Positions 1 to 64,000 of a stretch of DNA of 64,000 nucleotides are shown here, one piece after another; within the stretch, counting starts at the first letter, position 1; each line of letters opens with the position of its first letter. A program made the translations under genes and the position numbers. Location: positions 155,124,001-155,188,000 of the forward strand of contig CM097883.1 in the NCBI GenBank assembly GCA_044892505.1. The letters run 5' to 3'. This stretch comes from Schmidtea nova (Eukaryota). The notes below the pieces were generated by a model. The model saw nothing but the letters and a program-made list of their open reading frames with translations. It searched no databases and was not told where the DNA came from.

Positions 1-489
1 TTAATATGGTAAGATAGACAATAGGGTTAGGATATAATTATGGTTGGCTTGAGATTTAAATTAATAAAAACTAAAATTTCAAAATAGAAAGAAAATATAA
101 ATATTTGGATGAATTTAATGACTATCGAATACCTCCGAAAAATATATGTTTTTGGTTGAGATTTAGATCCCTGAGTTGAGATTGTGATAATAGGTTGGAC
201 TATGATTTTGTGAATGAAATAAATGTGCGAAATGCTTGCGTCTTTGGATAATACAATGTATAGTGATGGATTGAAATAATTGACTTTATGATGTTTAGAT
301 TTTGATCGGAAAAAATCGAGAATTTTGTGACTGTAGGGTACGGAAACATCTCGAAAAACCCGAAGGGCTTTAATATTCTTTGAGCGAATGATTTTGTTGA
401 TTATATTCTGTTTATTGTTGTGTTATGTGTAACTGAAATGGATCATTGCGTGAAATATTGATATTTTGATGTTGAAAAATGTTTTATTT

Positions 490-812
490 CGATGAAATAA
501 TAAATTTATATTGATGTAGAATATTTTTGTTGAATTGCCGATAAAATTTTATTGAATGCTTATAGATAAATCGTTGAAGAAGGGACAAAATGGGCATTAC
601 ACCTTCTATCGGTAGCCCTTGGACCCAGGAGATATTCGGTCAGTCATAGTTTCGAATTTTCAACGCTCACTGATTGCAAATACACACCCATTTGTTGCAT
701 TACCAACGTTACATTGTGACGGGCAACAAGATGGTTATTTCAATGTTTTGTATGTTGAGTTGTTGATATGAGCCATAGCAACGTGAAAGTCATATTGACG
801 GTCAACAACCCA

Positions 813-815
<3 letters not shown>
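490..815. repeat. Copy 1 of a dispersed ~350-bp repeat (decayed exon-like unit), truncated by the (TA)n run
   Basis: Clearly similar to 12845-13085 and 13120-13441 (e.g. CCTTCTATCGGTAGCCCTTGGACCCAGGAGATATTCGGTC). All frames contain stops. Confidence 0.75.

Positions 816-873
<58 letters not shown>
816..873. repeat. (TA)n microsatellite followed by short (TATG)n
   Basis: Read directly. Confidence 0.98.
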
Positions 874-885
<12 letters not shown>

Positions 886-1560
886 ATAGATTATTTATTA
901 AAATACCCTTCACGATCTCGCAAAATCATAATTTATATATATTTGTAAAACAATACATCCATTCCATTCATTAACACCATCCATATCTAATACCATATAC
1001 AAAATCTATTTAACTACAATACACACATACCACATCGTTTCATCCAACAACATCCATCAGCATCACACAACCAGAAAATCTCCACAAGCACTCACACAAT
1101 TACATTTATTATTTAATTTGCCTATAACATTAATATAATCTCCTACACACATTACATACATTCACTTGCAATCACTTACATTTATATACAATTGTCACAA
1201 CGAAAACTCATAATAACCCTATGAAAATATATGTACGTACCAAATTGCTATTATTACATCTTTCATCACACCTGAAGTTCCTATATCCTTATAATTTACC
1301 TCAACTCATTCATTCGACCCTCACGTACAGCATACTACACTCAGCGACATAAATAAATTTCACCCATCTACCAATTAACCAACTTGCTTACAAGAAAAAT
1401 TTCGCCCCAATAAAAGCACAAAAAAAGGAAAATTTTTAAATTCTTTTATTGTCTTCGATAAAAATCATTTATTATATTATATTTAAAATACCTAAATTTA
1501 TTTATCACATGCGAATCTTAGAAATCAAAAGAAAAGACAAATTGATAATATCTCAAAAAT

Positions 1561-1853
1561 TTATTGATCAAAATTGACGGCCTTCATTGACAGGTTTAAG
1601 GAATAGACATCTCCGACAATGATTTTCTTGCAGCTCTTGAAATGCCAAGTTCCAACACATTTTCTTTTCGAACTTTTCTAAAATTGCTTATATAAATAAA
1701 AATTATTTAATGCTTATAAATATTAACTTCTTGACAGAATTGGCAGTCATGCGTTGCAGGTGATGGAATTCCAATCTTTTGATTTCTTTTTGATGGGAGA
1801 TTCCGTATCTGTTTCCGGGTATGCCGACAGGGCCAGCCTGTTGTTCATCTAGA
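1561..1853 (-). pseudogene. RPL37A: Unprocessed ribosomal protein eL43/L37a pseudogene (2 exons, 50-nt GT-AG intron 1678-1727)
   Basis: Exon 1728-1853 gives AGPVGIPGNRYGISHQKEIKRLEF / (frameshift) THDCQFCQE. Exon 1561-1677 gives KSSKRKCVGTWHFKSCKKIIVGDVYSLN..*. These align to [50 protein letters not shown]. An in-frame TGA, a 1-nt frameshift and a Cys>Phe change in the zinc finger indicate decay. Confidence 0.8.
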
Positions 1854-4498
1854 CTGTAAATTGGTTATAAAACAACATAATTCATGATATTTAACTTACT
1901 CTTATTGTCTCTTGAATCGTGTTTTTTACTTGAAGATATATATTAGTGATTTTAAACAAGTAAAAAATTTTTTTCTCCTAATTTAATAATAAAATTATCG
2001 TTGATAAAATGGAAATTAAGGTCTTAAAATTTCAAATGTAGATTAAAAAATTATTTTAAAAATGTTTTATTTATTAATTATCATAAATTTCAATATTAGC
2101 AAAATTTAATGTTTTGTTAGTGTTGTTGGGCCAAAACGCAATTTGTTTTAATAAAGCGATAACCCCATAGGTAGAGAACGCGCAAGATTCCATTTTTAAC
2201 CTTAGCTGCCATTAAAAATCTAACAATTAAGTATAAAACACCAAAAGGTGAAGTGGAATCAAAACACATCAACCGGTAGAGTACGCGCTAACTGCGAATT
2301 TATAAATATTTTCACTGAAATCTCGAGAAATATTAAAAGCAGAATGTTTGGAAGCTAGAATAGGCAAAAAACCCATGGAAAATGCCCATAAAGAACAGAA
2401 TTTTGTCATAAACCTTCAAGTGCAGAAAAATTAACACAATTTTAGAAGAAAATTGTGATTTTGTCACAGAATTTCACATTTAACAATAGAAAGAATTAAT
2501 ATTGATCGAAATATCATAAATTAAACCAAACCGAACAATTTCGATTTAAAAATAAAGATTTCGAATTAAAATAAATTATTTATGGTTTAATAAAAATTAT
2601 TATACAAAAATATGGAATTAATTTTCGGAAAATCGTTAGAATTAATTTAGAAAAAATTAAGAGAAAATTCTAGAACAATTTGTTTTATCGCACTAGTGAA
2701 GATAGTGAAAAATCGACGGTATATATACCGCCATCAAAATGGCAGAATTCAGAATTTGTGAAAAAATTTTTCGTTTTGTTTAACTAAGAATTTGTACCAT
2801 TTTCAACAGAAATTGTGGGAGAAAAATTTCTTAATTGTTTCTGAAAATTTTACAGAGTTTTTGGCAGACTTTTTGTGAAGATTTCGTGGAGAAGATTCTT
2901 TAGAGAGATTATCAGAATTTTTGAATTTCTGTGAAAGAGGAAGAAGACACTGATTCCCGGAAGACCAAGATAAAAACGAACATTTTATAAAAGAAATTTT
3001 CGTGTGAATTTGAAGATTTTCTGGAGTTTGCGAATCACTGAAAGAAATGTAAGGATTAATTGTTTTTTTAACTTGTTTTTGAGGGGTTTGGGATCGTCGA
3101 TAATCATGCCTGACGATCATCCCATTCCTCGCACTTTATTAATTGATATGGTATTTGTTATTTGTTAATTTTAATTTAATGCTAACACATTATTATGATA
3201 TTATTAAAATAAAATATTTGATTCATATTTTATTCGATTTAGTTTTAAATTTTTTCTTGTTGTTATTACTATCATCACAAATTCCCAAATTAATTAAAAT
3301 TTCATATAAGCATTTATCTAAATACGAAAAAATAAAAAATTTTTTTTTCTCCCATATCTTCTGACGATCCGTCCAGCCTTGGTTGTGCGGATCTGTTAGT
3401 AGCCTGGGTGGATCGTTGTCTGATTGGTAATCGGCCAGCCCATATTTCCACTTAAGGGTGAGGCTCATACATCCATAATCACGTCATCCCAACTGGGGAA
3501 TCGTGGTATGGCCAAGAGCAAGGATTTGTTATACTAATGATTTTTATTATAATAGAGTAACATATTTTTTATTATCTACATAAGCAATTTTGTAATATAA
3601 CATAACAATTTCTAACTCATGTCTTGAAATCTAAAATAGGAAATATTACTGATTAAAAAAAATCGTCTCGTACTCACCTTCACCTTCACATTCTCAACGA
3701 CGATCATCTCATGCGAAAAACGCAAGGAAAATGAATACTAATGATGAAAAGGAAATCGTTCGAAATAATGCTCAAGGCTAGAATAATGCTCACGAAATGA
3801 AACGGATTGTGAAACAAGTATTGATTTGATCTGAATTAAACTCATTATTGTCTAAATAAGTTTTTCCTGTGAACCTCGTTTTCGAGAGCCTGAAATTCCT
3901 AAGTGAAGCGTCCCGAAAAATTCGCGCGCACTTTAATTGGGAAATTCATGCTCAACAAAACCGAAATTCATTTTGTTCGATATCTAAAAATATTCTTGAA
4001 GAATTTATAACTTATGTTATTTTATTTTTTATTCAGTATATAAAACTTTTTAGGTTGAATATCTATTTGGATCTCGGAATTTACGGATAAAAATTTATTG
4101 TTATTTCATTTTGATCAAGGATAAAAATTTACTTTTTATTATACTGCAAAAAATTTTTAAGTGAAAAAATAGTAAACCAAAAACTTTCCTAATATTGTTA
4201 ATGTATAATAGATTTTATCGTTTCATAAAATTCCAGAGAATTTACAAATCAAAAGTTATATTAAACCCCATAAAAATTATAGATTGAAATTTTATTATTA
4301 TATTAAAAATTTTTATCATTTTATAAAAATCTGAATTTGAAATTTTATAGAAAAAATTTTATGATTAATATATATATTCTTAAAATATAAAAATTTAACT
4401 TCAAAAATATATATTACAAAACTTATAAATTTCATCATTAGTTAATTTTCGTAAAATTGTAAATTAAAAATCCGTAAAAAGTATTGTAAAAATTATTA

Positions 4499-5004
4499 TT
4501 TTAGTAGCTGCAAAAACAATTAATAAGACGAAAAAAAATACATTCAATAAAACAAATTGTTCTTTCTTAGCTGCAGATATATCATCAGCTTTCACCGTTG
4601 AATTAATCTTCTTATGCTTCATGAAATAACTGTCTTTAATGCGCTCTGGAATATCAATGGTAGAAATATCTATCTTTGTGCTTGTAGTAATAACTGGGGT
4701 GATTGATTGTCTCATTCGCCTCTTGTGCTCACTGAATTCTTTCGTACGATTTGAGTTCTTTTTAATTGCAACATTCGATTGGTAACTTTGTGGTTTGCGT
4801 TGGGTTTTAATTTGTGCAGCTTCCATTTTTTGTAAATTGCTTCTTGCTTGTTGTTTTTTGAAAAAGGGTAAAAGTGCCATTTTTTTGTGATTTAAACAAA
4901 TTGATTTTTTTATATAAATAAATTGATAATTGATTTTAATATATAAATAATATGACATTTAATTAAATAATATAATAACATATAATTATAACGGAAGCTC
5001 TACA
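4499..5004 (-). repeat. 3' LTR (506 bp), starts TGTAG on the minus strand
   Basis: Matches 10389-10894 with only two substitutions seen, near the U3 start (AGAGCTTCC vs AGTGCCTCC). Confidence 0.95.
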
Positions 5005-5016
5005 ATAGCCCCCGCC
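5005..5016 (-). promoter_or_regulatory. Polypurine tract
   Basis: Minus strand reads GGCGGGGGCTAT immediately before the TGTAG of the 3' LTR. Confidence 0.75.
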
Positions 5017-5054
5017 GAAGTACGCGGAGCGTTTGGGAAAGGCAAAAAACGAAT

Positions 5055-8000
5055 TCAAGGATCTGAGTGGAAATCGAGATGGTAGTCTGAGAGATACTGT
5101 GGAGGACGGCGGATGCGATTGTGTGACAATGGGTTGCGAAATGTTTCGGTCTGCGGAATTGGAAAGGGTTGGTGAGCCTGTGGGTCTGGGTCAAATGTGG
5201 GGTCTTCGGTTAGATCTTCGTCTGACTGGTGGTGTAGTGGAAGTTCGTTGTCCTGATCCGCTAATATAAGAGCCGGTTTTAGGCGGTTCAGGTTTATGAT
5301 GTGTGTTGTACCATCTATGTATAGTTCGGCCGTGTTTTTGTGTATTTTGATAATCGGGTAGGGTCCTTTATACCGGGGCTTTAAACTGGATGAGTCAATG
5401 CATTTTAACCAGGCGTGTGAGGCTGAGGTAAGAGTATGCGGCATGTAGGGTTTGTAAGAGGTAGAGTATGTGAAGGACGGATTTGAGTCTAGAGCTAGGA
5501 AGTGGCTGCGGGCCTGGTTTATTTGTTGGAGAGACGATTCGGAGTCTGTTTCTATAAGTTCTGATGGCATGCGTGTGTTAGCGCCGAACAGTAATTGTGC
5601 CGGGGAGACTCCACTTGAGCGATTGGGTGTGTTGTGCCATCCAAGTAGAACGAACGGCAGAGACTTTGTCCATCCGGAGGAGGATGCGAGAATACGAAGT
5701 GAGGTCTTGATAGTGCGGTGGGCACGTTCGACGAGACCGTTGGTCTGTGGGTGATAGGCAGAGGTGCGTATGTGTTTAATGCTTAGCGCGTTTGTCAGGT
5801 AATTAAATAAGTCCGATTCGAATTGGCGCCCTTGGTCTGTAATGATTGTTGTAGGGATACCGTAACGGGAAAACCAGGTAGACACTAAGTAGTCTGCAAC
5901 AGTGGGTGCTGTGATATTGGGTATGGGTACTGCTTCGAACCAGCGCGTCTTACGATCTATCATTGTAAGGATGAAGGAGAATCCGTTGTCCGCCGGAAGT
6001 GGTCCCACGAGATCAATGTGCAAAATATCGAAGCGGGAGCCTGTGGGGAAAGGGGTGAGCGGTGGTTTGACATGTTTGTGAACTTTATGCTGCTGGCACC
6101 CTTGACACTCACTTACCCATCGTTTGACGTCTTTGAATAGGGCGTACCAGGTGACTTTCTGGCGTAGTAGTGCGTATGTCGATTTGATGCCGGGATGGTG
6201 TAGGTTGTGAACTGCGAAAAACGCTTCTTTGCGAAGTGACTCGTGTAGAATGGGGCGTAGCGTATTGTTGAAAGATCTGTCGTAATGGACACCGTCGATG
6301 AGTTTGTGGGAGTCTTTGAACCTGGAAATATCTTTCTCAGAAGGAGGCGTGGATGAAAGGATATCTAACGAGAAGATAGGAGAAAAAGATATTGACGTTA
6401 TGATCGCGCGCGAAAGGCAGTCTGCAATGACGTTGTCTCCACCTGCTATGTGTTTGATCACGAAATCAAACGATGATAGAAATGCTAGTTGACGAAATAC
6501 CCTATTCGATGGATCTTTCATGGTGAGGCAGTGTAGGAGAGGTTTGTGGTCGGTGAATATTGTGAAATGTCTACCCTCTAGGAAGTGTCGGAAATGTTTC
6601 ATGGCCAGCACGATGGCTAGTAGCTCTCTGTCGAAGACACTGTACCTTGTTTCTGCTAATGAGAATTTACGGGAAAAGAATTCGATGGGACGGGAAACGT
6701 TGTCTTTAATCTGATGGAGAACAGCCCCAGCTGCTATGTCCGAGGCATCGGTGGTTAGAGTGAATGGCAGGTCGTTATGTGGGTAATACAGCGTTGAGAT
6801 ATTAGTCAATGCGTTTTTTACGTTGATGAAGGCCTGATCCGTTTTGTCGGACCATTTTATTATAGCCTTTTTGGGGCCGTGATTGAGTGCTGACAGTGGT
6901 GCGGTAATGCGGGACGAGTTTGGGATAAATCTGTGGCAGAAGTTTACAGTTCCGAGAAAGCTGCGAAGCTCTGTGACCGTGGACGGTTTGGGAAATGATC
7001 GGATAATGTCTAGCCTTTCTGGGAATGGTTCACATCCGTCTGCGGACAGTATGTGTCCTAGAAAACGGACGCGCGACTTGAAGAATTGACATTTTTCAAC
7101 GCTAATCTGAAGGTTATTTTTGTCGAGGACTTCAAAAACCTGTATTAAGTCTCTTGCGTGTGAGGATTCGTCAGTAGAAGCGACAATGATATCGTCTAGA
7201 TAGACGAAGGTGTGGTTGAGATGTCTGAAAGTGATGTCCATGAAGCGTTGGAGTGTTTGTGCGGCATTCCTAAGGCCGAATGGCATGAACAAGTATTCGA
7301 AATTGCCGAAAGGGGTAGTTACAGCTGTTTTTGGAACGTCATCTGGATTTACAGGGAACTGGTGAAATGCTTTGGCGAGGTCGATCGTTGAAAAGACTGT
7401 ATTCCCCGAAAAACGTGAAAATAGGTCCTTAATGAGAGGCATAGGGTAGGCGTCATGAATCGTTACGCTGTTCAACACTCGAAAATCACCACAAGGGCGG
7501 AAGGAGCCATCTTTTTTCGTGACTACATGGATAGGGGAAGCCCATGGGGAGGACGTGCGTCGAATGATGCCTTTGTCTTCGAGTTCGGAAAATTCTAGTT
7601 CGACGGCCTGTCGTCTATTGATAGCCAGAGGCCTGGAACGAGCGCTTTGTGGTGTGCACGGAACAGTGGTGATGAAATGGACGGATTCTTTGCTGGGTAC
7701 GTGTGTGGTAGACTTGGTGAGGAGGTTCGGGAAATTTGTGGCGATGACTGATTCTACGTTGTCTGTTGTTAAAGTGATTGTTGTTTTTGGCGACACTATC
7801 GCGGAAACTGGATGAGGGAGTTGATACAGTTTTCTGTTTTTACAGTCGATGTTCACTTCTTCGGTTGTTAAGAAATCGAGACCTAGAATCGGGAATGTTG
7901 TGTCGGCAATGTAAAATGAGTGCGAGAAACGTTTAGAAAAGCCGGGAAGGCGAAATTCGATTGTTTTCGTACCGGAGAGCATTATGTGCGTACCGTTTGC

Positions 8001-8639
8001 GGCTATGGCGGAGGATGAGCAGGGTGTGTCTGCAGTGAAGGTGGTGGGTAGAATTGAATACGACGAACCTGTGTCTATAAGGACTGTTATTGTGCGTTGT
8101 TTGGGTTGTCCGTGTGCTTCTAACAGTTCGGCGGTGATGGTGAAATTTCCGGGAGTTCTGGTTAAAATTGATGTGGCCAGGGTTGCTTTGTTTATGGTGG
8201 AGGTGGTGGTCGGTGACGGTGGTGGTAGGATGCTCGTGTTGTCTGTGGGAATTTCGTAGTGAGGAGGGGTGAGTGGTGTTTGTGGCATTGATAGTGGCGC
8301 TTTTAGTGGTTTTATGCACGTTGATGTTGGTAATGATGCAGGCGGTTCTGAGAATGGTGTTTTTGTTGTAGGTGGCGTTTGTGTTTGTGTTGTGCGGGTT
8401 GTGCTGAGTGGTGTAGTGAGTTGAGCTGTGCGAAGAAATTGACGTGCGTGGTGAGTAGTGGTCATGCCTGACATGGTGTTTGCTGGAGGAGTTGATATTG
8501 TGTACGCTGGACGTGGTTTGCTGTGAGGAAGAGTGTTCCCTGGCAGGAAGTCATCGGAGCGTCCAGGAATATCCGATGACTCAGTTAGTTTTTTGCATGA
8601 AGGTAACTGGTCATGTGCCAAGTGCATCCATCTATGCAC
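5055..8639 (-). CDS. pol: Pol polyprotein (aspartic protease, RT, RNase H, integrase with GPY motif), intact; probably entered by -1 frameshift near 8590
   Basis: VLIDTGSS (PR); YLDD (RT); TTDASD..GAVLHQ (RH); H-H..Cxx[27 protein letters not shown] (IN); RYKGPYPII. Confidence 0.97.
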
Positions 8640-8820
8640 GATTTGGCTTCGTTCTTGAATAGATGGTGGTAGATACAGATTGGAATGACTGGGCTATGAG
8701 GATTGTGGAATTCGGACGCGCAACCAATGCAGCATTTTTGTGCATGCTTTTTGAATCGGCTGTGGAAATAGCAAATTAGTGGTGTGCTGCTAGTGGGTTG
8801 TACGTTCTGTGTGTGTGTGT
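8585..8820 (-). CDS. Gag C-terminus in a frame shifted from ORF1, with two CHCC knuckles, ending in an A-AAA-AAC slippery site then TAA
   Basis: My translation: [59 protein letters not shown]. The heptamer AAAAAAC lies at 8588-8594 and the pol frame is -1 to this frame. Confidence 0.85.
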
Positions 8821-10848
8821 AACAGGTGGATGATTGGGGCGTTGTGCTTGCTGTAATGGAGGTGTATAGTTGGAATACTTTGTGACGTTGCAGGTGTAGT
8901 GGTTTTCGGGTGAATGTGTTGCGTTGACAATGGAGGGTGGCGGTGGTGGTGTGTAATTATCAGCGCGCGGTTTATGGAGTTGGAGTGCATAAATGCGATC
9001 AGCTATTTTAGCAAGATGGTACGGGTCTTCAGAGTCTACCAGTGCGAGGGAGGTTTGTAGATTATATGGAAGAGCGGAGAGAAATTGGTGTTTCAAGAGT
9101 TGAATGTTTTTGGATAGATCTGGAATGGCGATGTCGTTGGAGCGGGCAATCTGTGCTAGGAACAGGCTTGGTTGCTGTCCTGCGTAATTTTGTGGTGCCA
9201 AAAGCTTTGTGAGAGCTTGGGTTTGTGATGAGGTGTATTTTGACACTATCAGGGATTTGAGACCATCGTACGGGTTGTCTGCGTAAAGCGCGTCGGCTAT
9301 TTTCGGTGCAAGCTCGGCTATCAGCTCCGATAGTAGGCTGTCAAGTAGGTAATCGGCGCGTGATTTCGGAAAGGAAGACGTGCGCGATTCGAAAATGCGG
9401 AACCACGACGAGGGTGTGCCGTCGGGATCCAAAAAGAACAAAATTGGGCGTGACGTGGATGAACAAGACGGTTCTGTAGTGGTTCGGACGCCTCCTAAAA
9501 CGCGGCAATGAATTTCTATTATAGAATTAGGTGGAATGTCGGTGAGTGACGAAACTGGGAAACCATTGCACGTCATGTAAAATTCATTCTTATTAATCAG
9601 ATGGGAGGTGGCGATATCAGTGCGCAGATCCGTGAAAATGGGGATTTGGCGTGTTTTGTGGTTGAAACGCGTGAGGACATATGTTGGGAAAGTGGCGAAA
9701 GAATCGTTGTTGTACATGGTGGATTGAGTGGGGTTGTGAGCGTGACTTGTATTGAATGTGTCAAAAAACTGGACAAGGTATTTGTGAATTTTGAGAAAGA
9801 TAATAAAAATAATTTTAAAATTTAGTATGAATAAAAATAATATAAATAAATATAATATATTATGTAATTTAATATTATAAATAATACATATAAAATACCA
9901 CTCGCTCGATAATCCCAAATAGCTGTTGCAATTGTTTTGAGAAATAGGCGCTTCCATCTGCAACGCCGCTCCGTTAGTGGAACTGTGAATGACACAGGAA
10001 TCGGAGCCGAGGTCGAGTTTACGCAACGGACAAGAACAACTAGCAGTTTTGAATTGAGGATAAACTTTACATTGCATGGTAAATCTTTGACCAATGACAT
10101 ATTGTTCAGGTAATGAGACGATGTTGACTGAGTATTCAACTGATTGCCTGTTGTAATTGACACTTTCACGCTTTCCTGTTTCTACTGATTGACAGAATGT
10201 AGTTTCTGAGGCTGGTTGAAATGTCGAGGCTTCCAATTCCATTGATGACCCGGTCTCAGTAGTTCCTTTAACAGCGCATTTATAAGAACCTGAATCATCT
10301 CGTCTCAATTGTTCAAAAGTGATGCTGGTGTTTGCGAATTTCGTAATGACGTTTGCCTCATATATCATATCAGGGTTTCTGACACCATTTTTAGTAGCTG
10401 CAAAAACAATTAATAAGACGAAAAAAAATACATTCAATAAAACAAATTGTTCTTTCTTAGCTGCAGATATATCATCAGCTTTCACCGTTGAATTAATCTT
10501 CTTATGCTTCATGAAATAACTGTCTTTAATGCGCTCTGGAATATCAATGGTAGAAATATCTATCTTTGTGCTTGTAGTAATAACTGGGGTGATTGATTGT
10601 CTCATTCGCCTCTTGTGCTCACTGAATTCTTTCGTACGATTTGAGTTCTTTTTAATTGCAACATTCGATTGGTAACTTTGTGGTTTGCGTTGGGTTTTAA
10701 TTTGTGCAGCTTCCATTTTTTGTAAATTGCTTCTTGCTTGTTGTTTTTTGAAAAAGGGTAAAAGTGCCATTTTTTTGTGATTTAAACAAATTGATTTTTT
10801 TATATAAATAAATTGATAATTGATTTTAATATATAAATAATATGACAT
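8776..10848 (-). CDS. ORF1: LTR-encoded basic region + TM + Ig-like fragment + hydrophobic segment + ubiquitin-like domain + CsRn1-type Gag (probable start Met27 at 10770)
   Basis: TM FVLLNVFFFVLLIVFAAT; Ig F-strand motif LRRDDSGSYKC and B-strand-like GQRFTMQCKV; 76-aa unit ending IEIHCRVLGG (9490-9717); Gag N-terminal motif FFLDPDGTPSSWFRIFESR and LxxxFLSALP. Confidence 0.8.
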   Translation of the reverse strand: MSYYLYIKINYQFIYIKKSICLNHKKMALLPFFKKQQARSNLQKMEAAQIKTQRKPQSYQSNVAIKKNSNRTKEFSEHKRRMRQSITPVITTSTKIDISTIDIPERIKDSYFMKHKKINSTVKADDISAAKKEQFVLLNVFFFVLLIVFAATKNGVRNPDMIYEANVITKFANTSITFEQLRRDDSGSYKCAVKGTTETGSSMELEASTFQPASETTFCQSVETGKRESVNYNRQSVEYSVNIVSLPEQYVIGQRFTMQCKVYPQFKTASCSCPLRKLDLGSDSCVIHSSTNGAALQMEAPISQNNCNSYLGLSSEWYFICIIYNIKLHNILYLFILFLFILNFKIIFIIFLKIHKYLVQFFDTFNTSHAHNPTQSTMYNNDSFATFPTYVLTRFNHKTRQIPIFTDLRTDIATSHLINKNEFYMTCNGFPVSSLTDIPPNSIIEIHCRVLGGVRTTTEPSCSSTSRPILFFLDPDGTPSSWFRIFESRTSSFPKSRADYLLDSLLSELIAELAPKIADALYADNPYDGLKSLIVSKYTSSQTQALTKLLAPQNYAGQQPSLFLAQIARSNDIAIPDLSKNIQLLKHQFLSALPYNLQTSLALVDSEDPYHLAKIADRIYALQLHKPRADNYTPPPPPSIVNATHSPENHYTCNVTKYSNYTPPLQQAQRPNHPPVTHTHRTYNPLAAHH
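10377..10387 (-). promoter_or_regulatory. Primer-binding site, tRNA-Leu(CAA)-like
   Basis: TGGTGTCAGAA starts 1 nt after the 5' LTR and matches the first 11 nt of the known Leu-type PBS TGGTGTCAGAAGTGGGAT. Confidence 0.7.
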
Positions 10849-10894
10849 TTAATTAAATAATATAATAACATATAATTATAACGGAGGCACTACA
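10389..10894 (-). repeat. 5' LTR (506 bp) with TATA-like TATATAAAAAAA ~40 nt upstream of the ATG at 10770
   Basis: Direct repeat of 4499-5004, followed by the PBS. Confidence 0.95.
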
Positions 10895-11889
10895 ATTATT
10901 ATTATTTTGATTTAAAAATTATTATTATTATTTTAATTTAAAAATATTTTATATAATTCATATTATAACTACCCCCACGATAACTCAAATTATAATACAT
11001 CCCTCATTGCAAAAAATTACACCCTTTTCACTCAATAGCATCATCCATACTAATACACAAGCAACATACATATAGAATACAATATACACACATACACAGT
11101 ATCATTCAATAACATTCAACAATCACATATACACCAACAAACCATACCAAAAATTCCACACAGACATGCTAGTTAGAATTATACGTCCAACCACACTCAC
11201 AAGCACTTAATTGTTTTAAATCACTCATCATAGAATCACACGCAAATACGATAACAATACAATCAGTCAAAACTATAACAACATTACACACCTTCACACC
11301 CATCATCAAACTATCCATCTCATTCAACAATGCCATCTACAATCAAATTATCACCTTGGAGACTATCATTTCACTTAGAAGATGCATGAAATCACTAAAA
11401 TTGCAGCTACAATATCCTATATGAAATTTGCTTACAGCAAGTGACAATCAACAACGGTAACTACTTCCTGGAATACGTCCACCTTGCAATATCCTATGTG
11501 AAATTTCATTCCTACCTAGAACCCCGATCTCGCCAGTTACTTACAGTGCATAACATTTGGTAATTTACTTATAATTAGCAGTAAAAACAATAATAATCTA
11601 TACTTAGTGAGCAACACACCCAGAGTCGGATATTTGTCTATCATAAAAATTTGTAGAGCTGACACAATGCTAGATGAAAAGTTTTTTTTTGTTTATTACG
11701 TCAAACTCCTCCGTGATTCAACTACGTAAATCACCTAAAAGAACTTTTGTGTTATTAAAGGTTTAGTTCACTTTTTACGAAATAAGATAAAATAGGAGAT
11801 AAATGTATGAACACAAAGTCTAGACGAATCATAAAAACAGAGTCACAAATTTATTAAATATCTGTTTTTCAGCCGATCAATTTGACTCA

Positions 11890-12420
11890 CATGAGAGATG
11901 GAAGTGTAATATCATCATAAAAAATTGAAAATCCAATAGGTAGAAATTTGTGATCCACTCAAGGTAAGGCAATGAGATGCCCTGAGAAATGTTCTGGATA
12001 ACAAAATCTTGGATAAAGTTTCTCAACAATTCTCTTTGAGGTCGAATACATTGAATCCTGTTAATTCTTTACCCACAATAATTAAAATTGAGGGACATTA
12101 AAAGAGATCTTACCATATATTCCCATCCATCCCGTAAGAATCCGCATCTAATTCGGCTACCACTTTCTTGATTCGAATTACCTGTAAAATGATTATAAAA
12201 ACAGATTCACTTAGAGTAGTTAATTCACTATTTACTTGAATTGCGTTTGATTCATCGGGGTCCGGACACCGTAAAGTTACGGTCTTTGAGGCTGAAATGA
12301 GTTAGGTGCCTAAAATGAAAAAATGAGAATGTAACTGATTTAATTTAGGTCAATTTACCTGTTATAATAATTGAAAATAATTCTCCATAAAAAGTTTAAA
12401 TCCCTGAGGGTCAGGCGAAC
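11890..12420 (-). pseudogene. Decayed multi-exon gene fragment, product unknown
   Basis: Several 50-60 nt GT-AG introns separate GC-richer exon-like blocks (e.g. TVTLRCPDPDESNAIQ|VIRIKKVVAEL). Every reconstructed frame has a stop. Confidence 0.35.
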
Positions 12421-12844
12421 CTAATTAGCTCGATAAAACAAACAAGAAAAGAAAATATTTTTTTTTTCATTTATTATTTTACATTTGATAATTTGAAAGA
12501 ATTTTAAAAGGTTAAAGATTGCTAAATCTAATATTTTGTTTCTGCCTTTGTAAGGTTTCTAAAAATCTCGTTTTTATATAAACTAAATAATAAATGAAGT
12601 AATTAGTGGTTGAATTTTGTCTCGATGGGAAATTAAATGTCAATTTGTTGAAATATATCTCTAAAATTACAATTTATGAAAATTTTATAGGAGAACAGCC
12701 AGATAGATATTGGGTATAGGGGATAAAGATAAATATAAAAATACTCAAATACATTGATTAAGTAATAAACAAATCACAGTCGGCGAAAATATTCAAATGA
12801 AAATCTCGAATGAAGAATCCACAGTGGTAGAGCAGATAAATTAA

Positions 12845-13441
12845 GGGGGACAAAAAATGGGCAAGAAACCTTCCATCGGTAGCCCTTGGACCCAGGAGAT
12901 ATTCGGTCAATCATAGTTTCGTATTGACGACGCTCACTGATTGCGAATACCCACCCACTTGTTACAGTACCAACGTTACATAGTGACGGGTAACAAGGTG
13001 GTAATTTCAATGTTTTACGTGTTGAGTTGTTGATGAGAGCCATAGAAACGTCAAGGTCATATTGACGATCAACAACCCACCAGTGTCTTGATGCTCGGAA
13101 TGATTCCTTTTGATGCAAAGATAAACTTATATTGATGTAGATTATTTATTTTGAATTTTCCGATTTAAATCTTATCGAAAGTTTCTAGATAAATGGTTGA
13201 AGAAGGGACAAAAATTGGCATTAAACCTTCTATCGATAGCCTTTGGACTCAGGAGATGTTTGGTCAATCATGGTTTCGAATTTTCGTCGCTCACTGATTG
13301 CGAATACACACCCATTTGTTGCATTACCAACGTTACATTGTGATGGGCAACAAGATGGTTAATCTAATGTTTTATGTGCTGAGTTGTTGATATGAGCCAT
13401 AGCAACGTCAAGGTCATATTGACGATCAACAACACACCAAT
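12845..13441. repeat. Copies 2 and 3 (tandem, ~350-bp period) of the dispersed exon-like repeat
   Basis: Similar to 490-815. Copy 2 has one open minus frame (ORF 12774-13118) ending at an AAG|GT donor-like site. Confidence 0.75.
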
Positions 13442-13992
13442 CCTTTTATTTTATGTTCTTACTTTGAGTTAGTGTATTTTAATTAATTTCTTGCAGTTAC
13501 ACGTGTGTTTTTGACGCATTTAAGCAATTAGAAAATTTCGCTTATGTAAGACCAAGATGTATTAAATTTTCTAGGTTTTCGCGTATATTTAAACACTGTG
13601 TTTATGTCGTTTCTACTGAACAATATATTTTCAACGTATCTTCCAATAACAAATAACATAGTATAGATTTAAGTAATTTAGAATTACATTTGTATATAAA
13701 TCTTTCGTTGAAAAAATAGAAAAGTTCTTTAAAAGAAACGTTTACAATATTTTAACAATTTGTTTAAAACGTGTTAACATTGCGTAATTATAAATGATTT
13801 CAAATAGTCGATTAATAGTTATGTTTTTCTTTAGTCAAACTGTTTTTAAAGTGTATTTTCAACCAACCTTATAATTTTAATTTTTAATTTTTAAGTTTCT
13901 TAGTGGATTTAATTCAAATGCTGATTTAATCCAACATTTAAAAAGTTCTTTTTTCATTATTAAATCAAAATAGTATTTCAATTTAATTTCAG

Positions 13993-14129
13993 ATGAAGAG
14001 TATATTCATTCGGATGATGTAGAATATTTAATGTTATCGATTGATCGTGCAAATTTTGTTGATGATCAGCCTTATGACGATTCACCAAAATCGATTGGTT
14101 TTGGTGTAACTATCAGTGCTCCACACATG
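13993..14129 (+). CDS. PCMT1: Internal exon of protein-L-isoaspartate O-methyltransferase
   Basis: TTTCAG acceptor and GTATTT donor. Translates (x)EEYIHSDDVEYLMLSIDRANFVDDQPYDDSPKSIGFGVTISAPHM, matching the family signature DR..Y....PY.DSPQSIG..ATISAPHM. Confidence 0.88.
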
Positions 14130-15299
14130 GTATTTCGTTTGTTTAGTGCTATAGCAGCGTTTGTAAATAATGCAAATATTTTTAGAATATTTTGTTTTAA
14201 TTATATTTTTGACAATGTAAAGAAACAAATGAAATTAGATACGTCATTGGGCCAACCAAATAGAGCCTGAATGTAAATAAAATTAGAAATAATAAATATA
14301 TAAATTAAACAAATAAAAATAATATTCACAAGTAATCAGAATAAGATCTAGAAAATAAGAATAGATAATAATAGACAATTATAAATGAAACAGTAATAAC
14401 AACTTATCAAGCATTAACTGAGAACCTGTTAAGAATGGATGATACCTGAAAAAAACAAAATAAATAAAAAAATTATCTAAGAAACGCATAAAAATAAAAG
14501 TGCAATAAATAATAATCACCTGTAATATTGTATTAAGGTTGGAAATGTCTAAACTAAAGAGAATCAATTATTTACAAAATAAGCAAATCACTTGAAAATG
14601 CAACCAGCCTGTAATAAAAAACGAAATAAATGAAACAAATATTTATAATAAGTGAATTTACCAAACAGGAATGGAAGCTCGAAATCCGAAAATTGGAATA
14701 AATTAAAATGTAAATAAATGGATAGATAAATAATTACCAATTAGTAAACGAAGGAAGCCTTCTGATTAGCTGGCTGAAATTGTCAACCAGCGCTAAATCA
14801 GTATGAGGGACTGTTAGACTTTTTATAGAATTTTTATCTTTCTACGAGAATTTTGTGTGAGTTGATTTGTGAATTTAGCAATATATTTGGCTATTTTGAA
14901 AGCTTGTATTCTTGTATATTGATTTCGTAATTTAATATCGCGTAACCCCTCATAATTATTTTCCTGTTGGTGTTGTGGTAATAACTATCGCGTACTATCC
15001 ATGTCTTGCCCATGCCTATTCTTTGGTCTAGCGCCACAACACACATAAAAACTTTACTGTTTATGCACCCGTGAATACCCTAACTATTCACGTTGGAACT
15101 GTGCATAACAGCCGATCGCAAATCGGCAGGTGAGCTCCTTTACAAGAACTACTCCCGATTTGTCACATCGTACGGGTTCTACTTGATTGATAGAAGGTCG
15201 TAACACTCCCCTCACCCTGTCGTTGGTCACTCATTTCACCGAATTCCACAATACATATATTTAATTAATGATACGCACAACAAAAACACGAGTTTATTT

Positions 15300-15742
15300 A
15301 GACAATAATGTCGATTTTCGTTTTCATTCTCTTTCCGGTCAGTATCCGTTGTCGTTCTGCATAATTCATCGGCAAATCTTTGTCTCATTTGGTGTCGTCG
15401 CTATGCGTGAATTTTTCGGCGTTTCCTTCCTTTCACTTTAACTTGTTCAAATGTTTCCTTTGTAGACTCCTCCACGTGATCAGGTGCGGGAAACCATTTC
15501 TCGAGGATCATTGGTCGGATTAGATTTCTCAATTGTTCATCCACGAAATTCTTAGTGATGAATCGGTGACAGATGAATCGATCCTGGCTGCCTCCAGTTC
15601 GACGCGTTGATCTTCAATTGTCTTAATAGCCCATCTCAATCTCTCTTACTACTTTCATTTCCGCTGGTGCAAAGTAGATTCCATCCAGCTCCAAAATTCT
15701 TCGTTTTAATATCCCGATCGTCTCCTTTTCCGCCGACGTCAT
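15300..15742 (-). pseudogene. Frameshifted LTR-encoded coiled-coil/basic ORF (F[SA]PxxMK...LIRP family)
   Basis: MTSAEKETIGILKRRILELDGIYFAPAEMK.. then NLIRPMILEKW..GRKRRKIH. Homologous to 25319-25765 and 27402-27995. Confidence 0.7.
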
Positions 15743-15967
15743 TTCCCTTCAAATTACAAAGATTTAATCTCACTCTGTGTCGTCACTGCACTCCCTGCAA
15801 TATACTCATTGACCTTAGTTCTACAATCACCTTAACAACTCTGGGTGTATATTACTACTCCCCTCGCATCGTTTCCCCGTTAACCCGACAGTTACTCCTC
15901 ATCTTAACTAACACTTAAATGTTAACAAAAATAACTCGGTAGTTAATAAACAAAATTAAATGAATAA

Positions 15968-16516
15968 CTAAACACTATGAACTAATATTTTTACAAATAA
16001 AACTTTAATAACACGAAATTTGATACAATTAATGGAGTCACTATGGCTCAGATGGATAGATCTCCTGCACTCCCGAAGTGCTACAGGGAGAATTGGTTGG
16101 TATTCGACTGGAGCTGGATCCATCACAAATCGTCTGAGACTCCAGAACTCCTCCTGAGGGATGGATCCGGTGTAATAAATCCTGAAACGCCCTGGAATGT
16201 CGGTGGGTGACTCCACGAAATATTGGGGTAAATCATCAGGGTAATCTCTGTTGACGTCAATAGACCACGATCTACTACCGTGCCAAGTAATTATATCTGG
16301 GCTATCTCTAAGCAGACTGAATTGGAGCACGACTCCTCTCTCCTCGAAAGATTCCTGGTGTTCTTCGACGATCTGTCTCTCCAGATCCGTCGGAATATAT
16401 TTTAACGGGAGAGCCATAATGAGGTAGTTATCTACCGACTCCTGATCAATATTATCGGGACCATTCAGACTCTCATCCCTACTCTCGTCTCGGATTTTTA
16501 TGCAAACGCGATCCAT
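15968..16516 (-). CDS. LTR-encoded protein of unknown function (PLKxIP family), 182 aa
   Basis: Core is roughly half identical by eye to the ORF at 26113-26634 (LPLKYIPTDL..FSLLRDSP..WHGS..FVESPTDIPGR vs MPLKCIPTDL..FSLFRDSP..WHGS..FVETPTEIPGR). Confidence 0.75.
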   Translation of the reverse strand: MDRVCIKIRDESRDESLNGPDNIDQESVDNYLIMALPLKYIPTDLERQIVEEHQESFEERGVVLQFSLLRDSPDIITWHGSRSWSIDVNRDYPDDLPQYFVESPTDIPGRFRIYYTGSIPQEEFWSLRRFVMDPAPVEYQPILPVALRECRRSIHLSHSDSINCIKFRVIKVLFVKILVHSV

Positions 16517-16814
16517 AATTAAATTTGACCTGCACTAACGATTAATATAAACCAATTTACATTATTATGTCTTTATGATTACTAGGTGTTCTTACCCTTC
16601 TTTTCGGTTCCCGAGGGAATGTTCCTCGCCCGTTCGCGCTCCTATTCCCTATCTACGTCTTCCCCCTCATGCATTTTATTATTAGGTTGTTCAGTAAGTA
16701 ATATGAAGTTGTTAAAATTTAAAATAAACATTTTGATCATAAACTTGTCTCTCAATTAAATCGTCATTACTCTCAGTCGTAAGTCACTTAATTTCCATGA
16801 TTTGAACGGGTCTA

Positions 16815-16995
16815 GGTGATTTCCCCCCCCGGTAATTCCCCCCCGGTGATTTCCCCCCGGTAATTTCCCCCCGGTGATTCCCCCCCGGTAATTTCCCCCC
16901 GGTGATTCCCCCCCGGTAATTCCCCCCCCGGTGATTCCCCCCCGGTGATTTCCCCCCCCGGTTATTTCCCCCCGGATGATTTCCCCTGGATTTTC
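16815..16995. repeat. Left subterminal array of ~15-bp units (C6-8)GGT(G/A)ATT
   Basis: Read directly. The inverted counterpart is at ~19105-19234. Confidence 0.95.
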
Positions 16996-17285
16996 CTACA
17001 ATGACACCCCCGGCAATAAAAGAGAAATACCGAACATTTTCTTATTTAACAAACTTATTTAACAAACTAACTTGTTTAACAAACTAACACACAAACCAGT
17101 TATTACTAGCCACAGTTCACATGACACACTAATTAATTAACTAATTAATTATTTAACTAACTAATTAATAAAGAATTAATAAAGTCGTTTTATAGTATTC
17201 AACTGTTATAAGATGTAAAAATTATTAAAATGTCGTTTCAATTATGCTTGGAAAAATGAATACAAAACAAACTTTAATCATCCAG

Positions 17286-18698
17286 TTAAAAAGCAATGTT
17301 GTGCGCGATTCCACGCAAATAGTCCATGCGGTCTCGTTGATCAAACTCACGAACAATTCTAACTATACGCTCGTTGTTGTCACGATATTTTCTCCGCTGA
17401 GCTGGCGGTGCATGCCCACCGAGTAGTTGATCGATATGCACCATGTTGAGATTGTGTTCCCGTTTCAGGATGCCCAGAAAGCGCCAAATATTTGGATGAT
17501 GTGCAGAAACTGCCAACTGCATTTTTCTGTGCCACCCTTCAATAGAATTATTTGTTCGTGGCAAGTCGTTCTCAACTTGACCGTGGACATTCCAGAGATC
17601 AATGGCGAAGAATGGGGCTCCTCTTCCTTGTCCTCGACGACGCAGACGACCAATGTATGTGTCCTCAAAATAGTCTATCAGCGGCATCATCTCATCTGGA
17701 GCATTTTCCTGCAATGTTTCAAACGATTCGACAACATCTCTAGGTGGTACAAATGCCAGTGCGGGCAACATACGTATTTTCACAGCCAGATCTTCATCCA
17801 TTCGGTAGCGCTCCTGCAGTCCTGCAGTTTGAACTTTGCGATACACATTCTGGGAAAGATGGTAAAAGCAGCCGTTTGTTACAACGCCGGGAAAAGTTTC
17901 ATTGACTGCTGTCATTGCAGCAATTTCGAAATCCATTGTGACAGTAGTTGGCTGCAATCCTGGAAGAATGGTCAACATTGCTTGGAATAAGCGTCCATAT
18001 GTTTCGTTTGTCTTGTTTGGTAGTAGCACATACAAGCATGGAATGACATCTCCACTTGACAACGCATGAACGGTGTACAGTTGGTAGAACAGTTCTGGCA
18101 CAATCTTGAATGTACCGTCCATAAACCAATGAGGTGACTGCTGAAGTAAGGTCATTGTGCGATTGGTGCCAAAAATAAGGATACGTCTTGGATCAGCATT
18201 GCCACTATCGTGCAGTAGAAATATTTCGCCATTCTCCAGAGTTTTGTATTCATCTGGAATATCGAATGCATGATCATTCGGCAGAGGATGCACTGCGTTT
18301 GCTTTCTGTTTTGTATACCGAATAGCACGTCTGATAGTTGAGAGAGGAGCCATTTGAACTGCTGCTGATTGATTCACTTGTTGCATTTCCTCTCCCATTA
18401 TTTGTTGTGCTGTTTCTTGTGTTTGTTCAGCTCTACGTTTTATTGCGGCTCGAACTTGTAAAACTTGAACATGTGAACCATCAGCGGCATGTGAATGAGT
18501 ATTAACATATCCAACGACTGACATGTCACCTGCTATTTTCACCTTAGCTTTACAGATTGACAACCCTTTGCCACTACCACGGCGCTTCTCACATTCAAAA
18601 CTAGTTACATTATCCGCCAAATCCTTTTGTTTTACATAAACATAACCATTTATTGCAATTTTATTTTTTCCACGTATGCTAACTATTGCTTGCATCAT
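17286..18698 (-). CDS. MULE transposase with N-terminal FLYWCH-type zinc finger, 470 aa, intact
   Basis: INGYVY..F.C..R....CKA...HSH (FLYWCH); WFMDGTFK, MDFE.A, GCFYH, RTNNSIEGWH (MULE DDE core). Confidence 0.95.
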   Translation of the reverse strand: MMQAIVSIRGKNKIAINGYVYVKQKDLADNVTSFECEKRRGSGKGLSICKAKVKIAGDMSVVGYVNTHSHAADGSHVQVLQVRAAIKRRAEQTQETAQQIMGEEMQQVNQSAAVQMAPLSTIRRAIRYTKQKANAVHPLPNDHAFDIPDEYKTLENGEIFLLHDSGNADPRRILIFGTNRTMTLLQQSPHWFMDGTFKIVPELFYQLYTVHALSSGDVIPCLYVLLPNKTNETYGRLFQAMLTILPGLQPTTVTMDFEIAAMTAVNETFPGVVTNGCFYHLSQNVYRKVQTAGLQERYRMDEDLAVKIRMLPALAFVPPRDVVESFETLQENAPDEMMPLIDYFEDTYIGRLRRRGQGRGAPFFAIDLWNVHGQVENDLPRTNNSIEGWHRKMQLAVSAHHPNIWRFLGILKREHNLNMVHIDQLLGGHAPPAQRRKYRDNNERIVRIVREFDQRDRMDYLRGIAHNIAF

Positions 18699-19104
18699 GG
18701 ATTATTTTTTAAATTTGATAAATTTAAAATTAAATTTGTTTTAACACGTGGCTATTGCATAAACATAGAGTAGTAGTAGTAGTAGATAAAACATAGATGA
18801 AAACATAGAATATTAATATATTTATATAGTGGCGATTAGTGTTCGTAATACAATATTTCCAAAACATTCGTAATACAATATTAATAATAATATTCGTAAT
18901 ACAATATTTCCAAAACATTCGCTAGATGACAGTCTACACACTCAACCACAGCAAAGAAGATTGCCAGTATAGCGGGATTATTAGAATTATTGTGTTTCGT
19001 CACTTAGCATAATGGTTTTATAAACTTGGATTGTAGCGGAAGACTGAGTTTGCATACCCTTTTAAATTACCCTTTTAAAAAACCCTTTTAAATTTAACCT
19101 TTTA

Positions 19105-19234
19105 CCGGGGGGAGATCACCGGGGGGGAAATTACCGGGGAGAAATTACCGGGGGGGAATCGCCGGGGGGAAATCACCGGGGGGGAATCACCGGGGGGAAA
19201 TCACCGGGGGGAAATTACCGGGGGGGAATCACCT
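19105..19234. repeat. Right subterminal G-run array (inverse of 16815-16995)
   Basis: Repeats of AAT(C/T)ACC(G6-7). Confidence 0.95.
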
Positions 19235-20593
19235 GTTCCCGATTTGAACACAATCGAGTAGACACGTACCTACTCCACTAGACACTTAACAGTATGGCAT
19301 TCCCACTCATACGCTTATTTTTTCACGTCCACCCGCTTACCTCAACATACTCATATATTTCGAGGAGTGCTCTCACCCACTCAGCTTATAACTCTCTGTA
19401 ATTGCATGCTGCCCATTTACGCTCAATGGCTCTCAACACTCTACTCATCTACACTTCTCTACTAAATTCTAAAAATAGAAATTTTTCAATTCGACCGTCT
19501 ACTCGAGATCTCCTCTTGAGCAACTCACAATGATTGGTACTTGACTGGCTTCTATTCATGAACAATTTATTACAATGACGGGAGTGAGCAATTTAATTAA
19601 ATTGGAATTATTATTACCGTCGGGAATTAAATGACAAAATTTTTGTGAACGATCGCGATAATCGCGAACTACTTAATTACTTGAAATTTATTGGGTGACG
19701 GGGAATTCAATAAATGCTTCTACTCAGTGTTATTCATCGCAATCTCGAGTTATGACTGGTCTCGACAAAATTTATGATTGACTCAACAATTATCGTAACT
19801 TTCCAACCGGAACACTACTTAATCGCTAGGATATACGCAATTTATCTGTATAGTTGATACTATTTTAATGATCTATCATTCTGACAGTTTGCGTCGTCGA
19901 AAATTCATGTAAAGGGTCTCCGCAAATGCGCGTTTGCTGACAGATTTAGTAATTACAAAAATTGAGTAAACGAAACTCTGACCCGGCCTCACAACATTCA
20001 CCATTTACGCCTTATAATCTTTACTATTCGTCTTATACGGAGATCCCTATCTCCGCCCCATGATCGGAATAACGAAATTGAAAGCGAAATCCCCGGAGAG
20101 CCCGCAACCCTCGTGGTCGTCCAATTCTCGCATTATCTATGTACATTAATGATAACAAAAACAATGACTTACAATAATTCCAAGATGATCACGAATAATT
20201 AAGTGAGTGTTCCTTCGAGTGTCTTTGAAAATTCAATAAATTAGAATTTGGAAAATTTGCTAATGCCGTTGAAAATTTTTTACTGGTGAATGATATTTAT
20301 TCTACTGACTTGAGCGCCCCTTTTTATACTAAATTTGGCGCTCAAGCAGACAATCAGGATCGAGCTAGCTTTTTATTCGCTAAAAGATTCGATTTCTTAT
20401 TTTATTTATTTTAACTTTCTTATTTATCTTTTTCTGATTATTATTTATTGTTATTGTGATTTCTTATTTATTGTTAAACACAGCAATTCAGGTCTAAAAG
20501 GTAGACTTCCCATTCATTTTCCATAGTTCGTATTCTCCTTTTTATCTTTTGTTTTGTCGTCTATTGACGTCTCTTCTTTTATTTTCTCTATTT

Positions 20594-21449
20594 TTATGTT
20601 CTTACTTGTTTATATTCGTCGTAATCTTCATCGTGGATGTCATATTCTACTCTACCTAACAACGGAAAAATGTCGTCCTTGACATTGATTATTTTGATCA
20701 TTTCTATATATGACTGTTTCGCCATTGTTTGTGCTTCAAATTCTTCTCTTACCAGATAGTCTGGTGGTTCTTGATATCTCAATTTGTGTTTTAGTAGTTT
20801 CTCCTTAGCTATTGCCCATTTGTCTACATATCCTGGCATGATTTGTTTCCATTTTTCTATTCTCTCTTTCTTCAGGGTTGTATGTGAACCTGAGGTCTTC
20901 TCTGTTCATGAAGATTCCAAGTATTTCTGGGTTTTTTATGCCTAGTAATGCCTGCGAGATAAACCAATTTTGATTACGCTCCATTATACAGTTTGCGCCG
21001 AATGCTGGTTTTTCTTTGATTGGGTTTATCCAGGTTATTATCAGTCTTGTTACTTCTTCTCTGTATAACACAAATACGAGATTTGTTTTGCTTACATTCT
21101 TTGTTAGGTGTTCTATCTCTTCTTGATTCCTTATCGTTCTTAGGAAGTTTATCATCTCGCGGTTCGGTATTGTCATTGTTACGCCCAATATGGAGCTTCC
21201 CTTTTCCATTTTACCCATGAGGTTAACTCCATCTCTATATAATCCCTCTAGTACCTTCTGCTTTGACCCCGTTCTTGTTGTGCCTCCTTTTCCACGCAAC
21301 GAATTCATATCGTATCCGCATGTTATCATGATTCCTGCAATCTCTATAATTTTCCTATCTTTTTCTTCCTGAAATGCGCGGTGTATCGGTAGCATGTTGT
21401 CCTTCTTTAATAAAAATAAGACTGGTATTTCTTTTTTTATTACTAACAT
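20594..21449 (-). pseudogene. Frameshifted ankyrin-repeat cargo ORF, paralogue of the C-terminal half of 21641-23200
   Basis: LPIHRA..., GSSILG..MINFL..QEEIEHL, RLIITW..P, EILGIFMNREDLRF and QSYIEMIKIINVK align in order with the neighbouring ORF. ORFs 20805-21449 and 20594-20839 overlap and join by one frameshift. Confidence 0.65.
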
Positions 21450-21640
21450 ATGTAATTTCCTCTAGCTTATTTATGTACTTTATCTACGATTTCTCCTAGG
21501 ATTTCCAATGAATGTTTCGCATCCTTGAACTGTGATATTATTTCTCTCGCTTTTTCTGCTATTGCTTCTAACCTTCCGTTATAGTCGGCATTTGCATTGA
21601 ATAAAATTGATGGATTCTCTATCGGTTCTATTGTTTGCCG

Positions 21641-23343
21641 CTATACTTGTAGTTTCAGCTTACTTTTCGTATTTAATATCTTTAATAGTTCCTTATACCG
21701 CTTATACAATGTTTGTCTTTCTTGAATATCGTAAAAGTATTCCCAACCCATTTCTCCATTGAACTGTCTTTCGAACCATCTTCGTATTATTCCTATAAAT
21801 TCCTCTTTTTGTTCTTTAATCATATCCTCGTTCGGGTTTTTGCTAATCCTTATATTTCCTCTATCCAATAGGATCATTAACGTTTCAGAGTCACATTTGA
21901 ATTCCAATAAATGTTTTAGCAACGCATTTTCTCCTTTGACAAATACTTGGTTCGTGTCTATCACCCATGTATCTCTTTCTGGTCTTTTCCATTTGATTAA
22001 CAAGCGCATGGTTTTGTTTTTCATACTCTTTAAGGCTTCCTTGAATACATCTCCTTGCATTAAGTTATCTATTTCGTCTTCCGTTGCGTATTCAATAATA
22101 TACTTTATCATCGTATGGCTTCTGTTTTTGATTGCTTTATCCAATACCGATTCACCTTCGTTATCTCTTGTTGTTAACTCTGATCCTGAACTAATGAGTG
22201 CATCTATAACTTCCCTTTTCACTACCGAATTTGTAACTGTCATTAGTGGTGTTATTTCTTGATGATTTGCTACTTCCGAACTGATTCCGTGGTCTTTCAT
22301 GAACCTTAGGATTTTCAATGTCCTTTTCGGTCCTACGTATGTTGTCGCATTATGTAGTGGTATATTTCCTGATTTACTTTTAAACGTCATTAATTCTGGG
22401 ATTTCTTTTACGAACAATGGTGCTTTTTCATGCGTCGATTCTCTTATTGAATATTTATGAGCTATGTTGCGTAGGTCTATTCTTTTTTCGCTATCGGGTC
22501 TTTCATTGTTCCAATCTGGAATTATTTCCTTTGCTCTCTTTATGATTTCATTAATGTCTCTTGGAATTTTCTTATCCCTTTTTGTGAATTCCGGTATCTC
22601 TTCTTCGTTGAACGTTGCTCGTAACATGCTTATTTTTGCCGTTTGTGATCTTGTCATTACTCTGTTTTCCGGTGTTATCGTTGCTGTTTTCGGTACCTTT
22701 CTACATCTATTGACACTTACGTATATCGGTCTTACCAATGGGTTATTCAACAACTTAACCCTTACGCTATTCTCGTTTATGAACGTTATTTTGTATGGTC
22801 CTTTTCCCGGCCTTTGTAATTTCTTTGTTGTTCCTGGTATTATTTCCGGGGCTTCAATGATTACCCAATCTCTTACTTTGAGATCGTGTGCCTTCACATT
22901 ATTCTTAGTATCATTTAGATCTTTGCAAATTTCTTGATAAAATTTGATATTCAATCCTGCTGTCTTCCAAATTTCTTGCATACGTTCTTTGAATTTCGTC
23001 ACACAATCATCTATTTCCATATACTGAGATAGCGGTTGTTGGTACTCCAAGTCTATCGGCATGTTACAGCTTCTCCCGTAGATCAGCTGGAATGGGCTCA
23101 TTTTCGTGGCTGAGTGTATAGACATTCTATAAGACATTAAACACAATTTAATGTATTCATCCCAATCTGTTTGGTGTCTGATCACGTAGTTTGATAGCAA
23201 ATTTGATTAATGTCCGGTTAAAACGTTCCGTTTGTCCATTCGTTTGTGGATGGTAGGGTGATGTTGTCAACTTGGCTATTCTGAAGTTGTTTGCTACTTC
23301 GCTGATTATCTCACTCATGAAGTTAGTGCCTTGGTCTGTTCCT
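21641..23343 (-). CDS. 5'-truncated Gypsy integrase (core end + GPY) fused in frame to ~3 ankyrin repeats and a C-terminal domain; frameshift near 23205
   Basis: TDQGTNFMS..SPYHPQTNGQTERFNRTL, then DWDEYI..SPFQLIYGR..GPYKI, then NIPLHNA / ITPLMTV / RDNEGESVLDKAI. Confidence 0.85.
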
Positions 23344-24019
23344 TTTGGAATTTAGGCGACTATGCACCTAACATGGGGTAATTGCACATAGGGTATTTGC
23401 AATTTAGATTGTGATTTTGTTGGGAAACTTCGTGTAATTGATAAGTTGAGAAATCAGCGTGATTCCACATGCATAGAACGTAACTAGAATAGTGATTTTT
23501 ACTAGCATAATTTTCCGACACGATATGGGTTGAATTTAGCGATAGTAGAGACATCGGATAAAGGAATTCGAGTAACCATCCAGAGTGTCACATCACGACC
23601 ACTTCAACAAGGATATTTTCGAGGGTAGGAATTGATACGTTTGAGGCAGTAACAATATTCAATTGTACCGAACTCCCATAAAGGTAGTTAAAATTAGATA
23701 AATGAATGTCGTGAATATTAATGCAAGTGACACAGGATAATTTTTTCGAATTAGTCTAATTGTTTGAGTATACATAGACAAATACCGAGATCGATAATGA
23801 GTGATTACCAGCAGTATGGGACGAATAGTGTCAGCACACATTTTAGCAAGAGATACAAAATATTTAGATCGATCCCAGTGTGGTAATATGGTTAATTATC
23901 GTGACAATTAAGGTGACAATTTCGTTTAATTTTTCGTTTATAAATATTTTTGGGATTGTAGAATATTTAAAAAATGGAACAAAGTGTTCATTAGTCTAAG
24001 CACACTATCTATTTTCGAA

Positions 24020-24468
24020 ATGGCAAGATTGACGCGCCGACACATTGGCCGCTCAAGGACATCCCGTCAGTCGTCAGCGATGAAATCAACTACCACGTGA
24101 GGATGCGGCGACAGGAATTCCTCCAGCCAGCCACGTTCGGTCTCTGGAAGCTGGAGGAATTCAAAGTCTATTGGCAACGCTCCGATGATTTCAATTTTCC
24201 GTAACTACGAGATGACACCCACACACCGAGATGGTTAATCTATTTCCAGCCTATTGGGATGCGAAAGCTAAACGAGTTGGGTTATATTCTGCTGGACAAG
24301 CCCCGCCATCTCCGAACTGGCAAGAGCATAGGATATTCGAACCTTCCATTTAAGTTTCAGAAGAAAAGAGGCATCTCAAAAGAGAGCCGACAATTTGAGT
24401 GCAGGTGCATTTACACACGAAGAACCCCACGAGAATTGAATAGGGAAGATCATCGCTGTGTAAAATAA
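24020..24468 (+). pseudogene. Third, distant member of the PLKxIP family, in the opposite orientation, with one internal TAA
   Basis: My translation: NGKIDAPTHWPLKDIPSVV..ATFGLWKLEEFKVYWQRS..*..HTPRWLIYF..LGYILLDKP. It aligns loosely with LPLKYIP / FSLL..ITWHGS / IPGRFRIYY..FVMDPAP. Confidence 0.5.
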
Positions 24469-25318
24469 CGAAAAGCATGATCAAAGAATAAAATTGATAT
24501 CAGAATAAAGAAAATAATTTATTAAAATGTTATAGGAAAAATCCCCATTGAAATATTGGAATAATAACAGAGATAGGAATAAAAATAGGATAAATTAAAT
24601 TTGATTGTTTTAATCAATCAATTAATAAACAAAAATCAATGGATACACACATTATTTGACGGAATTAAAAACAAATATTTTAGAAATAAATAAATCAAAT
24701 TATAAAATAAAAATTACAAAAAATAAATAAATAATCAGTTATTAAAGCTAATAAATTAAGTTTAATAGTTACTATAAGTTTATATTTTCGAGTGTTAATG
24801 TAAAGGGATATCAAATGCTTATGTGTGTTATAATTATTTAGATGTTTAGAAAATTGTTGGCGTGTCGTATTAGAAATAACTTTCCATTATTAGTCTTCTA
24901 GGATCATCGGTTGTCATCCTCTCCTATCTATGCTCTCACTAGGGTTCGACACACACCCGTAAATACCCTATTTATTTACGTTGGTGCTGTGTATGACGGC
25001 CGACCGCAAATCGACAGGTGAGCTCCTTCACAGGAACTACTCTCGATTTGTCGTTTGTTCAGGTTCTACCAGACCGATAAATGATCATTTTCTTTTCTTC
25101 TCCTCACACTTTCGCTGGTCACTACTTTCGCGTGGCGTTCGTCAATCTATGATTTAACTCTCGCTACTCTTTGTTCGTTGGAAAACCTTATGAAAAGTCC
25201 CTACCACTACGTTTATTAGTTATAAAAGAATTCAAATCAAAACATAACGAATTATTAAACTTTACATATAATGGTTCATTGATTAACACATTACAACAAT
25301 TATCACATTTCTGTCCTT

Positions 25319-25765
25319 TTACTGTTTGGGGATCATTGATGACGTTCGGTTCTGTTGCTCCTCAAATCGCGGCTTGGCCCTGTGCCGACGTTTCCTTTTC
25401 TCCTGTTGGGTATCTTGGACTGCTACCTCAGCATTCGGTCCATGCACGTTCTCTGGATACCATTCAGTAAAGGTGATCGGTCTAATCAGCCCTTCTGACT
25501 CCGTCATCACAAATTTCTGCGTCAGATGTTTTTTACAATTCTTTAGCTCCATCTGTACTGCGGTCAACTACAATCGACAGTCGTCCAATGCCCTGGTTGT
25601 TCGCAGAAACTTATTCACTATCTTCATTTCTCCCGGGGAGAATAATTTCCCCTCCAAATATAGGATTCGTCGCTTTAGACTCTCAATAGTGCGGAGAAAA
25701 GCTTTAGAGTCTTCTTTCTCCAACAACTCTGTCTGGTGGTTGGCTTGAATTGATCGTTGGCACAA
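25319..25765 (-). pseudogene. LTR-encoded coiled-coil/basic ORF (LIRP family) split by one TAG at 25568-25570
   Basis: LKRRILYLEGKLFSPGEMK..RALDDCRL*LTAVQMELKNCKK..LIRPITFTEW..EKRKRRHRAKPR. Confidence 0.75.
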
Positions 25766-26112
25766 TTATCACTAAAAACGATTATAGTTACTTAACTGTT
25801 AAGCGCGGTTCTTCCCCTTCAGCTTGATATCCAACCCTTAAGGTCGCTCGGGTTTTATAAATAACTGAACCGGAGAGTCTATAGAAGCTCCGCGTTCCAC
25901 TTGACGGTAATTGCTACCTCCTACAGTCGGTACAACTAATTGACCGTTCTATAATACGTTATTATAGCTACTACACACAATAAATTGAACATTAATTTAC
26001 AATAATAATAACGAAATAAGACACAGAATCTAATATTTTGGTATCAAAAACACAAATCACGATGTTACATCCATACACACAAACTATAACGTTCGTTTCT
26101 TCCTTTGTGGAA

Positions 26113-26565
26113 TCAAGCAATGTAAGGACTATATGGTAAGTCTGTGGGGTTATCAGACGGTGCGGGACTCAGGACGAATCGTCCCATCTGCCAGAGGTCT
26201 TCTTGAGGAATTGCCCCTGCATATTGTATTAGATATCTTCCCGGGATTTCAGTTGGGGTTTCTACAAAAAACAACGGACAATCTGGTGGGCACTCTTGAT
26301 CTATATTTATCGGCCACTCCTGGCTCCCATGCCAGATGACCGTATAGGGGCTATCACGAAATAGGCTGAAAGATGCGGTCTGCTCCGTACTCTCGAATGT
26401 CCTCGGGTGGTTCTCCAATATTTCTCGGGCAAGGTCCGTTGGGATACACTTCAACGGCATCGCCAGAATCAGGTGATTGTTATAATTGTCTGAAGTATGC
26501 TCGTTCCTCGTGGCAGATGCCTCTCCAGTTGCCGGATTTAATCGTAATGACGTATAACTATTCAT
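26113..26565 (-). CDS. LTR-encoded PLKxIP-family protein (likely ATG at 26565)
   Basis: Homologous to 15968-16516. The ATG is preceded by TTTATAG|G. Confidence 0.7.
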   Translation of the reverse strand: MNSYTSLRLNPATGEASATRNEHTSDNYNNHLILAMPLKCIPTDLAREILENHPRTFESTEQTASFSLFRDSPYTVIWHGSQEWPINIDQECPPDCPLFFVETPTEIPGRYLIQYAGAIPQEDLWQMGRFVLSPAPSDNPTDLPYSPYIA

Positions 26566-27401
26566 CCTATAAACAAATATTAATAATAATTTAAATGAGT
26601 TTCTACTTAAGTACTCTCGATGATTTATGGGCAAACGGTAAATTAGAATAAACGTTAAGCGATACTTAGGTCCCCTTGTCCTAACGTTGGGATACCTGTA
26701 AACTCGGTAAACTCGATTTTTACAGTACCTAAATAAAATGGATATTGGATTTTCAAAAAAAGGGATTCTGTCGGTTCTGGATTGGGTTAAAACAAAAATA
26801 GTAAATTAAACAAAACGCTCTAGGGATTCCTCCATCCAAGACCTAACATAAAAAGCTTACATATCCACGAGCACCCTCGATCATTTCCCTGTAATAATCG
26901 AGTTGGAAATGTGCAAGGTGTTTGAACAATGATGGGCAGGTGAGCTCTATTGCTAAAACTACTCCCCATTTATGTTCACGGGTTCGTCTCGCTGCCGATA
27001 GAAGGACTTACGCTTTAACTTTAATCTATCCGCCTCCATTATCTTTCATTTTAATGTTTCTTTTAGCCCCCTTTCTTTACAATATTTTTCAACTTTCAAC
27101 TTTTGTTTCAGCCCCTTTCTTTACAATATCTTTCAACTCTCAACTTTTCTTTCAGCCCCCTTCTTTACAATATCAACAAATAATCTCTAATCAATTACAA
27201 TTTATTATCTCTTTAATGTTTCTATTGTTTATTAGATTTATGTTAATCTTATTGTTAATTCTAATGTATAGTTAATTTATTCTATATTTTCCTTTAAATT
27301 ATTTTAAATTTTTAATAAATCACATTATTTTCTATACTTTACCATAAAATAAATACAAACAAAAATTATTTAATAAGCAAAATTCACAAATCACAAAATT
27401 T

Positions 27402-27995
27402 CTAATCAAAATATTTAGTAATGTCTTCATCCGATATTGCAAAGTTCATGGTTAGATCAATCTCGGGAATTTCTTTTGATTGTTGTGCCAATTGCTGGAG
27501 AACTTGTTTCTTCCAGCGACGCTGGCGTGCTCCCATCTTGCTCTTCTTCTTCCTTTTACCTTCTGGATTTGTCGTGTTCTTTGGTGTACTTGCTGCTATT
27601 GTTATTGCACGAACCTGAGATGGTTCCTCGGTGTTTGTTCCTTTTGTGCATCCTGCTTTCTCGTCAGCCCAATGCTGATAAGTGATTGGTCGAATGAGCT
27701 GGCTGAGCTCCTGAGTTAAATACGATGCCGTTACAGATTTTAGACATTTCTTTAGTTCCATCTTCGTCGCGTCCAATTCCATTTGGATCTCCTCGTTGGC
27801 TCGCTGTGAGCGTTGATTTTTTATGATTTGTGTTTTCATCTGCTCTGGACTGAACCAGCTTTTCTTCAGGTTTGAGATTATGCCATCGGCTTCTTTTATT
27901 TTTTCCGATTTCCGTAACATTTCTTTTTCCAGGCTGCGAATTATCCTCCATGCTTTATCCAATTCGGCTTGATTAGTTGCTGTGTTGGCTGACAT
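27402..27995 (-). CDS. LTR-encoded 197-aa coiled-coil protein with a Lys/Arg-rich C-terminal motif (LIRP family), 3' LTR copy
   Basis: Intact in both LTRs; WFSPEQMK, LIRPITY, GKRKKKSKMGARQRRWKK. Confidence 0.8.
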   Translation of the reverse strand: MSANTATNQAELDKAWRIIRSLEKEMLRKSEKIKEADGIISNLKKSWFSPEQMKTQIIKNQRSQRANEEIQMELDATKMELKKCLKSVTASYLTQELSQLIRPITYQHWADEKAGCTKGTNTEEPSQVRAITIAASTPKNTTNPEGKRKKKSKMGARQRRWKKQVLQQLAQQSKEIPEIDLTMNFAISDEDITKYFD

Positions 27996-28730
27996 TCTCT
28001 AAAATTCAAGATGGTTTATTAACATGAAATTGGTAGTCTTGATTCGAACGATTCTCATACTTTTGACAGTTATTAATTGTTAATTCAGGAAGAGAAAATG
28101 ATTTACCTATTACACTTTCAACACTGTCGCTATGTACAGCGATCAGATACATTTATTTCATAATATATTTTATTTATTCACGCCTGTGCTATATACAGCA
28201 TTCAGGTTACCAAATTATTTAAATAAACTAAGATCCACTGCCCTATGTACAGGGTTCAGGATAAGCCATTATATTTAATTATTTATGTGGAATGTTTGAA
28301 CCTATAGCCTATTGCTGCTATGTTACTTGCGTAGTAGATCACTACGTTATTAGAGTTATCGATTTTTATATTGTTATTAAAAAATATATTTTGTACAAAT
28401 GCTTAACCGTGTATCTGCCGCTCTATGCCCACAAACCCCAGATGTGACAATCGAAAAATATAGGTGAACACTCGGTGAATCTCAAGGTAAAATCAGATTA
28501 ATAAAATCACAGCTATATCTGTCTCAAACTAAAATCAAACTCAACCCAACTATAAACTTATAAAATCAATTCGGTTATAAAATAAAAACTTCAACTGGCT
28601 ATACTCCAGTGAAAAATAAGGTTAGAAATCAAAAAATAAAAATTCCTACCCTCTTCACGGCGCTTTACACCGGTCGGACGGCCCAACTGTACGGAGCAGT
28701 CGTTTCTACTCGGCACAGTATGCCTCCATT

Positions 28731-29008
28731 TCACCGATTGCACGGTGATCGGAGCCCCTTAAATCATACGTAATTTTCTACTATAACTACGGTATATAAA
28801 TAATATATATTCGCCTCCTTCCACTGATTGCACAGTGGAAGAAGCTCGACCCAAAAATATTCATAAAAGAATGTATACTTATACGTATTTGTTAGCATTC
28901 TACCATAAGGTTGTCTCCTTCCACTGATTTCACAGTGGAAGAAGCTTAATAAAATATAAATAGGTATATAGATATCTTTGTCTCCTTCCACCGATTTCAC
29001 GGTGGAAG
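28731..29008. repeat. Four stem-loops with a shared hexaloop ATT(G/T)CA (second set at 40072-40349)
   Basis: TCACCG/CGGTGA at 28731-28748; CTTCCACTG/CAGTGGAAG at 28818-28841 and 28918-28941; CTTCCACCG/CGGTGGAAG at 28985-29008. Confidence 0.9.
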
Positions 29009-29140
29009 AAGCTTGAATACTTCTAAATTCAAAGAAAAGAATAAATCCTAGATAATATTTCATAAAGTTTATTGATAATCAAATAATGGCTAACAGAAAT
29101 CATAAAACAATAGTAACAAAATTATCAAAAATTCAAAAAT

Positions 29141-29290
29141 CCATACCTGTTAGTTTTTTCAATAAAATTGTCTCACAAAAGTTGTCAATAACAAAATGTT
29201 GAAAAATATCATACATTGAATTTAACTGAATCTGGATCAGTATTTATACTGACCAGATCAGATGCTGAACCAATCAGCGTGAAGCTGATT
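29141..29290 (-). promoter_or_regulatory. Putative LTR core promoter and major splice donor (CCAAT-like box, TATAAATA 29241-29248, Inr-like TCAGTT 29224-29229, CAG|GTATGG donor at 29146); same layout at ~40482-40630
   Basis: Motifs read directly. The TATA+TCAGT arrangement recurs in LTR-A and LTR-C. Function is inferred. Confidence 0.55.
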
Positions 29291-29824
29291 ATCAGATCAG
29301 CACAAATAATAAATTTTATTAACGTTAAAATCAATTGATTTTGTTGTCAATTGCTAGCAATTTGCTATTTTGATTTTTATTATTTTTTGTAATTCTACTT
29401 ATTTGCTTTACTTTCTTTTTTATTTAAATATAATTAAATATCATCTTTCTTTAACACTTTTACATTTTCCATTTACTTTCTTCTAATTTTGATATTAAAT
29501 TAATATTCTTTATTACATTTTAATTCGTTTTTTACTGATATTTCTCGTAATTATATTCATTTAATTTGTTCCTATTTTTTCTTATTATTCTTATTATTTA
29601 TGCTAAATGTGGACCAAATGGTGGATCCAACATCACTCGGGGACCCCTAAAATTGCGTCCCGCAATTAATTATACACTATTACTTGTACTCAACATTCAT
29701 AAAAAATTTTACGTTTGATACATAAGCATAAAGATTCACATAAGGTGAGTTTATTCTATACGTAATCACGAAAAAAATATAAAGAAAATTCAGATAATTG
29801 TTAATCAAATATTTTGTCAAGTAT

Positions 29825-30388
29825 TTATGGTTTATACAAATAGTTCATAACTCGCACTGGATTGGACTGGTTCTGTGGAATTGCTGGTAATTCGTATTGG
29901 GTTTGTATTCTGTTGAGCTGATTTCTCATTTGTCTTCGGGCATTGTCATCATGTGCTGTTGTTTGGTTGATGATTGATTGTTTTTGTTTAAGAACTTTTA
30001 TTCTGTATACTGCGATGAGAATGGTAATTGCGCAGGTTGTTGTACTAATTGTTAATACGATTATAATCGCAACGATCCATCGCTCTTGGTATTGCATTTC
30101 TGCTCGATGTAAATTCTTTATAGTTTCTTTACTTTCTTTTAGGGTTTTTCGAATCTTCTCTAATTTGTTATTGATTTTGCACAGGGTTTGTTGCGTTGAT
30201 ACTGGGTTAGGTGCTGTTGACAATTGAATTTGAGAGATTTCTCTGACTGTTCCTTTTAATAGATTATCTATTTCTTTATAGATTTTATCGGGTAAGACTT
30301 GTAGATTTTCTTTTGATATCGGACGGTCTTCTCTTTGTTGGGTGATCTCGATTACGTTTAGGATTATCAGTATTGCGAGTTTCTTCAT
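29825..30388 (-). CDS. Small predicted type-I membrane protein (signal-like N-terminus, coiled coil, TM, cytoplasmic tail) in the env position
   Basis: MKKLAILIILNVIE; TM WIVAIIIVLTISTTTCAITILIAVY followed by RIKVLKQK; tail contains YELP and NYLY. Confidence 0.7.
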   Translation of the reverse strand: MKKLAILIILNVIEITQQREDRPISKENLQVLPDKIYKEIDNLLKGTVREISQIQLSTAPNPVSTQQTLCKINNKLEKIRKTLKESKETIKNLHRAEMQYQERWIVAIIIVLTISTTTCAITILIAVYRIKVLKQKQSIINQTTAHDDNARRQMRNQLNRIQTQYELPAIPQNQSNPVRVMNYLYKP

Positions 30389-30461
30389 TTCACTTTACAA
30401 ATTTGTCAATACAGTTTGACATTGTTATTTTACAGATATTTACAACGAATTTTTCGCTTCT

Positions 30462-31565
30462 TTAAACTAACGACTCATTGGGTTCGTGAAAACCTTCATC
30501 TTGAGGTTCCACTTGGTTTGTAGGGGGTGGTAACCACACTATCGTGTTTCTCCACATTGTTACTTCGTCTCGATAGAAGTGTGATAATTGGATTTCTTCA
30601 TCCAACAGATATTCTAAATAGTTTGATTGTTCTGTTAATGCTTCGATCTGTTTTTCTAATTCTGTTATTTTTTTGTTTTTCTCTTCCTCTTCCATCATTT
30701 TTATTACTGCCTTGGTGATATCTGTCTCTTTTGGTGGTGTTAATTTTTGTATCAGTTTTTGTTTCAACTCTTCATTTTCTTTGGTTAAATTTAATAAATT
30801 TTCCTCATAGCTTTGTTTTGCTTCCTCTAATTTTAATAAATTTTCTTCATAGCTTTGTTTTGCTTCTTCTAATCTTTCTTTAGTTTTCTTTAATTCTATC
30901 TTCTTTTGAGTGATTACTCCTTGATAACCATTAATATCGCGCTTCATATCTTCCTCTTTCTGCATCCCTGCTCTGAGGTTTGCATCTGATTGTTGTTTAC
31001 TGAAATACAATTCTCTTTCCGATCTTTCAATCTGGTGCATAAGTTGTTTAATTTTTCCTGCTTGCTCTCTGATGAATTGTTGTCTCTTTTTATTCCATTT
31101 TTTGCTCGATATTTCCTGATAGGTTCTCTGTTCTAATTCCTCTTTTAATTTATCGATTTCTTCAAATAATTTCCAATCATCGCTGTACGCCGTTCTTTCG
31201 ATTATTTCTCTTGCTTTCGTATAAGATTCTTTCGCTTCTTTTTTCCAATATCTTGCTTGCTCGGTAATGGAGTACATTTTCCGTTCCATTTCTGTTCGTT
31301 CTCTCTCTCTTTCTTCTCGTCGTTCTTTCATCATCTTTTTATAATATTCTTTTTGTTTCTCCAATAATTCATATAATTCGTCTATTTTATCTTGACTTAA
31401 TTGCTTTAATCTTTTGGCTTCTGTTATTTGTTCGGCTTGTCTTTCTACTTCTTTTTGTTTGTGGTAATATGCGTGGATCCAACTTTCAATTTGTTCTAAA
31501 TGCTCACAAATAACTTCATCTTGATGTTCGGTTACTTCTTGTAAACTGATTTCGACGTTTCCCAT
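30462..31565 (-). CDS. Coiled-coil cargo protein of unknown function, 367 aa, with a 14-aa internal duplication
   Basis: E/K/Q-rich heptads; EEAKQSYEENLLKL / EEAKQSYEENLLNL. Confidence 0.75.
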   Translation of the reverse strand: MGNVEISLQEVTEHQDEVICEHLEQIESWIHAYYHKQKEVERQAEQITEAKRLKQLSQDKIDELYELLEKQKEYYKKMMKERREERERERTEMERKMYSITEQARYWKKEAKESYTKAREIIERTAYSDDWKLFEEIDKLKEELEQRTYQEISSKKWNKKRQQFIREQAGKIKQLMHQIERSERELYFSKQQSDANLRAGMQKEEDMKRDINGYQGVITQKKIELKKTKERLEEAKQSYEENLLKLEEAKQSYEENLLNLTKENEELKQKLIQKLTPPKETDITKAVIKMMEEEEKNKKITELEKQIEALTEQSNYLEYLLDEEIQLSHFYRDEVTMWRNTIVWLPPPTNQVEPQDEGFHEPNESLV

Positions 31566-31670
31566 TTTCTATAATTACAAATATTTTCAATCAGGCTACT
31601 TTTATTATTTTTGTTTATTTATCATTTTATATTGTTTTGTACAGTTTATTTACACGATTGTTTTCTCTTG

Positions 31671-33026
31671 CTACGCCAACCATCCTTTTCTATCTGCCTT
31701 CTCGTTCCTTTCCATTTCTATGTATAAGGTGTCCTCATACAATAATCCCCATATCTTGCTTTGTAATACAAAGTGTGGTTCTCCACTTGCTAATCCACAT
31801 TCTTCTGTTGGTCTGTTACTCGTAACTGCTCCTTTTTCTGTCGTGAATCTCTTTTCTATGGTTTCGTTTAAACCCCTGATTTTTATCATTACTCCTACTC
31901 CTATTGGCCAATCGATTAAATCGTCATATTCTCCTTTGCAAAACGCAAAAAATATTGATAGGTGTTTTCCCATACTTTTCCCATCTCCGTTTGGATATAC
32001 TTTCAATCTCACTTTAGCCCCGTTTTTCCATAAGTAAAATGGTGGGCTTAGTACCGCAGTTTTCTTGAAGCTTCGTGCATCTTCCAATTTATTTCGAAAA
32101 TCCGTTATTTTCCATACATAAGGTGCTATTGGTAAATCTTTTTTCTCATCAATTTCTTGTATTAACTTGTTATATTGCACTTTCATTCCTTTTGCTAATT
32201 CCTTGATGGCTATTATTTTCTTTTCCATCTTTTCTCGGGTTAGTTCAAATTGTTCTCTCGTTTCTAATAATAGGTTCATCATTATTTTATGAGATTCTAC
32301 TTCCTTTTCTAATTTCTGAATTGTTCTATCCGTCATTTCAATATGATTGATTGCTTCTGTTTCTAAATGTTGTTTCATATTTTGTTGAGACTTCTTTTCC
32401 TTGCATCCATATCTGTTGTAAGGACATTCTCTTGGTATTTCTGTACACTTTTTCCAATGTTCTCGTAATTTCACTTCTTCGGTAATTTCACATTTGTTTG
32501 GGCACACTCCTACATACTGTTCGCATATTCTCTCTTCTTTTTTATTGATGTGCTCTTCTTCAATTTTTCTCCTTGTTTCTCGAATTTCGCAATATTCACA
32601 TGCGATTTCTTCCTCTTTGCATTCATCTCTGTGTTTCTCTTTGTCTTTTAAAATTATCGTTTCTTTACACTTTTCACATTCGCTTCTCTTTTCTTCACAA
32701 TTTTCTATATGATTTTCAATTTCACTGATTTGTCCTTGCCATATGCACGGTGGATTTATACATTCAATTAATATGCTCATAATTTCTCTCTGAGTTGCTC
32801 TATCTGGTCTTGTTTCGTCTAATACTATTTGTCCCTCTTTACATTCTGGACATTCTGTTATTTTCTTTAGTTCCAACATTTGTACACATCTGGTGCATAA
32901 TTTACATCCGCAGGCGGTTTGCTTCGGTTTTCGTAATAAATTATTACAATATCCACATACAAATCTCTTGTTCCACTTTCTGTTTGCTGCTCTCAAAATC
33001 TCGACTGCTCGTTCCTCTTTATCCAT
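31671..33026 (-). CDS. Intronless full-length TRAF-like protein (RING, TRAF zinc fingers, coiled coil, MATH)
   Basis: CGYC..LLRKPKQTACGCKLCTRC..CPEC; ECINPPCIWQG; CPNKC; CPYNRYGC; YVWKITDF..SPPFY..KVRLKVYPNGDG..HLSIFF..GEYDDLIDWP. Confidence 0.93.
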   Translation of the reverse strand: MDKEERAVEILRAANRKWNKRFVCGYCNNLLRKPKQTACGCKLCTRCVQMLELKKITECPECKEGQIVLDETRPDRATQREIMSILIECINPPCIWQGQISEIENHIENCEEKRSECEKCKETIILKDKEKHRDECKEEEIACEYCEIRETRRKIEEEHINKKEERICEQYVGVCPNKCEITEEVKLREHWKKCTEIPRECPYNRYGCKEKKSQQNMKQHLETEAINHIEMTDRTIQKLEKEVESHKIMMNLLLETREQFELTREKMEKKIIAIKELAKGMKVQYNKLIQEIDEKKDLPIAPYVWKITDFRNKLEDARSFKKTAVLSPPFYLWKNGAKVRLKVYPNGDGKSMGKHLSIFFAFCKGEYDDLIDWPIGVGVMIKIRGLNETIEKRFTTEKGAVTSNRPTEECGLASGEPHFVLQSKIWGLLYEDTLYIEMERNEKADRKGWLA

Positions 33027-33118
33027 TTCTACAATAATACATACATTGATTTGTTCTTTGTTTTTGATTTTTCTAGAGTTTTATTTTTACATATATACAA
33101 TTTTCCGCTACAATTTGA

Positions 33119-33454
33119 CTATGGTTCGCTCGTTGAATCAGGTTCTATACCATTTTCTAATCCATTTATTACCCAATCTAGCCATTGACCTTTTGATTCA
33201 TCTCTTCTTGATAGTTGATTCATTTCCACTGTTTGTCTCAATCTCTGATTCTCTCTTGTCAGTTCTGTTATTATTCTCTGTTGCTCTTCTATTTTATGTA
33301 ATTGTTCAAAGATATTGTTGTAGCAATCTGCTAATATATTTTGCTTCTCTACCAATTGATTCTGTAGTGCATTGATTGATCGAACTAACGTTTCACATTG
33401 TGCTTTCCATCGTATAGTCAAAGTCATTTCGGTTGTTTCTCCTTGTACATTCAT
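33119..33454 (-). CDS. Small coiled-coil cargo ORF, 111 aa
   Basis: ATG behind a TTTTAG acceptor; heptad pattern; same strand and codon style as its neighbours. Confidence 0.6.
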   Translation of the reverse strand: MNVQGETTEMTLTIRWKAQCETLVRSINALQNQLVEKQNILADCYNNIFEQLHKIEEQQRIITELTRENQRLRQTVEMNQLSRRDESKGQWLDWVINGLENGIEPDSTSEP

Positions 33455-33576
33455 TTTCTAAAATACATTATTATTTTTCTCTTTTCTCTTTTTATATACT
33501 CTATAATACTAATACCCATACTATATACGGTAATGCTTTGTAATTTACAATATTATTTACAGTCATATCCCACCCT

Positions 33577-35499
33577 CTATACTATCATCACTGCTTTTTC
33601 ATCGTGTCGCTCCTCGTCTTCTGTCTGTAAAAATGCTTCTCGGGGTAGTTTCGTCATCCCCGGAATCGTCTTGTTTACTTTATTAATTAATACTCCCACT
33701 TCCTCTTTTTCATCATATTCAAATCGAAATACATGATCGTTTGGCATGACTACCAACATCCCTTTTTGTTTAATAACTTCTTCGTTTTCTTGTACTATTT
33801 CTTTTTGGTTTTCTTCATCTTCCGGATTTGGGTTTATCTGGTTTGTTTCTGGTTCAATATCTTCCTTGTTATCTCTTGTTTGATTTGTTGCTCTCATCAT
33901 ATTAATTCTCAATGGTTGTCGTTCTCTTTCTTGTCGTTTCTGTTCGTCTTCTCTTTGTATTCTTGCCCATTCTTCAGCATGTCGTGCTTGACTTTCTCGA
34001 TTTAGTCGTTCATTTTCACTTTCCACTTTTCTCATCATATTCATTTGTTGTTGATTCGTTTGTTGGTTTCCTCTCGGTGTATTGTTTATTAATTCTGTTA
34101 ATCTTTGAACTTCTTGTAATAAATGTATTTCTTTGGTGGTACTTTTATTCTGGTTATAATTACTCTGTTGATTTTCAAAATTCTGACGGTTTCCGTTACT
34201 CTGTTGATTCGTATAATTTTGTCGATTTCCGTTGTTCGACCAATTCCTTTGCTGGTTGTTTTGTTGTTGGCAGTTCCTTGCCATATGACCTGATTGTCCA
34301 CAGTTATAACATGATCTTTGGTAACATCTATTCTCTGCATGTCCTTTTCTTCCACACTTTTTACAATTTAAATTCGCGAAACATTCTTGTTGCCAATGTC
34401 CTAACTTTCCACAGGTTTGACATTGCTTTGTCTGTCCTTGCGTACTATAATTATTTTGGTTTCTGTAATTTTGTATTTTGTTTCCTTCATTTCTCCTTTG
34501 AGGCGGTGGTCGGTTTAATTGTTGTGAATTCGGAATATGGTTATTTATCTTCATTGCTTGTTCATTTTGTGTCGTATCCATTGCTAGGTAAATTCTTCCT
34601 TCACTTCCGATCATATGTAATTCGAATCTGTTGGCAATTTCCAACGCTTCATCTATTGTTTTACAACCTTGGCATCCAACTTGTGCTCTAATATCGGGTC
34701 TTCTCAATCCTCCCACAAAAATTGCTGCCATTAATTCTGAACTCATTGGACTATTTTGATTAAATGCTAATTTAGCCAATTTCTTTAATTCACTTGCATA
34801 TACTGCATTTGATTCATTAACTTTTTGTTTCCTCATTGAAAATTCTGTAAATGCTTCATTTAATACTTTATTTATTCCAAACGTTTGCTGGAAAAAATTC
34901 TTTATCTTTTCCCAACTATCGAGTTGATCATCTGAATTTTTAGCTTCCAAATATAAATCTAACGCACTGTCTTTTAAATATAACTGAATTCTGCTTCTTA
35001 TCGTTTCTGGTTTCCATTTACATACTTCTACAAATATACCAAATTCTTTTAAAAACGTTTCTAACTTGCTGGCATCTCCATTGAATGGTTCTCCAGTAAA
35101 TTTATCTTTGATTTCTTCTTTATGTTCGTTCATTTCGATTCCGCTGTCTTGTGTCGTTTTACTCTCGTTTCCTCTTGTTTCACTAGTATGCTCGTTATTC
35201 GTTTCGTTTGAATTATTATCAATTTCTGCTTCTACTTCTTCTGTATTTATTGACTCGTTATCTGATGCTTCCGTATTATTATAATTATCGTAGGTTTCAC
35301 TTGAACTTTCTTCTGTTTCACTTTCGTTAGTTTTTGTTAATTTACTGTTTTCGATTTTTGACTTTTCTACTATTACTCTTCTTGATTTACTTCCTTTAGG
35401 ATTTGTTTTCTTTGTAACACTGGTTGCTCTTTGTTTCGATTTACTTCTCTGGGAGTTATCAACTTTTTCGATTGTAGCACTAACTGCTCTTGATCTCAA
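33577..35499 (-). CDS. gag: Gag with Ty3-type capsid region and three CCHC zinc knuckles; true N-terminus probably extends to an acceptor at 35646 across a 1-nt frameshift
   Basis: FNGDASKLETFLKEF..W..LYLKDSALDLY; CQTCGKLGHWQQEC, CKKCGRKGHAENRC, CYNCGQSGHMARNC. Confidence 0.9.
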   Translation of the reverse strand: MRSRAVSATIEKVDNSQRSKSKQRATSVTKKTNPKGSKSRRVIVEKSKIENSKLTKTNESETEESSSETYDNYNNTEASDNESINTEEVEAEIDNNSNETNNEHTSETRGNESKTTQDSGIEMNEHKEEIKDKFTGEPFNGDASKLETFLKEFGIFVEVCKWKPETIRSRIQLYLKDSALDLYLEAKNSDDQLDSWEKIKNFFQQTFGINKVLNEAFTEFSMRKQKVNESNAVYASELKKLAKLAFNQNSPMSSELMAAIFVGGLRRPDIRAQVGCQGCKTIDEALEIANRFELHMIGSEGRIYLAMDTTQNEQAMKINNHIPNSQQLNRPPPQRRNEGNKIQNYRNQNNYSTQGQTKQCQTCGKLGHWQQECFANLNCKKCGRKGHAENRCYQRSCYNCGQSGHMARNCQQQNNQQRNWSNNGNRQNYTNQQSNGNRQNFENQQSNYNQNKSTTKEIHLLQEVQRLTELINNTPRGNQQTNQQQMNMMRKVESENERLNRESQARHAEEWARIQREDEQKRQERERQPLRINMMRATNQTRDNKEDIEPETNQINPNPEDEENQKEIVQENEEVIKQKGMLVVMPNDHVFRFEYDEKEEVGVLINKVNKTIPGMTKLPREAFLQTEDEERHDEKAVMIV

Positions 35500-36247
35500 T
35501 TTATTTCTTTGTGAATTATTAACTTCTTGGTTTTTAACTGTTCTTGATCTCGGTTTACTTTTCTTTAATTTATCAATTTTTCTGTTTCTCTGTTATCGTA
35601 TTCTGATTGATTGGTTGGTTGTTTTGACTTGTTCTGTTCCGTATATCTAAATTAAAAAGTCACTTCAACGATACATCATTGTTATCGTTGCGCTTTTATT
35701 CCTCATTATTGGGTTTCCATTGTTTCCCCATTCCCGGTTTCCCCTTTATTTAAGTCTATTTAAATTATCTATTCACTGGTAACAATTATCTATATGGTCG
35801 TAATAATTATCTATCGTTATCAAATAAATTCATTACTTTTCCCTCAGTCTCCAAATTTAATTTGTCGCTCAAACGCTTTAATTCCCTTGAGTTCTCCTGA
35901 CTCAATTATCATTTTATCACTATTTACTATATCATCGTTACTCATTATTCCCACTATTGGTCATCTCTAATTTCTCATCATTACTCACTATTCTCACTAT
36001 TTCTACCGGTTTTTACGGTCAACTCTAATTTCTCCTATTCTTATTTCTACTCGTATGCATACTGAATCTCTAGTTTACCTAATCATCTTTACTTTTATTA
36101 CTCAAACTCTAATATTCACTATTCTTACTTCGTCGACGACTACAACTCTAGGTTCATATTCCTTTCGTTGCTTATCCGGATAATTTATACAACTCTAGGT
36201 TCATATTCCTTTCGTTGTCATTTAATTTCACACAATTGCAAACCTGG

Positions 36248-36664
36248 GTTCAAATTCCTTAGGTTGCCTATAATCATGAGTTCATATTCTCATGTTACTA
36301 TTATTCACTGCAATCATAAGTTCACATTCTTATGTTGCCTACAATCATGAGTTCATATTCTCATGTTACTATTATTCACTGCAATCATAGGTTCAAATTC
36401 TTATGTTGCCTACAATCATGAGTTCATATTCTCATGTTGCTATTATTCACTGCAATCATAGGTTCAAATTCTTATGTTGCCTACAATCATGAGTTCATAT
36501 TCTCATGTTGCTATTATTCACTGCAATCATAGGTTCAAATTCTTATGTTGCCTACAATCATGAGTTCATATTCTCATGTTGCTATTATTCACTGCAATCA
36601 TAGGTTCAAATTCTTATGTTGCCTACAATCATGAGTTCATATTCTCATGTTGCTATTATTCACT
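36248..36664. repeat. Tandem array of ~6 x 71-bp units, each made of two related subunits
   Basis: The unit start GTTCA(A/C)ATTC recurs at 36248, 36320, 36391, 36462, 36533 and 36604. Confidence 0.95.
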
Positions 36665-37009
36665 GTTATCATATTAACTCTTATTCTCTTTATTTCTTAC
36701 TGATCAGTTTTATATTCTCTCTTTTTATTTATTTTTTCTGCGCGCACTTAAACCTCATTAGATTGTCCCTACCTTTCACCCCAACCAAAATATACAAAAA
36801 GATCGCATTGGTCTACTAATGCAAGATGTGGTGATCAGTCACATCACAAAAGCTTTCCAATTTCCGCGATGGGCCCCTTTCTATACATCTCGGGTAAGTT
36901 GATCAGTTGGTTCCTCCCAATGGGTGCTTAACGGACTACTCGTGAGCAGCTCAAAAATTATTTATACATATCAATTGTTATTATGATTTCTGTCATTGCC
37001 ATTATCAAC

Positions 37010-37210
37010 TCTCATTTTAAATTCTCATTATTAACTCTCATTATCAATTATCATATTAATTCTCATTATGAATTCTCATATTAATTCCTATTAAGAATTC
37101 CCATATCAACTCTCATTATGAATTCTCATATTAATTCTCATTATGCATTATCATATTAATTCCCATTATGAATTATCATATTAATTCTCATTATCAATTC
37201 TCATATTTTA
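37010..37210. repeat. Degenerate short-period tandem repeat (ATTCTCATTATGA/ATTCTCATATTA-like)
   Basis: Read directly. Confidence 0.7.
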
Positions 37211-37249
37211 TTTATTACGAATAATATTACTAAATTCACCATTTATTTA

Positions 37250-37711
37250 TTATAAATACACAGTAATTCTTTCGTCTATTTCGAGATTGCACATCGGGCA
37301 TTTGTCGCAGTTGGCTGCACAGATTCCACAAAACCGAAAATGTCCAAAAGGTAAAAACATGATTTTATTCTCTCTTTCTCGACATATGTAACAGAGTTTA
37401 AATTTCTTAGCTGTCTCAGTTCCTTGTATCGTCCACTTGTGGTATGTTGGAGTTAATTGTTGTTCTAGCTGTCTGCATTTTATGTTTACATCAGCATTTT
37501 CTAATCTCGTTCGGTACCACTTGTATCTAGTTGTTATATCTATTTTGTCTACTCTTTCCATTATTTTTATCAGCTCTGTTGTCTCTTCAGTTTGTGTCAT
37601 GGGTTCTTTGAATCCGGATTCTCTTATTCGACTTATTTTCTCGCATAATTCGTCATATGTTTTGTTTTCCGTGTTTAGAAATTCTTCCGTTTCTTTTACT
37701 TTTTCGTTCAT
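37250..37711 (-). CDS. 153-aa protein with a C-terminal IAP-type RING finger (third Cys replaced by Phe), no BIR domain
   Basis: LCYICRERENKIMFLPFGHFRFCGICAANCDKCPMCNLEIDERITVYL* matches the IAP C-terminal pattern C..C....F.PCGH...C..CA....CP.CR..I....V(Y/F). Confidence 0.85.
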   Translation of the reverse strand: MNEKVKETEEFLNTENKTYDELCEKISRIRESGFKEPMTQTEETTELIKIMERVDKIDITTRYKWYRTRLENADVNIKCRQLEQQLTPTYHKWTIQGTETAKKFKLCYICRERENKIMFLPFGHFRFCGICAANCDKCPMCNLEIDERITVYL

Positions 37712-38081
37712 TGCTAAATAATTGATATTGTTAATATGTTTGTTGTTTTATTTGTTATTCAAAATTAAAGATTTCAACATCTTGTTTCTCTATTTGCTCG
37801 ATTTGTATCATTTAAAAGTAGTGGTACATTTCGTTTTCTGATGTTAAACCTCTCCCTGTTTCATCAAATTGTCGTCCCGACATATTTATTTATGTTTATT
37901 TATTTTATTTTAATATCAATTATTAATCATCTGTTGTTATAGTTATTCAATCATTGTTTTTCAAAATTCTCTGTTGATATTGTTTTTCACTTTTACAAAA
38001 TTCACTTATATTATTGGCTGAGGGGCATTTTAAAACTCCTGGTTATTATTGGATTCAATTTTTCGCACAAAAACCATTTTG

Positions 38082-38099
38082 ATCCCGGCTGAGCCCCCA
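38082..38099 (-). promoter_or_regulatory. Primer-binding site, tRNA-Pro
   Basis: TGGGGGCTCAGCCGGGAT vs the canonical Pro PBS TGGGGGCTCGTCCGGGAT (16/18), 9 nt from the LTR. Confidence 0.85.
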
Positions 38100-38108
38100 A
38101 ATTTATGT

Positions 38109-40974
38109 TGTCGGTTCTGGATTGGGTTAAAACAAAAATAGTAAATTAAACAAAACGCTCTAGGGATTCCTCCATCCAAGACCTAACATAAAAGGCTTAC
38201 ATATCACACGAGCACCCTCGATCATTTCCCTGTAATAATAGAGTTGGAAATGTGCAAGGTGTTTGAACAATGATGGGCAGGTGAGCTCTATTGCTAAAAC
38301 TACTCCCCATTTATGTTCACGGGTTCGTCTCGCTGCCGATAGAAGGACTTACGCTTTAACTTTAATCTATCCGCCTCCATTATCTTTCATTTTAATGTTT
38401 CTTTTAGCCCCCTTTCTTTACAATATTTTTCAACTTTCAACTTTTGTTTCAGCCCCTTTCTTTACAATATCTTTCAACTCTCAACTTTTCTTTCAGCCCC
38501 CTTCTTTACAATATCAACAAATAATCTCTAATCAATTACAATTTATTATCTCTTTAATGTTTCTATTGTTTATTAGATTTATGTTAATCTTATTGTTAAT
38601 TCTAATGTATAGTTAATTTATTCTATATTTTCCTTTAAATTATTTTAAATTTTTAATAAATCACATTATTTTCTATACTTTACCATAAAATAAATACAAA
38701 CAAAAATTATTTAATAAGCAAAATTCACAAATCACAAAATTTCTAATCAAAATATTTAATAATGTCTTCATCCGATATTGCAAAGTTCATGGTTAGATCA
38801 ATCTCGGGAATTTCTTTTGATTGTTGTGCCAATTGCTGGAGAACTTGTTTCTTCCAGCGACGCTGGCGTGCTCCCATCTTGCTCTTCTTCTTCCTTTTAC
38901 CTTCTGGATTTGTCGTGTTCTTTGGTGTACTTGCTGCTATTGTTATTGCACGAACCTGAGATGGTTCCTCGGTGTTTGTTCCTTTTGTGCATCCTGCTTT
39001 CTCGTCAGCCCAATGCTGATAAGTGATTGGTCGAATGAGCTGGCTGAGCTCCTGAGTTAAATACGATGCCGTTACAGATTTTAGACATTTCTTTAGTTCC
39101 ATCTTCGTCGCGTCCAATTCCATTTGGATCTCCTCGTTGGCTCGCTGTGAGCGTTGATTTTTTATGATTTGTGTTTTCATCTGCTCTGGACTGAACCAGC
39201 TTTTCTTCAGGTTTGAGATTATGCCATCGGCTTCTTTTATTTTTTCCGATTTCCGTAACATTTCTTTTTCCAGGCTGCGAATTATCCTCCATGCTTTATC
39301 CAATTCGGCTTGATTAGTTGCTGTGTTGGCTGACATTCTCTAAAATTCAAGATGGTTTATTAACATGAAATTTGTAGTCTTGATTCGAACGATTCTCATA
39401 CTTTTGACAGTTATTAATTGTTAATTCAGGAAGAGAAAATGATTTACCTATTACACTTTCAACACTGTCGCTATGTACAGCGATCAGATACATTTATTTC
39501 ATAATATATTTTATTTATTCACGCCTGTGCTATATACAGCATTCAGGTTACCAAATTATTTAAATAAACTAAGATCCACTGCCCTATGTACAGGGTTCAG
39601 GATAAGCCATTATATTTAATTATTTATGTGGAATGTTTGAACCTATAGCCTATTGCTGCTATGTTACTTGCGTAGTAGATCACTACGTTATTAGAGTTAT
39701 CGATTTTTATATTGTTATTAAAAAATATATTTTGTACAAATGCTTAACCGTGTATCTGCCGCTCTATGCCCACAAACCCCAGATGTGACAATCGAAAAAT
39801 ATAGGTGAACACTCGGTGAATCTCAAGGTAAAATCAGATTAATAAAATCACAGCTATATCTGTCTCAAACTAAAATCAAACTCAACCCAACTATAAACTT
39901 ATAAAATCAATTCGGTTATAAAATAAAAACTTCAACTGGCTATACTCCAGTGAAAAATAAGGTTAGAAATCAAAAAATAAAAATTCCTACCCTCTTCACG
40001 GCGCTTTACACCGGTCGGACGGCCCAACTGTACGGAGCAGTCGTTTCTACTCGGCACAGTATGCCTCCATTTCACCGATTGCACGGTGATCGGAGCCCCT
40101 TAAATCATACGTAATTTTCTACTATAACTACGGTATATAAATAATATATATTCGCCTCCTTCCACTGATTGCACAGTGGAAGAAGCTCGACCCAAAAATA
40201 TTCATAAAAGAATGTATACTTATACGTATTTGTTAGCATTCTACCATAAGGTTGTCTCCTTCCACTGATTTCACAGTGGAAGAAGCTTAATAAAATATAA
40301 ATAGGTATATAGATATCTTTGTCTCCTTCCACCGATTTCACGGTGGAAGAAGCTTGAATACTTCTAAATTCAAAGAAAAGAATAAATCCTAGATAATATT
40401 TCATAAAGTTTATTGATAATCAAATAATGGCTAACAGAAATCATAAAACAATAGTAACAAAATTATCAAAAATTCAAAAATCCATACCTGTTAGTTTTTT
40501 CAATAAAATTGTCTCACAAAAGTTGTCAATAACAAAATGTTGAAAAATATCATACATTGAATTTAACTGAATCTGGATCAGTATTTATACTGACCAGATC
40601 AGATGCTGAACCAATCAGCGTGAAGCTGATTATCAGATCAGCACAAATAATAAATTTTATTAACGTTAAAATCAATTGATTTTGTTGTCAATTGCTAGCA
40701 ATTTGCTATTTTGATTTTTATTATTTTTTGTAATTCTACTTATTTGCTTTACTTTCTTTTTTATTTAAATATAATTAAATATCATCTTTCTTTAACACTT
40801 TTACATTTTCCATTTACTTTCTTCTAATTTTGATATTAAATTAATATTCTTTATTACATTTTAATTCGTTTTTTACTGATATTTCTCGTAATTATATTCA
40901 TTTAATTTGTTCCTATTTTTTTCTTATTATTCTTATTATTTATGCTAAATGTGGACCAAATGGTGGATCCAACA
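38109..40974 (-). repeat. 5' LTR of element B (2866 bp)
   Basis: Direct repeat of 26769-29632, adjacent to the PBS. Confidence 0.97.
38743..39336 (-). CDS. LTR-encoded 197-aa LIRP-family protein, 5' LTR copy
   Basis: One residue differs from the 27402-27995 copy (ITK vs IIK). Confidence 0.8.
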   Translation of the reverse strand: MSANTATNQAELDKAWRIIRSLEKEMLRKSEKIKEADGIISNLKKSWFSPEQMKTQIIKNQRSQRANEEIQMELDATKMELKKCLKSVTASYLTQELSQLIRPITYQHWADEKAGCTKGTNTEEPSQVRAITIAASTPKNTTNPEGKRKKKSKMGARQRRWKKQVLQQLAQQSKEIPEIDLTMNFAISDEDIIKYFD

Positions 40975-42488
40975 ATTCTCTAAATGGGTTTTCTCGAATG
41001 TCGTCCCTCCTCTGGAAGTATAAATTCAATCTCAACTCTGGGGTATACGAAATGATGGTTTTCCACACAATCTTCAGGAAATGCCCCGCTTACTCTAACG
41101 CTGGTCATTTAGCCAGAAGTGTGATGATTGATGTTCACCCAAAAAATTTATAAAATCGGGAGTGCCCTGACACGGCCGCCGGACATTCTCTGTTCAACTC
41201 AACGTTCCTCAGATCCTACAGCAATCCCTATCTTTGTCCCACACTCAGAAGTGTGAACAAAAGAGCGAAATTACTGGAGAGCCAACAGTCCCTAGGATTG
41301 TCCAGACCCTCTGGTCGGTTAATATAAATTAATATTAAAAACAACACGAATTAGATTTAAAAATTTTTCAAAGTAATACAAAACTACTTACAAACAGTTT
41401 CCGGTTAATGATCAAATCCAAAAAAAATTTGGTTGCAAGATTTGGTCTCATTCGAGTGTTGAATGACTTCGAAATTATATGTCGCTAAAATGCTGCTTAG
41501 AAAAACTAATTAATGTATAATTAACGGGAAAATGCTAATCCGACTGACTTGAGCACTTTTTATATACAGTTTTTGCGCTAAAACAGCTAATGAAAATCGT
41601 TTTAGCCTTTAATTGACCAAAATAAATCGATTTTTTAATATTTTTATTTATTTGCATTTTTCTTAATTAATTTTCATTCCCTTTTGTTAATATTCCTGTT
41701 TAATTGTTATTTAATTAATTGAATTCCTATTTTTATACTTTTCCTCTTACTTCGTATTTTATTTCAGCTTTCTTTTTTTATTTCTTGTTTTAATCTTTGT
41801 ATTTTTGTTGTTATTATTCTCTTTTATCCTTTGCTAGTTTGTTTTTATTGTTTAATTATTGTTTTTTTCCTAATTATTATGTTATTTTGTGACTATTTCT
41901 GTGTTTTTGCTAACCCAACAAAATTGAATGGCTCAACAGTCTCCTTTAAAAATCACTGTGTAGGGACAGTTGGGGTGCTTGCTATATAAATGACTGTATG
42001 TGTGCGTGTGAATGTAAACAACTAACAAATAATTATAACCACAAAAAACAATTTTAATAATAACAACTTTTATTTGATTAAAGAAAAATGAAAAAGTAAC
42101 CAGTACTCACAATTTTATCGAATAATAATTTTGTTAGTTTTTTATTTCTTTTAGCTTCTATCGCTATAGATATTTTATCTTCCTTTTTAGATTTTCGTCG
42201 TATTGTTAGGCTTTTTTAAATATGAATCTTCAATCAATTCTTCTTGTATAGAAATCCCTTCCTCTATCTTTTTTCAGTAGGAAATAGAAATTTCTCTTAG
42301 TTAGTATTTTTCCTTAATCTTCCAAATCAATTTTTCAATTCTTGCTGTTGTTAGATTCTTTTTATTTTATTTAATCTAATTGTCATGAACAATTGATTTT
42401 TATTTTTTAATTTAATTTTTTATATTTATTTAAATTTCTATTATCCTCAAGGCATAATTGCCGCAAGGACGCCCTTACTAGTAATAAC

Positions 42489-42656
42489 NNNNNNNNNNNN
42501 NNNNNNNNNNNNNNNNNNNNNNNNNNNNNNNNNNNNNNNNNNNNNNNNNNNNNNNNNNNNNNNNNNNNNNNNNNNNNNNNNNNNNNNNNNNNNNNNNNNN
42601 NNNNNNNNNNNNNNNNNNNNNNNNNNNNNNNNNNNNNNNNNNNNNNNNNNNNNNNN
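42489..42656. other. Assembly gap (168 N)
   Basis: Run of N. Confidence 1.
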
Positions 42657-42904
42657 GTATGTATTGACTTTTTAATGTTTGTTTGTTAGTCTATTTTTTG
42701 TAGTGTAAAAGGAATGGAAGTGCCCGAGAGAGTCTGACGTTAATAATGTGCCGACACTCGGGGTGTATGCTGTGTCGTGAGAGTACAATAATAATAAATC
42801 AAATAATAAAATAAACTAATAAAATATATTAATATCAAACAAGTAATGTAAAGTCTAACTATAAAACCACGATAAATTACTTGTATTGGATTGTTTGGGT
42901 TAAA

Positions 42905-43058
42905 AATAGTTGTTGAGTTAGGCAAATAGGGAGTTTCTTTGAAAGTTTCTTTATTGGACAAAATAGTTGTTGTGTTAGGCAAATAGGGAATTTCTTTGAA
43001 AGTTTCTTTATTGGACAAAATAGTTGTTGTGTTAGGCAAATAGGGAGTTTCTTTGAAA
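42905..43058. repeat. 57-bp tandem repeat, ~2.7 copies
   Basis: AATAGTTG recurs at 42905, 42962 and 43019. Confidence 0.9.
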
Positions 43059-43457
43059 ATTTAATAGTTCTTCTTTATAAATTGGATTCGCTGTATTCGG
43101 TAATTTATTTCTAAGTTTAATTCTCTGTATTCGGTAATTTATTTCTCGGTTTAATTCTCTATTTGTAATAGTCTTCATAATTTTTAATTTCCTTTTTGGC
43201 GTTTAATATTTTTCTAATTTATTATTTTCGATCTATTTTTTTTAATTGTCAATTTGGCTTACTATAGTTTTTGCTATAGCAAGCCAAATTTGAAATTTAA
43301 ATAATAATAATAACAACAACAAAAACAAATATCACCACTCACAAGAAAAAGGGGGGCCCCCGGTGACCGCAAAGGCACCGTCCATAACAATGACGGCGCT
43401 TACACCAACATACGCGAATATCACTAATCATGAAATAAATTAGACAATAAAACATTC

Positions 43458-43460
<3 letters not shown>

Positions 43461-43523
<63 letters not shown>
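43461..43523. repeat. (TA)n microsatellite (a second one at ~43684-43715)
   Basis: Read directly. Confidence 0.98.
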
Positions 43524-43525
<2 letters not shown>

Positions 43526-43527
<2 letters not shown>

Positions 43528-43680
43528 TGTAAACGTGGTTTTACGCCAGGGTTCCGTTCCAAGAGACATCTGCGTAAAAAAATCAGCGTAAAATGAACAC
43601 AAATATAATAGACGATTTAAGGTTAGGTTCCATTTTAAAATTCTAAGAACAATCAATACATTTATTTTTACATATATTTA

Positions 43681-43718
<38 letters not shown>

Positions 43719-45673
43719 ATAAATACGATTTAAAGTCGTTAACGAAATAAATAAAATTCTCTTGATATAAAAAATGTATTTTTAAAATAAAGCAGTTCGT
43801 TGATACTAAATTAAATTCTCACTCTTTTTTGAAAAAAACATCCAATTTATTTGCTTTGATTGTTGCTGCCTTTCTTCCGGGATCAGCCGTGACGCTTCTT
43901 TTAACATTTGCGCTTCGATTGAAATCCCCATCTATCTCACAGAGCTCATCTGTTAACCTTTCTATAGAAGAAAGGATACTAGTTAGATCGGCCGTATTAG
44001 GGGTTTACTATCATTTTCTTTATCATCTTCTATTGGATTTTCTAATTGAGTGCCATCTAATGCTTCCATAAACTCTGCTAATTCTTCATTTGAGAGTGGT
44101 TGGTCATGCACATTCAACAATCCAATCACATATTCAGTTGTCACATCTTCGAATCCACATTCTCGTGTACGCCTGATAATATCTTCTTTTATGTAATTGT
44201 TATCTACCTCTTCTACACTTGCATCTTGTATAAATCCAGGCAGAAGTTTACGGCAAACGCCGTTTAATTAATTGGTTGTCACTTCGTCCCAAGCAGATTT
44301 CAGATTTCTGATTCCTTTTTAAAAGTCGTATGACCGCCAATAATCTTTAACGGTCTGGTTGGAATTAGGATCTATCGGCTTAGTCAATGCTTTTAAGGTT
44401 ATGCGCCAGTACTACGCCAATACAACCCCCTGATCCGTGGGTTGTAATACGGAGGTTGTGTTAGGGGGCATGTAAATTAGATTGACTTTTAATCCCGTGT
44501 CTAATGTGTCAATATCTTTCAGATTTCCGGAGGCGTTATCTAATAGGATGATTGCTTTCTTTGGAAGGTTATTTCGCTCACAAAATTTAAGCACAGTAGG
44601 AAAAAAATTATTTTTATGTCAGTCTGAAAATCTCCTGAGTAACCCAGTGCTTTTTATTCCATCTCCAAAAAACTGGCAAGGAGTTTTTGTCAAGTCCTTT
44701 AAAAGCCCGTGGATTCTGAGAATGGTACACTACCATTGGCTTCAATTTTAAGGAACCAGAAACGTTTAATCCCAAGAGAACAGTTAGTCTATCTTTGGCT
44801 GCTTTAAACCCGGGAGCGCTACGTTCTTCTCGCGAAATAAAAGTTCTCGATGACAACTTCTTCCAATAGAGGCCTGTCTCATCGAAATTGAATATGAGAT
44901 CTGCAGGGTAAGCTGCTGCCGCTGCTACATCAACGCTCGTTGCTTCGCCGCTTAGTTTAGTGCTACGGATATTGGTTCGATATTTAAATCTCGTGAACCA
45001 CCCAGTGCTTGCCAAGAAAGTTTCGTCAGTGTTTTCTTGGGCCTTCAAATCAGAAAAAATCAACTTTGCTTTTTCGCAAATGACTGCTTGTGTTACAGGA
45101 ATATTTCTTTGATTGGTGTCATCAACCCACAATACTAACATTTTTTCCATTTTCTCTAAATTTGCTCCGGCTGTAAGTTAAGTGCTTTACACTTACAACA
45201 GTTGTTTGTAGAGCGGAATGTTTAATTTCTCGGCGTTTTTCATGATTGTTGTCACGTTGGAAAGGGGTAAATTTAGAGCTCTACAGACAAAAGGTCGGGT
45301 TTGGCCGTCTTCAATGCGTTTAACTACATCCATTTTCGTCTCCATACATATTGTTTTTCGTCTTTTTTTCGCACAATGTTTGGGTTTGGAATTATTATTG
45401 TCGCTCATAATGAAATTACAAATCGAATATTATTTCAAAATAATAAAATAAAAATTTAATTATCTTTTTCTTAAAAAAAAACTAAAACTAACTCGGAAAC
45501 AATTTTACATATACGATAGGCTGCACGCGTACACGGCAATAAAATAAAGAAACATGTAAAAGTGTGTCCCCTATTAAAATTGCGGCGCCTATTCTCGGCT
45601 GGTGCCGGCAGAACCGGACCGGCGTAATTGTGAATCGGCGTGACTTGTACCGGCACAAATCGATGTTTACCTG
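43526..45673 (-). mobile_element. Decayed pogo/Tigger (TIGD-like) DNA transposon
   Basis: Fragments: CENP-B HTH (45193-45408); HTH-Tc5 plus IFNFDETGLYWK..AAKDRLTVLL (44614-45150); LLDNA..MPPNTTSVLQPTDQGV (44412-44594). Degenerate TIRs CATGTAAACGTGGTTTTACGCC vs CAGGTAAACATCGATTTGTGCC (16/22), right end followed by TA. Confidence 0.85.
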
Positions 45674-46074
45674 TATATAGTTTATATACAAAGGTTGAGT
45701 TGTTTTAATAACCAAATTCACTGGCACAAATTCGAATCAAACGAAAAAAATGCAAATCAAGATGGAATTCAATCAACACAAGAAAATCGCAGCACCAATA
45801 TATTTTTTAAATAATAAAATTTATATTATTATTAACTCCAGTTTTGTTATTTCAGTTATGAAATCAGATTATGTTTCATCGATATTTTTTCTCACTTTAT
45901 TGGTATCTACATACTACATTAGATCTAATAAATTATCTTTTTAACTGACAGGCGAAACAATTACATTCAAATGAATATATATTTTTATAGTTTCTCGGGT
46001 AAAACAGAAGTACAAATAAACAATAGAAAGTTAACGCATTATTGTAAAAGAAAAGGACTGAACATCTAAATTAG

Positions 46075-46230
46075 CACATATCTTCTATCGATAGCTCTTG
46101 GACCTATAGAAATTAATCGATCAATTATATTTCTGGAAACAGCGCTCACTTTTTGCAAGTATTCTCCCGATAGTTACATTTCCAATGTTGCTTCAAGACC
46201 GGTAACAACTGCTAAGTAATAGTTATGATA
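46075..46230. repeat. Copy 4 (more diverged) of the dispersed exon-like repeat
   Basis: CTTCTATCGATAGCTCTTGGACC..GCGCTCACT..TTGCAAGTA aligns with copies 1-3. Confidence 0.55.
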
Positions 46231-47504
46231 TTACCGTAGTAATAATTAGTATAAGGTAGGACTTGTAGGATTTCGTTTTCAACATGATTCATATACAATT
46301 TATAAGTAACTTTTGTCAACAATACGACTATATCAATAAGATTCACTTCAGTTTTCGTGAGATTTCCCTCCACTCAAAACTCACTATTGACTCCAACCAA
46401 AATTTTAGAAAAGTAGACATTTTTATTTAAAATTATTAACTCAATTTATCCTATTTAATCGCCAAGTGTGTTCTACAAATCTCCTTAATAAATGTCCGAA
46501 TACCTGAAGCTCCATTCTGGTAAACACGCCGACATGTAGATCTAGAAGAGCTCATGCCAAGTTTTTACCAGAGATGGGATCCCCCCAATGACTAAAAAGA
46601 CACTAGGGCTCAAGCCCTATTTAGATTTTTCGGAGTTAAAGATGAATTTACAATAACAGTAACAATATTTATTAAACCAAATTTGTCTCTTTCACAAATA
46701 TGATCCGAATAGAATTAGTACCAATTCACACTGAGTACGATAGACAATATCAAATATTTTTTCAAAGTTTTCCAAATGATGCCTAGAATTCTCTAAACTG
46801 TCTCAAGAACTGGTTCTCTCCTCACTGTTTCTGTTTGAGTACTGATACTTTTTGGGCACTTAGTTTCCAGCCAATTATCGTTCGACTAAATAATTTTAAT
46901 CTTTTATATTACCAAATTGTTTTCTTTGTTTTAATTAGTTAAATTTTATGGCTACTGTATTTGCTTTATGTTTTCTTTGATTCTTGTCTGCAAATATCTT
47001 CCATTTATTGTTATAATAAAGGGTGCCACGTGGCATATCTAGATTCACACACGTTCGTGGTGGTTATTTCAAGCGTAGTTTATTTATTATTTCTGAACTA
47101 AATGCCACTAAATTACTGAATATTTGTATTTATTTGCTTACTAGGGCTTACTTATTGTGTACTGAAGTGCAACTGAAGTATGTCTGAAAATGAATACCGG
47201 TGTTATGTGAACTGTAAATTTAAAAAATATTTATAAATGATAATTTGTTGAACAAACAACTTGATTGTTCATAAACACAGTATTGACTGAATTTACTTTA
47301 CTTACTTGTTGTTGATAATTCAGGCCATCATTTCCTTTGTTTTACAGACAAATGTCTACTGTGTAATAATATTATGGCAAGTATATTTAGATTATTTACA
47401 AGACATTAATTACTTTACAAACTAGCGGTTGTAAAATATATGCATATGATAAAATACATTGCTCTGATCTATATGAAACATATTCTACCCTTGCGATGCG
47501 TCTA

Positions 47505-47880
47505 TTGGCACCCGGAGCTATACATATAGTAAGACAGATGGCTAAAGCCATTTATTCTCTGAATATTGTCCTCTTCTGATCATAGTTCACTCTAACTCTG
47601 CGAAAAAAACATTACACCGTTCACTTAATATCTTCAATTGTCTCGTCTATGTAAAGTCATGGATCACTACATTAATATCTGTCCAGGCAAAATTCACTAA
47701 CTTAATGCTTGTTTAAAGACTGGATAAATTCCGCGCATTCAATATCAATGTGGCTAAAGTTTCATGGAAGGCAATATGTCATCACATATAATAGCTCAAC
47801 GAGGAGCTAATTTTTTGTCCTACTTTGATCGCCACATTGAGGATACAATCCAGACAGAAATGCTGCATGCAATAAAGACT
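47505..47880 (+). mobile_element. Degenerate DNA-transposon transposase fragment (superfamily not assigned)
   Basis: APGAIHIVRQMAKAIYSLNIVLF..VYVKSW..HI**LNEELIF/LSYFD resembles the PGAxHxARWMAKAIYSLK..HLWYLSEEL motif seen in arthropod transposon-derived ORFs. Confidence 0.5.
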
Positions 47881-48979
47881 AATACAGTCTCTAATCTGAT
47901 CCCATCTAAGCCCTAAACTATGTTTCGATAACAAAAATACTGTTGGGCTATAACAATCGAGCAAAAGAAAGGGTAAAACGTAAGAAAAGAGGATAAAATA
48001 GAATAAAATAATTAAAGAGAACCAATAAAATTAAATTAAAAATGGAGACAATATTAAATTAGTTAAATCATAATTTGAATTAAATATTAAATTGGAAAGA
48101 CAAAATTAGTGAATATAACGAAAAAATAGAAATAGATAAAAAATAACGAGAATTACCATGAAATAAAAACGAAATAGTTAGAAAATATACGCCAACAAAT
48201 AATAATAAAGAAAAACATTAACATGATTAAAAATAGATTAAAACTTACGTGTAAGATGGTTACTTGAATCTGGTTGGTTAAAACAAATCGATATATGATA
48301 TTTTTTGGTATGCTTTTTACTTTGATTTGATTAACAATTCTTTACTCCCTATAACGCTCTGATAAAAACTTACTTTGTTTTTTCTATAAATGATAATGTT
48401 TCCTTGAATCGCCTAACAAATAATGATCTTCGACCAACTGAAAAACTAAAAAATTTTGGATTCCTTTTTATAGGGTTCTCTCTTTCTCGCTAACCTAATA
48501 ATGATAATAAATTATTCAAGTGCAAAATATTGGCCGACCAGGCCGCAACAACAAAATAATTAGCTAGGTGACATCTCGCCTTTATCTCAGAGTTTTTAAT
48601 GATTTATAGGCAATTGTCTGGCTTTAGGAGTCAATCTAAATATCAAATTTGTTTTCTGCTTGGGTTTCCCAAAGCTCGAGGTTTCCATTAACTCGGGTTT
48701 TCAATTATCTCTGATTTCTATTAGCCAATTAAGTTTTCTTGTTATTTTTTAATCTCTAATATATATTTTTTAATTGTATTTTCTTTTTTCCGGGGACACC
48801 CCCATTAAATTTGTATTATATTTGTTTTCGCCTAATCGTTCGGTATCCGCTCATATCTATTTCCCTCTAAAAATGCTAATTATAAAATTTTCATTAATTT
48901 TTGTAATATATTAGTTGATGTTTGAATTTTCAAGATTTTACCCATTTTTATTGATATGCCCACAACCTTTGGTGTTTAA

Positions 48980-49035
48980 CAGAGGCGTAGCGAGACTATG
49001 CGGCGCCCGGGGCAAGGTTTAAATTTGGCGCCCCA
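48980..49035 (+). mobile_element. hAT-type terminus (CAGAGGCGTAGCG..GGCGCCCGGGGC..GGCGCCCC); a possible degenerate partner lies at ~58655-58725
   Basis: The sequence pattern is typical of invertebrate hAT ends. No TSD could be confirmed. Confidence 0.5.
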
Positions 49036-49089
49036 CACAAAACTTGTAACATAGGGATAGAAGAGTAATTGGGTGACAGATAGTCCAAT

Positions 49090-49166
49090 TATCATGCATA
49101 AAAGAGTTAAATAAATTTAAACTATTAATAATAGTTTAAATTTATTTAACTCTTTTATGCATGATA
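49090..49166. repeat. Perfect 77-bp palindrome (38-bp arms, 1-nt loop)
   Basis: Arms checked base by base. Confidence 0.97.
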
Positions 49167-49440
49167 TGTGAAATATAATATTCTGATGCAATTAAATTTC
49201 TAACGATCTAATGAAATTTAAATTTTCTATTGGTGGAAAAAAGTGCATAGTTTCTACATAGGAATTACCCTGATTGTTTACCATATTTGATTCAACAGTG
49301 AAAATTAATTATTTTCTGTAATTTAAGTTATTTATACAATTAACTATTATAACTTGCCAACCATTAACTATCACATTAAAATAAAGCTAATGAACCGTAA
49401 GTACAATTTTAATTAATCTAAAATTTCATTTTACTCATTT

Positions 49441-51471
49441 TTGATTTGTGAAAATTTCTTTTTATTTTTTAGCGCAATATCTCTACTGTCTGAGAAGAGA
49501 AGAAAAACTTCTTTTAATGTAAACTACACGACTGAATTTCTATTTATAACGAAAGTGGATAATGATGACTCCAAAACGTATTGCTCAATATGCTGTACAA
49601 AATTCTCAATTTCCTCTGGCGGTCGTAGAGATATTACTCAACATGTTGATAGCAAACGCCATAAAGCATCTCTAGAATCTGGATCATCTAGCAAGAAAGT
49701 CAGCGACTTTTTCAAGAAAATTGAGGCAAATAAAGATGAGTTGAGTCTTGCAGCAAGAGTTAACGATTGCATTTCATACAGTAAAACACAACTTCTCTTT
49801 TCGTTCAAATGACTGTACTGCAGATTTAATAAGAAATTTTTTTGATACGAAATTTTCATTGGGACGTACAAAGACAGCCGTACTTATTAAAAAAGTTATC
49901 GCTCCGTATGTTGACAATATTATGAGAGATGCTATAAATAAACGAACATTCACATCAATCATGACGGACACATCTAATCATAAAAATATCAAGATGTTTC
50001 CTATTGTAATCCGTTTCTTTGATCCTCTAAAAGGTGTAAATCATTGGAAAGCCTCAATTGCATCAATTCCGAATGACAACTCTTCAACAATATGCAATAT
50101 CCTCATCGAAACTATAAGGAAAAATGATTTGTCACACAATTATTTCTTATTCTGCTGACAATACAAATTTGAATTTCGGTGGCATTACCAGAAATGGAAC
50201 AAATAATGTATGGAGAAAGCTACAAGTGGAATTAAAGCGAGAATTAATTGGAAATGGTTGTTTTGCTCATATTATTCATAATGTTTCAAACGCTGGTTGT
50301 GAAATATTAGAAGTTAATATTGAAGCTGTGATCGTGAAGCTGTACAAGCATTTCTGTATTCATTCTGTTCGTTCTGAGTCGTTTAAAAGTTTGCGACGAA
50401 ATGGAACATGCATTTAAACCGTTATTGAATCATGGAAGCACTCAATTTTTGTCACTTGATCCAGCTGTAAGTCGATTAATCGAATTATTTGATCCGTTGA
50501 AGGAATACTTCCAAACTCTGCAAAAATGTCCACCAGACATTCAGCGATTCTTCAATAATAAAGCAGGCAAATTTTGGATTTTATTCATTTCCAATCAACT
50601 TAAGAATTTCAACGACTCAATTAAAATCATTGAAAGTTCAAATATAACAGTATTTGAGATTGCTAATCAGTTGAAGATTCTTAATGACAAATTGGCTAAT
50701 CGCCAAAATTTTTGTTTATTACCCAGAGAATCGCTTTTGGAATTTCAAAATCTTGATGAACGTACCCAAAATGAAACAAAAGTTAAGGTCGCTGAGTTCT
50801 GAGGTTATATTAAATTACTTGAGCATATGGGAAAATGCACTGGACGGAACACAGGCTTTTATGTGGATGATAATGTATAATTCTCCAACATGGGATGACA
50901 TTGAAAAATCAATTGATTATGCTACGGAAAAGTTCGGAGAAAATTTCAATGAATTAGTTGATAGAGATTTGATGTTTGATGAGTTTTGCCTATTAAAGAA
51001 CCATGTTGAAAATAACTTATCGAGTTGGCTGGATTCCAAACTATCTCCTTAAAATATATGGGTAAAGATTTTCACTTATTTTCGTGAAAATTCAACGTGT
51101 TTGGTCAACATAGAAAAACTGGTACGTCTACTGAAGTTGAACGAATTTTTTCTCTTATGAACAATGTATGGGATGATGATAAAAGTCGTTTAGATCCAAG
51201 TACTGTAAATGATATCCTCTCTATTCAATACAATAGCAAAATGAATTGTATTGAGTTCTACGAGCGTATAAAAAATGATCATGACTTTTTAAATAATGTA
51301 ATTTCAAGTGAAAAATACTTTAAAAAATAAAGACTTAATAAACCGTTGTTAACTTTTGGAGTTTAAAATATACTATTTCATTATAAAACTGTTACATTTT
51401 ATCAGTTTATGTAAATGTCCGTTTTTTTCTTGAAAATGTCCATTTTTTTCAAAAGTCCTCTGGCCACCCTA
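49441..51471 (+). mobile_element. Decayed hAT-superfamily transposon (frameshifted transposase, right TIR ..CTGGCCACCCTA)
   Basis: YCSICC..FSISSGGRRDITQH..RH; SIMTDTSNHK; SADNTNLNFGG; GCFAHIIHN; GSTQFLSL; GTSTEVERIFSLMN across ORFs 49441-51330. Confidence 0.85.
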
Positions 51472-51575
51472 ACTATTATACAACCACATTTATTATAATA
51501 TTATTTATCACAATTACAGTATTCACTATAATAAATTTTAAACGCCCTTTCAAAGCGTCTTCATACTTTCAAAAT

Positions 51576-53620
51576 TCATTTTTTTGCCTTCACATCCGCA
51601 AATTTGTCAATTATATCATCAAAGTCTATCTTTTCCACTGTTTCCTTCTCTATACTAAGAAGTGCGAGATCGCGGAGAAGCTCTTTTCCAATCGACGCTT
51701 TTAAATATGAAAAAATAAGCTTCAGCTTACTGAAGGAAAGCTCAAAACTGGCTATTGACACTGCAACTGCTAAGAGAATTTGTAAAGCAATTTGCAAATT
51801 TGGAAAAACATCGTCCCCATAAGACACGATGAAAGTAATAAGATCCAAAGGAATCGATGGTAAAGCATTACCTCTCGTAGTAACCAGCATTTAACAGTCT
51901 CTCAAATTTCGTTGAAAAGTTCGCTCCCATTTACGTCAGTGTCATAAAAATTTGCAAAGTCAAAACAATCTTCACTCTTCAAAAGAATCTGAACATCCAA
52001 TAAAAATTCAAATTTTGAATCCAACTCATTGAGACGAATGAATCCAGTTGTCATTTCTTGTTTAAGTCCATCTATAACACTTTAGAACACGCTTAATTTC
52101 CTCTTCTGCAGAAAGCCCGGCATGTCGAGCTAATTCTCCTTGAATTTGTCTTCTCCTCATTCGGCGTTAAACTTCTATGCCCCATTCTGCGCATCTAGTC
52201 TTTGCACTTCTAAACCCGATCAATTCTTCGCAGAATGTCATTCCAGAAATACAGCAACACAAGAAAATTGAATTCCAAAATATTCGTTAGCAATCTTTCT
52301 GCATCAGTTTCAGTATCGTTTGACTGATTCTTATCATCTGACAGTGTCTCTGGCAGTTTTACTAGTTCATGTAACCCCTCATAGATTGCTTTGACGGCCT
52401 CCATTCTAGCAATCCATCGGGTTTCAGATTCTCGCTTAACAGTGATCGGTATAACTTTCTTTATTTCCTCCCAGCAAAGTGTAGAACGGGAAAAAAATAC
52501 ACAATTACTTTCAACTGTTCCAAAAAATGTGACTATTAGTGCTTCTTGTTTGGATGAGTGAACTCTTACTAAGTTCAAACTATGATTGTTACAATTGACA
52601 GACACTGCTCGCGGATTTCTGGAACTAATTCATTGTTGAAGGCCAGATATATGCCCAGTCATTACTGATGCATTATCATAGCATTGTAATCTACAATCAT
52701 CCAGAGGTAAGTTGTCAGATTACAGTTTTTCGACAATGACTCTTTCAAGAGTAGCTGCATCTTTGGCGTGAATCTCAATAAATCCCATGAATGATTCTTT
52801 TATCGTGACTTGTTTACTAAAAAGAATCTACGTCCACAAACTTTATCACTTCAGACAACTGCTCTCTGTGTCCGAGATCAGGAGTTGAGTCAAGTAAAAT
52901 GCCATAATACTTGTTTTTTCTTATGTCACTCAACAAATGATTCTTTACAGTAGATGCTAGAATCCTGATAAATTCATTTTGGATTTGAGGTGACAGGTAA
53001 GACTCTGAACCTGGATTTTCTGTTGCGTGTTTTAGGTGATTTACTAAGACTGGATCATATTGAGCAACGACAGAAAATTTTCAGCATTTGTTGCATCATC
53101 GCTAGTTAAACTTTTCTTATGGCCGCGCAATGGCAAATTTTGAAAAGCAAAAAAATTTATACAAATAAGCAAACGTTTCAAAACAGCACGCCATCTTTGC
53201 TTTTATGTTTGAACCTGATCTTCAACTTCTGTATCTAACCCTTTTCTTTTGAAAATAATCCGCTCTGCTTCTTTCCATGCAGTAAATGACTGACGGTGGG
53301 TGGGGCTGTTCTTGTGAGCCACAAATTTTTCAGGACTTTTCCACTTTTAAAGCCACCAGCCTATGCAAAGGAAGATCGAGAATTAGTAGCCGACGAAAGA
53401 AACAGCAAACAACAGAAACAATAAGCAGCATCCTTTTTCGGGGAATAAATTAGCCAAGATCGATTTACTTCGTCAATTAGCAAGTTTACGCTTGAAAAAC
53501 CAAGTTTTCATTAAGTGTCCACGAATCAACGTAAATGGGTCTTTGGCGTATTGAAATACTGAAGCTCCACTGGTTATCAGTTCAGTGCGAAGTTTCTGTG
53601 ACACTACTGCTAGTTGTGAC
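51576..53620 (-). mobile_element. Decayed ZMYM1/DUF4371-type hAT transposase
   Basis: ILLDSTPD..EQLS; CYDNASVMTG; VNCNNHSLNLV; SETRW; hATC FPNLQIALQILL..VSIASFELSFSKLKLI..LALLSIE. Confidence 0.85.
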
Positions 53621-53699
53621 TTGTGGTCGAATTCTAAGTAACCAATGTCATTGAACTTCGGGGGGTCATAATCATTACCATCGTTACGTCCTCCGTTAT

Positions 53700-55720
53700 T
53701 ATAGCTTGACTTATTGGCGCCATCTTCAGCGTTATTGTTTTCGTGATTAGAAATTTCGTCATTGCTTACGCTTTGTACACCATATCTTTGTGCAAATTAT
53801 ATTTAAATTGTATTACATATGGTTTTGACTTTTCTAACTTAATCCAACGCATCTTAAGCCAATTTACTGACAATCCTGTAACTGTTTCCTTTCTGTTTAT
53901 AATTACAATTTCTAGTGGCTTTGAAGTATAACAATCCTGGTGAGTCATTTGAATTACATGAAACGGAGCTTTCTTTTTACAGGTTTTCATTATATTATAC
54001 CAATCAGCAGGCGAAAATATGTTTTGATTTTTTTTGCATGTGACTCGATATTGGCAAAATCTAAAACATTTTTCAAATAACTATAACCACTGACCAAAAT
54101 TTCATTTCAATTGAGTTGGCTTTTATTTCAGTAATTGAACCAATTTCAATAAATTCAGCATAGTTTTTATATTTCTATTTTGTCCAGTACATGATTCTGA
54201 GTACGACCAATTTCAATAAATTCACCATAGTCTTTATATTTCTATTTTGTCCAGCACAAGAATATGAATGCGATATTATTTTTTTTGTGATCTCTGGTGA
54301 ATGCTTTTTATGTATTTAACTAGACATGGTGAAATTTCTTGAGAACGATGGGATCCTTCTGTTTTTGGTCAAACAAACATACAGCTTTCATTTTTTTCGA
54401 AATTCTTATATCCAAAATTATAAATATATAAGTTTTTCTTATAAGCTACAGATGTGGTAAGTTTTGGTTAGGGTAAAGCATTTTCTAAGTCAAAAGGAAA
54501 CACAAAAAGTTTATTTGATGCCATCGCCCGATCTCTGATTCATATGAGTACGAGCCTGTTCAACTTGCAGTAAATATGCGTTCTTTTCAATAACTGTCAC
54601 CCAAATTACATCAAGTTCAGAAAATTGAATTTTTTTTGCAAGGAATCACGAATTTGGAATGTATCTTTAGCCTGATGTTTAAAATGTAAATTAAATTTGT
54701 TACTGAACACTTTGTAATAATATTTTACTTTCACCGCAACAATATTTTGGGTTGTGCATTGGTCTAGATATAATTAGTACATTTTCTTAATATTAATATT
54801 TTGATTTAAATATTTTCACCTGGGATTGTGGGCTCTTGTATAGTGGCTACTGTAAGTTGGAAATGATTTTATATGTTCTAAAACACGTGTATCATCAAAT
54901 GTGTTCCCTGGACGATGATGACCCCGATGATCAATCAAATCCGAAACAACTCCTGTATATGTGTGCATCGCTTACTTGATAGGTATCCTCAAAATATTGT
55001 TTGCAGACACGAATATCATATCGACTATTTTTTCGAATATGATAAATTAATTTAATCGTGTGATTTTATTGTTGCTAACGGGACGACATCTTTTTTGTTC
55101 CGCCATTTTAATAGAACCTTAAATAAAAATATTTTGTTTTACATGATCTTCCGAATTATAAAATGTCTTCATGATTTCTTCCCTTTCATCAGAACTGATT
55201 ATGTCGTTACATCTTTGTTTACATCGACAAACAATATCCAGAAATTATTTTGTGGATAACACATTTCCACTCCTATTCATGTATTTAAGACCGTTTAATC
55301 TTCTTTTTTTGAATATTTCGCTCCCATTTGGTGTTGTAGTCAATTGAATTGTTGGTTAATTAAATTGTCATAATATTTATTTAATAAATTATATAATTAA
55401 TAATTAATTAATAATAATTAATAATAATAATTAATTAATATAATATTAATTAATATAATATTAATTAATATAATATAATATAAATTAATTAATAAATAAA
55501 TAATCGAACATTTAATTAACCAACAATTCAATTGACTACTAAATTTCGTTTCCATTTGGTAGGATTTCGGCTTCATTTCCGTGCAATTGCTATGTTTATA
55601 AGATTATTTTCAAAATTAGAGTCAGTTGACGAATCAGAAGAAACATGTACTCGAATTCTTGATCCTGATTTCCTTCCAAAATTGATTGAAGAACCACTGC
55701 TATCTGATTCATTATTATTT
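53700..55720 (-). mobile_element. Decayed DNA-transposon transposase (SCxGQNRN-motif family; superfamily uncertain)
   Basis: Pieces in order: KWKRN..; RVCKQYFEDTYQVS; SCAGQNRNIK; GRTQN; PFHVIQM..WLKMRWI. Contains an internal duplication of about 60 bp at ~54140-54260. Confidence 0.6.
55336..55539. mobile_element. 204-bp MITE-like insert with perfect 30-bp TIRs around a 135-nt pure A/T core
   Basis: GTAGTCAATTGAATTGTTGGTTAATTAAAT at 55336-55365 and its exact reverse complement at 55510-55539. No G or C in 55370-55504. Confidence 0.8.
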
Positions 55721-56399
55721 CTGTCTAAATAATTATTTTCAAACATAATTTTTTAAGGATTTAATATTTTAACTATTCATTTTATCATTTTCGATAAACT
55801 TTCATACTAAACTAAATACGTAATAGTCAGCAGAACTGATAAAACTACTGCTGTATTTTCTTTTATACTCACAGTCTGAAAGTGCAGATAAATAAATTAA
55901 TTAATCGAGTGCATATTCGAAAGTGAAGAGAGTCGAAAAACGCACAATTAATGCAGTGTATAATACGATACTAATTAACTGTTGTGTCACAATTAGTGTT
56001 AATAATAACTAAACTAAATATAATTAACAAGTAGTAATGTAGTCAGATGCGAAATTTTTCATTAGGACACTTGCTATACTCGTAGTTTCATAATTTTTGA
56101 AACGATACTTTGGGTTTTTGAATTGTCTGATAATAGGTGTAGAGTTAGTCGAATTGGCTTCTGAACTAAATTAAATATTTGTCATTTGTCATTAAAAATT
56201 TGGTCATGTAGTGGTGTTAAATGTATTATTTTACAAATCTTATTCAAAACATAAAAATTCACTTCCAGTGAAGTGCTTTTATGTATGAATTTAAAAAAAA
56301 TTTAAAAAGTGGATTTATGCTCTTTTGCAAATGAATAAGGTTATTTCCAAGGTTCAATGACAAAATCTTTATGTGCTGATATATATTTATTTAATTGTG

Positions 56400-57350
56400 T
56401 GCTTCATTTGTTGCACAACTTTTTGTTACTTTTTGAATAATTCGAAAATTCCATCGTTTCTGAACTTTTTCAGGTTTCTCGATGAAAAAATTTTCGATAT
56501 GTTTTTTATTTCATCCAAGTTACAAAGTTTTTGCAATCATTTTTATATCAGTACCTTTTTGCTAAACGTTATAGTAAACGAACTTTTTTTGATGATATAT
56601 CGTCAATACGTTCATAGAACAAATCACATAATTTTTTTTTCAGTCATACTTTGTAAATATTAACAGCTTAACAAAGTGTTTGTGAACGATGGTTTTGATA
56701 TTTTTAACGTTTCCTTATGTATAGCACACATTATTCTCGACCAGTCTTTATTTGGTAATCATCAATAATAAATGTCTAAAATGCATCTTGTTTTCTTCCA
56801 TTTTAAGAAATACAATTCATATAATGCACACATCCCCTACTCATATTTAATCACTGCGAGATATCATTGATAGTGATTCGACTTTCTTTCTTCACAATGT
56901 GCTCTCTCACGCTGCTATGCAAGCAGAGACGGGACCATCCAAACTTTCACCCTAGACAAGGAATAAAAGTTACGTCTTTTCAAAAAAAATTGTATACATC
57001 AAGGAATCAATCAGTTTTTCACTGTAAAATAATAAATGCATGGTTTTGTAACAATATCTTTATTAAAAAGAACAACAAAGATAGCCAGCTACTCCTACAG
57101 TTATTACAAATTAACTTTCCTTGCTTTCAATGAAGAAAATTCAAAAATATCTTCATGGCTTTGCAAAACTTTATTAATGGTTTCTTGGAAGTCATCTTGA
57201 TTTTCCAAATTATCATCAGGAACTGGCGATTGTTCATCTAATACGCATTCCAAATCTTCTTAATGAACTTTTTTTCTGAACAATAATGTTATATTTTATG
57301 ATTGCTTCAACACTCTCATCGTACTTTATCTTTTTACGACTTCTTTTTAC
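56400..57350 (-). mobile_element. Possible P-element/THAP9-like transposase C-terminal relic
   Basis: Weak: GVAGYLCC.., G.SL.GPVSAC..ESTL and IKMIAK..KH resemble YIAGY / GGL..PS / LIK.I..H. Many stops. Confidence 0.3.
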
Positions 57351-59563
57351 GTATTCTATATTTTTACTGGTCTGCCAAAGTAATTTAAAAGTTTTCGTAA
57401 AAATTAAAATTCAAAAAAATTAATTTTGTTGGGGTTAGTATTAAAACCAAAAAACTAAAATTAAAACACAATAAATATTATTAAAATCAAAAAAAAATCA
57501 AAATAATTAAAAGTGAAAAATTAATTAAAATTTATCAAAAATTAAAAGGGGGAAATGGATATTATTGTCGCCAAATAAAGAGACGAATCAAATAATAATA
57601 AAAATTGAGTGATGGGTCCCCAGAGAAAAATTAATTAATCGCTCAATGGGAAGCCCGAGACAATGGGAAACCCGGAGGGCAGGAAGACCCGAGAGATCAA
57701 AGCGGATAATTGCGCAAATAATTAAAGATAAAACCAATCCGGGTGGGCAATTTAATCTGTTATTGTCCCAATTAGGCCCAAAGATTTGCAGCGATAATGA
57801 CCCAGCTTTAAATAATTATCTTCCCGATAATAGTATGAAAAGAGAGTGAAAAAGAAAGGAGCCACCAGTTGGTCGAAAAGAATAAAATTAAAATATTAAC
57901 TTGCGGAACTCTCTGGAAGCTAAGAGAAGGAAGCAAGAAGCGATTTTATTAAATCTTATCCAAATAAAACGTACCAGAAAAGGCGATTACCCCTTGGGTT
58001 ATCTGCCTTAACGTTGAACCAAAAAAAGTGAAAATTATTGGAAATATTGTAAATTGTATCACTTAAACAAATTTGGTGAATATCAAATATAAATATTCTG
58101 TCTTGAGTTTATTGATTTTCAATAAATAAAAGGACACGAAGAGTCATATTTAGCACCGATCTATTGTTCAAGTAAAATAACCCAACAATAGTTATAAATA
58201 AAAATATAGATATATGCGTATAGGTACTTACTTGATTACTATATATTATTTCGATTTAAATATTACATATTTAATATATTATATCTATTTTTATAAATTA
58301 TGTTTTATTTTCACTTTATTATTAATTAAAGTATAAATTAAAAACCGAATGTTGAAATAATTCAAACAGAAATAAAATACCATAATATAACTGACTAAAA
58401 CAAAGAAAGAAATTCATGTGCGACTACTAATTTTATAGTTTTTAAATAAGATATTTAAATACAGAAAACTTCCATCCTGATATCATAGGATAAAAGTACA
58501 TTTCCTGATTTTTTAGGTTTTAATAATGACAATAGTGAATTTAGTTTTTTCGTTACATTTTTATGAACAAAATTATAATAATTTATAGGAAATGAAATAT
58601 CTAATGAATAGTCAAAATTCAAAAATTTTAGAAAATTTTATTAAAATAATGATCATTTGCGCCTCTTGGGATACTGCGCCCTAAGCAAGAGCAGTGTTTG
58701 TCTAGCCCTCATATCAGAGATGTATGCAATTGCATATTAAGATAAACTATTTTTGTAACCATAGATAATATATTGTGATTTCACTATAATACTATATAAG
58801 CCATATTAGTTTTATTGGGTAGTTCGGATGCTTATTGAACACACTGCGTATATAATTAGTAAGAATATCTAATTGTCCTGAAAATAAAAATTTAAAAATC
58901 TATGTATCATGCAAATTTTAAATTTATATATAGCACATTTTACTCACCGTATCATTAACTTTTAGCCTTTAGCATTTTCGTAATTCAAACTTTTTAAGAA
59001 GTTTCAATTGATTATATATTTTGAACTTTTGTTTTTAAATTAAGCTCTTAAATGTTTTCACCCGTATACATTTATATCCGTGCGTGCACAACCGTTCCGT
59101 TAAAAACCGCTTAAACACAACAGCGCTGTTAAAAACCGCGTAAACACAAAACCGCGAACTTATGAAATATCAATAACATAAATATATAGAAAATAACTTT
59201 ACACCGTTAATCTTCTAATTAGGTATGTAAATAGTATTTAACTGGGATTAAACCCCCCCTTAATCGGTTTGAACCAGTAATGACACTTTAAAACATCAAC
59301 TATGGCGCGCATTTATGATCGAGGCTATTATTAACAGCTCGCGGTTTTAAGTGCGCGGTATAGATCGCGCGGTTATTAAAGTAAACCATTTTTACCTAAT
59401 AATTAAATTCATAACATTTTCCTTTCCGTTACTTAAATCTAAAAATCAATATATTTTTAAAAATCAAAATAAAGGTTGAATTGAAAACGAGTGAAATAAT
59501 TTATTGTTAATAAAAGTTTCAATATTTAAAATCTTTTTCATATTTCATATTATTTTTGTATAG

Positions 59564-59668
59564 CATGCAGTAGCACTTGAACAAATTCTGCCTAAGTTGA
59601 AGCCGGGTGCTAGAATTCTTGATATTGGTTCAGGTAGCGGATATTTAACTGCTTGTTTTATGAAAAAG
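59564..59668 (+). CDS. PCMT1: Next exon of protein-L-isoaspartate O-methyltransferase (SAM-binding motif I)
   Basis: TATAG acceptor and GTTAGT donor. HAVALEQILPKLKPGARILDIGSGSGYLTACFMKK aligns to [31 protein letters not shown]. Joins 13993-14129 in phase 0 (APHM|HA). Confidence 0.9.
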
Positions 59669-62275
59669 GTTAGTGAAATAATATTTAAAACCCGATAATG
59701 CAAATTATTATTTTTATATTAAAATAGTTTATTTTTCGTAGTTTTATTGAACCAACGATAATATGAACAATAAATAATGATTTTTTTCCAATTAAATTTA
59801 ACATAAATAATGATTTGCTCATAATTAATTAAAATAATTACTGGTTATATATTTGATCTATTTAAATGGTTTGTATGTAATTAATTTAAATAAAAAATCA
59901 GAACCGATATTTAAGATAAAATATCCATAATTAAAAGCTACAATTAACAAATCTACTTAAAAAATCATAAATGTAAATGCTTAATTCTTATTAAATATAT
60001 ATTTATTAGAATAAAACCACGTTTTGTGTTACGGTTAAAATTAAAAAAGATAATGTTGGTGGTTAGAATGCCGAAAAATGCCATTTTTTACTTTTTAGAG
60101 CACAATTTGTTTTTATTTGCATACTTGTTTTATTTGGCTAGGAAAATGTTTTTTAATGATTTTAAACATTTGTATAGTAGTGCTGGGCTACTGGTCGTAA
60201 AAATAACAATCATCGTTTTCCATAGCCATTCAGTACCTGCTTCGGGAAAACTCAGGTTGAGAATTATTTCTCTACCTGAGTGTGTATGAATTGTTGATGC
60301 AGTAAAATAGAGAAATTATTTTTCCATCTGACTGTGTGTGCATTTAGAATAAGAACTCAAGTAGAGAAAATATTCTCTATATGAGCGTGTATGAGAGAGT
60401 TTAGCGGGTGTGCTTTTTAGTTATTTTTGCTTTCTGTATGTGTGTGAATTTTCATTCGGACCGTGTTTGTATGCAGGTTGATTGTAGAAATGATTGTTTT
60501 GTGTGCATGATTTGTGTTGACTTGCATGGGGTAAAATGATAAATTATATATTAAAAACTTGATAACTCACCATCAGTATTAAAAATAACATTCTCCCTTC
60601 CAAGTGGTGGGATGGGGCTACAAAAGGTGAGTTACGGCTGCTAATGTCCAGATAATTTGTTGGCTTCAGGTGCTTCTGTTATAAACTTTCAGTACTTTTA
60701 GCTTTCGGTCCCTTTCTACTAAAGGTTCCAATCGAAGAAAATCTTTTACAGAACCGGGATTACTGTGCTGAAAATTTTCAATTTCAGAACCTAGATGCTG
60801 ACGCAGGGATTGAAAATTAAAAAAAAACAAATTAAATTCTATCCAAAAACATAATTTTAAATAGTAAGAAATATTATGAAAGAAAAAAGTAAAGTAAGGA
60901 TATCTTAATTATTTTATGAAATTCTCTGACTTAAAGTAGGATCTTAAAAAGCTCAATATGTCCAAGATTTGTCGTTTAATATTTATCAGATTTTTGTCAC
61001 AATTTTCTCACAGCCTGAGAAAGCCCACTCAGATTCGTTGTTGAATTTTTCAATATTTTTCAAGATTCCCTTTCCCTCAATTTCAAAATTTACCAGCTCC
61101 GTTTCTTATAACACTAGTAAAATCTTTCGTCGTTCGTGTTTTTAATATGATTTTATCATTTCGTCGTTGAAATCTCGATAAAGATTTTCTTGCTGAAATT
61201 ATGACGATTCGACTCTTAGGGGTTTTAATTTCTGCTTCTTATTCAGATTACAAAATATTTTCAGCCAGGCTAGCAACCATGGCGATGATCGTCGTTTTGT
61301 TCACACATTCAAAATTCAAGATCTGGTCAAAATTAAGTTCAGCGTAGCCCCGATAGATCCAGGTATTTAAGCCAAAAATCCCTGAAATCTCCCCATTAAT
61401 TTTTTTGATAATGACGTAATAACTTTGTTAAAATAGTGTAATTATATAATAATTTCCAAAAAATTGCAGAATTTTCCATTTTTTCACAAATGTTACATAA
61501 TATAAAAATTACATAGTTCTTTAAAATTATGTGTGTAGTAGAATATAGTGTGCGCTCTGGAGACAAAGGAAATGAGTCATAAAAGACATACCCACCCCGG
61601 GGTAGAAAATTTATGATTCGTCGATTACTCATCAGCATGACTCATTGATGACTCATTTCACATTTTAAAATTTGTTGGCGTATTGGTGGTACTAAATGCA
61701 ATTCGAGTTCCATATCGTACTACTAGTGCGAACTCCACCAACATAAAAAGACCACGCGGTGACCTTGACCTTAAGTTGACCTCGTTGGTTGTCCTTAAAA
61801 TAAATAACATTTAATGACTCTATAATTTAATGACACAACAATAGATAGACCAAATTTAATTGTCTTCAAGATGGATTTATTTAAATTTTAAACTGTTGTG
61901 TATTGTATTGTGCACACGTGTTTTGTAATTAAATTTGTATATTTAACCTATGTTAAATATTGTTATTGTATTTTCATTGTAACATTGTATGTATAAAATT
62001 TAGATGTCTAGAAAAATGGCATGATTGAAAATTTTGTGTGTTTTTAATACACCCATGTTTTATACTTAAATTTGCATTTTTCATCTATATAAAATTACTT
62101 TGTTGAGATTTCATTATAATATTGTATGTATAAATTTTAAATTCATATAAAATGGCTTGATTGAAAATTTAAATGTTGCTGTTTTTCGTGTCGCACACGT
62201 GGTTTGTATTAAAATTTGTATATTTAACCTATATAAAATAATTTCATGGAGTTTTCAATGTAATATTGTATGTAT

Positions 62276-63187
62276 AAAATTTGAAATACTACAACGTAAA
62301 ATATTCGTAAAATACCACAACGTAAAATATTCGTAAAATACCACAACGTAATAACAGTTGTTATATATCTATCAGAAATTTATAAGTAATTCATTTGTGA
62401 ATATTATCCAATTTCATCAGAAGATCAGATAAATCAAAAGTAATGTCTAAATTATTATAATATTTAACTCTATTAAATTTTAAAATAGCCAAAATGATAT
62501 ATATTGTCAATCACTTTACTATAAATTATGTCTTGAATTTCTTAATTAATTCAAAAAAGGTTTCAAGTCTTTGTATTTTTATTACAATTCAATATAACAA
62601 TACTGATAACAATAAATCGGTTGATAAGTTACTCCATTTATAAAACTTAAATAACAAAAAACTATTTTAAAAAGTTTTATTCTATTCAAAATCTTCAACA
62701 GTAGGTAGAAGTGTGAAGCCCGGAAAAAAGACATTATGACTCATCTCGCAGTTGATTAAGCAATCGTTCATTTTCGATCCTTAATTTAATTATTTGTAAA
62801 TTCTTTCGACGAAGCTTCTCTATAAATCTTTCGATTGATTCCAAGTAGCGATTGTTGATTTCATCTATTTCTTCAATTCGACTAATAATATGAATCATTG
62901 CAATTCTTTCTTTTTTGATTTACTGAATTTTTCCTAATAAAAGTAATGATTATTTTAGAAAATAAATATAATTTTACTTGTACGTTGAGAGTTTTGATAT
63001 TTTCAGGGAGAGAACTTCCAGGTAGAGAACATCCAAGTTGAGAACTTGTTTTGCAATCGGTATTGTCGTTGTTGATCTTGTTCATCGTTTAAAAATAATT
63101 TACTTATAAAATTCTGATAGATATATACCAACTGTTATTACGTTGTAGTATTTTACAAATATTTTACGTTGTAGTATTTGAAATTTT
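62276..63187. mobile_element. Non-autonomous element with ~110-bp inverted termini containing 26-bp subrepeats
   Basis: 62276-62390 (three AAATAC(T/C)ACAACGTAA units, then TAACAGTTG.TATATATCTATCAGAA.TTTATAAGTAA) is mirrored at 63099-63187 (two units). Confidence 0.65.
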
Positions 63188-63792
63188 AAAATTTTTTTGA
63201 GACCCATTCTTCTGGTGTGAGAATCCTATTTGTGATTGTTTTTGCACATTAAAGAAATATACTATAAAAAACTAAGACTCAAAGTTTGATTAAAAAACAA
63301 GTATTTTGACATATTAGACAAAGCCATTGAGTATTTATTGAATCAATTATAAATTAATGTTATTACCCTTGTAAAGATTTCGATAAACTTTCTACAATTG
63401 ACTATTCAGGGGAAATAATGATCAAAGTTTTATCATTTTACAATCACTTAACTCATTTTACAATAATTTAACCATTTTGTATCATCATGAAGCACCCAAA
63501 ATGACTGATTAATAATTATAGAAATTGTCAATATTTTTACTAGTTTGTATTAAATTTACTCTGAAAATAATAATTAAACTCTATAAAATTGCTTAATATT
63601 TAAGGGAAATTATAGAAAACATGTTCTTGAATACCACAAGTATATGCAATACAAATGCTTGACACAGCAATACAAGTACATGACACAAGCAATATAAGTG
63701 CACGACACATACTTAATATGCATCACAGTGATTTATATCAACAATTCAGACTTTAAATGTGATGAGTAACACAGTAGTTGAACCATATTTAC

Positions 63793-63998
63793 AGAACCTC
63801 TTTTGTGATGGTTTTTATCTGCAAAAGCTTCATACTATATTTTTTATTTTCATTCAAATATCAAACAATATTATCGTGAAATCTTTTAATTTCAATTATA
63901 TACAATATCAGAACCTTAGAGGCAGAACCCTAGTAGCAGAATATTGGTAGCAGAACATCTTTTGTGATGGTTTTTATCTGCAAAAGCTTCATACTGTA
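63793..63998. repeat. ~46-bp direct repeat at 160-bp spacing, running off the window end
   Basis: AGAAC(C/A)TCTTTTGTGATGGTTTTTATCTGCAAAAGCTTCATACT occurs twice. Confidence 0.8.
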
Positions 63999-64000
63999 TT

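Follow-up and report, generated by a model that had tools for sequence, protein, structure and literature searches.

The window analyzed here, a 64,000-nucleotide stretch of the Schmidtea nova genome (contig CM097883.1, positions 155,124,001 to 155,188,000), contains a pol-less 14.2-kb element with paired LTRs, a target-site duplication, and a primer-binding site (Table 1). A preliminary description made from the sequence had reported this anatomy, and we confirmed it: the 2.86-kb LTRs, said to differ at five to seven positions, are 99.79% identical, with four substitutions and two one-base indels; ATTC is present on both flanks; the proline primer site is complementary to the tRNA of this genome; and no PR, RT, RH, or IN was found in 26769-40974. 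Every ORF of the element reads on the minus strand, which makes the LTR on the right the 5' one. At the PPT position, the sequence is identical in all 9 copies displayed, sister family included, and 4-bp target duplications were found in 35 copies of the family. The insertion site is itself the relic of another Burro-like element.

Table 1. Features of the element, in window coordinates
Feature	Position	Strand	Remarks
Target-site duplication ATTC, left copy	26765..26768
3' LTR	26769..29632	-	2864 nt, TG..CA termini
ORF within 3' LTR	27402..27995	-	Second copy of LTR ORF
Conserved stretch at PPT position	29633..29661	-	Not a classic polypurine tract
187-aa ORF (TM)	29825..30388	-	N-terminal hydrophobic leader and one likely transmembrane segment, from direct sequence reading
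Coiled-coil-like accessory ORF, 367 aa	30462..31565	-	By sequence
TRAF-like ORF, 451 aa	31671..33026	-	Full-length, intronless; RING, zinc fingers, coiled coil, MATH
Coiled-coil-like accessory ORF, 111 aa	33119..33454	-	By sequence
Truncated ORF1, 518 aa	33577..35133	-	Gag (zf-CCHC, three CCHC knuckles); frame open upstream to 35592
Deletion junction	33614..33622	-	13,428 nt lost in frame; 9-nt microhomology
Leader tandem repeat	36237..36673		Unit ~71 nt
RING ORF, 153 aa	37250..37711	-	IAP/MYLIP-type RING; Pfam PF13920; top PDB matches XIAP/cIAP RING
Primer-binding site	38082..38099	-	18-nt complement of 3' end of host tRNA-Pro(UGG)+CCA; 9 nt from LTR end
5' LTR	38109..40974	-	2866 nt, TG..CA termini
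ORF within 5' LTR, 197 aa	38743..39336	-	Purifying selection in family
Target-site duplication ATTC, right copy	40975..40978

All of the ORFs in the preliminary inventory were recovered, although the ORF in each LTR had been overlooked. The RING, TRAF, TM, and two coiled-coil ORFs are present as described, but the Gag ORF, likewise called intact, is a deletion fusion in which ORF1 amino acids 1 to ~507 are joined in frame to the final ~14 amino acids of the polyprotein, and the RING ORF bears a substitution at a zinc-ligand position that is private to this copy. IAP proteins by definition carry at least one BIR domain. The likeness of the RING ORF to XIAP, cIAP, and MYLIP is limited to amino acids 101 to 153, and domain searches returned no BIR match in this ORF or in ORF1 of one full copy; with a RING and no BIR found, the protein falls outside the IAP definition.

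The TRAF ORF matched zf-TRAF and MATH in Pfam and the RING-zinc-finger and MATH regions of TRAF2, -3, -5, and -6 in the PDB, and a protein search with it gave a single distant match. Pfam searches with the 111- and 367-amino-acid ORFs gave no significant family, and atlas look-ups for the LTR and TM ORFs yielded only unnamed matches with scores of <0.9. Among 94 scored matches in the genome, 84 were copies of the window-type TRAF and 10 were copies of a 71%-identical relative; these counts suggest that some of the TRAF/MATH expansion reported in planarians may be carried by retrotransposons.

The parent family has a Burro-type layout

Burro, or GYPSM1, elements are giant Gypsy LTR retrotransposons of planarians (reportedly described by Jurka in 2007 and Grohme in 2018). 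Copies for analysis came from the top search matches, which skews the sample toward intact ones. Family copies ~96 to 97% identical to the window copy carry a single ORF1 of 4,994 and 4,962 amino acids within full-length elements of about 28 kb. This ORF1 encodes, in order, Gag with CCHC knuckles, a PF24664 fusion glycoprotein, RVP, RVT_1, RNase H, integrase, and, after the integrase, Ank_2. The glycoprotein (Env) match lies at amino acids 1627 to 2254, in frame between gag and PR (E values of 8e-31 and 8e-34). The region before Env gave weak Bcl-xL matches (E of about 0.5, in 29/29 rows), and a single-sequence fold model of this putative Bcl-2-like region reached a pLDDT of 41; ORF1 also gave a weak UBX-like match (E = 0.011).

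The same four ORFs lie downstream of ORF1 in full copies as in the window copy, and the RING, TRAF, coiled-coil, TM, and LTR ORFs are the ordinary accessory genes of the family, pol-bearing copies included. The cell-death and immune kit of the preliminary description is therefore the standard family set. The cis signals of the window copy are intact, and RT-bearing copies, as candidate autonomous partners, share its LTR termini, primer-binding site, and PPT-position sequence. A sister family with the same primer-binding site is mostly full-length, with open frames of ~5,100 amino acids in 27 of the 53 gag matches listed. The family of the window copy is also abundant in four sets of contigs produced by a single study, the kind of contig being unrecorded; these sets yielded nothing usable on the junction or on empty sites.

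The window copy carries a one-off deletion

The deletion in the window copy took out env, PR, RT, RNase H, integrase, and ankyrin, and with them the putative Bcl-2-like region. Its junction had 1 match in the whole 1.25-Gb genome in a search allowing up to two mismatches; the single assembly surveyed represents fixed or germline copies, so that such a search would overlook any daughters of the window copy that are rare, somatic, or confined to particular populations. The gag-TRAF spacing of the window copy was likewise found in only 1 of 67 gag-TRAF pairs. The view of the window element as a satellite-like lineage is thus not borne out.

Of seven one-off deletions, counting that of the window copy, three were in frame, as expected by chance, and amplified junction types were in frame in 5 of 5. 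All five amplified types also retained PR and the ankyrin C terminus, both of which the window copy lost. The LTRs of the window copy have more substitutions than those of 26 of the 34 other copies with matched duplications. Its private variants comprise 9 nonsynonymous and 7 synonymous changes, so that clear neutral decay is not evident, and its nearest neighbors shift along its length and do not point to any one parent class.

Most copies in the family have lost pol

Two shared in-frame deletions that remove RT-RH-IN but spare PR were found at 53 and 9 loci (62 in total), none of which had an RT probe match within 4 kb. The RT probe itself detected 16 loci; we used it for the pol-bearing count, as a broader probe also matched sister families and an older pol-deleted class. 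An env probe detected 56 loci, 50 of which lacked RT; env and RT occurred together at 6 loci, and 10 of the 16 RT loci had no env probe match. In-frame env-deletion junctions were present at 22 loci, and 13 loci combined env and pol deletions.

The pol-deleted class (~25 kb) retained an unbroken ~3,960-amino-acid ORF1 together with the accessory ORFs in 13 of 19 copies fetched. Because the pol-deleted copies are flanked by 4-bp duplications of their own, and their LTR pairs are mostly 99.5 to 100% identical, their insertion postdates the deletion. Double-deleted copies are mosaics: to the left of the env junction, env-deleted copies were the nearest for 7 of 9, whereas over the 3' half of PR, 9 of 9 were nearest to pol-deleted copies. 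They carry four env-junction variants, each of which is also present in pol-bearing copies.

Non-autonomous copies thus make up most of the parent family, in which in-frame deletions of pol and of env have each been amplified and mosaics of the two occur. In-frame loss of pol took place independently at least twice, with borders that almost coincide; env, too, was lost in frame, and recombination joined the two losses several times. The preliminary description had said that its reading would be refuted by a one-off deletion derivative whose other copies all contain pol; the one-off part holds, but the rest does not. Borrowing of Pol in trans, which it had proposed for the window element, is not supported for that element but finds support at the family level (62 pol-deleted versus 16 RT loci).

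Accessory ORFs are under purifying selection

Shared-variant pN/pS values across 50 copies (from a set of 54, the four oldest having been dropped beforehand) were 0.13 for RING, 0.21 for TRAF, 0.18 and 0.15 for the 111- and 367-amino-acid coiled-coil ORFs, 0.23 for TM, and 0.17 for the LTR ORF. Third positions held 57 to 67% of the variants in ORFs, versus 33% and 43% in two noncoding controls. The dN/dS ratio relative to the sister family was 0.09 to 0.35 where dS was unsaturated, which excludes the RING and LTR ORFs. The accessory ORFs are therefore under purifying selection across the family, and the neutral evolution of the cargo that would have counted against the preliminary reading is not seen. 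Divergence in gag and ankyrin is about 3% both within and between deletion classes; since the classes are undifferentiated in these regions, selection on the cargo cannot be pinned on pol-less copies specifically. It shows a benefit to the element and is not evidence of benefit to the host. The protection of the host cell suggested in the preliminary description is a conjecture, and the window copy has lost the ankyrin and putative Bcl-2-like parts.

Origin and fate of the window copy

The window element is very probably a lone Burro-type giant Gypsy copy, shortened by a single in-frame deletion of 13.4 kb within its polyprotein gene and not duplicated elsewhere in the assembly; it is likely to be a dead end and not a satellite lineage. 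A template jump during reverse transcription, in which case a co-packaged helper would have supplied Pol, could have produced the deletion, as could microhomology repair once the element had inserted; the data do not separate these two routes.

We consider it unlikely that the window copy is instead the founder of a minimal Gag-plus-cargo satellite resembling TR-GAG elements, mobilized in trans but as yet unspread in the germline of this individual. Its deletion is in frame, its LTRs are intact, its primer-binding site is exact, and its Gag and accessory ORFs are open; moreover, the family clearly supports pol-less copies, and TR-GAG transposition is documented in plants in the available part of one report (PMC8704663). 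However, LTRs more substituted than those of most copies with matched duplications imply that there was time enough to spread, and yet the junction has one match genome-wide. The loss of regions that every amplified junction type keeps and the private zinc-ligand change in its RING also argue against a founder.

Retention of the window copy by the host as a cell-survival or immune gene cassette, through domestication or mutualism, is highly improbable. The purifying selection on the cargo would be in keeping with it, as would the expansion and expression of TRAF/MATH transcripts in S. mediterranea, as far as the accessible text of that study goes (PMC6109357), but the selection signal is family-wide, as expected of any replicating element. 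In addition, neither ankyrin nor the putative Bcl-2-like region survives in the window copy, the BIR searches found nothing, the RING is altered, and the copy sits in the relic of another Burro-like element; in one test, given in part of a published account and weak either way, BURRO1 RNAi brought no improvement of the smedwi-2 phenotype (PMC8532177). Least credible of all is an assembly collapse, since although the pieces listed include no contig bridging the junction, the missing sequence is not tandemly repeated, microhomology is present at the junction, and sister copies have at least seven other one-off internal deletions.

A possible family of mutual helpers

On its own, the window element is ordinary, being one deleted Burro copy. 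The family, by comparison, offers a clean natural record of an env-bearing invertebrate retroelement breaking into helper-dependent forms. Most of its copies are without copying enzymes of their own and probably use those of sister copies, and the mosaics and shared deletions point to co-packaging and trans-complementation within the family. RNAs of the deletion classes would be packaged together, with the few RT-bearing copies, mostly env-less, supplying RT and integrase in trans. As for the accessory proteins, they probably adjust ubiquitin, TNF-type, and death signaling in the host to the advantage of the element itself. The mosaics could, however, stem from ectopic gene conversion rather than co-packaging, and the sister full-length family with the same primer-binding site is an alternative helper.

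Extending the co-packaging interpretation, we tentatively propose that the family may be becoming a naturally split retroelement, in which env-bearing pol-less and pol-bearing env-less genomes help one another in particles that they share, each keeping the selected TRAF, RING, and membrane-protein kit. Cheaters with both deletions would arise repeatedly through recombination within the short PR interval, and the window copy would mark the extreme end of the deletion series. In an RNAi-tractable group of animals, the family makes it possible to ask if defective genomes behave as partners or parasites, if Env remains in use, and what the TRAF and RING cargo does.

Comparison with known systems

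The family is assigned to Burro by its domain layout. The accessible portion of one review (PMC6431247) gives Burro an ORF1 of ~5,000 amino acids, Gag with CCHC knuckles, Env in frame between gag and pol, PR-RT-RH-IN in Gypsy order, ankyrin, RING and MATH/TRAF cargo, and long LTRs, all of which the family of the window copy shares. According to the same portion, TRAF lies inside ORF1 in S. mediterranea Burro1 and upstream in D. tigrina, whereas here it is a separate full-length ORF downstream of ORF1; BCL2-like and SUMO-like domains precede Env in Burro, and ORF1 here gave the weak matches described above. BIR is listed there for Burro1, whereas here the RING ORF and ORF1 of one full copy gave no BIR match, which points to a different Burro-type family. 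The idea that Burro cargo meddles with apoptosis and ubiquitination was already published in that review (Arkhipova and Yushenova 2019, PMC6431247), and the layout was known as well. The predominance of pol-deleted copies is apparently new for Burro, our literature search having returned no report of mostly pol-deleted copies or of trans-complementation for these elements.

The mouse IAP 1Δ1 element, as presented in the available text (PMC6466679), likewise has an in-frame internal deletion that yields a fused ORF, and it is non-autonomous, is trans-complemented, and dominates new insertions. It is a vertebrate betaretrovirus-like, env-less element, whereas the dominant class here keeps env and PR and loses RT-RH-IN. 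Also unlike IAP 1Δ1 in that account (PMC6466679), the pol-deleted class here recombines with an env-less pol-bearing class, and the window copy did not amplify. Bovine ERVK[2-1-LTR] D-types (PMC10924933) and canid CfERV-Fc1(a) (PMC6407205) also have few competent and many defective copies, and their shared deletions are interpreted, in the parts of these papers available, as trans-complementation and co-packaging. The bovine D-types, in the part cited (PMC10924933), lack functional genes, whereas pol-deleted copies here mostly keep ORF1 and the accessory ORFs. Finally, TR-GAGs, with LTRs and Gag but no pol, are structurally similar to the window copy in the corresponding excerpt (PMC8704663), but they are multicopy or demonstrably mobile, whereas the window junction is single-copy and its element carries five further ORFs and the LTR ORF.

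Anatomy of the window element

Self-comparison of the window returned a single long direct repeat (99.79% identity), whose arms are the LTRs of the element; they have TG..CA termini, differ by 4 substitutions and 2 one-base indels, and are flanked by ATTC at both outer ends. The coding ORFs are all on the minus strand: besides a 197-aa ORF within each LTR, they encode RING, Gag, and TRAF proteins and products of 111, 367, and 187 aa, the last containing a hydrophobic segment. Searches of Pfam and PDB assigned the RING ORF to the XIAP/cIAP/MYLIP type, found no BIR domain in it, and confirmed zinc knuckles in Gag and a full-length TRAF. The primer site is an exact 18-nt complement of the genome's own tRNA-Pro(UGG) plus CCA, and no pol domains were found within the element. 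The anatomy reported in the preliminary description (near-identical LTRs, ATTC, proline primer site, ORFs, no pol) was thus borne out.

Positions of features in the window
Feature	Position	Details
LTRs	26769-29632; 38109-40974	direct repeat
197-aa LTR ORFs	27402-27995; 38743-39336	one per LTR
Segment before 3' LTR	29633-29661	G4-T-C4 core
Deletion microhomology	33614-33622	9 nt
Open ORF1 frame upstream of first ATG	35134-35592	153 codons
Primer site-LTR gap	38100-38108	
Burro-like relic	20666-25723	older; element in or beside it
Integrase-ankyrin remains	20666-23339	within relic; ~48% aa
LTR-ORF-like remnant	25415-25723	within relic
Separate young Gypsy element	4499-10896	508-nt LTRs (99.6%); gag and pol ORFs, minus strand
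Transposase-like ORF	17286-18701	MULE-like; inverted repeats nearby
Transposase-like ORF	44614-45177	Tigger/pogo-like
Two related ORFs	15968-16534; 26113-26565	~50% aa

The primer site lies 6 nt from the LTR end in 21 of 35 family copies and 9 nt in the other 14, suggesting that integrase can use two alternative CA positions for trimming. The usual gap in retroviruses is shorter, 2 nt. The tRNA-Pro(UGG) genes form a 308-nt tandem array on C1 at 459.6 Mb (900 probe matches genome-wide). The segment before the 3' LTR lacks a classic polypurine tract and is conserved, being the same in 9/9 copies compared, including the sister family. Full copies and the sister family share the open ORF1 frame upstream of the first ATG, which may point to initiation at a non-AUG codon or to splicing at the start; a codon-position test on it was not significant (p 0.24). 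The transposase-like assignments come from the look of the translations, and the two related ORFs, which have counterparts next to two more of the fetched loci, are probably part of another repeat.

The element belongs to a Burro-type family

A TRAF protein search of the genome gave 94 scored matches, 84 at 80 to 100% identity and 10 at 71%, and a Gag search returned open frames of up to 5,147 aa at 96 to 98% identity, plus a sister family at 81%. We compared 53 further same-family copies, whole or partial, and 4 from sister families. Full-length copies (~28 kb) carry one 4,994-aa ORF, ORF1, encoding in order Gag, a fusion glycoprotein (PF24664), protease, RT, RNase H, integrase, and ankyrin; downstream come four ORFs that the window element also has. 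An [I/M]N-M-[L/M]-R-like motif recurs between ORF1 domains and may mark protease cleavage sites; pol deletions stop just ahead of the one preceding the ankyrin part. The sister family, which shares the primer site, differs from the window's family in being young and in consisting mostly of full-length copies: among the 53 Gag matches listed, 27 lie in open frames of ~5,100 aa.

An in-frame deletion of 13,428 nt from ORF1 sets the window copy apart from a full copy; it fuses aa ~507 with the final ~14 residues at a short microhomology. A 33-nt junction probe allowing 2 mismatches matched only the window itself in 1.25 Gb, and the 2.1-kb gag-TRAF spacing was unique among 67 pairs. Of 7 measured deletions seen once, the window's included, 3 preserve the frame, so the kept frame needs no selection. 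Among the 34 other copies whose duplications match, 26 have fewer LTR substitutions than the window copy. Its RING has a substitution at a zinc-ligand position that is shared by none of 51 other motifs; one further copy is changed differently at that position. Its private variants (9 non-synonymous, 7 synonymous) and the fact that every ORF is still open speak against simple decay. The deletion may have arisen during reverse transcription or after insertion; a single copy fits either. The element is very probably one deleted Burro copy; a satellite with a newly acquired host-protection kit is not supported, given the single junction, the unique spacing, and the same downstream ORFs in full copies. 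It is a one-off derivative, but other copies do not all bear pol.

Cargo ORFs are under purifying selection

For variants shared by at least 2 copies (50 of 54 family copies, the 4 oldest dropped), pN/pS was 0.13 for RING, 0.21 for TRAF, 0.18 and 0.15 for the coiled-coil ORFs, 0.23 for the TM ORF, and 0.17 for the LTR ORF, compared with 0.09, 0.06, and 0.01 for the Gag core, env, and RT-RH of ORF1. The LTR ORF has a sister-family counterpart; no known family match was found for it. In cargo ORFs, 57 to 67% of shared variants fell at third codon positions, where the two non-coding controls gave 33% and 43%, and dN/dS to the sister family, where dS was estimable, was 0.09 to 0.35. Across the family, the cargo is therefore not evolving neutrally and helps the element replicate; this signal has no bearing on host benefit. 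Distances in gag and ankyrin are ~3% whether or not copies share a deletion class, so the selection signal belongs to one recombining pool.

Deletion classes and probable helper dependence

Gag-TRAF spacings cluster at 15.5, 12.4, 10.1, and 7.1 kb. RT-RH-IN is missing from the 12.4-kb class, which retains env and protease; its deletions measure 3,021 or 3,039 nt, and 3 of the fetched copies have an older one of 2,973 nt. Env is gone from the 10.1-kb class (5,385 or 5,388 nt), and both regions are gone from the 7.1-kb class; all 5 junction types are in frame. Genome-wide probes, whose counts are lower bounds set by the mismatches allowed, matched at least 53+9 pol-deletion and 15+7 env-deletion junctions, and at least 16 loci with RT, 56 with env, 6 with both, and 13 with both junctions. 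The RT probe found no RT near any of 62 pol-deletion junctions. The majority of the deleted copies fetched are flanked by a 4-bp duplication of their own and have LTRs that are nearly identical, and ORF1 is unbroken in 13 of 19 fetched 12.4-kb copies, a sample biased toward top matches.

The family is likely mostly helper-dependent. Borrowing of Pol, proposed for the window element as a satellite, is not supported there but likely applies to ~62 larger pol-deleted copies; the sister family, with its shared primer site, could be a further helper. Four env-junction variants occur among the double-deleted copies, and pol-bearing copies have each of them too; the nearest neighbours of the double-deleted copies shift from the env-deleted class (7/9) to the pol-deleted class (9/9) across a ~480-nt protease interval. 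The simplest reading of these mosaics is that family RNAs would be co-packaged and joined by template switching; ectopic conversion may have made them instead.

Comparison with known systems

In the Burro description (PMC6431247), ORF1 is ~5,000 aa, env sits between gag and pol in the same frame, and the cargo is RING, MATH/TRAF, and ankyrin. ORF1 size, env position, and cargo of the window's family all match, and on this resemblance the host is presumed to be a planarian. Unlike in that description, TRAF is a stand-alone downstream ORF, no BIR was found, and a putative Bcl-2-like region is weakly supported. Interference of Burro cargo with apoptosis or ubiquitination is a guess already published there. 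Other studies describe S. mediterranea Burro1 as under piRNA control and enriched in intestine (PMC8532177), and the S. mediterranea TRAF/MATH expansion as a host feature (PMC6109357). Searches of open-access papers on Burro and on env-less or pol-deleted complementation turned up no description of Burro classes that lack pol. What deserves further attention is the recombining pool of env-less and pol-less copies. Trans-complementation of defective elements in general is well known, and is described for IAP 1Δ1 and ETn (PMC6466679), bovine D-type ERVK (PMC10924933), canid CfERV-Fc1(a) (PMC6407205), and TR-GAG (PMC8704663).

Follow-up and report, generated by a model that had tools for sequence, protein, structure and literature searches.

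The window, a stretch of 64,000 nucleotides from Schmidtea nova (contig CM097883.1, positions 155,124,001 to 155,188,000), contains a retroelement on its minus strand, and all features of this element given below lie on that strand. Its two long terminal repeats (LTRs) are 99.8% identical, with 6 differences between them; the 5' LTR (38109..40974, 2866 bp) shows TG...CA ends and a 4-bp target-site duplication, and the 3' LTR (26769..29632) measures 2864 bp. The first-pass annotation had described a group of hairpins and a gene for a basic protein inside an LTR. The placement within an LTR was correct, but the coordinates it gave belong to the 3' LTR; it is the U5 part of the 5' LTR that would be carried on the RNA, and there the hairpin-ORF unit lies at 38743-40592. 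A primer-binding site (38082..38099), which we take to be of the tRNA-Pro type from its resemblance to the MLV site, is located beside the 5' LTR. The most conserved block of the LTR (26860..27000, identity 0.94 in 14 LTRs) corresponds to the U5 end, which adjoins the primer-binding site in the 5' LTR, and is common to the distant host elements at 15066-15182 and 24954-25069; it may have a structural role in priming or dimerisation.

The internal region (29825..37747) is that of a deleted copy. It encodes a RING ORF, Gag with CCHC knuckles, a 111-aa ORF, a TRAF/MATH ORF, a 367-aa coiled-coil ORF and a 187-aa ORF, the MATH/TRAF and RING genes being of the accessory kind, and pol, with its reverse transcriptase (RT) and integrase, is absent from it. 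Two tandem arrays with units of 71 and 25 bp (36182-36744 and 37004-37231) are found between the RING ORF and gag, and the length of the 71-bp array varies among copies. Longer copies of the family in genome G000 reach 25-30 kb. Two long copies were scanned with Pfam, and each has one long coding region for Gag, a viral fusion glycoprotein, a protease and ankyrin repeats; RT, RNase H and integrase were present in three of six long copies examined and absent from the other three. BIR or BCL2-like domains gave no Pfam match in the ORFs scanned, which cover part of the clades. Because this gene content matches the account of planarian Burro elements in PMC6431247, we filed the element as a Burro-like giant Gypsy, an assignment made from descriptions.

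Several observations concern the genomic surroundings and the family as a whole. Within the clade of the window element, RT, RNase H and integrase are missing from three of four long copies, which encode Gag and long downstream ORFs; the RT-less long copies lie at 96.76-96.79 Mb and 136.92-136.95 Mb of C2 and at 64.21-64.24 Mb of C1 in G000 (LTRs L031-L036, L160, L201, L202), and the two scanned with Pfam retain the fusion glycoprotein, the protease and the ankyrin repeats. Since LTR spacings of ~22 kb are common, a helper-dependent, envelope-bearing lineage seems to be widespread. The window also holds a Mutator-like DNA transposon (16810-19247, with FLYWCH and MULE domains and terminal inverted repeats made of a 14-bp repeat) inside the LTR of an older element, and an unrelated small Gypsy element (4499-10896) with 508-bp LTRs and an open pol frame.

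A spliced gene inside the LTR

A CCAAT box and a TATA box (29238..29277; 40579-40618 in the 5' LTR) show an identity of 0.86, against 0.64 in the upstream U3. This unit is kept across clades, and in the clade of the window element the major splice donor (29141..29149, GT at 29146; 40482-40490 in the 5' LTR) lies 83-125 nt downstream of the TATA box. The TATA box is also the centre of a short inverted repeat (29225-29260) kept across clades, which may represent a DNA site or, near the 3' end of the RNA, a hairpin. The donor was found in 81 of 90 distinct LTRs and is the one used in the intron-less copies described below. As the first-pass annotation had pointed out, an AATAAA (29068..29073) follows the donor closely. 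Between donor and first hairpin this hexamer is present in 19 of 27 LTR clusters that are less than 80% identical to one another, against 2.9 expected, and in 23 of 27 when ATTAAA is included; in the distant clade C the canonical hexamer is mostly missing at this position. Both AAUAAA and AUUAAA are given as planarian poly(A) signals in PMC5068929. The conserved hexamer downstream of the donor points to a short R, which the likely poly(A) signal would close, to a U5 of ~2.3 kb and to the 5' LTR as the working copy; the transcription start and the poly(A) site are here placed by sequence conservation alone.

The first splice acceptor (27999..28010) ends in an AG at 27999, 3 nt upstream of the ATG of a 197-aa reading frame, ORF-Y (27402..27995; 38743-39336 in the 5' LTR), and the predicted intron, from 29146 to 27999, measures 1148 nt. 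Both classes of hairpins described below are missing from only two of the 90 distinct LTRs, L167 and L193. These are intron-less solo LTRs from two subfamilies, found by their gap pattern. When L193 was compared with its relative L209, the match was exact at both donor and acceptor; in L167 the acceptor side is exact and the donor side is consistent in position. Since U3 and the LTR end are present in both, the simplest explanation is that they are reverse-transcribed spliced RNAs, and on the evidence of these genomic copies we take the proposed splice, from the donor at 29146 to the ORF-Y acceptor, to be real. This agrees with the earlier claim that the first spliced product encodes the 197-aa protein. 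The intron-less copies number 2 against 1079 copies of the ORF start motif, in a search whose pattern requires exact motifs and misses clade C. Both are inserted in (TA)n microsatellites. Contigs from four runs, whose kind is unknown, gave among the joints listed none at the position predicted for the intron, a result to which we gave no evidential weight. A promoter near the LTR 3' end, with a long U3, was considered and rejected, given the conserved CCAAT-TATA-donor unit and the intron-less copies.

An AG is found 2-4 nt before the ATG in all six accessory ORFs, five of them in the internal region, the 187-aa ORF being the weakest case. This suggests that one donor is used with many acceptors, and an element with an acceptor-like AG at each of six accessory ORFs needs a means to spare its unspliced RNA. 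A candidate poly(A) site after ORF-Y was seen in 17 of 17 cases, where 11.8 would be expected. In one LTR (L081) a deletion removes the class B hairpins and most of ORF-Y, and a second copy of this type was not found among 40 scored of 502 candidates. Two others (L027 and L163) point to recombination, since their promoter part belongs to one subfamily and their ORF-Y part to another.

ORF-Y comprises a long coiled coil (residues 3-100), a flexible linker, a Lys/Arg motif (146-163) that continues into a helix, the two together covering 146-175, and an acidic-hydrophobic tail. The frame has no internal stop in 142 of the best 150 of 8773 candidate matches. Of 54 comparisons with the window copy 39 were measurable, and dN/dS was at most 0.13 in 36 of these; the pooled value was 0.09-0.10 at dS 0.05-0.6, somewhat lowered because only intact ORFs were kept, many of them picked by protein likeness. 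Judged from these ratios, ORF-Y is under purifying selection, with dN/dS of ~0.1. Homologues occur downstream of class B hairpins down to ~35% identity, and the Lys/Arg block is kept in 23 of 23 aligned proteins, with a sequence that differs between clades. The description of an Arg/Lys-rich protein in the first-pass annotation was accurate in this respect, and the block could be merely a nuclear localisation signal.

The predicted model of the protein (pLDDT 71.5, pTM 0.26) shows two helices (3-45 and 50-100), then a disordered linker, and a further helix at 156-175. Residues 1-115 were predicted to form a parallel coiled-coil homodimer (score 0.55, against 0.13 for the best of three controls; pLDDT 83), and the runs agreed in at least 95% of contacts. 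In calibration, 21 of 30 microbial pairs attained the mark used for dimers, as did 17 of 29 eukaryotic pairs, whereas none of the single chains did (0 of 23 and 0 of 30, respectively); for eukaryotes without an older solved relative the figure was one of seven. The spacing of a class-1d leucine-rich export signal is only weakly represented, being matched in the C-terminal tail of 8 of the 23 proteins. No homologue outside G000 was found in the protein database, the PDB sequences or the viral contigs, and the atlas search outside G000 gave a best value of 0.88, which is a lead only. Comparison with Pfam returned sub-threshold matches only, and no known retroviral export protein family was recognised in the 23 members; fold searches gave no match at E 0.001.

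Two arrays of hairpins in the intron

The four hairpins of the first-pass annotation, which we call class A, were found on the minus strand at the places given for them, as were the donor, the acceptor, the AATAAA and the ORF, and they exceed chance expectation. The fold of the region has a z-score of -6.9, with none of 100 shuffles as good (opposite strand, -6.1), and the class A core occurs 1456 times in genome G000 against 2 for the reversed control. Hairpins 1 (28982..29011; 40323-40352 in the 5' LTR) and 2 (28915..28944; 40256-40285) precede hairpin 3 (28815..28844; 40156-40185), and the loop is U-GAAA-U in hairpin 1 and U-GCAA-U in hairpin 3. The stems had been described as compensatory, which they are, and as 9 bp long; the three long ones have 12 bp, including a U·G pair formed on the sense strand only. 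The loop needed correction as well, since it is a GNRA tetraloop flanked by two U with a free second position. In 149 hairpins for which the loop was left free, loop position 2 was G in 148, position 3 was A in 64, C in 28 and U in 57, and positions 4 and 5 were A in 148 and 149, respectively. The number of class A hairpins ranges from 1 to 5 among LTRs. The upper stem of the fourth hairpin, A4 (28731..28748; 40072-40089), is present and compensatory between subfamilies, as had been claimed, but it is partly broken in some. Among orthologous copies its pairs 3 and 6 are C-G in some and U-A in others, several combinations and U·G intermediates being present, and an A·G mismatch in 17 of 72 copies suggests that A4 is partly dispensable. 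A further conserved hairpin (28686..28719, identity 0.85) lies right behind it.

The stems of class A change in the manner expected of RNA. Across the genome, one stem pair was U·G in 685 instances and C·A in 10, counts that include inherited copies and are not independent events, and in 208 hairpins we counted 104 wobble cells and 5 A·C cells. The wobble excess is not explained by mutation bias, since at the 4-fold sites of ORF-Y (30 close copies) G>A was seen in 5 of 9 columns and C>T in 2 of 11, so that G>A is at least as common. Cells with a change on both sides of a pair numbered 20 against 6.1 in shuffled alignments (0 of 500 shuffles as high), in a sample of 51 of 59 distinct units from which 8 were left out as antisense or off-context matches. 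The number of pairs with a double change was 3 in class A and 3 in class B, not above shuffles (220/500 and 131/500). In the tests of both classes the copies are all related, and kinship inflates the counts. We conclude that the class A hairpins are selected sense-strand RNA structures. A search against Rfam gave one chance match to U2 (E 0.82) and nothing else; an iron-responsive element was ruled out because the CAGUG sits in the stem.

The class A array starts 50-70 nt after the conserved AATAAA, and this position bears on one alternative, namely that ORF-Y binds the hairpins on nascent RNA and acts on transcription or 3'-end choice, so that the polymerase passes the poly(A) signal of the 5' LTR. 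Tat/TAR and phage N/boxB are the models for such an action; arginine-rich peptides bind GNRA-like loops in the N/boxB case, a principle that the loops observed here would fit. The same hairpins, however, stand behind the AATAAA of the 3' LTR, where cleavage must happen, and a donor upstream of the signal can suppress the 5' poly(A) site through U1 alone, as in foamy viruses (PMC3694450). We consider this alternative quite improbable.

A second array, class B, had been missed by the first-pass annotation. It consists of three bulged, covarying hairpins located 125-260 nt upstream of the acceptor (28238..28259, 28184..28205 and 28124..28146; 39579-39600, 39525-39546 and 39465-39487 in the 5' LTR). 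In hairpin 1, a 3-bp stem is followed by a 2-nt bulge and a 5-bp stem closed by a G·U pair beneath a UANA loop, and hairpin 3 shows an identity of 0.99. The class B core occurs 2697 times in genome G000, against 0 for the control. Double-change cells numbered 34 against 11.6 in shuffled alignments (0 of 500 shuffles as high; 55 of 55 units). The closing pair is G·U in 276 of 280 hairpins, and the third loop base is free (UACA 166, UAUA 69, UAGA 40, UAAA 5), the loop region being palindromic, as a self-complementary kissing loop of a packaging signal would be, in the commonest form only. Three differing stem sequences stand side by side. The array adjoins the first acceptor whichever ORF comes next, which suggests a role in splicing control.

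The first-pass annotation had also offered palindromic DNA sites as an alternative, and we considered these, as targets of a dimeric DNA-binding protein, together with neutral repeats. The arms are perfect inverted repeats in the window copy, both strands fold well, and ORF-Y is a predicted dimer with basic helices. Nevertheless, the strand-specific tolerance of U·G over C·A leads us to reject DNA palindromes. The three different stems and the G·U closing pair of class B are also contrary to this alternative, as is the conservation of the hairpins, which far exceeds that of the spacers: across 14 divergent LTRs it was 83-84% for A3 and A4 and 91-99% for class B, against 52-69% for the spacers. 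DNA sites or neutral repeats are accordingly a scarcely credible explanation.

In the 90 distinct LTRs, a sample biased to hairpin matches and close relatives, hairpins are confined to the interval from donor to ORF, with none before the donor, in U3 or within 1.1 kb past the ORF start, which bears out their earlier placement between donor and first acceptor. Clade C retains class B and ORF-Y; at the class A position it carries one hairpin, whose base stem is the same but whose loop differs, and its LTR contains an additional gene, ORF-X. A homologue of ORF-Y (25307-25681, E 4.5e-15) is encoded by a host element in the window, and no class A or B hairpin was found in that element. The older elements that host the insertion of the window element carry ORF-X and a broken ORF-Y homologue, and neither hairpin class. 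When the broken homologue near 15400 was compared by profile, the result was not significant in the one frame used, and another comparison gave a weak match. The occurrence of ORF-Y homologues without hairpins in older elements indicates that the protein is more widespread than either hairpin, which fits a co-evolving pair or no pair. Whether the loop type varies together with the basic-motif type could be compared in three clades only, which gives no power.

As side observations, ORF-X (~160 aa) has its own acceptor and belongs to distant clades (15971-16516 and 26116-26565, both on the minus strand; L127, L130, L136, L138 and L142). Its N-terminal LKxLPxxILR is reminiscent of an F-box motif; ORF-X gave no Pfam match and no fold match (best Z 3.1), from a poor model (pLDDT 56). 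Another LTR, L128, has at 2443-2985 (oriented) a divergent, broken second ORF-Y-like gene, ~29% identical, upstream of an LTR remnant.

The near constancy of class B across clades in which the basic motif of ORF-Y differs strongly is what would be expected of a slowly evolving host partner. Host factors could be recruited by the hairpins acting as a CTE-like export element or as splicing silencers, with no need for a partner encoded by the element, and CTE-type elements are established in simple retroviruses (PMC12789967). On the other hand, the hairpins have no Rfam match, the class A loop differs between clades, and ORF-Y would require a separate role. We regard recruitment of host factors as improbable.

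A candidate export circuit

We tentatively propose that ORF-Y binds one of the hairpin arrays and keeps the full-length RNA unspliced and exported in a Rev-like manner, to which we give somewhat less than an even chance. According to this proposal, the LTR would combine a promoter and a short first exon with an intron of 1.15 kb, which holds the two hairpin arrays, and a spliced gene for a basic coiled-coil protein. The short R would end after the AATAAA, and the arrays, in the 2.3-kb U5, would remain only on intron-retaining RNA from the 5' LTR, which depends on R being short. One donor would serve six acceptors, and the ORF-Y dimer would present two basic helices. We further suppose that the protein could bind one array directly, with export of the full-length RNA as the outcome, and that by a division of labour the second array might serve Gag in packaging. 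The Rev-like role is favoured by the combination of a strong first donor with many acceptors, two kinds of repeated sites in the intron, and a first product that is a selected basic protein and a predicted dimer.

Several results stand against the Rev-like reading. The export-signal pattern appears in only 8 of 23 proteins, a homologue of ORF-Y exists without hairpins, A4 is partly unpaired in some copies, and packaging signals, too, are located downstream of the major donor. That intron-less copies are so rare would be explained just as well by packaging, or by an ORF-Y mRNA that ends upstream of the primer site. The linkage of ORF-Y and the hairpins in one LTR is not coupling, and from this analysis the two are a candidate pair only.

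The principal alternative is that the two arrays act as a packaging or dimerisation signal recognised by the Gag nucleocapsid. Their location in intron 1 would then restrict encapsidation to genomic RNA, and ORF-Y would be a separate nuclear or particle-associated accessory protein. The arrays sit behind the major donor, Gag with CCHC knuckles is encoded in every long copy scanned, and spliced RNA was almost never copied back (2 cases found). Copies without RT and integrase abound, and helper enzymes have to be packaged along with them; moreover, a homologue of ORF-Y is found without class A or B hairpins. Against packaging, the arrays precede the primer site by 1-2 kb, whereas the usual packaging leader is between the primer site and gag. 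Moreover, class B loops are not constrained to palindromes, the position of class B beside the first acceptor whichever ORF follows suggests splicing control, and there would be no account of why the first spliced mRNA encodes a basic protein under strong selection. Gag is known to recognise packaging signals as structured elements in the 5' part of the RNA (PMC12789967), which agrees with this alternative; we give it only slightly less weight than the Rev-like reading.

Returning to the Rev-like reading, its strongest form would be a complete Rev/RRE-like switch built independently within the U5 of an LTR, whose intron would offer repeated GNRA or bulged hairpins to a new dimeric basic protein encoded by the same LTR. 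This is on the doubtful side. If it were true, every solo LTR would be a self-contained regulatory gene acting on the whole family, including its many RT-less members. These results partly support the Rev/RRE-like interpretation of the first-pass annotation: the strongly selected RNA-plus-protein module in an unusual place is real, and the Rev-like circuit is plausible. How genomic RNA is spared and selected amid many spliced mRNAs is known for few LTR retrotransposons. This family offers two types of hairpins of 20-30 nt with natural variants, together with a 197-aa protein of no known family, so that export and packaging are directly testable, and, given about a thousand copies, ORF-Y may exert effects in trans, on the other family members as well as the host.

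Comparison with known systems

The element resembles the giant Gypsy elements Burro/GYPSM1 of planarians (PMC6431247) in the CCHC knuckles of Gag, the fusion glycoprotein between gag and protease, the ankyrin repeats, the MATH/TRAF and RING genes, the size of 25-30 kb and the long LTRs. In contrast, the part of that description available to us mentions no LTR-internal gene, intron or hairpins, and no BIR/BCL2 match was obtained in the parts of the window family that were scanned. The expression of Burro1 and its anti-apoptotic gene are treated in PMC8532177 and PMC13465017. Our literature searches returned no report of an LTR-internal gene or of hairpins in Burro elements, whose primary descriptions may cover LTR transcripts. 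An LTR-internal spliced gene with candidate RNA targets is an unusual layout, not met in these searches.

In the R region of foamy viruses (PMC3694450), as here, the major donor lies upstream of the poly(A) signal within the LTR; unlike in foamy viruses, the inferred U5 of ~2.3 kb carries an acceptor and a whole gene. The packaging signal Psi (PMC5035971, PMC12789967) is likewise a structured 5' RNA. In several retroviruses Psi is lost on splicing, and here too the structures lie behind the major donor and would be absent from the spliced mRNAs; in contrast to Psi, the window arrays are inside the LTR, upstream of the primer site, and consist of near-identical repeats. The Rev/RRE system of HIV, Rex/RexRE of HTLV and Rem/RmRE of MMTV (PMC12789967) share with the present module a small basic regulator from a spliced mRNA and a structured RNA kept on incompletely spliced transcripts. 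ORF-Y differs from those regulators in having no sequence or family match to them, and their RNA element is one large branched structure in env or the 3' LTR, whereas short repeated hairpins in a 5' leader intron are found here. Cer1 of C. elegans, also a Gypsy element, produces from a spliced mRNA a novel protein, CERV, predicted to form a coiled-coil multimer and needed to export the unspliced genomic RNA (PMC10309623). ORF-Y, whose role in export is putative, differs from CERV in its 197-aa length and its position inside the LTR with defined hairpin arrays. As a Rev-like protein in a Gypsy element, CERV gives the idea of a Rev-like role for ORF-Y a precedent.

Follow-up and report, generated by a model that had tools for sequence, protein, structure and literature searches.

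Element B, a 14.2-kb LTR element in Schmidtea nova (contig CM097883.1), raises the question of how seven separate ORFs within one element are expressed. It lies within a stretch of 64,000 nt (positions 155,124,001 to 155,188,000 of the contig), hereafter the window, and all features described below are on the minus strand in window coordinates. A first-pass annotation had proposed that every ORF of B starts 2-4 nt behind a 3' splice acceptor to which a short leader exon is spliced or, alternatively, that trans-splicing of a spliced leader (SL) resolves a polycistronic RNA. All motifs that it listed were recovered in place, the coordinate of an ATG motif denoting the A of the ATG.

Build and ORF content of element B

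B has two LTRs of the form TG...CA, a 5' LTR of 2866 nt (38109..40974) and, by comparison with it, a 3' LTR (26769..29632), which are 99.8% identical (4 mismatches, 2 gaps). The element is flanked by a 4-bp target-site duplication, GAAT (40975-40978 and 26765-26768), as is characteristic of LTR retroelements. The 3' LTR repeats the donor (29146), the acceptor and the LTR ORF (27402-27995); the coordinate pairs 27995/39336 and 29146/40487 are two copies of the same LTR and were therefore counted once, giving seven ORFs and seven sites. A primer-binding-site-like sequence, assigned by its position 9 nt past the 5' LTR (38082..38099), presumably resembles a tRNA-Pro site; host tRNA genes were not found within the 64-kb window. 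Pol (PR-RT-RH-IN) is absent among the seven ORFs according to the ORF listing and Pfam, and BIR, BCL2 and env gave no match in the element. We classify B, on its sequence, as a young, pol-less, Burro-like LTR element. It is inserted within a solo LTR of another family, LTR-C (24855..41920; 2856 nt without B, with ATTT on both flanks).

The seven ORFs follow the order LTR ORF, RING, gag, ORF111, TRAF, CC367 and TM187. The LTR ORF (38743..39341 including its acceptor, AG 39341-39340, and a 3-nt spacer) encodes 197 aa with a coiled coil and a basic C-terminal patch; family searches gave no match for it, and decayed homologues are present in LTR-C (E 2e-11) and LTR-A (E 0.01). The 153-aa RING ORF (37250..37715 including its acceptor, 37715-37714, and a 2-nt spacer) is of the IAP type (Pfam zf-C3HC4_3; E 2e-8 against the XIAP RING), and a RING homologue upstream of gag is also found in P0009, P0153 and P0162. 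Tandem arrays (25 bp x 8.2 and 71 bp x 6; 36247..37207) occupy the spacer between RING and gag. The gag ORF (33577..35133) encodes 518 aa from its first ATG, with CCHC knuckles (Pfam zf-CCHC), and is followed by ORF111 (33119..33454; 111 aa, coiled coil, 3-nt spacer), the intronless TRAF-like ORF (31671..33026; 451 aa, 2-nt spacer; Pfam MATH_2 4e-21 and zf-TRAF), CC367 (30462..31565; 367 aa, coiled-coil-like, no Pfam family, 3-nt spacer) and TM187 (29825..30388; 187 aa, hydrophobic N-terminus, one transmembrane segment at about 105-126, 4-nt spacer). TM187 is the last ORF, with AATAAA 69 nt past its stop and no GT within 45 nt of it.

Acceptors at the ORF starts

An acceptor precedes each ORF, as leader splicing predicts. 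Five ORFs lie 2-3 nt behind a YAG and TM187 lies 4 nt behind an AG, which is a weak AAG rather than a YAG; the spacing of 2-4 nt that had been claimed for every ORF thus holds for six of the seven and fails for gag, whose ATG (35133) is 513 nt from its site (35646). The enrichment of AG that the first-pass annotation had suggested checking was borne out: AG is found 2-4 nt before the ATG at 6/7 starts and at 74/262 other ATGs of B (binomial 0.003; gap shuffles 6e-4). TAG occurs at 5/7 starts versus 15/262 other ATGs (1e-5), and UUNYAG, the flatworm acceptor motif as given in PMC12582326, at 4/7 versus 2/262 (Fisher 2e-6). The motif WTNYAG, chosen post hoc, is present at 5/7 starts versus 6/262 other ATGs of B (8e-7) and at 30 of 1112 ATGs across the window; as a control for ORF-calling bias, 106 other first-ATG ORFs of at least 50 aa were checked, 4 of which have the motif.

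A looser acceptor scan of the sense strand of B, which fails to pick up the gag and TM187 sites, returned 27 sites, of which 5 precede starts and 11 fall within the 71-bp array, and those at 40363, 38229 and 38116 have more pyrimidines than any start-site acceptor. The start-site acceptors are pyrimidine-poor, with 7-9 of 14 positions versus 9-12 of 14 in four host-like sites. Outside B, ORF150 of LTR-C starts at TTTATAG/gATG (26565), and the second ORF of LTR-C opens 6 nt past TTTTTAG (AG 25773-25772), without an ATG there. LTR-A replicates the pattern weakly, its ORF182 starting 13 nt after GTGCAG and its second ORF being decayed. We regard the acceptor pattern at the ORF starts of B as real, judged from these motif counts.

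The gag acceptor (35648-35647) is followed by a 513-nt stretch (35134..35648 including the acceptor) with no ATG in any frame, against a shuffle mean of 7.4 (P 2e-4; codon shuffle P 0.002), which is the longest such run in B. The gag frame is stop-free from 35592, every frame from the acceptor into gag is interrupted by a stop, and the 5' end of gag is broken in this copy. B Gag yielded 10 matches at E <= 1e-30 (40-47% identity); the closest relative, P0003, carries Retrotrans_gag, and another, P0006, an integrase zinc finger. A basic/acidic, Met-free extension precedes gag in B and also in its relatives. In gene models of the Gag relatives, whose junctions are computer predictions, a minimum of five distinct upstream peptides converge on a single point that lies 160-180 aa ahead of the capsid motif (181 in B). 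The unspliced gene model P0152 reads L-F-L-G across this point, which forces pyrimidines at 7/8 positions from -10 to -3 and a G at -1. Among the 26 relatives examined, both phase-0 (7 units) and phase-1 peptides (4 units) occur, so that the phase of gag is no help to the SL reading, and alignment to the three frames of B singled out none of them. The acceptor enrichment and, in the case of gag, the ATG-free stretch and the relatives lend good support to the earlier proposal that each ORF would be expressed from its own acceptor.

LTR leader, gaps and possible modes of splicing

A TATA box (40589) and a TCAGT initiator (40570) in the 5' LTR of B (40566..40589) predict a start at about 40568 and an 81-nt leader exon (40488..40568) that would end at the donor CAG/GTATGG (40480..40490; first intron base 40487), which matches the textbook consensus at 9 of 11 positions. 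Of two ATGs in this exon, that at 40557 stays open to the donor in phase 1 and that at 40553 closes within the exon. In all four LTR families examined in the window, TATA and TCAGT are present and a donor follows at 67-155 nt, the arrangement expected near an LTR start under leader splicing of the complex-retrovirus type; a +5 G is present in 4/4 of these donors, and GTAAGT or CAGGTA is found in 3.5% of random 110-nt windows. The GTAAGT donors previously reported for LTR-A (14965..20480, interrupted by a MULE at 16814-19234; donor 20172) and LTR-C (41391) are present. The fourth family is represented by a single LTR-E-like repeat of 1041 nt (47941..48981; TATA 48472, TCAGT 48441, GTAAGT donor 48373), with ends deduced from TG...CA; it has a donor yet no ORF of more than 30 aa, which is counted in favour of a leader function. 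The distance of about 80 nt from start to donor applies to B (81 nt from TCAGT) and does not extend to LTR-A (136 nt), LTR-C (155 nt) or LTR-E (67 nt).

Within the leader intron are four 12-bp hairpins with a TG(A/C)AAT loop (40060..40358; fold z = -8.0), which match no Rfam family; 44 of 48 cells are paired, 2 pairs show compensatory change, and 22 of 500 shuffles scored as high. Speculatively, unspliced RNA could be exported by a Rev/RRE-like pair made up of these hairpins and the basic 197-aa protein of the LTR ORF. Further downstream, three TGTAHATA motifs lie around three AATAAA in a candidate LTR poly(A) region (39472..39592), with a donor-like AG/GTAAAT just beyond it at 39447.

TGTAHATA also lies 15-19 nt past each of the four stops that border the short gaps of B, an observation that is new for this element. 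Gap 1 (33455..33576; 122 nt) has the motif at 33561 and an acceptor at 33459-33458; gap 2 (33027..33118; 92 nt) has the motif at 33099, AATAAA and an acceptor at 33030-33029; gap 3 (31566..31670; 105 nt) has the motif at 31654, three AATAAA and an acceptor at 31570-31569; and gap 4 (30389..30461; 73 nt) has the motif at 30444 and the weak AAG acceptor at 30394-30393. No TGTAHATA was found elsewhere in the internal region. In B the motif occurs on one strand (7 sense, 0 antisense), and its position keeps to the stop codon rather than to the ATG. Donor-like GT sites (at least 6 of 11 matches) lie 5-45 nt past 6/7 stops, all except that of the last ORF, versus 25/78 non-coding windows; they lack both the -1 G and the +5 G. 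The post-stop TGTAHATA is best read as a possible 3'UTR element or weak donor.

The reading that we favour, with a probability of roughly 0.55, is cis-splicing of a single LTR leader exon to exons that each comprise a whole ORF. B would be gag-only and non-autonomous, a relative of the giant Burro-type gypsy elements of planarians, and its single 5' LTR promoter would produce a full-length RNA that, unspliced, would serve as the genome and be copied by a putative helper element. The 81-nt leader exon would otherwise be joined in cis to one of the seven weak acceptors, and the selected ORF would then bear the first strong AUG; every such splice but the first would also delete the primer site. 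Each internal ORF would be a whole-gene exon, ended just past its stop by the TGTAHATA module, which may act as a weak donor, as a short 3'UTR/3'-end element or in both ways. This reading is preferred because of the donor in 4/4 LTR families, the GT sites past 6/7 stops and the published rule that an upstream cis donor beats the spliced leader; a cestode LTR donor spliced to an SL acceptor is also on record (as described in PMC4558846 and PMC8629364).

Several points count against leader splicing. The acceptor at 40363, just upstream of the hairpins, is a nearer and pyrimidine-richer partner for the leader donor (124-nt intron), and a donor close to the first acceptor, that of the LTR ORF, is available at 39447 (108 nt), so that long-range pairing is unnecessary to explain either site. 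The pyrimidine-poor start acceptors, the missing -1 G and +5 G of the post-stop GTs, the weak replication in LTR-A and the model-only junctions of the relatives weigh in the same direction, as does a possible U1-only role, since an LTR donor is described as able to work via U1 binding with no splicing needed (PMC3694450). Use of TM187 would mean skipping six acceptors across 10 kb, and the frame opened by the leader ATG at 40557 would run into three ORFs in a different frame.

Tentatively, the internal region may instead be an operon in which cleavage/polyadenylation takes place in each gap and a host SL is trans-spliced to the next acceptor; the LTR donor would then serve just the LTR intron or U1 protection, and we include here a mixed form with a cis-spliced LTR ORF and SL downstream. 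The spacing at 4/6 ORF junctions (73-122 nt) fits the Macrostomum operon peak near 100 bp and the 300-bp criterion described in PMC12582326 and PMC8629364; LTR ORF-RING and RING-gag are more than 1 kb apart. Also in line with this are the UUNYAG acceptors, the order TGTAHATA-AATAAA-acceptor, which recurs upstream of the LTR ORF, the SL1-spliced mRNA reported for the C. elegans gypsy element Cer1 (PMC3315495), and the wide sharing of flatworm acceptors by cis- and trans-splicing (PMC12582326). Reported SLs of parasitic flatworms all end in ATG, and with such an AUG 6/7 ORFs would be in frame, or its frame would close in at most 2 codons (null mean 3.4, P 0.04); the fit is weak, the test being post hoc and TRAF an exception. 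The SL-bearing host is itself presumed, the window gave no Rfam match, and the available text of PMC12582326 does not treat transposons. Moreover, donors lie upstream in cis (the strong one at 40487, which may be consumed by 40363, and weak GTs in each gap), a 73-nt gap is tight for 3'UTR, cleavage site and branch point, and the gaps show no excess of AATAAA (4 copies against 3.1 expected; present in 2/4). An equally tentative extension would make a gypsy-type element a seven-gene operon of repeated modules of about 100 nt, resolved by SL, with the LTR protein rescuing the unspliced genome via the hairpins. If true, captured ubiquitin/apoptosis genes, namely the IAP-type RING and TRAF, would be strung together with a membrane protein on a junction module of stop, TGTAHATA, 3'-end signal, acceptor and ATG, and the host SL would resolve them into single mRNAs.

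It is improbable that the sites go unused, either as leftovers of gene capture or as a side effect of start contexts rich in A/T, as the 22 other acceptor-like sites in B, the broken gag 5' end and the small sample (n = 7) might suggest. Against this, the pattern stands at p about 1e-6 versus three backgrounds, the ORFs share the A-rich composition of the element and so appear to be long resident, and the acceptor position recurs in LTR-C and in Gag relatives at about 41% identity.

Very doubtful is a scheme in which only short gap introns (51-103 nt, from the post-stop motif to the next acceptor) are removed, or nothing is spliced, with stop-restart translation. The lengths fit the 54-nt host-like intron of the window, which likewise starts with GTAAAT; removal would leave about 20 nt from stop to start in 4/4 gaps, and in 4/6 cases a short upstream ORF terminates at the ATG or overlaps it (P 0.008). 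However, the TGTA motif itself accounts for two of these four upstream ATGs, and the RING, gag and LTR-ORF acceptors, having no short gap, are left unexplained. The three LTR copies of TGTAHATA are not donor-like (two are GTACAT), and the motif varies at the position where the Pumilio element is degenerate.

Separate internal promoters in the gaps, with TTAG/ATAG as a start-site motif and TGTAAATA as a forkhead-type DNA site, are disfavoured and the least probable. In their favour, TATA-like hexamers lie 42-71 nt upstream of 3/7 sites (ORF111, TRAF, CC367); against them, TATAWAW is not enriched versus shuffles (P 0.13-0.16), the LTR initiator TCAGT is missing upstream of 7/7 sites, TGTAHATA is sense-only and tied to the stop codon, and 5'UTRs of 2-6 nt would result.

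Comparison with known systems

Burro/GYPSM1, the giant planarian gypsy element, is described in PMC6431247 with long LTRs, a CCHC-knuckle Gag, tandem repeats and MATH/TRAF and IAP-type RING cargo, all as in B, and its domains may sit in a polyprotein or in accessory ORFs; the available part of that account is silent on splicing. B differs in having no pol in a giant polyprotein, each of its domains being a separate ORF, and in its length (14.2 kb versus >30 kb), and the two are likened by description and domains. Burro cargo comprises MATH/TRAF, BIR/RING, BCL2 and ankyrin, of which BIR and BCL2 gave no match in B, and ankyrin repeats are found after an integrase C-terminus in element A, next to B. 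Cer1 resembles B in that its unspliced RNA must bypass splice sites and an acceptor precedes an initiator ATG; its spliced cerv mRNA, which occurs with or without SL1, encodes a genomic-RNA export protein (PMC3315495, PMC10309623). As described there, Cer1 is, unlike B, autonomous, and in place of seven whole-ORF exons it has a single accessory mRNA of five exons that shares sequence with gag. The taeniid cestode element ta-TRIM is likewise a non-autonomous flatworm LTR element with internal cis-splicing, whose LTR donor can capture an SL acceptor, but is by description miniature, whereas B has 14 kb and seven ORFs (PMC4558846). Flatworm SL operons share the spacing of about 100 nt and the UUNYAG acceptors with B; they comprise mostly two conserved host genes, and the available texts report no retroelement case (PMC12582326, PMC8629364).

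Foamy viruses resemble B in keeping the major donor near the 5' end, within the LTR and upstream of the poly(A) signal (PMC3694450). Foamy and complex retroviruses differ from B in belonging to the Retroviridae and in having pol, env, ORFs that overlap and common 3' ends; they express gag from unspliced RNA, whereas in B gag comes third among the ORFs, behind an acceptor of its own. HIV-1 and other complex retroviruses have a donor near the 5' end and weak acceptors ahead of accessory ORFs. The adenovirus major late unit combines a common leader with many acceptors and dense 3'-end signals; it belongs to a lytic DNA virus and has a tripartite leader, so that the likeness is in logic only. Most likely, B would, as complex viruses do, draw a different message for every gene from one long RNA.

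Element B and its surroundings

Element B (40974 to 26769, minus strand) has 2866-nt LTRs with TG...CA ends and GAAT at both flanks; these features, together with the near-identity of the two LTRs (differences at 6 positions), indicate that B transposed recently. It was inserted within a solo LTR-C, itself flanked by ATTT, in A/T-rich surroundings with short introns. The ORFs of B are, in order, a 197-aa ORF in the LTR, an IAP-type RING ORF, gag, a 111-aa ORF (ORF111), a TRAF ORF (TRAF451), a 367-aa ORF (CC367) and a 187-aa membrane protein (TM187); pol is absent from B. A search for TRAF451 homologues yielded one distant match among 3388 candidates. TM187 (29825-30388, minus strand) resembles a type I membrane protein of small size, with a hydrophobic N-terminus, one strong transmembrane segment and a basic tail. 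The cargo of B and the ankyrin repeats of the neighbouring element A agree with the accessible part of the Burro element description (PMC6431247). Because B departs from that description in pol and size, it is termed Burro-like and not a member. The resemblance to Burro and the A/T-rich setting with its short introns suggest a planarian host.

The 3' part of element A (20594-23400, minus strand), also Burro-like, encodes an integrase C-terminus fused to ankyrin repeats, and the next ORF holds a diverged copy of the ankyrin region (24% identity). Related proteins of 150-180 aa (49% identity) are encoded in LTR-C (26113-26565) and LTR-A (15968-16516), both on the minus strand. They are absent from LTR-B and without a Pfam match; by eye they may resemble the UEV/UBC fold, and a fold model of the LTR-C protein was uninformative (pLDDT 33, two-sequence alignment). 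Some 200 nt short of their 3' ends, LTR-B (38273-38312), LTR-C (24954-25129) and LTR-A (15066-15237), all minus strand, share a conserved block with the core GGAGTAGTT...GAGCTCACCTG. LTR-A also contains an inserted MULE transposon (16814-19234; FLYWCH + MULE, 470 aa), whose tandem terminal inverted repeats are G/C-rich and 14 bp long.

A second gypsy element (4499-10896, minus strand) carries a 1190-aa intact-looking pol (RT, RH, IN) flanked by 508-bp direct repeats (99.6%). Its 690-aa ORF begins inside the repeat; ahead of a gag-like DUF7041 it matches ribosomal protein L6e (E 2e-5) and, at E 0.001, has a stretch of Ig V-set type; the L6e and Ig V-set stretches are possibly captured host exons. 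An LTR-like repeat at 57428-58190 (plus strand) has weak similarity to LTR-E (68% over 176 nt), and by eye it has no clear donor. Decayed transposases occupy 44000-45450 and 49400-54000 (Tc5/Tigger-like fragments, with other DDE-type fragments recognized by eye), and a 168-nt N gap lies near 42490-42656. Host-like exons at 59565-59670 (plus strand) and 12112-12360 (minus strand), the short ones surrounding a 54-nt GT-AG intron, served as rough splice-site comparators only; one of them may belong to a protein-L-isoaspartate methyltransferase, judged by eye, as were 101 candidate host ORF fragments in the window. No tRNA genes were found in the window, and no Rfam match over its whole length reached the gathering score; a sub-threshold U2 match over the promoter (E 0.64) was judged to be chance.

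Acceptor-like sites at the ORF starts

The first-pass annotation had placed every ORF of B 2-4 nt behind a 3' splice acceptor. All motifs it quoted were recovered at their positions on the minus strand, two pairs being LTR duplicates, so that seven independent sites remain. An AG precedes the first ATG by 2-4 nt in six of the seven ORFs (other ATGs of B, 74/262); the gag ATG lies 513 nt behind its site, and at TM187 the AG is present as AAG, so that 'every' was too strong. TAG is found before 5/7 starts and before 15/262 other ATGs of B (p about 1e-5), and UUNYAG, the flatworm acceptor motif given in the available text of PMC12582326, matches 4/7 versus 2/262 (p 2e-6). The post hoc motif WTNYAG matches 5/7 starts, 6/262 other ATGs of B, 30/1112 ATGs of the window and 4/106 other first-ATG ORFs. 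A looser scan gave 27 acceptor-like sites in B, 22 of them away from ORF starts. We regard the observed acceptor pattern as real, and the acceptors are probably used.

Although it breaks the 2-4 nt rule, gag supports this view. From 35646 to its start codon, 513 nt pass without an ATG in any frame, where 7.4 would be expected (P 2e-4); no longer run of this kind exists in B. The final 153 codons of the upstream stretch are free of stops; no frame offers a stop-free path from the acceptor into gag. A full-library search yielded 10 Gag relatives at E <= 1e-30 and the relative P0007, used as query, 25 related proteins; gag residues 150-470 matched none of 968 candidates. Among the 26 relatives examined, mostly copies of one family, 21 of the 24 capsid motifs having 150 residues upstream were Met-free between positions -150 and -35, and each of the 24 had a Met within 35 residues. 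Seven units open with ESIxKQSNPSQ or a near variant about 160-180 aa ahead of the capsid motif, preceded by at least five different peptides; the gag acceptor of B lies 181 codons ahead of this motif. In P0152, an unspliced model, the same DNA is read with a one-base frame shift (13/13 steps compatible; shuffled mean 3.7), and its L-F-L-G across the junction can only be encoded by a pyrimidine tract with G at position -1. As the junctions of the relatives are gene predictions, they point to a conserved acceptor-like site and are not proof of use. Three of the relatives' gene models have a RING ORF ahead of gag. Use of the gag phase to discriminate between SL and leader-AUG was dropped, since phase-0 and phase-1 peptides both occur in the relatives and neither aligned clearly to the three frames of B.

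Signals between the ORFs and in the leader intron

TGTAHATA occurs 15-19 nt past the stops of gag, ORF111, TRAF451 and CC367, where shuffling of the gaps predicts 0.14 copies, and each of the four gaps has another TGTA at offset 27. These are its only copies in the internal region; three more border an AATAAA cluster within the LTR, 140-250 nt before the LTR-ORF acceptor, making seven sense and no antisense copies (P 0.006). We take the motif to fit a Pumilio element. The GTAAAT within it scores 6-7/11 as a donor, like the donors of LTR-A and LTR-C, but lacks the +5 G; post hoc, a GT of this score follows 6/7 stops (the last ORF excepted) versus 25/78 non-coding windows. Neither AATAAA nor TATAWAW was significantly enriched in the gaps. 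A CFIm reading of TGTA is weakened by a report on S. mediterranea, in the portion available, according to which its poly(A) signals have no UGUA ahead of them (PMC5068929). Whichever role the motif has, an RNA-level signal at both gap ends is consistent with a separate mRNA for each ORF.

The leader intron contains four hairpins (fold z -8.0), whose alignment (44/48 cells paired, two compensatory pairs) gives modest support from four copies. They would be retained by unspliced RNA only. The 197-aa LTR protein has homologues in LTR-A and LTR-C, no family match, and no Atlas match at 0.9 or above. One may speculate that it exports the unspliced genome as in Cer1, where, according to the accessible part of PMC10309623, the export protein is made from a spliced mRNA. 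Separately, LTR-C (41180-41330) and LTR-A (19990-20135), minus strand, share a predicted structure just 3' of their donors that differs from the hairpins of B (compensatory change in 7 of its 31 pairs, from just two sequences).

Leader splicing and comparison with known systems

A donor about 80 nt after the TSS had also been proposed. This holds for B, in which TATA (40589), TCAGT (40570, at the predicted start) and the CAG|GTATGG donor (40487) define a predicted 81-nt exon; the distance is 136 nt in LTR-A, 155 nt in LTR-C and 67 nt in repeat E. The order of TATA, TCAGT and donor is common to all four families, each donor having the +5 G, and such a hexamer occurs in 3.5% of random 110-nt windows; since LTR-A and LTR-C are mutually related, the four are not fully independent. 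LTR-E has the donor without any ORF over 30 aa.

We favour cis-splicing of this LTR leader to exons that each comprise a whole ORF (probability about 0.55), given that donors lie upstream and that, in the accessible parts of PMC4558846 and PMC8629364, a cis donor out-competes the SL; foamy viruses offer a precedent for a donor within the LTR (PMC3694450, in part). Two sites speak against a long-range role of the donor: a stronger acceptor at 40363, 124 nt downstream of it, and a donor-like site at 39447, which precedes the acceptor of the first ORF by 108 nt. Resolution of the element RNA into single mRNAs by the host SL is a possible, rather doubtful reading, favoured by the lengths of the gaps, a weak fit to the AUG frame (6/7 ORFs, P 0.04) and the SL1-spliced mRNA described for Cer1 in the available text of PMC3315495. 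Stop-restart translation of the downstream ORFs, which is very unlikely, has one finding on its side: upstream short ORFs end at the ATG in 4/6 cases (P 0.008), half of this signal being a by-product of TGTA. The poorest fits are acceptors that are unused relics, which is unlikely, and one internal promoter per ORF, the least probable reading of all.

Element B suggests a testable route by which Burro-like elements may express host-like cargo outside a polyprotein. Burro1 is reported, as relayed by PMC13465017, to protect planarian stem cells via a RING/BIR protein, so the switching on of such genes bears on host biology. The junction module would account for continued gene gain by such elements, and host transcripts might also be initiated by solo LTRs, which bring a promoter, a donor and ORFs of their own.

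In complex retroviruses, one leader is spliced to several acceptors. The literature search results contained no description of a gypsy-type element in which seven ORFs each have an acceptor of their own and a junction module recurs; Burro splicing may be described by Grohme et al. 2018 or Lee et al. 2026, and the available portions of PMC8532177 and PMC11410931 added nothing on splicing. Among gypsy elements, Cer1 is a known case of a spliced, SL-accepting mRNA (PMC3315495, in the part available).

Follow-up and report, generated by a model that had tools for sequence, protein, structure and literature searches.

The DNA analyzed here, a 64,000-nucleotide stretch of Schmidtea nova contig CM097883.1 (the window), contains a full-length TRAF open reading frame (ORF) located between two long terminal repeats (LTRs). 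The first-pass annotation, made from the letters, had described an intronless gene of 451 codons with a RING, zinc fingers, a coiled coil, and a MATH domain, and this description was confirmed, with the coiled coil as a probable part, by the ORF itself, by Pfam, and by alignments with PDB entries (Table 1). The C-terminal domain matched MATH_2 (PF22486, E 4e-21) and TRAF-mep_MATH (PF21355, E 9e-18), and zf-TRAF was also matched. The best PDB matches of the protein are TRAF3 (E 2e-20), TRAF5, and TRAF2; its first 150 residues align with the RING and zinc fingers of the solved TRAF5, TRAF6, and TRAF2 (E 2.7e-14 to 2.6e-10). The segment before the MATH domain is conserved and helical-looking, and aligns with the coiled coil of TRAF1. 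Both ends are those of a TRAF family member, with a MATH/TRAF-C domain at the C-terminus and a RING with TRAF zinc fingers at the N-terminus, the RING being a C4C4 variant.

Table 1. The TRAF-carrying element in the window. F1 is the family of the window copy; F2, F3, and F4 are related families.
Feature	Position	Strand	Remarks
Target-site duplication, left copy	26765..26768		ATTC
3′ LTR	26769..29632	minus	2864 bp
LTR-internal ORF	27402..27995	minus	197 aa; second copy at 38743-39336
Membrane-type accessory ORF	29825..30388	minus	187 aa; hydrophobic N-terminus and one membrane-span-like stretch (topology read from sequence)
Coiled-coil accessory ORF	30462..31565	minus	367 aa
TRAF ORF	31671..33026	minus	451 aa, full-length, intronless; C4C4 RING at aa 24-62, then TRAF zinc fingers, a putative coiled coil, and MATH/TRAF-C at aa 303-439 (extent of the MATH_2 match)
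Small accessory ORF	33119..33454	minus	111 aa; counterparts in F2, F3, and F4
gag with CCHC knuckles	33577..35592	minus	fused by deletion to the last polyprotein codons
Tandem repeats between RING ORF and gag	36182..37231		71-nt and about 25-nt units
Upstream accessory ORF with a C-terminal IAP-type RING	37250..37711	minus	Pfam zf-C3HC4_3; counterparts in F2, F3, and F4
Primer-binding-site-like 18-mer	38082..38099	minus	starts TGG; F3 and F4 share the start
5′ LTR	38109..40974	minus	2866 bp; begins TG
Target-site duplication, right copy	40975..40978		ATTC

All eight zinc ligands of the RING are retained. In the motif TACGCKLC, the fourth ligand is Cys where the solved TRAFs have His, as the annotation had remarked. 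Is this Cys a mark of cargo or of a decoy? I found that 7 of 7 host-type TRAFs in this genome also have Cys, and that a C4C4 RING occurs in 22 of the 108 library relatives with a readable RING, including named TRAF-2 and TRAF-4 of Dendrocoelum. Since the change is common to host planarian TRAFs, it is no sign of a decoy. The lack of introns does not mark cargo either, as host TRAFs with open frames of 417-486 aa sit outside the elements. The element TRAFs have the domain order of the TRAF1/2/3/5-type adaptors and of host planarian TRAFs (PMC6109357, PMC6125299, PMC5702613), and they share the C4C4 RING with the latter.

The surrounding repeats are direct and are flanked by a 4-bp target-site duplication, and thus the proposed position of the TRAF between two LTRs is correct. 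The two LTRs have TG...CA ends and differ by 4 substitutions and 2 one-base indels (99.79% identity); sister copies suggest that the 5′ LTR extends 3 nt more, to 38106. Since the pair is almost unchanged and ATTC lies at both flanks, the insertion is young. The order between the LTRs on the minus strand is the primer-binding-site-like sequence, which I take to resemble tRNA-Pro primer-binding sites, followed by the short RING ORF, the tandem repeats, gag, the 111-aa ORF, the TRAF, the coiled-coil ORF, and the membrane-type ORF. Rfam and tRNA gene searches returned no family and no tRNA gene. Each LTR contains three copies of a palindromic unit of ~35 nt (28811-29028 and 40152-40369), for which no Rfam match was found.

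The window copy lacks pol, and its env-like, protease (PR), and ankyrin parts are also gone. It was found that 29 of 29 fetched sister loci track the window from ~33620 down through the TRAF and diverge upstream of this point. Thus, the window copy has suffered a deletion of ~10.3 kb relative to its sisters, with a junction at about 33614-33627 that cuts gag, and the element is 14.2 kb long after the deletion. The junction pattern has an exact match in the window only and 29 one-mismatch matches elsewhere. Seen by itself, such a copy could suggest a functionless hitch-hiker, or a host gene caught by chance between LTRs, as it is internally deleted, cannot replicate alone, and has a junction matched exactly once. 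The sister copies and related families bear on this reading, as described below.

Three full sisters of the window family (F1) were found; they are ~25 kb long, with paired 2.8-kb LTRs that are 99.8-100% identical and with 4-bp target-site duplications. The order in complete copies is gag, a Monjiviricetes-type fusion glycoprotein, PR, reverse transcriptase (RT), RNase H (RH), integrase (IN), and ankyrins, followed by the TRAF as a separate ORF. Pfam analysis of F1, F2, and F3 stretches placed the parts before the TRAF in a single polyprotein, which is not complete in the window copy; the complete F1 frame has about 5,125 codons (4,118 + 1,007, summed). Multi-kb LTRs, TG...CA ends, a target-site duplication, and a length of 25-30 kb are all found, and by this architecture the window element is classed as a Burro-like giant Ty3/gypsy retrotransposon. 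Together with the named Dendrocoelum relatives, this architecture suggests a dugesiid planarian as the likely host. Profile comparison has revealed BCL2-like, SUMO-like, and dUTPase-like regions in published elements; Pfam found none of them here.

Burro and GYPSM1 of dugesiid planarians, as described in the accessible part of PMC6431247, are likewise 25-30 kb long with multi-kb LTRs. They share with the present elements a single, very large polyprotein, in which gag and an in-frame fusion glycoprotein precede PR, RT-RH-IN, and ankyrins, and also the ubiquitin and apoptosis cargo. According to the same partial text, a Dugesia tigrina element has a 5,140-aa ORF1 without MATH and a MATH_TRAF_C domain in an accessory ORF; MATH_TRAF_C, BIR, ankyrin, and BCL2-like motifs are found in Burro elements, and an interference with apoptosis and ubiquitination has been proposed. 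A MATH/TRAF accessory ORF and BIR cargo of Burro-like elements are therefore already known from PMC6431247 (partial text), which limits the surprise of the present finding. However, the accessible Burro text names a MATH domain only, in an accessory ORF upstream, whereas here a whole RING-zinc finger-coiled coil-MATH TRAF lies downstream of pol, and that account (PMC6431247, partial text) offers no copy numbers, selection, or tree for the MATH ORF. This genome also has a Burro1-like form, with MATH within the polyprotein. A broken remnant of another Burro-like family lies in the window as well (20805-23340, minus strand), comprising an integrase end and ankyrins with 64-75% DNA identity to F1-F3.

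RT, RH, and IN are present in an open frame in five of five long F1 copies fetched and absent from three of three short copies. I measured the spacing from protease to TRAF for 57 F1 protease matches: 10 are at 8.5-8.6 kb, 37 at less than 6 kb, and 2 farther away, and 8 have no TRAF match. The commonest F1 form has lost RT-RH-IN in frame, with the rest of the polyprotein open (35 of the 57 protease matches, at 5.5-5.6 kb). A separate in-frame loss of RT-RH-IN, with a different breakpoint, arose in one F3 copy. The idea that all F1 copies lack RT was rejected by the five long copies. A splice product was also rejected as the source of the RT-RH-IN loss, since the F1 junction lies at a short repeated word and not at GT-AG.

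Is the TRAF confined to this copy? A search of the genome with the TRAF protein gave 94 matches (94 of 94 scored), 84 at 80-100% identity and 10 at 71%, and four related families were found to carry a full TRAF. F1 has 87 exact matches of a TRAF 20-mer (at least 87 loci), and F2, at 71% identity, has 46 such matches (at least 46 loci). F3 (47%) has at least 134 full-length TRAF matches at 83% or more among the 150 listed, or 146 with partial ones, and F4 (35%) accounts for 91 of 91 scored TRAF matches (at least 91 loci). Together, the four families have at least 358 TRAF loci; the family counts are lower bounds, and membership by genomic context was checked for the fetched copies. The one F2 copy read is 30.3 kb long and retains RT-RH-IN; one F3 copy read has RT-RH-IN and another does not.

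The F4 element is ~24.8 kb long, and one copy has 4.3-kb LTRs at 99.9% identity. In three of three F4 copies read, tblastn with F1 and F2 probes and Pfam found no gag, env, RT, or integrase; protease and ankyrin parts remain. The order in F4 is the small ORF, the TRAF, a BIR-RING IAP of 399 aa, the coiled-coil ORF, a 192-aa ORF, and the membrane ORF. The IAP directly after the TRAF matched Pfam BIR (E 2e-15), with cIAP1 as the best PDB match, and its BIR matches many BIR types. F1-F3 have no BIR-containing IAP beside the TRAF, only the short RING ORF. A word-indexed protein search returned one relative for the TRAF and none for the F4 IAP. The coiled-coil ORF has an acidic, conserved tail in all four families, DEGFxE and then a C-terminal ExxV (30462-30510 in the window, minus strand). 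I take DEGFxE to resemble a beta-TrCP degron with Glu as a phospho-mimic, and ExxV presumably resembles a class I PDZ-binding motif. The coiled-coil ORF gave only generic coiled-coil matches against the Atlas. Its N-terminal SLQE was considered as a TRAF ligand and rejected, being kept in neither F3 nor F4.

Selection was assessed by Nei-Gojobori counts. Among 30 F1 TRAF copies, pN/pS is 0.164, and dN/dS is 0.12-0.14 within F2 and F3 and, in F4, 0.156 among 7 TRAFs and 0.176 among 8 IAPs; these within-family sets are the best-scoring copies and lean to intact ones. Between families, the TRAF dN/dS is 0.147 for F1-F2 and 0.164 for F1-F3, the latter with dS near saturation. By domain, the F1-F2 ratio is about 0.2 for the RING, 0.1 for the zinc fingers, and 0.2 for MATH, and the coiled coil is the most conserved TRAF part between F1 and F2 (84% identity, dN 0.07). 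RT-IN is much more constrained than the TRAF (0.012, F1-F2). Of the F1 TRAF matches, 72 of 84 are free of stop codons. These ratios indicate that the element TRAF is maintained by purifying selection, and the earlier suggestion that it is retroelement cargo was correct, the gene being both multi-copy and under such selection. Hitch-hiking or chance capture between LTRs is highly improbable: a dN/dS of about 0.15 across lineages with dS over 1 largely refutes it, and the gene order is identical in the four families, with hundreds of dispersed copies.

Where did the element TRAF come from? A full-length TRAF tree was made of 46 rows (5 element TRAFs, 7 host TRAFs of this genome, and 34 proteins hand-chosen from 151 library proteins). 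The library proteins P0003, P0014, and P0022 cluster with F1-F4 in a single clade (99/98) that excludes the 7 host TRAFs; the H-type TRAFs of other organisms form a separate clade (100/99). The element clade sits on the side of the planarian-type C4C4 TRAFs, and no host TRAF is its supported sister in the 46-row tree. The element TRAF was likely captured once, long ago, from a planarian host TRAF, as judged from this topology. P0003, P0014, and P0022 are predicted proteins in public collections with UniParc-type identifiers, and their place in the element clade fits cargo filed as ordinary genes. P0022 had no match in this genome at E 1e-60. A MATH tree places the polyprotein MATH with the element TRAFs (95), a grouping that is not relied on, given the program's long-branch warning. 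Another library TRAF, P0011, has an N-terminus that looks like a C-terminal piece of integrase, perhaps from a gene-model fusion.

The element TRAFs are 25-33% identical to the host TRAFs of this genome. Among the best 150 MATH hits, 75 are dispersed hits with F3-like scores and 63 fall within C2:405-456 Mb; long polyprotein frames account for 2, and the other 10 are elsewhere. In the C2 region, close to the end of a contig, divergent MATH/TRAF genes of the host form a large cluster, part of which consists of 4-5-kb tandem repeats. Twelve sampled short-exon members of this cluster form their own clade (98) in the MATH tree, and one member locus shows introns. In 40 host-type TRAF stretches, no cassette ORFs were found; 5 had a stray match to the LTR ORF or env.

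It had been supposed that part of the planarian TRAF expansion could be element cargo annotated as host genes. A partial text of PMC6109357 reports the expansion as 99 transcripts with 121 MATH domains, and its supplement (6 files) gave no match for TRAF or PF00917. The supposition holds for the number of loci, of which cargo has hundreds, but not for diversity, as only four full-length lineages are cargo and the host cluster supplies more distinct sequences. Among the best 150 MATH hits, cargo prevails when loci are counted, and the host cluster when distinct sequences are. Since the expansion was counted on transcripts and in a named species (PMC6109357, partial text), cargo is likely a small part of it.

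The residues of the TRAF were then compared with mammalian and fish TRAF6 and TRAF2 at the groove sites of PMC6125299 (TRAF2 numbering) and the Arg-link and Arg-ZF1 sites of PMC5702613, both partial texts. In the element TRAFs, hot spot 3 is retained, with K/R, Y, and D at TRAF2 R393, Y395, and D399. The window TRAF also keeps F410 and F447, whereas F456 is replaced by Ser and the serine triad reads AVT. Hot spots 1 and 2 are changed, and the receptor-binding pattern of TRAF1/2/3/5 (hot spots 1-3) is not preserved. The C469 site is Glu in F1-F3 and Asn in F4; Glu is found there in 1 of 21 members of the C4C4 library subset, and Cys in 53 of 78 library rows. With Glu at C469 and an altered serine triad and F456, canonical PxQE ligands would be unlikely, and a new ligand is likely. 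Host planarian TRAFs, however, also deviate at the serine triad, at C469, and at the E2-contact sites, which tells against the residue argument.

In the RING region, all four families have R/K at the site of TRAF6 F118, which I take to be a hydrophobic site of the RING dimer; in 60 of the 78 library rows, this site is F, Y, I, or V. At Arg-ZF1, F1-F3 have S or I and F4 has Lys, as against K/R in 47 of 77 library rows, and the linker Arg/Lys (Arg-link) is kept in the element TRAFs. In the window TRAF, the E2-contact sites I72 and L74 are Tyr and Asn, Arg-ZF1 is Ser, and the dimer site is Arg; the I72 site is K or Y in F1-F3 and Val in F4. The residue at TRAF6 R88 is R in 29 of 29 F1 sisters and K in the window copy. 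Thus, of the E2-contact, Arg-link, Arg-ZF1, and dimer sites of a TRAF6-type K63 ligase, the window TRAF keeps Arg-link. Compared with the TRAF1/2/3/5 adaptors of the partial texts (PMC6125299, PMC5702613), the element TRAFs differ by the changed hot spots 1 and 2 and by the charged RING-dimer site.

Does the element TRAF act as a ubiquitin ligase? An active E3 whose C4C4 RING uses a host E2 through an interface unlike that of TRAF6, and which tags host defence proteins, would be consistent with the retention of the linker Arg/Lys, of the residue at TRAF6 R88, and of every one of the eight zinc ligands in the RING, and also with F4, where Arg-ZF1 is Lys and the I72 site is Val. It is nevertheless decidedly unlikely: in F1-F3, the I72 site is K or Y and Arg-ZF1 is S or I, the dimer site is R/K in every family, and TRAF6 is reported to depend on both dimers and Arg-ZF1 for its activity (PMC5702613, partial text). 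Four families have lost the hydrophobic residue at the dimer site, and three of them Arg-ZF1 as well, as would be expected of a dominant-negative decoy that joins host TRAFs via the coiled coil or RING, poisons their dimers, and binds nothing new. TRAF RING heterodimers do form and need the ZF1 of the partner (PMC5702613, partial text). However, purifying selection acts on the RING, on the zinc fingers, and on MATH, and three families that are 46-65% identical share a fixed groove Glu, which resembles new specificity rather than decay. In addition, a charged residue at the dimer site would also hinder RING pairing with host TRAFs, and the C4C4 change is shared with these. A decoy is thus somewhat unlikely.

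The cargo status, copy numbers, selection, single clade, and residue pattern may be best explained by a captured TRAF that is expressed as a trimeric adaptor with a re-targeted groove and little ligase activity of its own, dampening death or immune signalling; I consider the chances of this about even. The TRAF, carried as a 3′ accessory ORF, would be translated from its own spliced RNA. The sequence YAG was found 1-3 nt upstream of 5 of 6 accessory ATGs, as against 28 of the element's 268 ATGs (P about 7e-5, in a test chosen post hoc), and YAG also precedes the F2 and F3 TRAFs. Either cis-splicing from a leader or trans-splicing would fit this pattern. Four sequencing runs of one study, made up of contigs over coding and non-coding sequence alike and thus uninformative on transcription, had no leader-to-TRAF joint among those listed. 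The protein would then trimerise as a scaffold and bind new partners through its altered MATH groove. In mammals, TRAF2 acts together with cIAP. Similarly, the element TRAF may borrow ligase activity from the RING or IAP encoded beside it, and host death or immune signalling may be damped in cells with an active element. A TRAF2-cIAP structure is cited in the available part of PMC5702613; the likeness of F4 to this mammalian module is that TRAF and IAP genes stand side by side, a likeness known here from the genes. F4, with Lys at Arg-ZF1 and Asn in the groove, may differ in action from the other families.

The adaptor reading can be extended to the whole cassette. A spliced, virus-like set, consisting of the re-targeted TRAF, an IAP or RING ligase, and the coiled-coil protein with a degron-mimic tail and a PDZ-binding end, might rewire host ubiquitin signalling; F4, without gag, env, RT, and integrase, might spread on its strength, and the several hundred loci might be a dispersed signalling gene family. 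Taken jointly, these propositions are unlikely. The mRNAs degraded by piRNAs are enriched for TRAF zinc-finger, ankyrin, and E3 transcripts (PMC6824462, partial text), and it is an idea that such piRNA-target transcripts in PMC6824462 include element cargo. If the cassette acts as a set, some of the 'genic' piRNA-target TRAF, ankyrin, and E3 transcripts in planarians would be element cargo.

As described in the accessible part of PMC13465017, Lee et al. 2026 (Dev Cell) found that a Burro1 BIR-RING protein protects stem cells, a host-transposon mutualism. The present elements resemble this B-IAP case in that an element-borne BIR-RING IAP is found and the cargo would act on cell death; however, the function of B-IAP concerns an IAP, whereas F1-F3 carry a TRAF without an adjacent BIR protein (PMC13465017, partial text). 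With the TRAF cargo, what is known from the Burro1 IAP would widen to include a second arm of death signalling. In the literature covered, with most subscription papers outside it (Grohme 2018 and Lee 2026 may show these ORFs), I found no whole TRAF gene, copy number, selection, or tree in such elements; the accessible parts of PMC8532177, PMC11663942, and PMC11410931 contain nothing on TRAF cargo. Retrotransposons seldom retain a complete innate-immune signalling adaptor under selection. Planarian TRAF counts, TRAF RNAi results, and lists of piRNA targets can mix host genes with cargo, and the tree and the residue pattern offer a means of separating element TRAFs from host TRAFs.

Two other mobile elements were seen in the window. 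A second Ty3/gypsy element of ordinary size, with 508-bp LTRs at 99.6% identity, lies at 4499-10896 on the minus strand. Ahead of a gag-like part, the first frame of this element (8776-10848) weakly matches ribosomal L6e and Ig V-set in Pfam, and these L6e-like and Ig V-set-like parts are possibly captured host pieces. At 16810-19247, an ORF for a MULE/FLYWCH transposase (17286-18701) lies between GC-rich inverted arrays of 14-nt repeats.
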